Source of the DNA: Octopus sinensis
Lineage: Eukaryota
Length of the DNA: 43,050 nt
Assembly: GCF_006345805.1 (NCBI RefSeq)
Contig: NW_021831899.1
Coordinates: 1 to 43,050, forward strand
Reading direction: 5' to 3'
Shown here: positions 1-43,050 of the stretch, piece by piece
Layout of the letters: every line of letters begins with the position of its first letter
How positions within the stretch are numbered: the stretch's first letter is position 1
Position numbers and translations under genes: made by a program
The notes under the pieces: generated by a model
Seen by the model: only the letters and a program-made list of their open reading frames with translations
What the model was told of the DNA's origin: nothing
The model's database searches: none

Positions 1-288
1 GAATAAATTTTAATAGTATTGATTTAATTATTATCGATTTAAAGATATAGTCGTGAAACACGAATAGTCAATTTAATCTTTATTTAATTTAGTGATTTTT
101 TAAATAATATTTATTATAATATATTAAAATTTTTCTATATGATTTAATGTAGATAATATCGTTCACTATTGAATTACCTAATAGAGGTTTTTCTCTTAAT
201 TATATACATATATTATATATTGTGAAATTTAATTTAGAATTGCTAAATTGAATATTTCCCTGTAAGTTTGGAATTATATTCCCTACTA

Positions 289-290
<2 letters not shown>
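1..290. repeat. AT-rich interspersed repeat fragment, family unassigned
   Basis: 258-285 (ccctgtaagtttggaattatattcccta) is the reverse complement, with small indels, of 33633-33658 (tagggaataaatccaaatttacaggg); followed by (ATT)n at ~289-330. Confidence 0.45.
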
Positions 291-335
<45 letters not shown>

Positions 336-495
336 CTATTTGAGCAGTAATATTCTATGTAGTTGTTAGTTATGGTAGGTCAGAATGCTACCCTTGGTTC
401 CACATCATGAGTCACCAAAATTGCTTAGGGCAATAATAAGTGTGAAACCAATGGCAACTTTCTGACCGGCCATAACCAACAGCTACATGAAATAT

Positions 496-653
496 AGGAG
501 TGGCTGTGTGGTAAGAAGTTTGCTTTCCGACGACATGGTTCTGAGTTCAGTCCCACTGCATGGCAGCTTGGGCAAGTGCCTTCTCCTATAGCCTCAGGCC
601 GACCAAAGCCTTGTGAGTGGATTTGGTAGATGGAAACTGAAAGAAGCCCATCG

Positions 654-687
<34 letters not shown>

Positions 688-891
688 AGGGAATTATTTG
701 TGTGTCTGTGTTTGTTTCCCCGCCATCTCTTGACAACTGATGTTTGTGTGTTTACATCCCCATAACCTAGTGGTTCAGCCAAAGAGACTGACAGAATAAG
801 TACCATGCTTACAAAGTATAAGTCCTGGGGTAAATTTGTTCAACTAAAGGTGGTGCTCCAGCATGGCCACAGTCAAATGACTGAAACGAAT
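496..891 (+). mobile_element. tRNA-derived SINE, family A (internal AT/GT microsatellite)
   Basis: A-box-like tggctgtgtgg, B-box-like gagttcagtccc, CORE-like cttgggcaagtg, internal (TA)/(TG)n, 3' end gtgctccagcatggccacagtcaaatgactgaaac; homologous to 10810-11202 and other copies. Confidence 0.85.
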
Positions 892-894
892 ATA

Positions 895-1095
895 TCTTCT
901 ATCTTTTACTTGTTTCAATCATTTGATTGCGGCCATACTGGGTCACCACCAGGACTTATTTTTTAAAGCCTAGTATGTATTCTATTGGTCCCCTTTTGCC
1001 AAACCACTAAGTTAAGGGGACATAAATGCACCAACACTTGTCATCAAGCAGTGGTGGGGGACAAATACAAATACACATACCCACACACACACAGG
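895..1095 (-). mobile_element. SINE family A, 3' half
   Basis: Reverse complement of the family A tail (cttttacttgtttcaatcatttgattgcggccatactgg) and body, tail-to-tail with the 496-891 copy. Confidence 0.8.
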
Positions 1096-1182
1096 TAGAT
1101 AGGTAGGTATGTAGGTAGATAGATAAATAGACAGACACACATACATACAGACAGGTAAATAGATATATATATATATATATAT

Positions 1183-1227
<45 letters not shown>

Positions 1228-1240
1228 AATAGATAGATAG
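1096..1240. repeat. Compound (AGGT)/(AT)/(AGAT)n microsatellite
   Basis: Direct reading. Confidence 0.95.
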
Positions 1241-1407
1241 ATCCTTATAAAAAGCAAAGTTTGTATGTTAACCGTTAAAGACACTAAATAAAATTGATAA
1301 TATTTCAAATTTTTCATGTCATTTTAATTTAACCATTATGCATATAACTGTGTGCTTATTTTCCGAAAACGGAATGGAATTGTCGAGTTGGTGGTGTATT
1401 GCCTCCA

Positions 1408-2059
1408 CTCTCTATGCGTCCATGCTGCCAACAAAGCACGCGGAATTCTGTTCTTGATTCAACGGTCATTCGGAATGCTCACAGCAGCCATATTCCTACC
1501 ACTCTATGTCACGCTGGTGAGACCCATATTGGAGTATGGGATTCAAGCCTCTTCTCCTTATCTCCTCAAAGACATACAGCATCTCGAAAGAGTCCAGAAG
1601 CTGGCTACCCGCATGGTTCATGGTCTCAAAAATTTGTCCTACGAAGAAAGGCTGAGGACGCTCGACCTTTATTCTCTTGAAAAACGCGCCGGGCCGCCGG
1701 GTGATCTCATTCTCGCCCACAACATCATAAGCGGAAAGTGTAACCTCTCGAAAGAGCTGTTCTTCACTCCTGCTCCAGAGCGTCGGCTGCGGGGTCATTC
1801 CGCAAAGCTCTACCAGCGACGATTTCATCTCAATCGAAGGAGAGGAGCTTTCTCCGTCCGGGTTGCGGATCTGTGGGGAACAGCTGCTGCCAGACGAGAT
1901 GGTGAAGATGCCGACGACCGCTTTGTTCAAGCCTCTCTTGACCTCAAGTGGCCTGAACTCTTTACATGAACACCACCCTGTACTTAACTCCATGTCCCCC
2001 TACATGGCCTTGCTATTTGCTTTTGAGCCAAATTAACTAACTAACTAACTAACTAACTA
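1408..2059 (+). mobile_element. 5'-truncated CR1-clade LINE (ORF2 C-terminus, 3'UTR, (CTAA)n tail)
   Basis: ORF 1352-1969 contains LYVTLVRPILEY...KDIQHLERVQKLATRMV.GLKNLSYEERLRTLDLYSLEKR...DLI...RLRGH..KL...RR.AFSVRV, the typical CR1 post-RT region; (CTAA)n tail at 2034-2059. Confidence 0.9.
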
Positions 2060-2520
2060 TCTACATACTGACTATTTCACCATGATGCTTTTTACAGAGT
2101 GAAAAAAAAATAACTCCACCTGTCACTCAACCCACCTCCACTTTCTATAACTTTGTACATTACATTTATTCTTTTGAAGTCACCACCAGACTCTTCTTTC
2201 TCTCTGTCTCTATATTCCTCTCACTACATCCTACTCTCTCTCTCTGGTTGTATATGTGCGTGTGTCTCTCTCACTACCTTTTTCTCTTTAGAGACAAAAC
2301 ATGTAAGAAGAAGATAAAGGAGGTTACAGAGAAAAAACAAGTGGGATGTCGGACCTCTGCTTTCTCTCTGTCTATATATCCGTCTGTCTCTATCTCTAAT
2401 TATCTTCCCCTGTCTCTCTCTCTGGTTGTATATTTGTGTGTGTCTCTCTCACTACCTCTACCTTTTTTTTTCCTCTAGAGAAAATATACATGACACAGAT
2501 GGAAAAGGTTTTAAGGTGAA

Positions 2521-3455
2521 GAGGATGATACTGTTTGTTATCCTGTTGAATTCCTCGACAGTCTGAAACTATCCGGTATGCTGTCATACAACCTTGAATT
2601 GAAGAAGGGCGCAGTTATCATGCTTCTCAGAATCCAGAATCAGCCATGATTGTGCAATGGTTCACGTTTGGTTGTGGCTGACCTACAGCCTCACATTATT
2701 ACCAAAGCAAAAATCCTTACTTGATGTGGTAAGGAAGACACCGTATTTATACCTAGAATACCAATAATACCAAAAGATGTTCCTTTTCATTTCAAACAAT
2801 TGCAATTCCCAGTGAGAATCAAAGTCAGTTACACAATGACCATTAACAAGTCCCATGGTCAAACATTGCAGGTTGTCTGTCTCCATCTAGAAGAGTACTG
2901 GGATCTTTTCGGTTTGAACGGCAGTTTTTCTAGCGGTGTCATATGAAATTGTCACACATAATTATGACCCTAGTATCGATCTATTGCATTTCAATCTGTT
3001 TTAGGGTTAGGGTTAGGGGTGGGGAGAAGGGTATCTTTTTTTCTTCAGAAATGTAAATAAACCCAATCTGTTTCTTAAACGAGGGACATATTCACATGGC
3101 ACAGAATGTTTTCAACCAATCAATGACGTCAATAGACGTCATTGATTGGTTGAAATTGCAGAAATTGAAGAAGATATCTTACAAACTATAGAATTTTCTC
3201 AATAAAGCCAAGAGAAAAAGATGGTTTATAAACACATTCTACCAGTATACAAAGTTTAAAAGTGTTTAGTGACGTGGAAATTATTTTAAAAAACTGCCGT
3301 TCAAACCGAAAAGATCCGAGTGCTGTTTCTCACACGGTGAATTTGTATGTAGGTTGCTCTAGAGTGGGAACCCACAGAAATTCTTCATATATGCTCAAAA
3401 GAGGAAAAAAATTAAAACATTGTATATACTGAAGTTCTTTCCATATTTAGATATT
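2521..3455 (+). pseudogene. Helitron RepHel PIF1-like helicase C-terminal remnant
   Basis: Translates (with stops and shifts) YPVEFLDSLKLSGM..NLELKKGAVIMLLR..LCNGSRLVV..VFIPRIPIIP.DVPFHFKQLQFPVR..TMTINKSHGQTLQVVCLHLEE, then after the MITE CCFSHG..YVGCSRVG..NIVYTEVL. Confidence 0.92.
2901..3317. mobile_element. MITE, 29-bp TIR, 8-bp TSD (Merlin-like)
   Basis: Perfect TIR ggatcttttcggtttgaacggcagttttt (2901-2929 / 3289-3317); TSD gagtactg (2893-2900) / gagtgctg (3318-3325). GG..CC termini with an 8-bp TSD fit the Merlin superfamily. Confidence 0.9.
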
Positions 3456-3601
3456 CTAAATAAATTTTTGAAATTATGTTATGCAATATTTAAATACCTT
3501 TTAACAACTTTTATTGTAAGGAAAATGGGCATTACGATAGAAGCAAGTGAAATCTTTGCAACATTTGTACAGACCGGGTTGAAGGCCAGAAGGCTCACTA
3601 G

Positions 3602-3609
3602 TGTGTGCG

Positions 3610-3666
<57 letters not shown>

Positions 3667-3799
3667 TGTGTTTGTTTGTAATTATGCATGTGAATATGTA
3701 TTTGTGTGAACTTATGTGTATTTATATGTAAATTAGTTATTTGTATCTTTACATGTGTATGCGTATGCATATATGCATGGATATGTCTATGAATATTCT

Positions 3800-3836
<37 letters not shown>

Positions 3837-4158
3837 TGTGTGTATATATATGTGTGTGTGTGTGCATTTCTATATATGTTTGAGTATACGCACATATGTG
3901 CACACGTGTGTGTATGTATGTGTGTGTGTGTGTATGTGTGTGTGCATTGTGTGTGCGTGTACATGAATGAAAGAGATTAAAGCTAAGATATGGAAGATAC
4001 AGAAAAAGTAAACGAAAAGCAAAGAAAAGAAAGAAAGAAAAAGAGAAAGAAAGAAAGAAAGAGAGAAAGAAAGAAAGAAAGAGCAAAAATATGATAACAC
4101 AATATTTATAGTTTCTTTCCAGGTAAAAGAATGCCAAGTAAAAAAATGTATACATATG

Positions 4159-4228
<70 letters not shown>

Positions 4229-4230
4229 GG
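3602..4230. repeat. Compound (GA)/(GT)/(AT)/(GAAA)/(CA) microsatellite block
   Basis: Direct reading. Confidence 0.9.
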
Positions 4231-4479
4231 CATTATATATAAAAGCCAATAAAAAATATTTTAAATGATATGAAAGGTGCCTAGTTTTCTTTTTTTTGGT
4301 GGTTTTTTGTTTACCAATTTTTTTTTTTACGTTTTTGTGGTATCTTTTTGTTTCATATTTTATTTTGTTTTGTTATTTTCTATAATGAAAATTTCACATG
4401 TGGCTTCATGGAGAAAAGAAAAACAAAAACAGACATTTCTGTCAGTTTAGAGAAGAAATTATCTGAAGAATACTGTTAT

Positions 4480-4510
<31 letters not shown>

Positions 4511-4682
4511 GCTACTGCTACTGACTACTACTACTACTACTGCTACTGCTGCTGCTGCTGCTGATAACAAGACTAGCAACAACACCACAGCCACCACTAC
4601 AGGTGATACTACCACCACCACCATCATCATCATCATTATCATCATCACTACTGACTGCCACCACTCCTACTGCTGCTGCTGT

Positions 4683-4721
<39 letters not shown>

Positions 4722-4810
4722 CAACACTGCTTCCATTACCGAGATCCCACCACCACCACCACCATACAACTACTACATTTCCAAAGTTTGTAGTAGTAGT
4801 AGTAGTAGTT

Positions 4811-4842
<32 letters not shown>

Positions 4843-4845
4843 TCT
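4480..4845. repeat. Trinucleotide block (CTA)/(CTG)/(CAC)/(CAT)/(TAG)n
   Basis: Direct reading. Confidence 0.95.
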
Positions 4846-5539
4846 TTGCAAAATGGCCCACAAGATGTAAATGACATGTGTTAATAATATCGGCAAATTT
4901 TTATACGCTGTGTGTTGCCCCCAAAGAAATCCTATGAAGTGGAAGTAGGTTTTTTTGTTTGTTTGTTTGTAAATTTTTTTTTTTGGTATGTTTTTGGTTT
5001 TGTCTTGTTTTGTAGTTTCGTTTCGTTTCGTTTTCGCTGTTTTTTCTTCTTTCTTTTCGTTGCTATTGTTTTTGTCTTTGTTGTTTTGTTTTTTTTTATG
5101 CTTTTGTTGTTTATGTAGTTGTTATTTGTTTCTGCCAACTACTTTTGTCTGTGGCGGTGGTGGTAGTTAAGTCGGTGGGGTGGGATGTGTATAGATGGGT
5201 GTGATTCTCTTTCTTTGTCAATTGAAAATAGAAATTGATGATACCTTAAGCTATTTTACTCAATTCTTTGAAATAACTATCTTTTCCTTCTTTGTTCTTT
5301 ATTCCCCTCTGTTTTTTTTTTTTTTGCTTTGTTTTTGAAACATTTTTCATAATTCTTTATTTTTATTATGTTTTATAAATATATTCGTTTATTTATTTAC
5401 AGTTTGTTTTTATTTGGCACCTTCCATATCCATTTACTTTTTTTGTCTTTTTATGGGTTGAAGGATTCTGAAAATTTTCAATTATTCTATGAGTTGTTAT
5501 TGTTTAATAGCTTTTGTCATTATGACGATAACTCGAGTA

Positions 5540-5930
5540 GATCTGTGTTAAAGAGGAAGTTGATTGAATGGTTTTCAAGTGGGCATGGCTTATGGATTCG
5601 AAGTTGCTGTGTGGTTAGGATTGTTGCTTTGCAAACCGTTTAATTCTGGGTTTAATATTAACTACAACAGAAGGTTTGGGGTAGTGTGGTTCTGTTGTGA
5701 TTTGGATCTGATAATGGTTGTGGTGTTGGATAATGTGAGGACAGGTGTTACATCTTTGGCGAGTACATTTAAAAGTGCCTGCTCGTGCATGGCTGCATGT
5801 TATGGGGCTTCTAACTGGGAGGTTACTGAGAACCCTATCCTTTTGAAAGCAAAGACAGTATCAGTGGTTGCGAAAACAGGAAACAGGAACCAGAATTTGT
5901 AGATGAGCTTGTGTTTGAATGGGAGGAGGG
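5540..5930 (-). pseudogene. Degraded Penelope-like element, linker/GIY-YIG-proximal fragment
   Basis: Minus strand gives FAFKR then AGTFKCTRQRCNTCPHI (the CxxxxCxxC motif preceding PLE GIY-YIG) and a KRFAKQ resembling DRFAEH; heavily frameshifted. Confidence 0.5.
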
Positions 5931-6149
5931 ATAGGTGGAAGGTGAGAGAGAGAGAGAGAGAGAGAGGGGGGGGAGGGAGAGAGAGAAAGAGTGGAATCTG
6001 GCCTGTATGTTAACTTTACATTTTAGTAATTCTATTCCGCTTGAAGGGGAATAAGATAAAGTACCAAGCAAGTACTGAGTGGGGGTGGGGTTTTAATAGC
6101 ATTGCTGGCCTTGTGTCTGAATTGGAAACAATTATAATTGTTATAAATT

Positions 6150-6370
6150 AAGGTGGTGTATTTGCAAAATTGCTAGCATGTCCGACAAAATGCATTCTGG
6201 CATTTCTTCTGGTTCTGGATGTTCTGAGTTCAAATACTACCAAGGTCAACTTTGTTTTTTCGTCCTTTCAGGGTCGATAAAATAGGTACATGTTGAACAC
6301 TAGGGTTAATATAATCAACTAAACCTCTTCCAACGAAATTGCTGGCCTTGTGCCAAAGTTTGAAACCATT
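6150..6370 (+). mobile_element. SINE family B (Meta-domain-like core), degenerate
   Basis: gttctgagttcaaat B-box and core cctttcagggtcgataaaataggtac; homologous to the 6441-6674 copy. Confidence 0.7.
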
Positions 6371-6440
6371 AAGATGTTGAAAATGTCCCATGAAAACTAA
6401 GATGTAGAAAAACCTTATTGGCATCTGCAGACAACATTAT

Positions 6441-6674
6441 CTATTTCTTTATTACCCACAAGGGGCTCAACACAGAAGGGACAAACAAGGACAGACATAG
6501 GTATTAAGTCGATTACATCGACCCCAGTGCGTAACTGGTACTTAATTTATCGACCTCGAAAGGATGAAAGGCAAAGTTGACCTTGGCGGAATTTGAACTC
6601 ACAACGTAACGGCAGACGAAATACCGCTAAGCATTTCGCCCGGCGTGCTAATGTTTCTGCCAGCTCGCCGCCTT
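6441..6674 (-). mobile_element. SINE family B
   Basis: Reverse strand reads aaggcggcgagctggcag...gagttcaaattcc...gcctttcatcctttcgaggtcgataaattaagtacc...gccccttgtgggtaataaagaaa. Confidence 0.88.
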
Positions 6675-6901
6675 CCATACAGCAGTATGGGATGCTAGAT
6701 GGATGGACTGGTTAAACAACTGGCAGTTTAAACAACTGCAGACAATATTACCACCATTTTATCAGACACCAAAGACATAGAGGTGATTGGCACTTCTCTA
6801 AGGGAAGACAAGGCAGTAACAGGGACAAAAATCAACCAAGAAATGTCTGTGAGCCAGCAGCATGGCACCTGGAGAGGCAGGTTCAAGCCATGCAGCAGTA
6901 T

Positions 6902-7132
6902 TTAATTCTTTATTGCTCACAAGGGGCTAAACATAGAGGGGACAAATGACAAACAAAAGGACTAAGTCGATTACATTGACCCCAGTGCATAACTGGTACC
7001 TATTTAATCGACCCCAAAAGGATGAAAGGCAAAGTTGACCTTGGCGAAATTTGAACTCAGAACGTAGTGACAGATGAAATACCACTAAGCATTTTGCCCG
7101 GCGTTCTAATGATTCTGCCAGCTCGCCGCCTT
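6902..7132 (-). mobile_element. SINE family B with decayed 14-bp TSD
   Basis: Same family; TSD ccatgcagcagtat (6888-6901) / ccatacggcagtat (7133-7146). Confidence 0.88.
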
Positions 7133-7820
7133 CCATACGGCAGTATGGGATGCTAGATGGATGGACTGGTTAAACAACTGGCAGTATGGTTTGGTCGAGT
7201 AACCTAAGTGAGAAGAACTGAAACAAGGTGATAAGCAAGGTGGCTAGCCTCACCTGCGAATGAACTGAGAGAAAGCTGTCCCTAAAGGTCGGGCAGAAAT
7301 GGTAAACACTTGCATTGCCTCCTCATTCATTATCATCTGACCTTCATGCCTTGCACTGGTTCAAATGTGACTGGACTGGGGATCCTGCTTCTCCTCCTTC
7401 TTGCCTTAGATTGGCTGTGACTGAACAGACCTGTGATCAGATGTGCTCGTGAGCACTCCACCCTTCTTTCAGGTGTTGTCTATTTAAACCTGCATTATCC
7501 AACTTCTCTCTCTCTCTCTCATCACTTTCTCTCTCCCACTGTCTTTTTAAGGATCGAGGGGAGGGGTATAATTTGAGGGGATTTATGCTGCTGTTTCTAG
7601 AATCTTTTTTGCTTGCCCTGGGTTTAATATTAACAACTCCATGCCTGTCATTGCATTGACTAATGTCTTGTCAGTGAAATTTGGTAGCCAGAAATTATGT
7701 AGAAGATGTACACTTCGATGAGACAACTAAAAAGAAAATCCCTTTCACTCAGCTTCTTTCATCATGTTAAACTGTTAATCCCAACACATTTCTTCTCTCT
7801 CCATTTGTTTCCCTCTCATC

Positions 7821-7858
7821 TCTTTCTGTTGAAGAGCATAGGCTTGAAATGTCAAAAA
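7821..7858 (+). ncRNA. Decayed minimal type I hammerhead ribozyme relic (PLE-type)
   Basis: tcttt-CTGTTGA-agagc atag gctt-GAAAT-GTC-aaaaa: stem I, a core with A6>U, stem II and a GUC site; several changes look like CpG decay. Confidence 0.45.
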
Positions 7859-7981
7859 TCTTTCCTCTCTTCCTAAGCATCAAATTAATACACCATGGAG
7901 GAAAGATTAATCCAAATACCTTAAACTTAAGATTTATTGCTGAGAAACCATTCCTTTCATTGGAGTTGTCACTTAGTATCC

Positions 7982-8156
7982 TTGTTGTTTAACCCCAGGT
8001 AGTCAGTCTTGAGTCTGTCTAGATCTCTAATCAAGGGCATTCCAGCTGTGACTGTCCAATCTCTTATTAGTTGTTGTTTAACCCCAGGTAGTCAGTTTTG
8101 ATACATTAGATCTCTTAGTCAAGGGCATTCCAGCTGAGACCATCCAATCTCTTATT
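7982..8156 (+). repeat. 89-bp tandem duplication (2 copies)
   Basis: ttgttgtttaaccccaggtagtcagt...agggcattccagctg...ccaatctcttatt starts at 7982 and 8071. Confidence 0.85.
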
Positions 8157-8864
8157 GATGGTGGTGGGGATTCATTATCTGATGTGTCTTTAACTATTTT
8201 TTAAAGATGGTTAAGGTACCATGAAGAAGGAAAGAGAAAGAGGGAGAGAGAGAGAGAGAGAGAGATTTGGCTGCTATTTCACATAAAGTGAGAGACGCTA
8301 TAAAGGCCACCCTTGTTAGCTTGCTCCTCGTCCTTTAAAGGTAAGCTAATTCACTCACGTAGTTTTCATATAATTTGAACATCAACTACATCGTCAACAG
8401 TCATTGTCTAATCGATAATGCTGCTGCTGCTCATCATGACGACGATGAGGAGGATGACGTCGTCGCTGCTGCTGCTGTAGCTGAATCCAACAGACGTATG
8501 ATCAAAGACAATCAACCCACGACCATCTCAATTTCTCGGGCCTCTGAGGATCACATTATAATAAGTCTTTTATCTTCCAACCCTTCCCACCTTTATTTTA
8601 AGACAGCAGGATGGGTGTGATGTGGGGGGAATTGACCACTCTTTCTAGTAGGTTGACCTACAACATAGAAGTTCCCGCGTTCGTTTGTTTAGCTAATTAA
8701 ACTTGCTTCTTTAGTTAATTAAACCTGCAAAAGCCAATTGTTTTTAACGATCCTCGCTCTTTCAGATTACCGGAAAGCTATTTCAAATTTATTAATTTTC
8801 TTTCTCTTTTTTTTTTTTCTTTTACTTTACTCCACTTGGAGTGGGTTTGCTTTTAGAGCGACAG

Positions 8865-8980
8865 GAATAGATAGATGGATGGATGGATGGACGGACAGAC
8901 GGACGGACGGATGGATAGATAGATAGATAGATAGATACATAGATAGATACATAGATAGATAGACGGATGGATGGATGGAG

Positions 8981-9079
<99 letters not shown>
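8865..9079. repeat. (GGAT)/(GGAC)/(GATA)/(GA)n microsatellite
   Basis: Direct reading; abuts the tail of the 9080-9415 element. Confidence 0.95.
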
Positions 9080-9415
9080 TGTTTCTTTATTAGCCACACA
9101 GGGCTGCACACAGACAGAACAAAATTACAAGGTAGAGCTTTTCTTTTGGGGGTAAAAGAAGGGGGTTTGGTTTCGATCAAAAGGGATCGTAAATGGAAAG
9201 AAAGAGGACAAAAAAGGGGGGGATAAAATAAAAATTTTAAAAAATGGGGGGAAGGGGGAGGTGAGGAAAAAAGGGAAAGGAAAAAAATTGATCAATAGGG
9301 ATCGTTATCACAGAAATGTCAATATGAAGTGTAAAGGGGAGGACAGGTGAGGTTTACCCGTGGAAAGAAAAGCCTACGGAAAAGACCACGGTAACCTCGG
9401 TCAATGAAGTCACAT
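9080..9415 (-). mobile_element. LINE-like 3'UTR fragment (clade uncertain)
   Basis: Minus strand ends ctgtgtgcagccctgtgtggctaataaagaaacat followed by an (ATCT)n tail, with a pyrimidine-rich UTR; no coding sequence is retained. Confidence 0.5.
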
Positions 9416-9619
9416 GATATATTTCTTTTTTTTTTTGCAAATAAGCAACTCTCTGACAGACAGACAGACAGACAGACAGACGGATAGACGGACGGACGGA
9501 TGGAGAGAGAAGCAGGCAAACATTAAAAGAGAAAATAAACACGTGTATATGCATGTAGATGGATGTACGCGCGTGTGGATAGGTAGGTGTGTGTGTATGT
9601 GTGTGTTTTAACAGTAAAG

Positions 9620-9780
9620 GCACAGGCGTGGGTGTGTGGTAAAAAGTTTGCTTCCCAGCCTGATGGTTGCGGGTTCTGTTTCGCTGCATGACATGTTGGG
9701 CCGATCAGACACCTGTGAGTGGATTTGGTAGAGGGGCAGCTGAAAGAAACCCGTGGTCTATCTATCTATCTATCTATCTA

Positions 9781-9859
<79 letters not shown>

Positions 9860-10155
9860 ATCTATCTATCTAAATATCTATCTGTCTATCTGTCTGTCTG
9901 TCTGTCTGTGTGTGTGTGTGTGTGTGTGTGTCTTTATGTCTGTGTCTGTCCTTCACCACTGTTTGATGATTGATTTTGGTATGTTTACGTTCCCGTAACT
10001 TAGTGGTTCAACAGAATAGACCGACAGAATGAGTACCAGATTTAAAAAACAAAAAAAAAAAACAAAAAAGAGAAGCTGGTTCATTCGACTAAGAATTCTT
10101 CAAGGTGGTGCCCCAGCATGGCCGCGGTTTAATGACTGAAACAAGTAAACGATAA
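9620..10155 (+). mobile_element. SINE family A with (TCTA)/(TCTG)n internal microsatellite
   Basis: Head gtgtgtggtaaaaagtttgcttcc, gtgagtggatttggtaga, tail ggtgccccagcatggccgcgg..aatgactgaaacaagtaaa. Confidence 0.8.
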
Positions 10156-10194
10156 AAAATAAAAGGAGTAATACAGGATGTTAATATTTAGATG

Positions 10195-10345
10195 ACAGCT
10201 GAGTTCAAATACCATCAGGGGTGACGTAGCCTAACATCCTTTCAGGATCGATAAAATAGTACCAGTTATACACTAGGATCGATGTAATCGACTCCCCCCC
10301 CCCCACACACACCGAAATTGCTGGTCTTATGTCAATATTTGAAAT
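10195..10345 (+). mobile_element. SINE family B fragment
   Basis: gagttcaaatacc...catcctttcaggatcgataaaatagtaccag...gatgtaatcgact. Confidence 0.65.
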
Positions 10346-10592
10346 CAATATTTAGAGGACAGTATAATCCAGCGGCAATGTTCATTCTGTTCGTTGCCAG
10401 AACCCCAACGTCGTGTTGGGATGTCATTCCATTTGTCACTAGAACCCCACAGGACAAGTGGGGATTTTGGGGACTTATTTAATCATGGTAGTCTTTTGTT
10501 TGTTGGCACAGACAACAATCGATTATACTGACTTCAATTAATTGACTGTTTAATTTATTTTCATCAACTCCAGAGGGATGAGAAGCATAGAT

Positions 10593-11572
10593 CAAGGCCG
10601 TCGCTAAGCCCCTACGATCCCTGCGGTCGCAGGGTGGGGGGTCTCCACGGTTGAGGGGCGCCTTGTTAAGATCAAAGTACGTAGATGAGTCATCTATTTA
10701 CGTTGGTTAAAATTTTGAACAAGAATTAACTGTGTTAACTGAAAATTTCAAGAAATAAAATGGCAATACATTATTCCTGCAAATGTTCTTGTAAAACTAT
10801 CACATTGTCGCAGGAGTGGCTGTGTGGTAAGTAGCTTGCTAACCAACCACATGGTTCCGGGTTCAGTCCCACTGCGTGGAATCTTGGGCAGGTGTCTTCT
10901 GCTATAGCCCCGGACCGACCAATGCCTTGTGAGTGGATTTGGTAGACGGAAACTGAAAGAAGCCTGTCGTATATATATGTATATGTATGTGTTTGTGTGT
11001 CTGTGTTTGTACCCCTAGCATTGCTTGACAACCGATGCTGGTGTGTTTACGTCCCCGTCACTTAGCGGTTCGGCAAAAGAGACCGATAGAATAAGTACTG
11101 GGCTTACAAAGAATAAGTCCCGGGTTCGATTTGCTCGACTAAAGGCGGTGCTCCAGCATGGCCGCAGTCAAATGACTGAAACATGTAAAAGAGTAAAAGA
11201 GTATTGTACTACGAACATGTTATCAGGCTTTTGGGATTGTCTATATCAATTGAACATGAACTTAACTCTCTTGATTATTCTGAACTGATCGATGATTTCG
11301 CGAAGCGAAAAATGCGCCGTGTTTGTCTTTGAAAGTTGCTGCTGGATTATAAAAGTGTTCTTTTATTCATATCTGCAAGTATTTCTAAATAAATTAAAGT
11401 TGTACTTTAAAAGATGTTCTTTGGGATAATGTGGAATATTGAACTTCAGATAGAATAAAGTAAAATATAGCTATGAATGCGTAGATTATGAATCTTGATT
11501 GAAGGGATGGGGGCCTTGAAACAAAAAGTTGCAAGTGGGGGGGGGCGCTCTAAAAGTCACGCGATGGAGCTG
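10593..11572 (+). mobile_element. hAT (Tip100-like) internal-deletion derivative
   Basis: Degenerate TIRs caaggccgtcgc / gcgatggagctg; 8-bp TSD gcatagat (10585-10592) / gcgtagat (11573-11580); 11249-11332 encodes IEHELNSLDYSELIDDFAKRKMRRVCL*, a hATC dimerisation-domain tail. Confidence 0.78.
10810..11202 (+). mobile_element. SINE family A, well-preserved copy nested in the hAT element
   Basis: tggctgtgtgg A-box, ggttcagtccc B-box, CpGs retained, tail gtaaaagagtaaaagag. Confidence 0.9.
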
Positions 11573-12579
11573 GCGTAGATGACCACAATGGGATCAGAAC
11601 TCCGAAAATTCGGATAACGGAACAAAAATATATCAATTTTCCTTTTTTTTTTTTTTTCAGCTTCGTTTGCCATTGAAATATAATAACATTTTCTATCTTA
11701 AATTTTTCTGTTTTGCAATTTTGCAGAGTTTAAAAGCTTAAGAAAATCTCTGTGCAAAAAAGCTTTAAGTGACACTGCTTTAGATCAAAAAAGCCATTTT
11801 ACTCAAGTTGTATGAATGAATGAAATTTGGATTTCCGATATGTTAATTATAGTGTCAAAGGTGATTTTTAAATGATCAACCAGAATTTAATGTTAATTTT
11901 AAAGAATCTACGAGAAAGAAAAGAAATTAATCGAATTTATTATATCTGTTTAGTTTTTTCTTTCAAAATAGATAAAGAAGATTTAACGGGAAATATGTAT
12001 TTACATTATATAAGGGTTTTTTTTATTTATCCTTTTCCCTTTTTAATTTTTCTTGTGTAGCTACACAAAACCAGCGTGAAAAAAAAAAATCAATAAAATG
12101 CGAGGACCTAGTGAAAATTGAACCTACGTCTCTTTTTGTTGATGTTTCGTAAAATTACTGATAGCTTTCATATTTGTTTTGTATATCTGCACAAAAACAC
12201 TATCTAAAAAAAAAATAAATAAAAAGTAAGAAATTAAGTTCTTTTAAATATGTTATTTATAGATCAAAGAAAAACCTATGTATATTTCTTTCGTTACCGC
12301 TTTTCTATTTTCTCTCATCTATTGTTTCGTCGTTCATTTCAGCCCGTTTGCCTCTCATGTACTTTCACTTTCGTTTTCTCCTCTCTTCTTCGTTTCCTTT
12401 TTTTCTTTCTTTTTCTTCTTTTTCTCTCCTATTTGTTTAACTTAACATAAAGTTTCAGAAAAGCCAGAGAATAGAAGGATCCTATTATCTAATTGAAAAA
12501 GAAGCCTAATATTTATTTTTTTTCCTTTTATTTTTTGGTTGCTGTTTGTTACACTTGTTGCTAATGCTTCGTGTATCAT

Positions 12580-12598
12580 CAGAGAGAGAGAGAGAGAG

Positions 12599-12655
<57 letters not shown>
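12580..12655. repeat. (GA)n microsatellite
   Basis: Direct reading. Confidence 0.95.
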
Positions 12656-12657
<2 letters not shown>

Positions 12658-13477
12658 AATGTGCAAAAGCAATATAATTATCAAACCGTTATGAAATGTT
12701 GGCGTGATAATCAATGTCGTCGTCGTCGTGGACGTGGACGTCATCGTTGCCGCAGCAAGTTGTTGATGGCGGTTGTAACTATTACTGCTTACGTTGTTAA
12801 GACTTTGACTTGCTTTCGTCAATCCTGGTTTGACGGTATGCTAGTGTGTATGACGAAGAGGGTTCGTCTGCCGTGTTTACCACGTTCAAGTGATTTCAAA
12901 AATGCATAGTTGCATCGCGCCCGAATCTACTTGGCAATGGTTCAACAAGTTTAAATTACAACCTCCCACCACCACCACAACCACCACCACAACCACCACC
13001 ACCACCACCACCACCAGCTCTTATAACTCCATGCAAATAAAATTATTTTCCGTTTCTTTTAATTTTTTAACAGTTGTTTTTGCAAATAAGAAAGCTAATG
13101 GGTGAAATCCATTTTAAATAATTGAGACCGTACCAAGTCGCAATCCTGGCTACGCTCATGAAGTGTATTCTTTTATATCTGTTACTCTTTTGTTGGTTTT
13201 ATTCACTGATATGTGGCCATGCTGGAGTACTACTTTGAAGGGTTTTGATCGATCAAATCGACTTAAGCGTTTTTTTAAAAGTCTGTCATTCTTTCGGACT
13301 AACCACCACCACCACCACCACCGTCATCATCATCATCATCATCATCATCATTATTGCTTTAATGTCCTCTTTTCTGTATTTGCATGGGTCGGATGAAATT
13401 ATACGAGACAGATTTCTCTATTTTCAGATACCTTTCCTGTCACCAACTTTCACTTGTTTCTAATCAAAGTAATGTTT

Positions 13478-13859
13478 GGATCTTTACCTCTTGACCTACA
13501 GATTTAAAAAATGATTTTTTGGTAACTAAACACTTTCAAACTTCGGACACTGGTAGAATGTGTCATATAAAACATATTTTACTCTTAGCATTTTTGAGAA
13601 AAACTTATATTTACGAAGTTATTTCACGTTAAAGTCCTCGTATTTCGGTAATTTCAATCAAACAATGATGTGTATTCAGCTGAAATTACTGAAATACGAG
13701 AACTTTAACATGAAATAACTTCGTAAATATAAGTTTTTCTCAAAAATGCCAAGAGTAAAATATGTTTTATATGACACATTCTACCAGTGTCCGAAGTTTG
13801 AATGAGTTTAGTTACCAAAAAATCATTTTTTAAATCTGTAGGACAAAAGGTAAAGATCC
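13478..13859. mobile_element. Fold-back MITE (Merlin-like), almost fully palindromic
   Basis: ggatctttacc...ggtaaagatcc; the arms stay complementary over ~165 bp; perfect 8-bp TSD taatgttt (13470-13477 / 13860-13867). Confidence 0.92.
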
Positions 13860-13987
13860 TAATGTTTTTCCATGACAGAACATATTTCCAAGGAAAGTTG
13901 GAAATAAATGACAGTGCTTGCATAAATAAAGGCCGCAATCATTTCATGACTATCACACGATGCCAAGACAAAGAAGATACACTTATA

Positions 13988-14220
13988 TATTTCTTTACTA
14001 CCCACAAGGGGCTAAACACAGAGGGGGACAAACAAGGACAGACAAACGGATTAAGTCAATTACATCGACCCCAGTGCGAAACTGGTACTCAATTTATCGA
14101 CCCCGAAAGGATGAAAGGCAAAGTCGACCTCGGCGGAATTTGAACTCAGAATGTAACGACAGACGAAATACCGCTAAGCATTTCGCCTGGCGCGCTAACG
14201 TGTCTGCCAGCTCGCCGCCT
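13988..14220 (-). mobile_element. SINE family B with perfect 18-bp TSD
   Basis: TSD aaagaagatacacttata at 13970-13987 and 14222-14239. Confidence 0.92.
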
Positions 14221-14239
14221 AAAAGAAGATACACTTATA

Positions 14240-14725
14240 ACTGGCACCCCGTCGGTTATGACGGCAAGGGTTAAAGCTGATCAATTCAACGGAACAGCCT
14301 GCTAATGAAGTTAACGTGTAAGTGGCTGAGTACTCCACAGACACGTGTGCCCTTAACATAGTTCTCATGGAGATTCAGCATGGCACAGGATGTGACAAGG
14401 CTGGCCCTTTGAATTACAGGTACGAATCATTTTTGCTAGTTGAGTGGACTGGAGCAACATGAAATAAAGGGTCTTGCTCAAGGACACAACGCAGTGCCAG
14501 CAGGCCTGTCACCAAACTTTAGTGCCTGTGGGTGCCTCAGAATATTCTGGATGGGCACTAATTTTTGTAGACTGCATTTTTTAAATCTGAGGGCACACCA
14601 TTCAATACTGAGTGGGGCAGCACCCTCCAGTGCACCCCATTAGCGACGTGTCTGGCTACCAAGAATCGAACTCACAACTTCACGTTTATGAGCCGAATGC
14701 CCTAACCACTAAGCAATGAGCCTTC
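14240..14725 (-). mobile_element. tRNA-derived SINE family C (CORE-like), interrupted by a MITE
   Basis: Head (minus) tgcttagtggttagggc..gagttcgattc at ~14655-14720; body gcgttgtgtccttgagcaagac.ctttatttca..ttgctccagtccactc, shared with 39601-39928. Confidence 0.75.
14501..14654. mobile_element. Small hAT-like MITE inserted in SINE C
   Basis: Interrupts the collinear SINE; degenerate termini caggcctgtcacc / ttagcgacgtgtctg; TSD only plausible after CpG decay. Confidence 0.45.
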
Positions 14726-14734
14726 ACTCAAGAC

Positions 14735-15235
14735 ATACACACACGCACACACACTCAAGCATACATGTGTACATACCACACATACACACACACACACATG
14801 CACAAGCATATACGTGAACATGCTATGCACACTCATACACACACACAGAAGCATACATGTTAACATGTCATTCACACACACACACATGCACAAGCATACA
14901 CGTGAACATACCACTCACACACACATTTACACACACACAAGCACACGAACATGCCACTTACACACATATACACACATACACAAGCATACACATGAACATG
15001 CCATTTACACACCCCCACACATACGCACACACACAAGCATACATGTGAACATGCCATTAACATGCACACACACGCATACATATGAACATGCCACACACAC
15101 ACAAGCATACACGTGAACATGCCACTCACACACACACAGACAAGCATACACGTGAATATGCCGCTCACACACACACATACACACAAAGACAAGCATACAT
15201 ATGAACAAACCACTCACACACACACACATATATAC
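14735..15235. repeat. Complex CA-rich minisatellite (motif caagcatacaYgtgaacatgcca)
   Basis: Motif recurs at ~14755, 14802, 14891, 14981, 15033, 15101, 15141 and 15190, separated by (CA)n. Confidence 0.85.
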
Positions 15236-15390
15236 AATGGGTTCTCCCCTCAGGTTTCTTCTATCAAATCCACTCCCAAGACTTTGGTCAGCATTACCCT
15301 AAAATAGATGATAGTGGTGCTGAACCTGGAACAACACGATTAGAATTGGGATGTGAACTTCTCAACTATAGAGTCATGTCTGTATTGGGT
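15236..15390 (-). mobile_element. SINE family A, 5' half, degenerate
   Basis: ctatcaaatccactcccaagactttggtcagc is the reverse complement of the family A gccttgtgagtggatttggtag region. Confidence 0.65.
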
Positions 15391-15400
15391 GTCTAAGAAA

Positions 15401-15562
15401 TCATCATCATCATTTAACATTCATTTCTCATGCTGGCATGGGTTAACAGCTTGACAGGAGCTGGCAAAGCCAGGGGTCGCATCACATTCCATTGTCAGTT
15501 TTAACATGGTTTATACAGCTGGATGCTCTTCCTGATGCCACCAACTTTATAGAATGTACTGG
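15401..15562 (-). mobile_element. RTE-tail element, 3' part (left flank of the satellite)
   Basis: Reverse complement of the RTE LINE 3' end (38745-38906) and of 41175-41329: (cat)n-ttaac..catgctggcatgggtt..cagctggatgctcttcct. Confidence 0.85.
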
Positions 15563-18500
15563 GTGCTTTTTACATGGCATCAGCACCAGTACTTTTTATG
15601 TGACACCATCACCAGTGCTTTTTATGTGACACCATCACCAGTGCTTTTTATGTGACACCATCACCAGTGCTTTTTATGTGACACCATCACCAGTGCTTTT
15701 TATGTGGCACCATCACCAGTGTTTTTTATGTGACACCATCACCAGTGCCTTTTATGTCACACCATCACCAGCACTTTTTATGTGGCACTATCACCAGTGC
15801 TTTTTATGTGACACCATCACCAGTGCTTTTTATGTGACACCATCACCAGTGCCTTTTATGTCACACCATCACCAGCACTTTTTATGTGGCACTATCACCA
15901 GTGCTTTTTATGTGACACCATCACCAGTGCTTTTTATGTGACACCATCACCAGTGCTTTTTATGTGACACTAGCACCAATGCTTTTTATGTGACACCAGC
16001 ACCAGTACTTTTTATGTGACACTAGCACCAGTGCTTTTTATGTGGCACCATCACTAATGCTTTTTATGTGGCACCATCACCAGTGCTTTTTATGTGACAC
16101 CGTCACCAGTACTTTTTATGTGACGCTAGCACCAGTGCTTTTTATGTGACACTATCACCAGTGCTTTTTATGTGACACCAGCACCAGTACTTTTTATGTG
16201 ACACTAGCACCAGTGCTTTTCATGTGACACCAGCACTAATGCTTTTTATGTGGCACCATCACCAGTGATTTTTATGTGACACCAGCACCAGTACTTTTTA
16301 TATGACACCGTCACCAGTACTTTTTATGTGACACCAGCACTAATGCTTTTTATGTGGCACCATCACCAGTGCTTTTTATGTGACACCAGCACCAGTGCTT
16401 TTTATGTGGGACCATCACCAGTGTTTTTTATGTGACACCATCACTAATACTTTTTATGTGACACCATCACCAGTGCTTTTTATGTGGCACCATCACCAGT
16501 GCTTTTTATGTGGCACCATCACCAGTGTTTTTTATGTGACACTGTCACCAGTACTTTTTATGTGACAGCACCAGTGCTTTTTATGTCACACCATCACCAG
16601 CACTTTTTATGTGGCACCGTCACCAGTGCTTTTTATGTGACACCATCACCAGTGCTTTTTATGTGACACTAGCACCAATGCTTTTTATGTGACACCAGCA
16701 CCAGTACTTTTTATGTGACATTGCACCAGTGCTTTTTATGTGGCACCATCACTAATGCTTTTTATGTGGCACCATCACCAGTGCTTTTTATGTGACACCG
16801 TCACCAGTACTTTTTATGTGACACTAGCACCAGTGCTTTTTATGTGACACCAGCACTAATGCTTTTTATGTGGCACCATCACCAGTGATTTTTATGTGAC
16901 ACCAGCACCAGTACATTTTATATGACACCGTCACCAGTACTTTTTATGTGACACCAGCACTAATGCTTTTATGTGGCACCATCACCAGTGCTTTTTATGT
17001 GACACAGCACCAGTACTTTTTATGTGACACCGTCACCAGTGCTTTTTATGTGACACCAGCACTAATGCTTTTTATGTGGCACCATCACCAGTGCTTTTTA
17101 TGTGACACCATCACCAGTGCTTTTTATGTGACACTAACACCAATGCTTTTTATGTGACACTAGCACCAGTGCTTTTTATGTGACACTAGCACCAGTGCTT
17201 TTTATGTGACACCAGCACCAGTACTTATTATGTGACACCGTCACCAGTGCTTTTTATGTGACACCAGCACTAATGCTTTTTATGTGGAACCATCACCAGT
17301 CCTTTTTATGTGACACCAGCACCAGTACTTTTTATGTGACACATCACCAGTGCTTTTTATTGACACCAGCACAATGCTTTTTATGTGGAACCATCACTAA
17401 TACTTTTTATGTGACACCATCACAGTGCTTTTTATGTGGCACCATCACCAGTGCTTTTTATGTGGCACCATCACCAGTTTTTTTATGTGACACCGTCACT
17501 AATGCTTTTTATGTGGCACCATCACCAGTGCTTTTTATGTGACACCATCACCAGTGTTTTTTGTGACACCGTCACCAGTGCTTTTTATGTGGCACCATCA
17601 CCAGTGCTTTTTATGTGACACCGTCACTAATGCTTTTTATGTGGCACTATCACCAGTGCTTTCTATGTGGCACCAGCACTAATACTTTTTATGTGGCACC
17701 ATCACTAATGATCTAATGCTTTTTATGTGGGACTATCACCAGTGCTTTTTATGTGACAACATCACCAGTGCTTTTTATGTGACATCATCACCAGTGCATT
17801 TTATGTCACACCATCACTAATGCTTTTTATGTGGCACTATGACCAGTGCTTTTTATGTGACACCATCACCAGTGTTTTTTATGTGACACCAGCACCAGTA
17901 CTTTTTATGTGGCACCATCACCAGTGTTTTTTATGTGACACTATCACCAGTGCTTTTTATGTGACACCATCACTAATGCTTTTTATGTGACACCATCACC
18001 AGTGCTTTTTATGTGACACTATCACCAGTGCTTTCTATGTGGCACCATCACCAGTGTTTTTTATGTGACACCGTCACCAGTGCTTTTTATGTGACACCAT
18101 CACCAGTGCTTTTTATGTGGGACCATCACCAGTGTTTTTTATGTGACACCATCACTAATACTTTTTATGTGGAACCATCACCAGCACTTTTTATGTGGAA
18201 CTATCACCAGTGCTTTTTATGTGACACCATCACCAGTGCTTTTTATGTGACACCATCACCAGTGCTTTTTATGTGGGACCATCACCAGTGTTTTTTATGT
18301 GACACCATCACTAATACTTTTTATGTGACACCATCACCAGTGCTTTTTATGTGGCACCATCACCAGTGCTTTTTATGTGGCACCATGACCAGTGTTTTTT
18401 ATGTGACACCTTCAACAGTGCTTTTTATGTGACACTGTCACCAGTACTTTTTATGTGACAGCACCAGTGCTTTTTATGTGACACCATCACCAGTGCTTTT

Positions 18501-21500
18501 TATGTGACACCATCACCAGTGCTTTTTATGTGACACCATCACCAGTGCTTTTTTTGTGACACCATCACTAATGCTTTTTATGTGACACCAGCACTAATAC
18601 TTTTTATGTGGGACCATCACTAATGCTCTAATGCTTTTTATGTGGCACTATCACCAGTGCTTTTTATGTGACACCATCACCAGTGCTTTTTATGTGACAT
18701 CATCACCAGTGCATTTTATGTGACACTAGCACCAGTGCTTTTTATGTGGCACCATCACCAGTGTTTGTTATGTGACACCATCACCAGTGCTTTTTATGTG
18801 ACACCATCACTAATGCTTTTTATGTGGCACTATCACCAGTGCTTTTTATGTGACACCATCACCAGTGTTTTTTATGTGACACCAGCACTAAAGCTTTTTA
18901 TGTGGCACCATCACCAGTGCTTTTTATGTGACACCAGCACCAGTACTTTTTATGTGACACTAGCACCAGTGCTTTTTATGTGGGACCATCACCAGTGTTT
19001 TTTATGTGACACCATCACCAGTGCTTTTTATGTGACACCATCACTAATGCTTTTTATGTGACACCATCACCAGTGTTTTTTACGTGACACTGTCACCAGT
19101 GCTTTCTATGTGGCACCATCACCAGTGTTTTTTATGTGACACCGTCACCAGTGCTTTTTATGTGACACCATCACCAGTGCTTTTTATGTGACACCATCAC
19201 CAGTGCTTTTTATGTGGCACCATCACCAGTGCTTTTTATGTGGCACCATCACCAGTGTTTTTTACGTGACACCATCACCAGTGCTTTTTATGTCGCACTG
19301 TCACCAGTGCTTTTTATGTGACACTAACACCAATGCTTTTTATGTGACACTAGCACCAGTGCTTTTTATGTGACACTAGCACCAGTGCTTTTTATGTGAC
19401 ACCAGCACCAGTACTTATTATGTGACACCGTCACCAGTGCTTTTTATGTGACACCAGCACTAATGCTTTTCATGTGGAACCATCACCAGTCCTTTTTATG
19501 TGACACCAGCACCAGTACTTTTTATGTGACACCATCACCAGTGCTTTTTATGTGACACCAGCACTAATGCTTTTTATGTGGCACCATCACCAGTGCTTTT
19601 TATGTGACACCAGCACCAGTGCTTTTTATGTGGGACCATCACCAGTGTTTTTTATGTGACACCATCACTAATACTTTTATGTGACACCATCACCAGTGCT
19701 TTTTATGTGGCACCATCACCAGTGCTTTTATGTGGCACCATCACCGGTTTTTTATGTGACACTGTCACCAGTACTTTTATGTGACAGCACCAGTGCTTTT
19801 TATGTCACACCATCACCAGCACTTTTTATGTGGCACCGTCACCAGTGCTTTTTATTGTGAACACCACACCAGTGCTTTTTATGTGACACTAGCACCAATG
19901 CTTTTATGTGACACCAGCACCAGTACTTTTATGTGACATTGCACCAGTGCTTTTTATGTGGCACCATCACTAATGCTTTTTATGTGGCACCATCACCAGT
20001 GCTTTTTATGTGACACCGTCACCAGTACTTTTTATGTGACACTAGCACCAGTGCTTTTTATGTGACACCAGCACTAATGCTTTTTATGTGGCACCATCAC
20101 CAGTGATTTTTATGTGACACCAGCACCAGTACATTTTATATGACACCGTCACCAGTACTTTTTATGTGACACCAGCACTAATGCTTTTTATGTGGCACCA
20201 TCACCAGTGCTTTTTATGTGACACCAGCACCAGTACTTTTTATGTGACACCGTCACCAGTGCTTTTTATGTGACACCAGCACTAATGCTTTTTATGTGGC
20301 ACCATCACCAGTGCTTTTTATGTGACACCATCACCAGTGCTTTTTATGTGACACTAACACCAATGCTTTTTATGTGACACTAGCACCAGTGCTTTTTATG
20401 TGACACTAGCACCAGTGCTTTTTATGTGACACCAGCACCAGTACTTATTATGTGACACCGTCACCAGTGCTTTTTATGTGACACCAGCACTAATGCTTTT
20501 TATGTGGAACCATCACCAGTCCTTTTTATGTGACACCAGCACCAGTACTTTTTATGTGACACCATCACCAGTGCTTTTTATGTGACACCAGCACTAATGC
20601 TTTTTATGTGGAACCATCACTAATACTTTTTATGTGACACCATCACCAGTGCTTTTTATGTGGCACCATCACCAGTGCTTTTTATGTGGCACCATCACCA
20701 GTGTTTTTTATGTGACACCGTCACTAATGCTTTTTATGTGGCACCATCACCAGTGCTTTTTATGTGACACCATCACCAGTGTTTTTTATGTGACACCGTC
20801 ACCAGTGCTTTTTATGTGGCACCATCACCAGTGCTTTTTATGTGACACCGTCACTAATGCTTTTTATGTGGCACCATCACCAGTGCTTTTTATGTGACAA
20901 CACCACCAGTGTTTTTTATGTGACACCATCACTAATGCTTTTTATGTGGCACTATCACCAGTGCTTTCTATGTGGCACCAGCACTAATACTTTTTATGTG
21001 GCACCATCACTAATGATCTAATGCTTTTTATGTGGGACTATCACCAGTGCTTTTTATGTGACAACATCACCAGTGCTTTTTATGTGACATCATCACCAGT
21101 GCATTTTATGTCACACCATCACTAATGCTTTTTATGTGGCACTATGACCAGTGCTTTTTATGTGACACCATCACCAGTGTTTTTTATGTGACACCAGCAC
21201 CAGTACTTTTTATGTGACACTAGCACCAGTGCTTTTTATGTGGCACCATCACCAGTGTTTTTTATGTGACACTATCACCAGTGCTTTTTATGTGACACCA
21301 TCACTAATGCTTTTTATGTGACACCATCACCAGTGCTTTTTATGTGACACTATCACCAGTGCTTTCTATGTGGAACCATCACCAGTGTTTTTTATGTGAC
21401 ACCGTCACCAGTGCTTTTTATGTGACACCAGCACTAATGCTTTTTATGTGGAACTATCACCAGTGCTTTTTATGTGACACCATCACCAGTGCTTTTTATG

Positions 21501-24500
21501 TGACACCATCACCAGTGCTTTTTATGTGGGACCATCACCAGTGTTTTTTATGTGACACCATCACTAATACTTTTTATGTGACACCATCACCAGTGCTTTT
21601 TATGTGGCACCATCACCAGTGCTTTTTATGTGGCACCATGACCAGTGTTTTTATGTGGGACACCTTCACCAGTGCTTTTTATGTGACACTGTCACCAGTA
21701 CTTTTTATGTGACAGCACCAGTGCTTTTTATGTGACACCATCACCAGTGCTTTTTATGTGACACCATCACCAGTGCTTTTTATGTGACACCATCACCAGT
21801 GCTTTTTTTGTGACACCATCACTAATGCTTTTTATGTGACACCAGCACTAATACTTTTTATGTGGGACCATCACTAATGCTCTAATGCTTTTTATGTGGC
21901 ACTATCACCAGTGCTTTTTATGTGACACCATCACCAGTGCTTTTTATGTGACATCATCACCAGTGCATTTTATGTCACACCATCACTAATGCTTTTTATG
22001 TGGCACTATCACCAGTGCTTTTTATGTGACACCATCACCAGTGTTTTTATGTGACACCAGCACTAAAGCTTTTTATGTGGCACCATCACCAGTGCTTTTT
22101 ATGTGACACCAGCACCAGTACTTTTTATGTGACACTAGCACCAGTGCTTTTTATGTGGGACCATCACCAGTGTTTTTTATGTGACACCATCACCAGTGCT
22201 TTTTATGTGACACCATCACTAATGCTTTTTATGTGACACCATCACCAGTGCTTTTTATGTGACACTATCACCAGTGCTTTCTATGTGGCACCATCACCAG
22301 TGTTTTTTATGTGACACCGTCACCAGTGCTTTTTATGTGACACCATCACCAGTGCTTTTTATGTGACACCATCACCAGTGCTTTTTATGTGGCACCATCA
22401 CCAGTGCTTTTTATGTGGCACCATCACCAGTGTTTTTTACGTGACACTGTCACCAGTACTTTTTATGTGACAGCACCAGTGCTTTTTATGTGACACCATC
22501 ACCAGTGTTTTTTATGTGACACCATCACCAGTGCTTTTTATGTCGCACTGTCACCAGTGCTTTTTATGTGACACCAGCACCAGTGATTTTTACGTGACAC
22601 CAGCACCAGTGCCTTTTATGTCACACCATCACCAGCACTTTTTATGTGGCACCGTCACCAGTGCTTTTTATGTGACACCATCACCAGTGCTTTTTATGTG
22701 ACACTAGCACCAATGCTTTTTATGTGACACCAGCACCAGTACTTTTTATGTGACATTGCACCAGTGCTTTTTATGTGGCACCATCACTAATGCTTTTTAT
22801 GTGGCACCATCACCAGTGCTTTTTATGTGACACCGTCACCAGTACTTTTTATGTGACACTAGCACCAGTGCTTTTTATGTGACACCAGCACTAATGCTTT
22901 TTATGTGGGACCATCACCAGTGATTTTTATGTGACACCAGCACCAGTACTTTTTATGTGGGACCATCACCATGTTTTTTTTTTATGTGACACCATCACTA
23001 ATACTTTTTATGTGACACCAATCACCAGTGCTTTTTATGTGGCACATCACCAGTGCTTTTTATGTGGCACCATCACCAGTGCTTTTTATGTGACAACTGT
23101 CACCAGTACTTTTATGTGACGCACCAGTGCTTTTTATGTGACACACCATCACCAGCAGCTTTTTATGTGCACACCGTCACCAGTGCTTTTTATGTGACAC
23201 CATCACCAGTGCTTTTATGTGACACTAGCACCAATGCTTTTTTGTGACCCCAGCACCAGTACTTTTTTGTGACATTGCACCAGTGCTTTTTATGTGGCAC
23301 CATCACTAATGGCTTTTTATGTGGCACCATCACCAGTGCTTTTTATGTGACACCGTCACCAGTACTTTTTATGTGACACTAGCACCAGTGCTTTTTATGT
23401 GACCCCAGCACAATGCTTTTTATGTGGCACCATCACCAGTGATTTTTATGTGACACCAGCACCAGTACATTTTATATGACACCGTCACCAGTACTTTTTA
23501 TGTGACACCAGCCACTAATGCTTTTTATGTGGCACCATCACCAGTGCTTTTTATGTGACACCAGCACTGCAACCAGTACTTTTTATGTGACACCGTCACC
23601 AGTGCTTTTATGTGACACCGCACTAATGCTTTTTATGTGGCACCATCACCAGTGCTTTTTATGTGACACCATCCACCAGTGCTTTTTATGTGACCTACCC
23701 CAATGCTTTTTATGTGACACTATCACCAGTGCTTTTTATGTGACACTAGCACCAGTGCTTTTTATGTGACAACACAGCACCAGTACTGTATTATGGACAA
23801 CCGTCACCAGTGGCTTTTTATGTGACACCACACCAATGCTTTTATGTGGAACATCCACCAGTCCTTTTTTTATGTGACACCAGCACCAATACTTTTTATG
23901 TGTGCACATCCATCACCAGTGCTTTTTATGTGACACCAGCACTAATGCTTTTTAGTGGAACCATCACTAATACTTTTTATGTGACACCATCACACAGTGC
24001 TTTTTTAGTGCAACCATCACATAGTGCTTTTTATGTGGCACCATCACCAGTGTGTTTTTATGTGGACAACCGTCACTAATGCTTTTTATTGTGGCACCAT
24101 CACCAGTGCTTTTATGTGACACCATCACCAGTGTTTTTTATGTGACACCGTCACCAGTGCTTTTTATTGTGGCACCATCACCAATGCTTTTTATGTGACA
24201 CCGTCACTAATGCTTTTTATGTGGCAACACCATCACCAGTGCTTTTTATGTGACACCACACCAGTGTTTTTATGTGACACCATCACTAATGCTTTTATGT
24301 GGCACTATCACCAGTGCTTTCTATGTGGCACCAGCACCGGTGTTTTTATGTGACACCAGCACTAATGCTTTTTATGTGGCACCATCACCAGTGCTTTTTA
24401 TGTGACACCAGCACCAGTACTTTTTATGTGACACTAGCACCAGTGCTTTTTATGTGGAACCATCACCAGTGTTTTTTATGTGGCACCATCACTAATGCTT

Positions 24501-26413
24501 TTTATGTGGCACTATCGCCAGTGCTTTTTATGTGACACCATCATCAGTGCTTTTTATGTCACACCATCACTAATGCTTTTTATGTGACACCATCACCAGT
24601 GCTTTTTATGTGACGCTATCACCAGTGCTTTCTATGTGGCATTATCACCAGTATTTTTTATGTGACACCGTCACCAGTGCTTTTTATGTGACACCAGCAC
24701 TAATGCTTTTTATGTGGAACCATCACCAGTGCTTTTTATGTGACACCATCACCAGTGCTTTTTATGTGACACCATCACCAGTGCTTTTTATGTGACACCA
24801 TCACCAGTGCTTTTTATGTGACACCATCACCAGTGCTTTTTATGTGACACCATCGCCAGTGCTTTTTATGTCACACCATCACTAATGCTTTTTATGTGAC
24901 ACCAGCACTAATACTTTTTATGTGGCACCATCACTAATGCTCTAATGCTTGTTATGTGGCACTATCACCAGTGCTTTTTATGTGACATCATCACCAGTGC
25001 ATTTTGTGTCACACCATCACTAATGCTTTTTATGTGGCACTATCACCAGTGCTTTTTATGTGACACCATCAGCAGTGTTTTTTATGTGACACCAGCACTA
25101 ATGCTTTTTACGTGGCACCATCACCAGTGCTTTTTATGTGACACCAGCACCAGTACTTTTTATGTGACACTAGCACCAGTGCTTTTTATGTGGCACCATC
25201 ACCAGTGTTTGTTATGTGACACCATCACCAGTGCTTTTTATGTGACACCATCACTAATGCTTTTTATGTGACACCATCACCAGTGCTTTTTATGTGACAC
25301 TATCACCAGTGCTTTCTATGTGGCACCATCACCAGTGTTTTTATGTGACACCGTCACCAGTGCTTTTTATGTGACACCAGCACTAATGCTTTTTATGTGG
25401 AACCATCACCAGTGCTTTTTATGTGACACCATCACCAGTGCTTTTTATGTGACACCATCACCAGTGCTTTTTATGTGACACTATCACCAGTGCTTTCTAT
25501 GTGGCACCATCACCAGTGTTTTTATGTGACACCGTCACCAGTGCTTTTTATGTGACACCAGCACTAATGCTTTTTATGTGGAACCATCACCAGTGCTTTT
25601 TATGTGACACCATCACCAGTGCTTTTTATGTGGAACCATCACCAGTGCTTTTTATGTGACACCATCACCAGTGCTTTTTATGTGACACCGTCACCAGTGC
25701 TTTTTATGTGACACCAGCACTAATGCTTTTTATGTGGAACCATCACCAGTGCTTTTTATGTGACACCGTCACCAGTGCTTTTTATGTGACACCGTCACCA
25801 GTGCTTTTTATGTGGAACCATCACCAGTGCTTTTTATGTGACACCATCACCAGTGCTTTTTATGTGGCACCATCACTAATGCTTTTTATGTGACACCAGC
25901 ACTAATGCTTTTTATGTGGAACCATCACCAGTACTTTTTATGTGGCACCATCACCAGTGCTTTTTATGTGACACCGTCACCAGTGCTTTTTATGTGGAAC
26001 CATCACCAGTGCTTTTTATGTGACACCATCACCAGTGCTTTTTATGTGGCACCATCACCAGTGTTTTTTATGTGACACCATCACCAGTGCTTTTTATGTG
26101 ACACCATCACCAGTGCTTTTTATGTGGCACCATCACTAATGCTTTTTATGTGACACCAGCACTAATGCTTTTTATGTGGCACCGTCACTAATGCTTTTTA
26201 TGTGCACTATCACCAGTGCTTTTTATGTGACACCATCACCAGTGCTTTTTATGTGACACCATCACCAGTGCTTTTTATGTGGCACCATCACGAATGCTTT
26301 TTATGTGCCACTATCACCAGTGCTTTTTATGTGACACCATCACCGGTGTTTTTTATGTGACACCGTCACCAGTGCTTTTTATGTGACACCTGCACTAATG
26401 CTTTTTATGTGAC
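15563..26413 (+). repeat. 26-bp satellite array, ~415 monomers, consensus gtgctttttatgtgacaccatcacca
   Basis: The 26-nt period is visible throughout; three monomers give the 26-aa pseudo-repeat in the ORF track. Length/26 is about 417. Confidence 0.98.
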
Positions 26414-26447
26414 TCCAGGGTCACCAGGTACTTTGCATGACGAAATC
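26411..26447 (-). mobile_element. RTE-tail element, continuation (right flank of the satellite)
   Basis: gggtcaccaggtactttgcatgacgaaatc matches the reverse complement of 41115-41144 (gggtcaccaagtaacttgcaagacaaagat). Confidence 0.75.
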
Positions 26448-27064
26448 GCACTACTGAGAGGGTGACTTTATACCAATTGAGAAACTTAAGGTAAAGAATG
26501 GATAGCTAAGTGTGTCTTGAGCAAATGATTGAATGACTGAATAATCATCACTGAAACTGACTGAGGTCCATTTATTTATTTATTTGCTTATTTATTTATC
26601 TATGTATTAATGTTTGATCTGAGATTTAAGATCTGAGTCAGTTGAGTTCAATAGTTCTTGAAACACTCATAAATTTTGTCTTCACCTGGCTCATTTCACT
26701 ATTTCTATGACAACCTGCTTCCATTCCATTGAAATGTTTTGCTTCTGCTAATAAACCATTCTTCTATTTATCATTCCTGTGTTTCCTTTCCTGGTGTACT
26801 GTTCGGAAAAGTATCATCAATCCTGCTTCTAAAACGGTAACCGTTCTCTATCATCCAGTTACAAATCATACATTTTTCACCAATTCCTGGAACCATAATT
26901 TGGTCTTTCCCTTAAATACAAAACTGTCTTTTGTCTGAAGGCGAAAAAATAAATAAATGTAGTTAGCTATTTTATTCCCTCCCATCATCATCCTCTCTCT
27001 CTATTTCTCTTTCTCTCTCTCTCTTTGTCTCTCCCTCTCTCATTTGAATGAGTCACCTATCAGA

Positions 27065-27430
27065 TAAAGTGGTGACAGTGGTAGCGGTAGTGGCAGTGGT
27101 GGTGGTTGTGGTGGTAGCTGTGATGGTGGTGGATGTAGTGATGGTGTTGGTGGTGGCAGCAATGGCGGTAGTGGTGGTAGTGGTGGTGGTGGTAGCTGTT
27201 ATGGTGGTAGCTGCAGTGAGGTGTTGGTGGCAGTGGCGATGGCAGTAATGGTGGTGGTGGCAGCGGTGGTGGTGGTGGTGGTGGTGGTGGTGGCTGCAAC
27301 GATGGTGTTGGTGGTGGCAGCGACGGCAGTGGTGGTGGTGGTGGTAGTGACGGCAGTGGTGGTTGGTGGTAGTCGCAACAGTGGGCAGTGGTGGAAAGAG
27401 TGGCAATAACAATGACAGCTGTGGTAATGA
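27065..27430. repeat. Degenerate (GTG)/(GCA)n trinucleotide block
   Basis: Direct reading; (GAT)n also at ~27545-27573. Confidence 0.95.
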
Positions 27431-27541
27431 TGATGATGATCATGTCCTCTGGTGATGGTTGTTATTGGTGGTGGTACTCGTGGTTGTGGAAATGGTCATA
27501 GCAACAATGAGGCCTTCCATTGATGGCAGTGTTGTTTTAGG

Positions 27542-27575
<34 letters not shown>

Positions 27576-27787
27576 TTCTTAATACTTTGTAACCAAGTCG
27601 CTTCACATCTGACCCTTCCATGTGACACCTTTGGACAAGTAAATGTCTCTAACTGTATAATAGTCTTCTTTCAGCTCATCCATCAGACTGTGCCACTAGG
27701 TAGGCACAAAAGCTCATTCAGAAGTCCATTGTTGTACCTGTTCTTTGATGGTTGACTTAATCCACTGCTTGGTATTAAGTAACTTAA

Positions 27788-28790
27788 CCCTATAGCATTC
27801 AAACTGGCCACATGAGGCCCGTTCTACCTGTTTAACTAGATCCAACCTCTCACATCTACCCTACAATGTCATTCTAAAAATAAGCAATCACACCATTGGA
27901 ATCTCGAAGCTATGAGATAATGCATGATTAATTCAAAACAATGTGAATAAATAAGCATTACATTTGACAGAGCAATCTGAATGCTAAAGGCTTAAAACAG
28001 CCATATCTGGTCCATTCTACTTGTTTTATGTTCAATGTAGCCAGATCCAATCTTTCACACCTACCCAACAATGTCATTCTAAAACTAAACAATCACATCA
28101 GTGAAATCTCAAAGCTATGAGATAATGCATGATTGATTCAAAACAATATGAATAAATAAGCATTATATTTGGCAGTGATCTGAATGATAAGGGACTAAAC
28201 ATATAAATATATCTCTTTAGAGTTTAAACCAGACATATCCAGCCCAAATATTCTATCTGTTCTATGTTCAAAACAGCTAAATCTGGCCTCTCGTACCTAT
28301 CCTACAATGTCATTCTAAAAATAAACAATCACCTCATTGAAATCTCAGAGCCACAAGATAATGTATGATTAATTCAAAGCAATGTGAATAAATAAACTTT
28401 GCATTTGACAGAGTAATCTGAATGCTAAAGGGTTAAATGAGTCAGATCTGGCCTGTTGCACCTACCCTACAATGCCCTTGTAAAAATAAGCAATCATGTC
28501 ATTGAAATCTTGGAGCTATGAGATAGTGGATGATTAACTCAAAACAATGTAGATAAATAATCATTACATTTGGCAGAATAATCTAAACCAGTCATGTGAC
28601 CCAAGTATTCTACCTGTTTTACGTTCAAATTGGCCAGATCCAGCCTCTCACACCTACCCTACAATGCCATTCTAAAAACAAGTAATCACACCGCTGGAAT
28701 CTCGAAGCTATGAGATAATACATGATTGATTCAAAAGAATGTAAATAAATGAGCATTACTTTTGACAGAGTGATCTGAATGCTTAAAGGG
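27788..28790 (+). mobile_element. Cluster of five head-to-tail piggyBac-like MITE copies (~200 bp each)
   Basis: TTAA|ccctatagcattc (27784-27800); right ends gaatgctaaagg(g/c)|TTAA at 27991, 28432 and 28790, degenerate end at 28193; shared body cacctaccctacaatgtcattctaaaaataaacaatc..gctatgagataatgcatgattaattcaaaac. Confidence 0.82.
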
Positions 28791-29043
28791 TTAATTACTA
28801 CCGGGCACTTCAGTATATTTTGCAGAATCCACAATGTGATAAGCATTCAAGCCAAGTCTCTCTCTGGTTTCGTGGACAGATAAATATTTCAATTTACTGT
28901 CTTGACATTGCTTCCAAGTACCTGTAGCTTTTTTTTTTTTTTTTGTCCAGTGCCATCCCTTCCAGATTTAGGGCTCCAACAAAGATTATGAGTGCTACCC
29001 TTTCAACTCTGATAATAAAATCTCAGCAAAATTTTCCTCTCAG

Positions 29044-29094
29044 GTTCTTAATCCACATGCCTTGACAATTTTGATAGCTGGTGTACTGAATGAG
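29044..29094 (+). CDS. Candidate host-gene coding exon (VLNPHALTILIAGVLNE), product unknown
   Basis: Acceptor aaaattttcctctcAG, donor GAG|GTAAGG, 51 nt, only phase 0 open. The frame is also open from an upstream AG (28972-29043, GSNKDYECYPFNSDNKISAKFSSQ). Confidence 0.5.
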
Positions 29095-29339
29095 GTAAGG
29101 AATATAAATTAATTCTACCCTTTGATGTATGTAAACACACATCAAAGAAGCTGCTAGTTAAGCTTGGAATTATATAACTTGTGTGAGAGAAGAAACAGAC
29201 AGGCATATGTCAGAGGCTGTACTTAGTATAGATATAACCTTGAATTCAAGGAACTTGGTGAAGGGCTACCTTGGTAACAAAAAAGATTTTAAGTAGAAGA
29301 CCAATGATTAACTGCATAAATTATTGCATTCAAATTTTG

Positions 29340-29530
29340 GCTCAAGGCCAGCAATTTCAGGGAAGAGGGTGAGTTGATTACATCAACCCCAGTGCATGAC
29401 TGGTACTTATTTTATCGAACCCCCAAAAGGATAAAAAATAAAGTTGACCTAAGTGGGATTTAAACTCAGAACATAAAGACAGAGGAAATGCCGCTGAGCA
29501 TATTGCCTGGTGTGCTAACAAATCCAGCAG
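29340..29530 (-). mobile_element. SINE family B, degenerate
   Basis: gattacatcaaccccagtgcatgactggtacttattttatcg..aaaggataaaa..aaagttgacc matches family B. Confidence 0.7.
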
Positions 29531-29687
29531 CACACTACCTTATTAACTGCATAATTATCAGTTGGTAAATGTATTGCAGAAGAAGGCAGAAATCACCTTT
29601 AGAATCTAGTTGGTAATTTTCTCAAAAACTACAATTTTTCTTCTGCCCTATCCAACTGCATCTGTAGTACTTTCCTCTAAGTAGTCC

Positions 29688-29737
<50 letters not shown>

Positions 29738-29743
<6 letters not shown>

Positions 29744-30113
29744 TCTGCTTTAGCAAAGGCGGAGGTATTGTTTTCTGTTGTATTTGTATTTTTGTTTGTC
29801 TGTGGACAAGATATCTCAAGAACCGCTGGATGGATTTCGATGAAACTTTCAGGGATGTTTGGCCTCATGACTGGCACAAACTGATAAGACTTTGGGATCA
29901 ATCAGGTACCGGACAAGGATTCTGGATTATTTTTCCTGTTTTTTTTTTTTTCACTTAATTTTGAGAGCAGTCAGGTTAATTTTTAGTATTCTCATTTGTG
30001 AGAGCAGTCGAGTTTATTTCAGATATTCTCATTTTAAAAATCATCTCTGGCTAATCATTGAGAGGATGGTGGTGTTGCCTTGATGGAGGTTTGCGCTCTC
30101 TAAGTGCTCTTGT
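29738..30113 (+). mobile_element. Helentron-associated (HINE/DINE-1-like) non-autonomous element
   Basis: 5' inverted repeat acctctgcttt..aaaggcggaggt, (tgtt/tgtc) tract, subterminal ccttgatggaggt, 3' stem-loop gcgct-ctcta-agtgc followed by T-rich sequence. Confidence 0.6.
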
Positions 30114-30139
30114 TGTTATTATTATTATTATTATTATTA

Positions 30140-30600
30140 TGTTTAACATATCAGGTGAAATGCTTAATGGTATTTAACCTTTCAGGGTCGATAAAATAAG
30201 TATCAGTGGAGCTCTGAGGTTGATGTAATCGATTAGCCACCTCTCTTTGAATTTCAGGTCTTGTGCTTTCAGTAGAAAGGATTGATGTTGTTGTTGTTGT
30301 TGTTATTCTTGAGTGAGAGAGCAGCACATGCTATCAAAGTGAGACGGGGATAAAATATACAAAGCCCAGTATACCCATCATGACATACCTGTCTGATAAG
30401 GGCACACACGGTACATGCATCACAACTGTATGTGCGTGATATGGTAATCACATATCAAGATAAACAGTGCCAAATTTGCCTTTCATCCTTTCAGGTTGGA
30501 TAAAATAAGTACCAGTAAAGTACTGGGGTTGATATAGTTGACTTCTCCCTCCCCCTCAAAAATTGCTGGTCCTGTGCCAAAATTTGAAAGCGTTATTAAT
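30140..30600 (+). mobile_element. Two SINE family B fragments (30140-30285, 30470-30600)
   Basis: cctttcagggtcgataaaataagtatcag and gcctttcatcctttcaggttggataaaataagtaccag cores. Confidence 0.65.
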
Positions 30601-31116
30601 TTTATTATTGTTGTTGCTGTTGTTCTTTGTTATTATCTCTACAAACATCTATTACAGTTAACTGGAAACATTCCCAGTTGTGTATGTCAGGGAGTGGTGG
30701 TGGTGGTGTTAGTGGTGGCGGTGGTGGTGGTGGTGGCAGTGGTGGTGATGGTGCTAGAGAAAGATAGTACAAGGGGGACATAATCAATAATTTTGGATCA
30801 ACTCTGTTGAATGCAAAGAGATTTTGGCCAAGGAACTTGCAAAAAAAAGAAAAAAATCTTTTATGAAAATGTTCTAACTTTTCCGTGACCATATTTCTAA
30901 TGAAACACTCAGCCTATGTGTTTCAATTAATTTTGAAAATAATCAAAGATTTAGAGGGATCTAATAAAAAAAGATAATCATTTTGTATTTTTTTTTTGTT
31001 AATCTGTTGTTTGGAATGTAACAAAATGTTCTTGAATAAATTTGTACTGGAAGATTTAAATTTAAATATTAAATCTGCACTCTGTAAAAACAGGCAATAC
31101 ATTTGTAGATAGCTTT

Positions 31117-31692
31117 TAGTAATATTCATAGCAACTTTAACATGGCTGTCTGTTCAAGTGGACTCTACTGCAATTTTTTAACCCCAAGAGGACATCTCTA
31201 GCTGGTTAACGATGCACACCTGCATCCAATGAAATTGCGAGCAGGGGAGCGAACCCCTACCATCTCCTAGCAACAGGACCAATAGTTTTGGGCTATTTCT
31301 GTCACTCCTCAGTACTGGACACCTCGTCTGCCAGAGATGATTGCAGCTTGCTTCTGCACGCAATATATATATTTCAAGTGAACACACAGTCGCTGATTTT
31401 ACAACAAGCAAAAAATACTAGTTCTAAAATCTCTCTTAGAGATCAACGCAGTAGTTGTACTAACAAGTAATATTTGTAGCCACCTTAACATGGTTGTCCA
31501 TTCAAGCAGACTCTACTGCAGTTTTTTTAACTCCAAGTGGACATCTGTAGCTGGTTAACGATGCACAGCAATTTTATTGGATGCAGCTGTGCATCGTTAA
31601 CCAGCTAGAGGAGATGTCCTCTCGTAGTTAAAAAATCACAGTAGAGTCTGTTCGAATGGACAGCCATGTTGAAGTGGCTATGAACATTACTA
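31117..31692. mobile_element. Long-TIR / fold-back element with three ~100-125-bp arms
   Basis: Arm 1 31117-31238 (+), arm 2 31466-31567 (+), arm 3 31568-31692 (inverted); no convincing TSD. Confidence 0.75.
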
Positions 31693-31718
31693 ATATTATT
31701 TACCAATGAATGCTCATT

Positions 31719-32284
31719 GTGAGATAATGTACGCTTAATGGATATGTGGGTATTTTGTAAATATTTCTGACCAGGTCCTGCCTTTCACACGTACTGTACA
31801 ATGTCACTATAAAAATAAATAATCATATCATTGAGATCTGTAGCCTGTGAGATAATGTACGCTTAATTAATGGATATGTAGGTATTTTGTAAATATTTCT
31901 GACCAGGTCCTGCCTTTCACACGTACTGTACAATGTCACTATAAAAATAAATAATCATATCATTGAGATCTGTAGCCTGTGAGATAATGTACGCTTAATT
32001 AATGGATATGTAGGTATTTTGTAAATATTTCTGACCAGGTCCTGCTTTTCACACATACTGTACAATGTCACTATAAAAATAAACAATCATATCATTGAGG
32101 TCTCCAGCCTGTGAGATAATGTACACTTAATTAATGGAGATGTAGGTATTTTGTAAATATTCCTGACCAGGTCCTGCCTTTCACACGTACTGTACAGTGT
32201 CACTATAAAAATAAACAATCATATCATTGAGATCTGTAGCTTGTGAGAACGGATGCTTAATTTCCTGGGTATGTGGGTATTTTA
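31719..32284 (+). repeat. 132-bp tandem repeat, ~4.3 copies
   Basis: Marker atgtcactat at 31801, 31933, 32065 and (gtgtcactat) 32197, a period of exactly 132. Confidence 0.95.
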
Positions 32285-32967
32285 TAATACTTCATAGAGT
32301 GATGACAACCATATCCTGCATAGTTACAGGCTGCCCTTTGGCAAGACATAGCACCCGTTCAGCTACCCAGCCAGGGATATGATGAAGTCATGGACTGAAG
32401 CATGGTGGATTATGAAGAGGGAGCGCAAGAGCTGAGCTGAGTCAACACAGTGCTCCTTACATTGATGTTAAGCAGAGGAATCCTAGAATATCAAATGGTC
32501 AGGGCCACCAAACTCTATCAAGAGAGAGTAACTGCAGTGCATCCATGGTTTTATAATCAGCTGATGAAAGATTCACTGTGACTCAAGCTCCTTATTCAAA
32601 TTCATAATAATGGAATTGGATGGTGACAGAGAGTCATGGGAATCCATGAAAGCAGCGAAAAGAAGGAATATTTTTGAAGTGTGAATAAATAAGCATCACA
32701 TTTGACAGAATAATCTGAATGCTAAAGAATTAATGAAGATAATTCTTCACAACTTCATTTCAGTCATTTAGTCAACGTAATTCTACAGCTTTTCAAGTCA
32801 TTTCTACACAACATTGTAGGTATATTGGTATTTATTGTCTTTCATACCTTAACTAGTTTCAGTCATTGGACTGTTGCCATGCTGGAGTACTGCCTTCAAA
32901 GTTTTAACCAATCATATCAACCTTGGTATTATTTCATTTGGTGTTTATTTTAACAATCTGCATAGGT

Positions 32968-33340
32968 ACAGGCATAGCTTAGTGGTTAGAAGCTTGCTTC
33001 CCAACCAAATGGGTTCAGGTTCAGCCCCACTGTGTGGCACCTTCAGCAAGCGCCTTCTACTATAGCCTCGATCCAACCAAAACCTTGTGAGTGGACTTGT
33101 ATATATAATATATATATATATATGTATGTATCTCTTTGCATGCATCTTTGTGTCTGTGTTTGCCCTCCATCACTGCTTGACAACTGGTGTTGGTGTGTTT
33201 ACGTCCCCGTAACATAATGGCTTGGCAAAGAGACTGATAGAATAAATATTAGACCTAATAAAGAAGTCTTGGGGTTGAATTGTTTGATAAGCTAGTGCTC
33301 CAGCATGACCACAGTCAAATGACTGCAACAAATAAAAGAA
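32968..33340 (+). mobile_element. SINE family A
   Basis: Head tagcttagtggttagaagcttgcttccc..ggttcagcccc, tail gtgctccagcatgaccacagtcaaatgactg. Confidence 0.82.
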
Positions 33341-33384
33341 TATATATGAACTAAACAGAACAGGAGGATATACGTGGATATACT

Positions 33385-33706
33385 CTTTTACTTGTTTCAG
33401 TCATTTGACTGTGGCGATGCTGGAGCACCGCCTTTAGTCGAGCAAATTGACCCCAGGACTTATTCTTTGTAAGCCTATTACTTATTCTATCAGTCTCTTC
33501 TACCAAACCGCTAAGTTATGGGAACATAAACACACCAGCATCGGTTGTCAAGCGATGTTGAGGGGACAAACACAGACACAAACATACACACACACACACA
33601 TTATATATATATGTATATATAATAATAAATATTAGGGAATAAATCCAAATTTACAGGGAAAAATCCAATTTTAGTAAAATATTATATAATTATTTATTTA
33701 TTATTT

Positions 33707-33738
<32 letters not shown>

Positions 33739-33831
33739 CTTTATATTAAAATTTTTTATGTATTGATTAAGTCTTTCCTTGTTTGATTTGCAAAGTAGTG
33801 GTTTTTGTCTCTCTAATAATATATATATATG

Positions 33832-33881
<50 letters not shown>

Positions 33882-33886
33882 TATTA

Positions 33887-33935
<49 letters not shown>

Positions 33936-34095
33936 TATATATGATAGGCTTCTTTCAGTTTCCATCTACCAAATCCACTCACAAGGTTGCCCGAGGCTAT
34001 AGTAGAAGGCACTTACCCAAGTGCCATGCAGTGGGACTGAACCCAGAACCATGTGGTTGGGTAGCAAGCTTCTTACTACACAGCCACACCTGCAC
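33385..34095 (-). mobile_element. SINE family A with AT-rich insertion in its internal microsatellite
   Basis: Tail at 33385-33430, body to ~33600, 5' half 33945-34095; 33620-33790 insert related to 241-290. Confidence 0.82.
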
Positions 34096-34304
34096 CTATG
34101 TATGCATATATCAACATATATTTTCTTACACATACATGTATATACATGTTTTATGAGTTCAAGATAGCTAGTAATATTTATAAATCTACAAAATTCAAAC
34201 TGAAGTAACAATAGGGTAAAAAAAAAAAAACTAACCTACATATTTAATTGGCACTGTAATATATTTCGAAACAGTAATAATAATAATTATTATTTCGATA
34301 AATA

Positions 34305-34915
34305 GTTGCGTACTGGGGTCAATCTAATCGACTGACCCCTTCCCCAAAATTTCAGGCCTTGTGCCTAGAGTAGAAAAGAATATTTCAATGAGGCAAGCTG
34401 GCAGAAACTTTAGCCTGCCAGGCAAAATGCTTAGTGGTATTTTGTCTGTCTTTATGTTCTGAGTTCAAATTCTGCAAAGGTCAAAATACCAGTGAAATAC
34501 TGTGGTCAGCAGAATCAACTAGTCCCTTCCCCACCAATTTCAGTTCCTGAGTCTATAGTAGAAAGGATTATTATTATTATTATAATTATCATTGTTGTTG
34601 TTATTATTATTATTATTATTATAATTATAATTATCATTGTTGTTGTTATTATTATTATTATTATTACTATTATTATTATTATTATTATCATCATCATTTA
34701 AGGAGGTGAGATGGCAAAATTGTTAGCATGCCAGGTGAAATGCTCAGTGGCATTTCATCTGCCGCTATGTTCTGAGTTCAAATTCTGCTAGGTTCAATTT
34801 TTCCTTTCATCGTTTTGAGGTAGATAAATTAAGTACCTCTTGAGTCTGAGGTCGATATAATCAACTAGTCTCCCCACACCCATAAATTTCAGGTCTAGTA
34901 CCTGTTTTAGAAAGG
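34305..34915 (+). mobile_element. Three stacked SINE family B copies with (ATT)n/(ATC)n tails
   Basis: Repeated gttctgagttcaaattctgc and ..aatttcagg..cctagagtagaaagga motifs separated by (ATT)n (34568-34700). Confidence 0.7.
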
Positions 34916-34985
34916 ATTATCATCATCATTATCATCATCATCATTATTACATCTAAAGTACCATTAAAATATTGCACCTCTACAG

Positions 34986-35023
34986 GTCAAGAAATTTGAA
35001 CGGCCGCCAAATATTGAAGTGTG
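34986..35023 (+). CDS. Candidate host-gene coding exon (VKKFERPPNIEV-W/C), product unknown
   Basis: Acceptor attgcacctctacAG, donor TG|GTAAGG, 38 nt; the phase 0 start is compatible with the 29094 donor. Confidence 0.45.
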
Positions 35024-35328
35024 GTAAGGACATCTGCTGGCAATACCCAGCAATGGACTGCATGAAAGCTGTGATAAAAAAATGCGATAGATATAAAGGA
35101 CAATGTTTTGGAACATGTGAAGAAATACTAAATAGATAAGTAGAACCAAGAATTAGCATAAAAAAACCATTATTGTTGTCAAAAGCAATGTGTTTCATGC
35201 AAACAGAGAAGGCAAAAAATACATTAATTTACCCTGGAATTACCAAGTGTACTTATGGTATCAGATGACCAAACAGATGCTGGAATTGGTAAACACCATG
35301 CGCATTTGTAAGCTTCGGCAAAGTTTTT

Positions 35329-38283
35329 CATCCAGGAAGTAAGGTGGAGAGGAGGTTCTGCTAGGCTCCTCACAGGCCAGGAACACAGGTACAAGATTTT
35401 CTGGGCAGGAACACTGACTGACGGGTCGGGGGCGTGGGTATACTTCTTGCGGAGAAATGGGTAGGTAAGGTAATCGAGGTAGTCAGAGTAAGTGACAGAG
35501 TAATTAAAATTAGATTAGTTCTTCACCATAGACAGCTACATCATCATCTCGGCATATGCCCCTCAACCGGGGCTACCGGAAGGACAAAAAGACCAATCTA
35601 TGACACCCCTATTGCGGACTACCTCATTGACAAATGACAGTGACCTTCTCTTTGTGGCAGGTGATTTCAATGGACATGTTGGACGACATGTCGGGGCTTC
35701 CATGGCGTCCATGGAGGCTACGGTTTTGGCTCTCGAAATGAGGAAGGAACCAGGCTGCTGGAGTTCTGCGATGCAAATGACCTTATGGTCTGCAATACCC
35801 ACTTCAGGAAACCCACCTCTCACCTAGTCACCTACCGTTCTGCTTGCAGACACACCCAGCCAGATTGACTACATCCTTGCCAGGAAAAGGGAAAGAGGGC
35901 TGATTATAAATGCCAAAACCTTCCCAGTGAAGAATGTACTCCCCAACATAGATTAGTAGTTAGCGACTTCAGGATCAGAGCTAAATGGTTGCCCAGAAGA
36001 AGACCAGCTTGGAGGAGAAGGGTCTGGAAGCTTAAAGATCCTGCAAATGGACAGAGATTTAGAGACATACTACTCGAAGCCTCTGACGAAATAGAAGGGG
36101 ATATAGCTTCACTTAATGTGGGAAGACAACTGGAGATTCCTACGGGACAATCTGCTGACAATCTGCTGACAGCCACTGACCAGATCTGTGGATGGAGCAG
36201 CAAAGTACCATCTCGACCCAGAGTAACATGGTGGTGGAACACTGTGGTTGACAGGGCTATTAGACAAAAGAGACAGGCTTGGAAGGACTGGAAGACGTGG
36301 TAGCAGGGAATTGTATCAGACAGCCAAAAGGGAAGCTAGGAGACAGGTTTATTTAGCCAGAGGGGAAGCGGATAAGAAAAATTTGCCAATGTTCTGAGCC
36401 GTGAGGATGAAAGACTTGAGGTATTCGTGTTGCAAGACAGTGTGTGAGAGAGAATCGGATGTGGTAGGAGAGAAGTGTGTTCGCATGGATGATGGTTCAC
36501 TTGCGCTAAATGAGGATGCAAAGAGAGGTTTGGAGATGCCACTATGAAAGGTTGCTGAATAAGAAAATGAATGGATAAAGAGAGTCTGCCGAATGTTGAC
36601 CCAACAGAGGAACCATCTATCCGAGTTGATAGTTCCGTGGTAGCTAAGGCAATTAGAAGCATGAAGACAGGGAAAGCCCCAGGCCCATCAGGAATTACTG
36701 GCAGAGATGCTCAAAATATCTGGCAGTGTCGGCTATAACCTAGTCACCCGTATAGTGTCAACCAGTGATACACGAAGGAGTCATCCCAATGACTGGTGTA
36801 GCAGCATACTAGTCAACTGCTACAAAGGTAAAGGTGATGCCCTAGATACAAATAATTACAGAGGTATCAAGCTGGTGGATCAGGTAATGAAGGTTACGGA
36901 GAGGGTCATAGCCCAACTAATTAGAGAGAGAGTTAGTTTAGATGAGATGCAGTTTGGGTTTGTCCCAGGGAAAAGCACCACTGATGCTATATTCATGGTA
37001 AGGCAGCTGCAGGAGAAATACCTAGCCAAAGATAAGCCCTGTACTTGGCTTTCGTTGACATGGAGAAAGCCTTGATAGGGTCCCCCGTTCCCTCATCTGG
37101 TGGTCATGAGGAAACTAGGGATAGATGAATGGCTGGTGAGGGCTGTGCAAGCCATGTACAGAGATGCCGTAAGTAAGGTTTAGAGTTGGCAGCATGTCAC
37201 ACAAGAATTCAAGGTAGAGGTTGGGGTCCACCAGGTTCAGTACTCAGCCCCCTCCTATTTATCATAGTCCTCCAGGCAATTGTGGAGGAATTCAAGACAG
37301 GTTGCCCCTGGGAGCTCCTCTATGCTGACGACCTCGCTCTAATCGCTGAGTCACTATCAGAACTGGAGGAGAAGTTCCAGGTGTGGAAGGAGGGTTTAGA
37401 ATCGAGGGGCCTTAGAGTCAACCTAGCTAAAACCAAAGTACTAATAAGTAGAAAGTTAGAAAATCCACAAATATCCTCAGGAAGATGGCCCTGCTCTCGA
37501 TCTGTAGAAAAGGTGTAGTAGAAACTCTATAAGATGTACCCAGTGTAAGCCATGGACACACATAGAGGTGCAGCAATGTCAAAGGTAGGCTAACTGGGAA
37601 GATAGTTTTTGTATGTGGCAGATGCTCTGGAGCATTGACCTCCGAAAATCTGCAGAAACCAACTTCCTCACTTTCCACTTCCGGGGGAAAAACTAGAAGT
37701 AGTTGATAGCTTCCGCTATCTAGGTGACCAAGTCAGTAGTGGGGGCGGGTGCGCCTGAAAGTGTAACTGCTAGAATAAGATAGCCTGGGCAAAGTTTAGG
37801 GAGCTCTTACCTCTGCTGGTGACTAAAGGCCTCTCGCTCAGAGTAAAAGGCAGACTGCATGATGCATGTGTACGAACAGCTATGCTACATGGCAGTGAAA
37901 CATGGGCCGTGACTGCTGAGGACATGCGTAAGCTTGTGAGGAACGAAGCCAGTATGCTCCGATGGATGTGTAATGTCAGTGTACTTACTCGACAGAGCGT
38001 TAGTACCTTGAGAGAAATGTTGTACCTAAGAAGCATCAGTTGTTGTGTGTGCAAGAGAGACGATTGCGCTGGTATGGTCATGTGGCGAAATGGATGAAGA
38101 TAGGTGTGTGAGAAAGTGCCAATCCCTAGCAGTTGAGGGAACCTGTGGAAGAGGTAGACCCAGGAAAACCTGGGACGAAGTGTGAAGCAGCACGACCTTC
38201 GGACGTTAGGTCTCACCATGGAAATGACTAGAGACCGAGACCTATGGAAGTATGCTGTGCGTGAGAAGACCCGGCAAGACTAG
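35329..38283 (+). pseudogene. RTE ORF (AP endonuclease + reverse transcriptase), broken by many small indels
   Basis: ORF-track fragments 35434-35637, 35600-35827, 35989-36303, 36707-37075, 37186-37518 and 37819-38097 are collinear parts of one protein; terminal TAG at 38281-38283. Confidence 0.95.
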
Positions 38284-38464
38284 AACCATAATCCATGGCC
38301 CCTACCTGGGACGTAGTCAGTCCACCTGTGCATACCTTCCTTCTTGTGACACTTGTGAAGACCTGTTGAGGCAAGTGAGAATCGAATCGAATCGATCAAT
38401 CAAATCAAATCGACCAAATCAAAATAGATGAACATCAATGGAATTTTATCCTTGTGGTTACCAG

Positions 38465-38745
38465 TGCCGGTGGCACATAAGAAAACCATCCGAACGTGAT
38501 CGTAGCCAGTACCGCAAACGACTGGCCTCCGTGCTGAGGGCACGTAACAACACACATCCGAGCGTGGCCGTCCGCCAGCCCCCGTCTGGCACCTGTGTCG
38601 GTGACACATAAGAAAACACCATCCGAGCGTGGCCGTCAGCCATCCTCGTCTGGCACCTGTGTCGGTGGCACATAAAAAAACACCATCCAAGCGTGGCCGT
38701 CAGCCACCTCGTCTGGCACCTGTGTCGGTGGCACATAAAATCACC
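38465..38745 (+). repeat. ~64-bp tandem repeat in the RTE 3'UTR
   Basis: ccRagcgtggccgtc at 38558, 38623 and 38687; each unit carries gtcggtggcacataaaaaacacc; a more diverged unit starts at ~38465. Confidence 0.92.
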
Positions 38746-39074
38746 CACTACACTCTCGGAGTGGTTGGCGTTAGGAAGGGCATCCAGCTGTAGAAACACT
38801 GCCAGATCTGACTGGCCTGGTGCAGCCTTCGGGCTTGCCAGACCCCAGTTGAACCGTCCAACCCATGCTAGCATGGAAAGCGGACGTTAAACGATGATGA
38901 TGATGAATGGTAAAGAAAATGTAATTAAAATGACGCTATATTCGGAAGAATAATTGCTAAGAGTCACTAAAATTCTACAGTGGAACATAGAAAAATTTCT
39001 GAGTAGCTGATTTATTTAAAAAAAAAAAAACTATTTTGTTTATTTTAAGCATTTTGTGAATTTAAAGGAATTCA

Positions 39075-39235
39075 CTTCTTCTTCGTCTTCTTCTTCTTCC
39101 TTCTTCTCTTCTTTCGTTGTCGTCTCTTCTTCTTCTTCTTCTTCTTCTTCTCTTCTTCGTCGTCTTCTTCGTCTTCTCTTCTTCTTCTTCTTTCGTCTTC
39201 TTCTCTTCTTCTTCGTCTTCTTCCTCCTCCTCCCT
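39075..39235. repeat. (CTT)/(CGT)n microsatellite
   Basis: Direct reading. Confidence 0.95.
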
Positions 39236-39269
39236 CTCTCCCCACCCTCCAGCACCCAGCACCACACCA

Positions 39270-39400
39270 CCATTGTTTTACATCCATTTTTTCCCATGCT
39301 TGCATCAGTCAGATGGAATTTGTCGAGACAGATTTTCTACACTTAGATGCCCTTCCTGTCACCCACCTTCACCTGTTTCCAAGCAAGGTAATATTTCTCC
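39270..39400 (-). mobile_element. RTE-tail-related element fragment
   Basis: ttcccatgcttgcat..ttttctacacttagatgcccttcctgtcacccacc resembles the reverse complement of the RTE tail. Confidence 0.55.
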
Positions 39401-39600
39401 ATGATTCCAAGAGATAATCTTGCAGAATAATGGAAATGAATGATACTGCTTGCATGGCAGTGACACACATTTACAACAAGCACACAATATGAAGACAAGA
39501 AGACACTAACACACACACACATTCATATATGTATATGTGTTTAAGTAGGTATGTGTGTGTATGTGTGTGTATATGTGTGTGTATATGTGTGTGTATGTGT

Positions 39601-39928
39601 GGGAAGGTGCATGGCTCAGTGGTTAGAGCGTTGGGCTGACAATCACGAGTTCAATTCCCGGGCTGTATGTTGTGTTCTTGAGCAAGACACTTTATTTCAT
39701 GCTACTCCAGTTCACTCAGCTGTAGAAATGAGTTGTGACGTCACTGGTGCCAAGCTGTATCGGCCCCTTTGCCTTTCCCTTGGATAACGTCGGTGGTGTG
39801 GAGAGTGGAGGCTGGTATGCATGGGCAACTGCTGGTCTTCCATAAACAACCTTGCCCGGACTTGTGCCTGGGAGGATAAATTTCTGGGTGCAATCCCATG
39901 GTCTGTGTCGTGACCGAAGTGGGTCTCA
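39601..39928 (+). mobile_element. tRNA-derived SINE (family C-related head and core)
   Basis: A-box tggctcagtgg, B-box gagttcaattccc, core gttgtgttcttgagcaagacactttatttcatgctactccagttcactcagctg. Confidence 0.8.
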
Positions 39929-40052
39929 GATGTGTGTATGTATATATGTATGTATATGTGTGTGTATGTATGTATATGTATATGTACGTGTGTGTGTGTA
40001 TGTATGTATATATGCATATGTGTACATATGTGGTGTATGTATTTATGTGTGT

Positions 40053-40645
40053 ATGTTGTTTTTTGGCAAGAAGCTCACTACTGAGGAGAGCTCAGTGACA
40101 GGCTGTATTCTCGTTGCGAAGAATCCAATTCTTTGTGCTCCACAGATCCGGTTCCTTTCGCCAAATATCCTCCTTCAAACACCCCGGAACATCTCTTGAT
40201 TGTTCTCCAACAAACCTCATGCATCGGCTGATGCATTTTCTCCACATTTACGAGGATGACACTGATAGCAGGTCTTCCAGACCGCTCATCATCATCATCC
40301 AGAGATGTTCTTCCGCTTTTGGAGTACCCATTGCATATGACCCATTGCCTCATCGCCGTAAACTTGCAGAAGCATGCTCAATGCCTCTGTAGCAGACTTC
40401 CCAAGTTTAACGCAAAATTTCACATTGGCTCTTTACTCCTGTCCATGACAAGATCGCAGAATACGGTATACATGTGATCACAAAAACACAAATTTTGCAA
40501 CTTGTGAAGTAAACACAGCAATGCCACTTGGCACATGGCCTCATGAAGGTCATCTGCTAGCTCTCATAGTGCATGCAACTGTGTGCTGTCATCTGTTGGT
40601 GCTCTACAGAACTAGTCTGTGAACATTTTGATACTATCTTGAATG
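40053..40645 (-). mobile_element. Mariner internal-deletion derivative (one TIR retained)
   Basis: TIR-like gtatcaaaatgttcacagactagttctgtagag; N-terminal ANVKFCVKLGKSATEA..SGRTSLDDDERSGRP..NVEK joined to LKEDIWRKEPDLW..NWIL..ENTA..LLAKNNI (HHDNA region). Confidence 0.85.
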
Positions 40646-40717
40646 TGTATATATATATATATATATATATAATTATATATATATATATATATATATACAT
40701 ATACATACATACACACT

Positions 40718-40755
<38 letters not shown>

Positions 40756-40896
40756 AATGTATTTATATAGTCAATTCAATGAACAAACAATTCAAAACAA
40801 ATAAAAAACAAAAAGAGAAAAAGGGCAAAAAAAAGATAAAAAACGAACATGCACAAAAATTATATTAGTTTGACACTTGGATAAAACTTAGAAAGA

Positions 40897-40934
40897 TCTT
40901 TTAACATTTCAAGCATGGCTCTTCATCGGAAAGA
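40897..40934 (-). ncRNA. Decayed minimal hammerhead relic (PLE-type)
   Basis: Minus strand tcttt-CCGATGA-agag ccatg ctt-GAAAT-gtta-aaaga; U4>C and CpG-type decay. Confidence 0.45.
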
Positions 40935-41112
40935 AGAAAGGGGAAACTCTAAAGAAGAAGGAAAATCGCCAACAACCCACGCATCTTCCTGGCCAGGTAA
41001 CCTTGTACCTACTCTACAACAAGACACCTGTTTCTATCTCTCTGTCTCACTATAACCTTTCATCATCTGACACCAAGATCGCCTCCTCCGATGCCCCCCC
41101 TCTCCTCTCAAA

Positions 41113-41329
41113 GGATCTTTGTCTTGCAAGTTACTTGGTGACCCAGTCAGTGCAGGTGCCACTTAAAAAGCATCCAGTCCACACGGTAAAGTGGTTGACA
41201 TTTGGAAGGGCATCCAGCTGTAAAAATCCTGCCAAAACAGTTTCAGAATCTGGTGCAGAAGTATGTCAAACCATCCCACCCATGCCATCATGGAAGGTAG
41301 ACATTAAACATGATGAAAATGATAATGAT
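41113..41329 (+). mobile_element. RTE-tail element, unexpanded copy with a single satellite monomer
   Basis: ggtgccacttaaaaagcatccagt (41155-41178) is one antisense monomer; the tail ggaagggcatccagctgt..catggaagg.agacattaaacatgatga matches the RTE 3' end. Confidence 0.85.
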
Positions 41330-41334
41330 ACATG

Positions 41335-41379
41335 TTTATATATATATACACATACACATACACATAGATATGCATGTAT

Positions 41380-41427
<48 letters not shown>

Positions 41428-41513
41428 TATATATTTGTGTGTGTGTGTGTGTGTATAGTTGTAAATATATTTACATATGCATGTATACATACATACATAT
41501 ATATATATTATAC

Positions 41514-41563
<50 letters not shown>

Positions 41564-41584
41564 TATATATTATATTATATAAAT

Positions 41585-41649
<65 letters not shown>

Positions 41650-41790
41650 ATATTTATATGTATATATATATGTATATATACATGTATAGATATATTGCAT
41701 GTGTGTGTGTATTACAAATAATAATTCCTTTGAAAGAATCTTTTCATTTCATTTGTTATTATATTATATATATATAATACATATATATAT
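41335..41790. repeat. (TA)n-rich microsatellite block
   Basis: Direct reading. Confidence 0.95.
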
Positions 41791-41813
41791 AGTTTTCATG
41801 ACCACCTCACATG

Positions 41814-41880
41814 TATGGCCCATGCTACTAAAAGTTTCACGCACATGGAATCTACACACGTTCTTCAGGCAGCAGCCACA
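41814..41880 (-). ncRNA. Type I hammerhead ribozyme (PLE terminal repeat, sense to the PLE ORF)
   Basis: tgtggc-tgc-tgc CTGAAGA acgtgtgt..atgtgcgt GAAAC tttta GTA| gca-tgg-gccata; intact core, predicted cleavage between 41826 and 41825. Confidence 0.75.
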
Positions 41881-42439
41881 TCATCAGACTTTAGCAGTTT
41901 AAATACTGTACTGAATTGAAAAACAGGGTGAAAGAAACCCAATATTGGAACAGATTATGTGGAAGATACCATTAGGCTGACTAGACAGAGTGTAAATCTC
42001 AAAATGCGACGATCGAATGGTGTAAAATTGGATGGATAAAATTTTGAGGAACAAAAAATATTTATACAATGTAAGGAATGATAGGGCAGATTTAAAAAAG
42101 GGGGTATGTACAAATAATAAGCTAAACATATAAGTGCTCCAGCATGGCCGCAGTCAAATGACTGAAACAAGTAAAAGAGTAAAAGAGTAAAGAGTATCAC
42201 AAGAAACATTTTTTTTTAAATGGCGGGGGACATGTGCAAACATAATTAACAATACTATATATGTAAAGAAAATGTAAATAAATACATATAATAATAATAT
42301 TAAAATATATATTGAAATATAAGATATTTGAAATATTATAAAATACAAAGTTATAAAAATATGAATATGTGATGATATGCTAATAAGAAAAATATATAAA
42401 TATATAAGTAAATTAATTGTTGACCAGTTCGTCAGGTAG

Positions 42440-42740
42440 CTTCCAAGTTTTTGAAGAAATTTATGCATATGTTTACAACTATTAAAAATTTCCGATCATG
42501 AGTTCAAGATTCAGTTTGGTATCTTGGATCTAAATAGGATATGTGCCCTCTCTGCCAAACACATCTTGCATTTATTAGAACCATTTATGTATGATGTAAA
42601 TTTTTCTATAATTTTCCATTTAATTCTGTATGGTATTTTCTTACATTTCAGTTCCCAAACATAGCTGGAAAGCCTCATGGTATTGCATTTCTCGCTGTAA
42701 TGGAATGTTGATAAATGATTTGCTTAACGTTTTTTGAATG
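42440..42740 (-). pseudogene. Penelope-like element ORF C-terminus
   Basis: RLSSYVWELK..IKWKII..Y..NKCKMCLAERAHI..ILNS*SEIFNSCKHMHKFL, typical of the end of Penelope/Poseidon-type ORFs; two in-frame stops. Confidence 0.8.
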
Positions 42741-42850
42741 CTCCTTCACATAGCCTGATATATGTCTTATCAGCTATATACACATTGTTGTGTATATAGC
42801 TGATAATATATATATATATATATATATATTTAAACTGCTTAAGTCCGATG

Positions 42851-42919
42851 GTATGGCTGCCACCTGAAGAACATTCACAGGTTCCATGTGCATGAAACTT
42901 TTAGTAGTGTGGGCCATAC
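42851..42919 (+). ncRNA. Type I hammerhead ribozyme (inverted PLE terminal repeat), stem II decayed
   Basis: gtatggc-tgc-cac CTGAAGA ..GAAAC tttta GTA| gtg-tgg-gccatac; predicted cleavage between 42906 and 42907. Confidence 0.7.
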
Positions 42920-43050
42920 ATGTGAGGTGGTCATGAAAAAGAATATTTACTCTTGTTAGGTGGAGTACTCTTTTGTTGTTAACGCTAGACATACAGACCC
43001 ATTTTTTTTCTTATATATATCATCATCAACATCATATATATATATATATA

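What the first reader, a model, noticed from the sequence alone, without database searches (positions are those of the whole stretch)
15401..26447. A 10.8-kb satellite was born inside a single retroelement copy, and the unexpanded ancestor is in the same window
The left flank (15401-15562) is the reverse complement of the RTE 3' tail. The right flank (26411-26447) resumes the same element. The intact ~215-bp copy at 41113-41329 aligns collinearly with both flanks and contains one monomer (antisense atgctttttaagtggcacctgcact) bracketed by actgg microhomology. One ~26-bp segment therefore expanded about 415-fold in place. TE-derived satellites are known in general, but here both junctions and the pre-expansion state are visible.
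Basis: partly seen in the sequence, partly recalled or inferred. Interest (0 to 1): 0.85.

Follow-up and report, generated by a model that had tools for sequence, protein, structure and literature searches.

The report
Retroelement tail repeat grown into satellite
A 10.9-kb run of about 417 copies of a 26-base unit sits inside one old, truncated copy of an octopus RTE-like retroelement, at the spot where this element family normally carries 2-5 tandem repeats; it is a clean example of a known way that satellite DNA arises, not a new kind of event.

Summary
TRF finds one array at 15563-26417, with a 26-bp period and 417 monomers. A profile built only from outside copies of the element tail matches 15402-15564 end to end (E = 6e-24) and stops at the first monomer. 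The right flank resumes the element for about 27-45 bp (22/27 identities; 0 of 2000 shuffles score as high).

The interpretation needs three corrections.

- **The site was already repetitive.** In nine other copies of this RTE-like 3'UTR that keep the region (window 38463-38744, Octopus vulgaris loci, one ENA contig), the same position holds 3-5 tandem units. Eight have 61-67-bp units whose first ~26 bp are the homologue of the monomer. One has three short units spaced 25 and 21 bp.
- **The 41113-41329 copy is not the ancestor.** It is a diverged paralogue, 66% identical to the array-bearing copy in the tail, and no closer than other family members. The two do share a subfamily-specific segment distal to the repeat.
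- **Growth was stepwise.** A ~3.2-kb block of about 124 monomers occurs three times at 95-99.5% identity, while mean monomer identity is 85%.

Expansion of short tandem repeats inside a retroelement 3'UTR is already documented, for example Ogre elements in Lathyrus. This is a new member of a known kind. Whether the repeat occurs elsewhere in the genome could not be tested.

The parts
15401..15562 (-). 3'-terminal 162 bp of a 5'-truncated RTE-like LINE copy, read antisense on the + strand. It includes the terminal (GAT)n simple repeat and the conserved core TACAGCTGGATGCTCTTCC.
   Evidence: A profile of eight outside tail copies matches it at E = 6.4e-24, full length, and ends at 15564. blastn gives 74% over 167 bp to L083 3119-3279, E = 8e-20.
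15563..26427 (-). Tandem array of 417 monomers of about 26 bp. The + strand consensus is GTGCTTTTTATGTGACACCATCACCA. The last unit, 26398-26427, is partial and merges into the flank.
   Evidence: TRF; segmentation. There are 153 distinct monomer sequences and mean pairwise identity is 0.849.
16112..19293 (.). Higher-order block, copy 1 (about 3.2 kb, about 124 monomers). It holds 34-bp marker monomers at 17682 and 18597.
   Evidence: Self-alignments at offsets of 3176-3305 bp, 96-99.3% identity. Marker monomers.
19336..22468 (.). Higher-order block, copy 2. It holds 34-bp marker monomers at 20987 and 21851.
   Evidence: Monomer-lag identity peaks at 124-128 monomers.
22601..25491 (.). Rearranged, partial third copy of the block. 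It holds a 34-bp marker monomer at 24911.
   Evidence: Alignments at offsets of about 6035-6554 bp to copy 1 and about 2815-3336 bp to copy 2, 96.6-99.2% identity. Lag peak at 252 monomers.
26418..26461 (-). Resumption of the element: the 3'UTR segment distal to the repeat (GGGTCACCAGGTACTTTGCATGACGAAATC...TGAGAGG). This is the likely point of 5' truncation.
   Evidence: 22/27 identities to the 41113 copy; 0 of 2000 shuffles score as high. Gapped extension. No element homology is detectable beyond this point.
41113..41329 (+). Diverged paralogue from the same subfamily, carrying one repeat unit (41148-41173) flanked by CCAGT/ACTGG. It models the layout before expansion but is not the ancestor.
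   Evidence: Profile hit at 41316-41189, E = 2.3e-22. 66% identical to the array-bearing tail.
35312..38923 (+). Degraded, near-full-length RTE-like LINE. APE+RT reading-frame remnants span 35312-38280 and the 3'UTR spans 38281-38923, ending in (ATG)n.
   Evidence: RVT_1 hits; frame map. The 935-aa read-through matches ~1050-aa APE+RT proteins at E = 1e-240, 40-44% identity. tblastn.
38463..38744 (+). The family's own tandem repeat in that LINE's 3'UTR: four units of about 62-66 bp plus a terminal partial unit. Each starts (antisense) GTG(A/T)TTTT..ATGTGCCACC, the homologue of the 26-bp monomer.
   Evidence: TRF reports 38539-38740, period 64, 3.2 copies. Sequence read. The tail profile ends at 38743.

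Best explanation
An RTE-like LINE of an Octopus-type genome carries a repeat-prone module in its 3'UTR, about 160 bp upstream of its 3' end. Each unit of the module begins GTGCTTTTTAYGTGCCACC.

An old copy, truncated at its 5' end to about 220 bp, inserted in antisense orientation at 15401 to about 26461. It belonged to a subfamily whose unit is short, about 26 bp. The 41113-41329 copy belongs to the same subfamily.

After insertion, the short unit multiplied in place. The likely routes are replication slippage and unequal exchange between neighbouring units. The monomers then diversified to about 85% mutual identity.

Later the array grew by duplication of large pieces. A ~3.2-kb block is now present about three times, and many smaller duplications of 0.1-1 kb are visible.

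Shown: the anatomy, the homology of both flanks and of the monomer to the element, tandem units at the same site in other copies, and the block structure. Inferred: the molecular mechanism, the order of events and the number of units in the progenitor. No function is implied; the array is most simply a neutral by-product.
For: - The left flank is the element tail and ends exactly where the family's repeat begins.
- The right flank resumes the segment distal to the repeat.
- Nine other copies that retain the site carry 3-5 tandem units there. These are window 38463-38744; L082 at 4377 and 6192; L083 at 3165, 3936, 11711, 14873 and 16708; and L084.
- L083 14920, 14945 and 14966 carry three short units spaced 25 and 21 bp.
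- In the 85 kb of octopus DNA examined, the unit-head motif occurs only inside these tails. It is absent from 81 invertebrate-host metagenome contigs that share the tail core.
- Edge monomers differ from the array consensus, and the last full monomer looks ancestral. The first monomer is 81% identical to the array consensus and keeps a TTAC variant. The last full monomer keeps CACCTGCACTA and is 85% identical to the unit of the 41113 copy, against an array mean of 74%.
- Blocks are 95-99.5% identical to each other, while the flank is 27-34% diverged from its family. This places the last growth steps long after insertion.
- The array-bearing copy and the 41113 copy share the segment GGGTCACCArGTAnyTTGCAwGAC, which the other subfamily lacks.
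Against: - The right-flank match is short: 27 bp ungapped and about 45 bp with gaps.
- No target-site duplication was found.
- Only about 42 kb of O. vulgaris DNA and a few short contigs could be sampled. I could not ask whether the same 26-bp repeat forms arrays elsewhere with other flanks.
- The size of the array depends on an assembly I cannot check.
- The RT was not placed phylogenetically, so "RTE" rests on architecture alone.
Confidence: 0.8

Rival explanations
1. The progenitor had exactly one 26-bp unit, as the 41113-41329 copy does. The first duplication came from slippage between the flanking ACTGG microhomologies, and that copy is the ancestral state.
For: The 41113 copy holds one unit bracketed by ACTGG. 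The left junction of the array also reads ACTGG|GTGC. Both copies share the subfamily-specific distal segment.
Against: The ACTGG copies are 31 bp apart, so slippage between them predicts a 31-bp period. An ACTG pair 27 bp apart fits better. The right junction reads ACTCCAGGG. The 41113 copy is 66% identical to the array-bearing tail, no closer than other copies. Nine other copies already have 3-5 units at the site.
Confidence: 0.12
2. The satellite came first. A pre-existing 26-bp satellite was captured into the 3'UTR of the LINE family, and the array here is an original satellite locus that element fragments happen to border.
For: Vondrak et al. list capture of older satellite fragments by an element as the formal alternative for Ogre-derived satellites (PMC7004042). 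I could not search whole genomes for the monomer.
Against: Both flanks are collinear pieces of one element copy in one orientation. The family's units are 61-67 bp, and only their first ~26 bp match the monomer. The last full monomer is closer than the array average to the unit of the 41113 copy. No monomer was found outside element tails in the DNA available.
Confidence: 0.04
3. The array length or block structure is partly an assembly artefact, with a repeat mis-expanded or collapsed during long-read assembly. A real but smaller or larger tandem repeat would then sit in the element.
For: Arrays of short monomers are hard to assemble. The near-identical 3.2-kb blocks could in principle be duplicated by mis-assembly.
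Against: The blocks differ by 0.5-5% and by indels (offsets of 3176-3305 bp), with paired marker monomers at different spacings (915 versus 864 bp). That looks like evolved copies, not a duplicated consensus. Both junctions are clean.
Confidence: 0.1

Closest known systems
Satellites derived from short tandem repeats in the 3'UTR of Ogre LTR-retrotransposons (Lathyrus sativus; Vondrak et al. 2020, PMC7004042; Macas et al. 2009)
   Same: In both, a hypervariable tandem-repeat region lies downstream of the coding part of a retroelement. Dispersed copies carry short arrays at a fixed position. Occasional copies expand into arrays of many kilobases with variable higher-order periodicity.
   Different: The host element here is a non-LTR (RTE-like) LINE in a cephalopod, not a Ty3/gypsy element in a plant. 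Only one expanded locus is known. The expanded unit is only the first ~26 bp of the usual 61-67-bp unit. Neither association with centromeres nor abundance is known.
Tetris foldback transposon and the TIR-220 satellite of Drosophila virilis (Dias et al. 2014, PMC4079207)
   Same: Internal tandem repeats of a mobile element supply the monomers of an emerging satellite, and element-array junctions can still be seen (abstract and title).
   Different: Tetris is a DNA transposon and its repeats lie in the terminal inverted repeats. The monomers are 220 bp and the satellite is spread across the genome.
Satellite-like arrays carried by Helentron/MITE elements in bivalve molluscs (reviews PMC12628747 and PMC10048060)
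   Same: Both are molluscan genomes in which tandem repeats nested in mobile elements seed or spread satellite DNA.
   Different: Those elements are rolling-circle or DNA transposons and they disperse many short arrays. Here a single retroelement fragment carries one long array.
Repeat expansion within composite retroelements such as human SVA (my own knowledge, not tested here)
   Same: An element-internal tandem repeat varies in copy number between insertions and can expand after insertion.
   Different: SVA expansions involve tens of units, not about 417 units and 10.9 kb.
Higher-order repeat (HOR) satellites such as primate alpha satellite (my own knowledge)
   Same: Large blocks are far more alike (95-99.5%) than neighbouring monomers (~85%).
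   Different: There are only about three irregular block copies, with many other nested duplications. This is segmental duplication within an array, not a regular, homogenised HOR.

Membership tests
Satellite or tandem array derived from a mobile element by expansion of element-internal tandem repeats | The monomer is homologous to a sequence inside the element. | tested here: met
   The monomer aligns with the head of the 3'UTR unit, GTGCTTTTTAYGTGCCACCGGCAC. Array monomers hit the 3'UTR profile at the unit position in the expected orientation, though weakly.
Satellite or tandem array derived from a mobile element by expansion of element-internal tandem repeats | Short arrays occur at the same position in dispersed copies of the element. 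| tested here: met
   Nine other copies have 3-5 units starting right after ...AGTGTAGTGG. One copy (41113) has a single unit.
Satellite or tandem array derived from a mobile element by expansion of element-internal tandem repeats | The expanded array is flanked on both sides by collinear sequence of the same element. | tested here: met
   Left flank E = 6.4e-24. Right flank 22/27 identities with 0 of 2000 shuffles as high. The right flank is short.
Satellite or tandem array derived from a mobile element by expansion of element-internal tandem repeats | Polarity: relatives have the element with short arrays but lack the long array. | not testable with these tools
   No cephalopod genome can be searched by DNA here. 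Only about 42 kb of O. vulgaris was reachable, through protein look-ups.
Satellite DNA in the strict sense (abundant, with many or very long arrays) | High genomic abundance, or several long arrays. | not testable with these tools
   There were no hits for the monomer in the viral collection or in the 86 fetched loci. A protein search with an ORF from the array found nothing. None of these collections holds whole octopus genomes for DNA search.
RTE clade of non-LTR retrotransposons | A single ORF with an N-terminal apurinic-type endonuclease and a reverse transcriptase, in a compact element of about 3.2-3.6 kb. | tested here: met
   Frame remnants at 35312-38280 show endonuclease motifs and RVT_1. 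Full-length matches are ~1050-aa PF03372+PF00078 proteins on contigs of about 3.2-4.4 kb. The 5' end of the element is not defined.
RTE clade of non-LTR retrotransposons | The 3' end is a short simple repeat rather than poly(A). | tested here: met
   (ATG)n, read as (CAT)n or (GAT)n on the antisense strand, ends the tail in more than ten copies. Petrosino et al. note that microsatellites are common in RTE elements (PMC9115989).
RTE clade of non-LTR retrotransposons | The RT domain falls within the RTE clade in a phylogeny. | not tested
   No named reference set of LINE clades was available, and database hits carry no clade names.
V-SINE domain, 'Vhc' conserved subdomain | Match to the 37-39-bp Vhc consensus. 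| tested here: inconclusive
   The tail core resembles a stretch of the zebrafish DANA SINE printed in bioRxiv 10.1101/493155. It recurs in 81 metagenome contigs. The published Vhc consensus appears only in a figure.
Regular higher-order-repeat satellite | Many homogenised copies of a multi-monomer unit. | tested here: not met
   There are only about three irregular copies of a ~3.2-kb block, plus assorted other duplications.

The most novel reading that the evidence does not exclude
The repeat module in the 3'UTR of this very abundant octopus RTE-like tail could be a recurrent seedbed for satellites. Independent copies across octopod genomes would then have expanded into long arrays with different unit lengths. 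The 26-bp repeat could be one of the so far undescribed major satellites of octopus chromosomes, with its birth site preserved here.
Probability: 0.12. Interest if true: 0.6.

Novelty: new member of a known kind. Interest (0 to 1): 0.35.

Why it matters
The locus shows a satellite-type array at an early, still readable stage. Both junctions survive, the parent element can be identified, and the same site can be seen with 1, 3-5 and about 417 units in different copies.

Full-text searches of the held literature found no description of cephalopod satellite DNA. LINEs and SINEs make up about a quarter of the O. vulgaris genome (PMC13282606). A repeat-prone module in a common element tail could therefore matter for genome structure and for assembly quality in octopods.

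The process itself is already established in plants, insects and bivalves, so this does not change the general picture.

Tried and rejected
1. Extending the element beyond 26461. Smith-Waterman against four 3'UTRs gave only weak, sub-significant collinear matches. An nhmmer profile of the proximal 3'UTR found nothing right of the array. tblastn found no RT-coding sequence there. The copy is therefore truncated within the 3'UTR.
2. Hairpin-driven slippage. A four-monomer single strand folds no better than shuffles (z = -0.47). Rejected.
3. Finding the satellite elsewhere. The dimer pattern had 0 hits in viral contigs. A 139-aa ORF from the array gave no hits among 5.8 billion proteins. The monomer is absent from all 86 fetched loci. 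These results are uninformative, because no octopus genome can be searched by DNA here.
4. The metagenome scan with the tail core returned 81 contigs that share only the ~35-55-bp core, not the family.
5. Rfam: no family matched at gathering score in the window.
6. The L083 14873 copy as the source of the right flank: only a weak match, score 27.
7. Full-text searches for octopus or cephalopod satellite DNA found nothing relevant.
Full report
**1. What is there**

Tandem Repeats Finder reports a single array at 15563-26417 with a period of 26 bp, 416.8 copies and 85% matches. My own segmentation gives 417 monomers. Of these, 351 are exactly 26 bp, and there are 153 distinct sequences. Mean identity to the consensus GTGCTTTTTATGTGACACCATCACCA is 91.6%, and mean pairwise identity is 84.9%.

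The + strand left of the array begins ATCATCATCATCATTTAAC... and runs to ...GAATGTACTGG at 15562. The array ends with a partial unit that merges into GGGTCACCAGGTACTTTGCATGACGAAATC.

**2. What the flanks are**

The window holds a degraded, near-full-length non-LTR element on the + strand at 35312-38923.

- Three-frame translation shows endonuclease and reverse-transcriptase remnants.
- A 935-aa read-through matches ~1050-aa endonuclease+RT proteins, encoded on contigs of about 3.2-4.4 kb, at E = 1e-240 and 40-44% identity.
- Its C-terminal 176 aa match proteins named from Octopus vulgaris and O. bimaculoides at 71-96% identity over the aligned parts. The window is therefore octopod.
- The single ORF, the compact size and the (ATG)n terminus fit the RTE clade, which is documented in octopus (PMC9115989; PMC13282606). 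I did not place the RT in a tree, so "RTE-like" is the safe label.

Protein look-ups gave me two 20-kb pieces of the O. vulgaris assembly (L082, L083) and an ENA contig, L084, whose 3'UTR is 95% identical to the window element's and which is 92% identical to it over its 1.4 kb. A profile built only from the eight tail copies in those loci matches three places in the window:

| Window position | Strand | E-value | Note |
|---|---|---|---|
| 15402-15564 | + | 6.4e-24 | profile positions 2-163 of 163; stops at the first monomer |
| 38902-38743 | - | 5e-56 | tail of the near-full-length element |

The right flank (26424-26450) matches the segment just distal to the single unit of the 41113-41329 copy at 22/27 identities. 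None of 2000 shuffles and 1 of 3000 random genomic 90-mers scored as high. With gaps the match reaches a shared TGAGAGG near 26461.

**3. The site is a tandem-repeat site across the whole family**

This is the main correction. I anchored every copy on the conserved core TACAGCTGGATGCCCTTCC and read onward. Nine other copies that retain the region carry tandem units beginning directly after ...AGTGTAGTGG, which is the same boundary as the array.

| Copy | Units at the site |
|---|---|
| window 38463-38744 | five unit heads; TRF: 64 bp x 3.2 |
| L084 | 63 bp x 4.4 |
| L083 11711 | four heads; TRF: 61-63 bp |
| L083 16708 | 66 bp x 2.3, with 4-5 heads |
| L083 3936 | three heads |
| L083 3165 | four heads |
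| L082 4377 | 67 bp x 2.4 |
| L082 6192 | five heads |
| L083 14873 (a second RTE-like subfamily) | three short units; heads at 14920, 14945 and 14966, spaced 25 and 21 bp |

TRF values are, head counts are, and the short-unit copy is confirmed.

Each unit starts GTGCTTTTTAYGTGCCACCGGCAC, which is the homologue of the 26-bp monomer. The rest of the 61-67-bp unit is absent from the array. In the 85 kb of octopus DNA available, this head motif occurs only inside such tails. It is absent from 81 invertebrate-host metagenome contigs that share the tail core.

**4. The 41113-41329 copy is a paralogue, not the ancestor**

Over the aligned tail it is 66% identical to the array-bearing copy. The other family copies are 65-74% identical to the array-bearing copy. 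Both are old, decayed insertions.

The two copies do share a derived distal segment, GGGTCACCArGTAnyTTGCAwGAC. The main subfamily instead reads GGTAACCACAAGGATAAAATTCC. They therefore belong to one subfamily, and the 41113 copy is a fair model of the layout before expansion.

The ACTGG microhomology is real in that copy, but the two copies of it are 31 bp apart. An ACTG pair 27 bp apart fits the period better. The motif is not intact at the right junction of the array.

**5. How the array grew**

Neighbouring monomers are no more alike than distant ones (0.846 at lag 1 against 0.849 overall). Identity peaks at lags of 124-128 and 252 monomers.

Self-alignment shows that 16112-19293 recurs at 19336-22468 with 96-99.3% identity over 0.4-1 kb stretches. 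It recurs in rearranged form at about 22601-25491. There are also many shorter duplications at offsets of 104 bp to about 1 kb.

Rare 34-bp monomers mark the blocks: 17682 and 18597, then 20987 and 21851, then 24911.

The first monomer is the most divergent from the array consensus (81%). The last full monomer is 85% identical to the unit of the 41113 copy, against an array mean of 74%. Array edges usually escape homogenisation, so this pattern is expected.

The flank is 27-34% diverged from its family, while the blocks differ by 0.5-5%. The last growth steps therefore came long after insertion.

**6. Mechanism**

The best-supported account has three steps.

1. An old 5'-truncated RTE-like copy, carrying one or a few short units, inserted here.
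2. The units multiplied in place by slippage and unequal exchange.
3. The array then enlarged through duplications of several kilobases.

The anatomy and the homologies are shown by the data. The mechanism and the order of events are inferred. A single-stranded four-monomer stretch folds no better than shuffled sequence, so nothing points to a structure-driven process. Nothing indicates a function.

**7. Comparison with what is known**

Reviews state that satellites can arise from untranslated regions of LINEs and through expansion of short arrays inside mobile elements (PMC12628747).

The closest worked example is the Ogre 3'UTR repeats of Lathyrus sativus. There, nine of eleven satellites exist mostly as short arrays at a fixed position in dispersed elements and only occasionally expand (PMC7004042). 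The present case has the same logic in a different element class and phylum.

I found no paper on cephalopod satellite DNA in the held library. This is a new member of a known kind.

**8. Limits**

- No cephalopod genome could be searched by DNA, so I cannot say whether this monomer forms other arrays or whether the locus varies between individuals.
- The right-flank match is short.
- No target-site duplication was found.
- The RTE assignment rests on architecture.
- Array length depends on the assembly.

Noticed in passing
window 15510-15545 (+), 38774-38808 (-), 41200-41226 (-); loci L001-L081: The tail core GTTTCTACAGCTGGATGCCCTTCCTAACGCCAACCA is deeply conserved. The 19-mer TACAGCTGGATGCYCTTCC occurs in 81 JGI metagenome contigs. 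A majority of these look like invertebrate DNA and place the 19-mer inside a longer shared block. A few look like chance bacterial hits. A similar stretch is in the zebrafish DANA SINE printed in bioRxiv 10.1101/493155. It may be the 'Vhc' subdomain of V-SINEs (PMC4758252), here inside a LINE 3'UTR.
   Followed up: partly
L082 16635-17923 (O. vulgaris OX597824.1); single copies at window 6427-6676, 6903-7134, 13988-14222: A 184-bp segment of another abundant octopus SINE-like repeat (...GTTCTGAGTTCAAATTCCGCCGAGGTCGACTTTGCCTTTCATCC...) forms a 7-copy tandem array at 93% identity in O. vulgaris. This is a second case of an element-internal segment in tandem.
   Followed up: partly
window 39264-39383 (+); L082 about 14400-14520 (-): A different element family shares the conserved core and a similar terminal region but has no repeat unit after it.
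   Followed up: no
window 14734-15236: A CA-rich minisatellite with a period of about 47 bp and about 11 copies (69% matches) lies 165 bp left of the element tail. The stretch 15230-15290 between them matches another dispersed repeat, also at 598-640, 10917-10956 and 33955-33985.
   Followed up: no
window 31718-32248 and 28281-28584: Two further tandem repeats share a motif (...ACAATG(C/T)CA(C/T)T(A/C)TAAAAATAAACAATCA...): 132 bp x 4.1 at 94%, and 165 bp x 1.8. This may be another element-derived short array.
   Followed up: no
homologues of the window 35312-38280 product: Many of the ~1050-aa endonuclease+RT homologues carry a precomputed PHD-finger hit (PF00628). The window copy has a Cys-rich stretch after the RT at 37480-37660.
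   Followed up: no
L083 14764-15898 (-): A second RTE-like subfamily is about 73% identical in the ORF to the window element. Its 3'UTR has short 21-25-bp units instead of 61-67-bp units.
   Followed up: partly

What the first reader, a model, noticed from the sequence alone, without database searches (positions are those of the whole stretch)
41814..42919. Two inverted type I hammerhead ribozymes with compensatory base changes
Both copies keep CUGAAGA, GAAAC, a short stem III (ACU-uuu-AGU) and a GUA cleavage site. The proximal stem I is tgc/gca in one copy and cac/gtg in the other, a double compensatory change. The 3x3 internal loop (tgc/tgg) is identical and a further 6-7-bp helix follows. 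Covariation plus a conserved bulge, as used for loop I-II tertiary contacts, indicates selection on ribozyme structure in the source lineages. This extended form differs from the minimal relics at 7821 and 40897.
Basis: partly seen in the sequence, partly recalled or inferred. Interest (0 to 1): 0.85.

Follow-up and report, generated by a model that had tools for sequence, protein, structure and literature searches.

The report
Dead Penelope-like retrotransposon with two hammerheads
The two inverted hammerhead-ribozyme motifs are real, but they are the two 3' ends of one decayed Penelope-like retrotransposon insertion in what is probably an octopus genome. This arrangement is already described for such elements, so the finding is ordinary.

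Summary
There are two 113-nt inverted arms (41793-41905 on the minus strand, 42827-42939 on the plus strand), 87% identical. Each carries a type I hammerhead core: CUGAAGA, then GAAAC-UUUU-AGUA, with predicted cuts at 41826|41825 and 42906|42907. Such a motif is not expected by chance.

Between the arms, on the minus strand, lies a stop-ridden C-terminal GIY-YIG endonuclease remnant (42789-42448). It carries the motifs published for the 'Hydra' clade of Penelope-like elements (PLEs). It is followed by a 3'UTR and the left hammerhead. The right arm is the inverted, 5'-truncated short copy typical of PLE insertions. It has a probable extra 'tail' (42940-42997), and the whole insertion sits in (TA)n. 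A related copy on an Octopus vulgaris chromosome has the same architecture, mirrored.

The stem I 'double compensatory change' exists. However, all four substitutions are YG/CR transitions of the kind CpG decay produces, and the window is strongly CpG-depleted (o/e 0.39). A neutral model gives this pattern with p of about 0.03-0.13. The right copy also has two uncompensated mismatches at the base of stem II.

Selection on the ribozyme is plausible in the active source elements. It is not shown by these two copies, and nothing suggests a function at this locus. Rfam models miss even the intact relatives.

The parts
41337..41792 (.). (TA)n-rich microsatellite, left flank of the insertion (target)
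   Evidence: TRF finds period 2 over 41337-41695. The TA-rich sequence continues up to 41792.
41793..41905 (-). Left arm: the 3'-terminal 113 nt of the long (main) PLE copy. It ends directly in (TA)n, with no tail.
41814..41880 (-). Hammerhead L. Helix I distal 41880-41875 / 41819-41814; internal loop 41874-41872 / 41822-41820; helix I proximal UGC 41871-41869 / GCA 41825-41823. Core CUGAAGA 41868-41862. Helix II plus loop 41861-41839 (8 bp, four of them G.U). GAAA 41838-41835. Helix III 41835-41827. H17 = 41826, predicted cut 41826|41825.
41906..42447 (-). AT-rich 3'UTR of the long copy. It contains a fragment (42134-42189) of an unrelated short repeat that has at least 8 copies in the window.
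42448..42789 (-). Decayed C-terminal GIY-YIG-type endonuclease of a Hydra-clade Penelope-like element. One reading frame, with three in-frame stops (42726-42724, 42513-42511, 42498-42496). It keeps YI(G>R)L..FKKR, CKMC-LAE (CxxC before the conserved E) and LNS*SE..CKH (CxH after the conserved N).
   Evidence: tblastn E = 1e-16 to 2e-25; phmmer finds 1220 relatives; motifs as described in PMC8557442 section 11.
42765..42808 (.). Palindrome (two 18-19-nt arms around a 4-nt spacer) at the 5' truncation point of the long copy. One arm is coding sequence (VYIADK) and the other is its inverted duplicate.
42805..42826 (.). (TA)11 spacer between the two head-to-head copies
42827..42939 (+). Right arm: short, inverted, 5'-truncated copy of the element's 3' end
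42851..42919 (+). Hammerhead R. Helix I distal 42851-42857 / 42913-42919; proximal CAC 42861-42863 / GUG 42907-42909. Core 42864-42870. Helix II region 42871-42893 (canonical register broken by C.A and A.C; a shifted register gives 6 pairs and one U.C mismatch over 7 positions, with a 2-nt bulge). GAAA 42894-42897. Helix III 42897-42905. H17 = 42906, predicted cut 42906|42907.
42940..42997 (+). Probable PLE 'tail': an extra 3' extension present only on the right copy, collinear with the tail of the O. vulgaris copy (TGGAGTACTyTTTT and neighbouring sequence).
   Evidence: Alignment A2. Local alignment against shuffles gives p = 0.0035. nhmmer extends the right-copy match to 43006.
43012..43050 (.). 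TA-rich sequence, right flank

Best explanation
The region 41793 to about 42997 is one old, dead insertion of a Penelope-like retroelement (PLE) of the 'Hydra' clade into a (TA)n microsatellite, in what is probably an octopus genome.

The main copy lies on the minus strand. It is 5'-truncated inside its GIY-YIG endonuclease domain. It then runs through a 3'UTR to the element's own type I hammerhead ribozyme and ends 33 nt after the predicted cleavage site. Head-to-head with it, on the plus strand, lies a short inverted copy of the same 3' end, with hammerhead and an extra tail.

Inferred mechanism, taken from the PLE literature and not shown here:
- The PLE enzyme cuts both strands of the target.
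- Both 3'-OH ends prime reverse transcription near the 3' end of PLE RNA, at one of two start sites. This would explain a tail on one copy only.
- The result is two outward-facing 3' ends, which form an inverted repeat.

In active elements the hammerhead is thought to process PLE transcripts. At this locus the two ribozymes are relics. The left one is structurally intact but weak. The right one has a damaged helix II.
For: (1) Endonuclease remnant between the arms, on the same strand as the left hammerhead. tblastn gives E down to 2e-25, with three in-frame stops.
(2) Clade motifs. The relatives form a large family (1220 hits). Longer members carry what motif inspection suggests is the C-terminal part of a reverse transcriptase, a CxCX5C linker, CxxC before E and CxH after N. 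These are the diagnostic features published for the Hydra clade. That clade is also described as inserting into (TA)n and carrying canonical hammerheads (PMC8557442 section 11).
(3) Inverted copies are known. PLE insertions often have an inverted 5'-truncated copy at the 5' end and a tail at one end only (PMC8557442 section 6). Dual min-hammerheads on opposite strands, 100-700 bp apart, were reported in 2014 (PMC4209133). A PLE enzyme cleaves and extends both strands and starts reverse transcription at two internal sites (PMC11167929).
(4) Independent locus. On Octopus vulgaris chromosome OX597833.1 (L025), a different subfamily shows the same layout, mirrored. An inverted copy of about 115 nt carries an intact hammerhead: CUGAUGA, a 9-bp helix II, GAAAC-UAUU-AGUA, and helix I GUGC/GCAC. 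It abuts the 5'-truncated body, which continues through the endonuclease ORF, the 3'UTR, a decayed hammerhead and a tail into (TA)n.
(5) Further relatives carry hammerhead remnants, or an intact hammerhead, downstream of the endonuclease ORF (L026-29, L035, L034, L037).
(6) The helices are kept between subfamilies although the sequences differ. Helix II is ACGUGUGU/AUGUGCGU here and AUAUGUUGA/UCAACAUAU in O. vulgaris. The third pair of helix III is U-A in the cephalopod copies and C-G in L037.
Against: - No full-length element of this exact subfamily was recovered, so the reverse transcriptase and the CxCX5C linker are seen only in relatives.
- Pfam does not recognise the endonuclease family. 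The only hint is a GIY-YIG match at E = 0.023 on one member.
- A confident AlphaFold model (pLDDT 91) gives no significant PDB match. The best GIY-YIG hit is Hpy188I at E = 2.3.
- The tail homology is modest (p = 0.0035).
- No target-site duplication can be read in (TA)n.
- The 13% divergence between the arms, and the (TA)11 spacer, would also fit two separate insertions into the same microsatellite.
- Hammerhead catalysis is untested. The motif departs from the usual rules (A10.1-U11.1 instead of G-C), and the thermodynamic fold prefers pairing the core with the U-run of helix III.
Confidence: 0.85

Rival explanations
1. Same element family, but two independent insertions. A long 5'-truncated copy and a separate short solo 3' end landed in the same (TA)n microsatellite in opposite orientations. 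In this reading the differences between the arms reflect two source variants.
For: - The arms differ by 13%, and 13 of the 15 differences lie inside the ribozyme segment.
- The core and the last 30 nt are identical.
- Only one copy has the tail.
- A (TA)11 spacer separates the two copies.
- The Hydra clade targets (TA)n.
- Most PLE hammerheads occur as single truncated copies.
Against: The same head-to-head arrangement, with no spacer, occurs at the O. vulgaris locus. It is also described as a typical product of a single PLE insertion. Two hits in the same orientation pattern and with matching extent would be a coincidence.
Confidence: 0.2
2. One reading: two ribozymes kept by selection, either in the source lineages or at this locus. 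The extended helix I with its internal loop would make tertiary contacts, and the covariation would prove structural constraint.
For: - The core is intact in both copies.
- There are two compensatory pairs in helix I.
- In a shifted helix II register, 5 of the 6 differences turn G.U pairs into Watson-Crick pairs.
- No difference falls in the core or in helix III.
- An internal loop plus distal helix recurs in the O. vulgaris subfamily.
- PLE hammerhead families are reported to be full of covariation (PMC4209133).
Against: - All four helix I changes are CpG-decay products, with a neutral p of 0.03-0.13 in a genome with CpG o/e 0.39.
- The right copy has C.A and A.C at the base of helix II in the canonical register.
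- The surrounding element is dead, with three stops and a 5' truncation.
- At the O. vulgaris locus the main copy has lost its core altogether.
- Fold z-scores are only -0.4 to -1.3.
- The helix II register was chosen after seeing the data.
Confidence: 0.1
3. A MITE or foldback-type DNA transposon whose 113-bp terminal inverted repeats happen to contain a hammerhead-like string.
For: Formally it is a 1147-bp unit with 113-bp terminal inverted repeats.
Against: - No target-site duplication is visible.
- The interior is a retroelement endonuclease remnant plus 3'UTR, oriented with one arm.
- Homology extends beyond the right arm into the tail, on one side only.
- There are no other copies in the window.
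- Relatives have the segment once, downstream of the ORF, in sense orientation.
Confidence: 0.03
4. A non-LTR retrozyme, meaning a tandem hammerhead repeat that gives rise to circular RNAs.
For: It has type I hammerheads and low GC. Animal retrozymes are proposed to derive from PLE terminal repeats (bioRxiv 10.64898/2026.07.22.740005; PMC7229834).
Against: The two hammerheads are on opposite strands and not in direct tandem. No repeat unit of 170-400 bp is present. PLE coding sequence lies between them.
Confidence: 0.03

Closest known systems
Hydra clade of Penelope-like elements (Craig et al. 2021, PMC8557442)
   Same: - C-terminal GIY-YIG-type endonuclease without the CCHH motif, with CxxC before the conserved E and CxH after the conserved N.
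- CxCX5C linker, seen in relatives only.
- Insertion into (TA)n.
- Hammerhead near the 3' end.
- Inverted 5'-truncated copy, and a tail at one end.
- Host range of the clade includes Mollusca.
   Different: The window holds only a dead 1.2-kb 3' fragment, with no reverse transcriptase. No full-length master of this subfamily was seen. The endonuclease remnant is only about 43-48% identical to any relative found.
PLE-associated minimal hammerheads (Cervera and de la Pena 2014, PMC4209133)
   Same: - Type I hammerhead in PLE terminal sequence.
- Long helix II (8 bp) and short proximal helix I.
- Mostly found as truncated single copies, or as pairs on opposite strands 100-700 bp apart.
- Expected to have low activity as a monomer.
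   Different: - Helix III here is 3 bp with a non-palindromic UUU loop, instead of absent or 1-2 bp and palindromic.
[quoted passage not shown]
- The 10.1-11.1 pair is A-U, not G-C.
- Helix I is extended by an internal loop and a 6-7-bp distal helix.
Canonical metazoan type I hammerheads of non-LTR retrozymes and satellite repeats (PMC7229834)
   Same: Same catalytic core, type I topology and short helix III.
   Different: Those occur in direct tandem repeats of about 170-400 bp, have a 4-bp helix II and a 6-bp helix I with conserved loop-loop contacts, and give circular RNAs. None of this is seen here.

Membership tests
Hammerhead ribozyme, type I | Conserved core: C3 U4 G5 A6 N7 G8 A9, G12 A13 A14, A15.1-U16.1, and H17 not G | tested here: met
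   Both copies have CUGAAGA ... GAAA ... U-A, forming a GUA triplet.
Hammerhead ribozyme, type I | Three helices around the core, with helix I open | tested here: met
   Left copy: helix I 3 bp, 3x3 loop, then 6 bp; helix II 8 bp; helix III 3 bp. Right copy: helices I and III are intact, but helix II has two mismatches at its base, or a shifted register with a 2-nt bulge. The motif was never produced in 300 random windows under the strict descriptor.
Hammerhead ribozyme, type I | G10.1-C11.1 closing pair of helix II | tested here: not met
   It is A-U in both copies and in the O. vulgaris relative.
Hammerhead ribozyme, type I | Match to the Rfam hammerhead covariance models | tested here: not met
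   No hit at gathering score, nor at E <= 10 on 1.35 kb. The intact relatives in L025 and L037 are also missed, so this test has little weight here.
Hammerhead ribozyme, type I | Site-specific self-cleavage | not testable with these tools
   Needs an in vitro transcription assay. RNAfold places the hammerhead fold 9-15 kcal/mol above the minimum free energy structure.
Penelope-like element, Hydra clade | C-terminal GIY-YIG endonuclease lacking CCHH, with CxxC before the conserved E and CxH after the conserved N | tested here: met
   The window remnant reads ..NKCKMCLAERAHIL.. and ..LNS*SEIFNSCKHMHKF... The family consensus reads CxLCLxEK ... LNxRxExxxxCRH.
Penelope-like element, Hydra clade | GIY-YIG fold or Pfam membership of the endonuclease | tested here: inconclusive
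   Pfam GIY-YIG matches only at E = 0.023 on P0028. The AlphaFold model (pLDDT 91) has a beta-beta-alpha-alpha-beta-alpha order of elements, which I judge consistent with a GIY-YIG domain. Foldseek finds nothing significant, and the best GIY-YIG hit is Hpy188I at E = 2.3. The profile search against PDB sequences found nothing.
Penelope-like element, Hydra clade | Reverse transcriptase plus CxCX5C linker upstream of the endonuclease | tested here: inconclusive
   Absent from the window because the copy is 5'-truncated at about 42789. Present by motif inspection in relatives P0098, P0130 and P0010 (YRDDGL.., FLDV.., SNHP.., CNCRxxxxxC). Pfam RVT_1 does not score those partial ORFs. No phylogeny was made.
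Penelope-like element, Hydra clade | Insertion into (TA)n | tested here: met
   (TA)n lies to the left (41337-41792), between the copies (42805-42826), and TA-rich sequence lies to the right (43012 onward). The same holds at L025, L026 and L027.
Penelope-like element, Hydra clade | Hammerhead near the 3' end, an inverted 5'-truncated copy, and a tail at one end | tested here: met
   for the window. for the O. vulgaris locus. The tail is supported only moderately (p = 0.0035).
PLE min-hammerhead (Cervera and de la Pena 2014) | [quoted passage not shown] | tested here: not met
   Helix III is ACU/AGU with a UUU loop. There are 0 unpaired nucleotides (left copy) or 2 (right copy, shifted register). 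The criteria are quoted.
Non-LTR retrozyme | Direct tandem repeats of about 170-400 bp, each with a hammerhead | tested here: not met
   The two motifs are on opposite strands, and no tandem unit is present.
MITE or foldback DNA transposon | Terminal inverted repeats flanked by a target-site duplication, with no retroelement body | tested here: not met
   Inverted repeats are present but no duplication is visible. A retroelement endonuclease remnant lies inside, and the homology is asymmetric because of the tail.

The most novel reading that the evidence does not exclude
The two arms of a single PLE insertion may not be neutral copies of one template.

In both loci examined, the differences between the paired inverted copies are concentrated inside the ribozyme segment, while the flanking 5' and 3' parts are identical:
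- Window: 13 of 15 differences fall in 69 of 113 nt.
- O. vulgaris L025: 7 substitutions and 2 deletions fall in about 58 of 125 nt.

In the window, most of these differences also preserve base pairing.

If this is general, paired arms would record diversification of the structured ribozyme at the RNA or reverse-transcription level. Possible causes are error-prone copying, template switching on the hairpins, or RNA quasi-species. That is the process Cervera and de la Pena (2014) invoked to explain the extreme variability of PLE hammerheads.
Probability: 0.1. Interest if true: 0.5.

Novelty: new member of a known kind. Interest (0 to 1): 0.2.

Why it matters
It matters little beyond annotation. 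The locus can be labelled as a decayed Hydra-clade Penelope-like element with its two terminal hammerhead relics, and it adds a cephalopod example of this ribozyme variant (A10.1-U11.1, 3-bp helix III, extended helix I).

There are two practical lessons:
- Rfam's hammerhead models do not detect these PLE-associated variants.
- 'Compensatory' changes between two repeat copies in a CpG-depleted genome can arise from CpG decay of a GC-rich helix. They should not be read as selection without a larger alignment.

Tried and rejected
- Rfam cmscan on the window at gathering score and at E <= 10: no hammerhead. It also missed the intact relatives, so the negative result was set aside.
- Exact-pattern scans for further copies. 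Metagenome contigs gave 0. Viral contigs gave 0, 3 and 0 for three patterns. Prokaryotic genome contigs gave 21. All 24 matches lack the helices and are chance.
- Protein searches with the 70-aa endonuclease piece and with the antisense translation of the arms, hoping to pull other copies from short-read assemblies: no candidates. No further copy of this exact subfamily could be obtained, so a real covariation test (R-scape style) was not possible.
- nhmmer with the arm alignment against the window and all fetched loci: no extra copy in the window.
- Chance motif: rejected by the shuffles.
- The idea that the antisense of the right arm encodes the CxC linker. One tblastn alignment (P0004) runs through it, and it reads TCECSSGGSH in frame. 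I rejected this as coincidence for three reasons. The intervening residues come from (TA)n and a palindrome. The left arm lacks the CxC. In relatives the hammerhead segment lies downstream of the ORF and is unrelated to the linker coding sequence.
- An ADAR-type editing signature in the arm differences: the directions of change are mixed, so it is not supported.
- Structure and PDB searches to confirm the GIY-YIG fold: inconclusive.
Full report
**What is in the sequence**

The window is eukaryotic: 39% GC, many microsatellites, LINE reverse-transcriptase fragments and a 26-bp satellite. At the reported place there is an inverted repeat with arms 41793-41905 and 42827-42939. Each arm is 113 nt, they are 87% complementary, and they lie 921 nt apart. 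Read in the sense of the motif, the left arm is on the minus strand and the right arm on the plus strand, so the two motifs point outward.

Both arms contain CUGAAGA, a 23-nt helix II region, then GAAAC-UUUU-AGUA. A helix I follows with a 3-bp proximal part, a 3x3 internal loop and a 6-7-bp distal helix.

The arm occurs only twice in the window.

**Is it more than chance?**

A hammerhead descriptor run over both strands finds only this locus. First-order Markov random windows give 0.047 hits per window with the relaxed descriptor and 0 in 300 with the stricter one. The bare linear string matched 24 times by chance in about 600 Gb of prokaryotic and viral contigs, and none of those matches has both helix I and helix II. 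The motif is therefore real.

It is not thermodynamically conspicuous. Fold z-scores are -0.4 to -1.3. The minimum-energy fold pairs the core with the U-run of helix III, and the hammerhead fold lies 9-15 kcal/mol above it.

No Rfam hammerhead model matches, even at E <= 10 on 1.35 kb. The same search also misses a structurally intact relative in Octopus vulgaris and one in a marine metagenome. The Rfam result therefore says nothing either way.

**What lies between the arms**

Translating the interior on the minus strand gives, in one frame with three stops..NNVYIADKTYIRLCEGAFKKR*ANHLSTFHYSEKCNTMRLSSYVWELKCKKIPYRIKWKIIEKFTSYINGSNKCKMCLAERAHILFRSKIPN*ILNS*SEIFNSCKHMHKFLQK...

A phmmer search of 1.84 billion representative proteins with one piece gave 1220 hits at E <= 0.001. 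tblastn of these hits back on the window gives E = 1e-16 to 2e-25 over 42789-42448.

Longer relatives (P0098, P0130, P0010) carry, by motif inspection, the following parts:
- the C-terminal part of a reverse transcriptase;
- a CxCX5C linker;
- the YIG..FK.R..H block;
- CxxC just before a conserved E;
- CxH after a conserved N.

This is the published description of the 'Hydra' clade of Penelope-like elements. [quoted passage not shown] Its insertions are almost always into (TA)n, canonical hammerheads are present, and its hosts include Mollusca (PMC8557442).

Pfam does not recognise the family; the only hint is GIY-YIG at E = 0.023 on one member. A confident AlphaFold model (pLDDT 91) has a beta-beta-alpha-alpha-beta-alpha order of elements that I judge consistent with a GIY-YIG domain. 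Foldseek gives no significant PDB match; Hpy188I, a GIY-YIG enzyme, appears at E = 2.3. The fold assignment therefore rests on motifs and on the literature.

**Anatomy of the insertion**

On the minus strand the long copy has these parts, in order:
- It starts, 5'-truncated, inside the endonuclease domain at about 42789. A small palindrome (42765-42808) marks the junction.
- It continues through the endonuclease remnant to about 42448.
- An AT-rich 3'UTR follows (42447-41906). It contains a fragment of an unrelated short repeat at 42134-42189.
- It ends with the 113-nt hammerhead segment (41905-41793), directly against (TA)n.

On the plus strand, separated from the long copy's 5' end by (TA)11, lies the 113-nt inverted copy. 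About 57 further nucleotides (42940-42997) follow it. These are collinear with the sequence that follows the hammerhead segment in the O. vulgaris relative (alignment A2; p = 0.0035 against shuffles; nhmmer extends the match to 43006). The left copy lacks this extension.

This is the known PLE insertion structure:
- strong 5' truncation;
- often an inverted 5'-truncated copy adjacent to the 5' end, so that inverted repeats flank the unit;
- a 'tail' often present at one end only (PMC8557442).

Cervera and de la Pena already reported pairs of PLE hammerheads on opposite strands 100-700 bp apart (PMC4209133). A purified PLE enzyme cleaves and extends both DNA strands and starts reverse transcription at two internal sites, and the interval between those sites is the tail (PMC11167929). 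Priming on both strands gives two outward-facing 3' ends, which is the geometry seen here. This mechanism is inferred from the literature and is not shown by my data.

**An independent locus**

The closest named relative, P0052, is a 'hypothetical predicted protein' of Octopus vulgaris. Its locus on chromosome OX597833.1 (L025) has the same layout, mirrored:
- An inverted copy of about 115 nt carries an intact hammerhead: GUGC|CUGAUGA|AUAUGUUGA...UCAACAUAU|GAAAC-UAUU-AGUA|GCAC.
- It lies head-to-head with a 5'-truncated body made of the endonuclease ORF, a 3'UTR, a hammerhead that has lost its core, a tail and then (TA)n.

Other copies from short-read assemblies (L026-29, L034, L035) carry decayed hammerheads downstream of the endonuclease. 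A marine-metagenome relative with reverse-transcriptase motifs plus endonuclease (L037) has CUGAUGA...GAAAC-C-AAU-G-GUA about 115 nt after its stop codon.

Across these subfamilies the helices persist while their sequences change. Helix II differs entirely between the window and O. vulgaris. The third pair of helix III is U-A or C-G. This supports a hammerhead at the family level, in agreement with the published statement for the clade.

PLEs are a known repeat class in O. vulgaris, with an old expansion (PMC13282606). The host of the window is probably an octopus. That is an inference from these relatives and from a shared short repeat.

**The 'compensatory' changes**

The arms differ at 15 positions, 13 of them transitions. 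In proximal helix I the left copy has UGC/GCA and the right copy CAC/GUG.

All four changes, however, are TG versus CA at the same dinucleotide. That is what CpG decay produces from an ancestral CG. Three observations support this reading:
- Two related copies (L034, L035) still read AGUA|GCGC on the 3' strand. The others read GCAC, ACAC, GCAU or GUGU.
- The window is strongly CpG-depleted (CpG o/e 0.386, TG 1.39, CA 1.49).
- Three further differences (positions 20, 47, 66 of the arm) are also CG versus TG or CA.

Under a neutral model, each CpG of a GCGC/GCGC helix decays to TG or CA at random. The observed result (two compensated pairs, all pairs canonical) then has probability 0.03 at 70% decay and 0.13 at full decay. 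At least one compensated pair appears in about 13% of trials.

In the same right copy, the CpG pair at the base of helix II decayed in the incompatible combination (ACG/CGU to ACA/CAU). That gives C.A and A.C mismatches next to the core.

- No difference touches the core or helix III.
- In a shifted helix II register, five of the six differences turn G.U pairs into Watson-Crick pairs. That register was chosen after seeing the data.
- Parsimony with the O. vulgaris subfamily as outgroup would make UGC/GCA ancestral.

With two copies these readings cannot be separated. Selection on the ribozyme in active source elements is plausible and is what the literature reports. These two relics do not demonstrate it, and nothing suggests selection or function at this locus. 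The element is 5'-truncated and carries three stops. At the O. vulgaris locus one of the two hammerheads is already destroyed.

**The 'conserved bulge'**

The 3x3 loop is identical in the two copies only because they are 87% identical overall. In the O. vulgaris subfamily the corresponding internal loop is 5x6 with a different sequence, although a distal helix of 6 bp again follows. An extended helix I may be a feature of these cephalopod PLE hammerheads. A tertiary contact cannot be tested here.

The geometry is a 3-bp proximal helix I against an 8-bp helix II. This is unlike the canonical 6/4 arrangement in which loop-loop contacts are known (my own knowledge, and PMC4209133).

**Comparison with known kinds**

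The motif is a type I hammerhead by core and topology. It sits where PLE hammerheads sit. It shares their long helix II and short proximal helix I.

It differs from the 2014 'min-HHR' definition in three ways:
- Helix III is 3 bp with a non-palindromic loop.
- There is no single bulged nucleotide after A9.
- The 10.1-11.1 pair is A-U.

It is not a retrozyme, because there is no direct tandem. It is not a MITE, because it has no target-site duplication, has a retroelement body and has an asymmetric tail.

**Verdict**

The object is an ordinary, dead insertion of a known class of retroelement, so interest is low.

One thing remains unexplained. In both loci the differences between the paired arms cluster inside the ribozyme segment, while the flanks are identical. 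With n = 2 this is only a lead.

Noticed in passing
Its consensus reads UCUUUC-CUGAUGA-A-GAGC-loop-GCUU-GAAA-UG-UY-AAAAGA. That is a PLE-type minimal hammerhead with a bulged nucleotide after A9, a 4-bp helix II and no helix III. Each copy has one core mutation (A6>U in one, U4>C in the other). They are probably relics of a second PLE family.
   Followed up: partly
window 41793-41905 vs 42827-42939; L025 9548-9662 vs 10745-10860: Differences between the two inverted copies of one insertion cluster inside the ribozyme segment, while both flanks are identical. In the window, 13 of 15 differences fall in 69 of 113 nt. In L025, 7 substitutions and 2 deletions fall in about 58 of 125 nt. CpG hotspots explain part of this in the window. 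The rest is unexplained.
   Followed up: partly
window 42765-42808: Near-perfect palindrome (cttatcagctatatacaca ttgt tgtgtatatagctgataa) exactly at the 5' truncation point of the long copy. One arm is endonuclease coding sequence. It may be a snap-back or template-switch scar from insertion. It produces spurious microRNA-like Rfam hits.
   Followed up: no
window 42134-42189; also 853-941, 10108-10170, 11148-11203, 13178-13231, 32849-32891, 33294-33428; L025 653-697 and 18418-18483: A short repeat (CCAGCATGGCCGCAGTCAAATGACTGAAACAAGTAAAAGAG...) with at least 8 copies in the window. It often occurs as close inverted pairs, like the ends of a MITE. One fragment lies inside the PLE 3'UTR. It is shared with the O. 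vulgaris locus at 92-95% identity.
   Followed up: no
window 15563-26417: A 10.9-kb satellite array of a 26-bp unit (GTGCTTTTTATGTGACACCATCACCA), about 417 copies at 85% match.
   Followed up: no
window 36707-37518 (+): Stop-interrupted reverse-transcriptase fragments of a LINE-like element (Pfam RVT_1 at E = 1e-5 and 1e-12). A further ORF at 1352-1969 looked LINE-like to me by eye only; Pfam found nothing in it.
   Followed up: partly
L025 9548-9662 (-), L037 about 1300-1360 (+): Rfam release 15 hammerhead models give no match at E <= 10 to hammerheads that are structurally intact by inspection in Hydra-clade PLEs. Rfam-based scans therefore under-report this class.
   Followed up: yes
window 42830-42924 (-): The antisense of the right arm is open in the same frame as the endonuclease remnant and reads ..TCECSSGGSH.., resembling the CxCX5C linker at roughly the right spacing. 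One tblastn alignment (P0004) extends through it. I judge this a coincidence, because the left arm lacks it and the gap is filled by (TA)n and the palindrome.
   Followed up: partly
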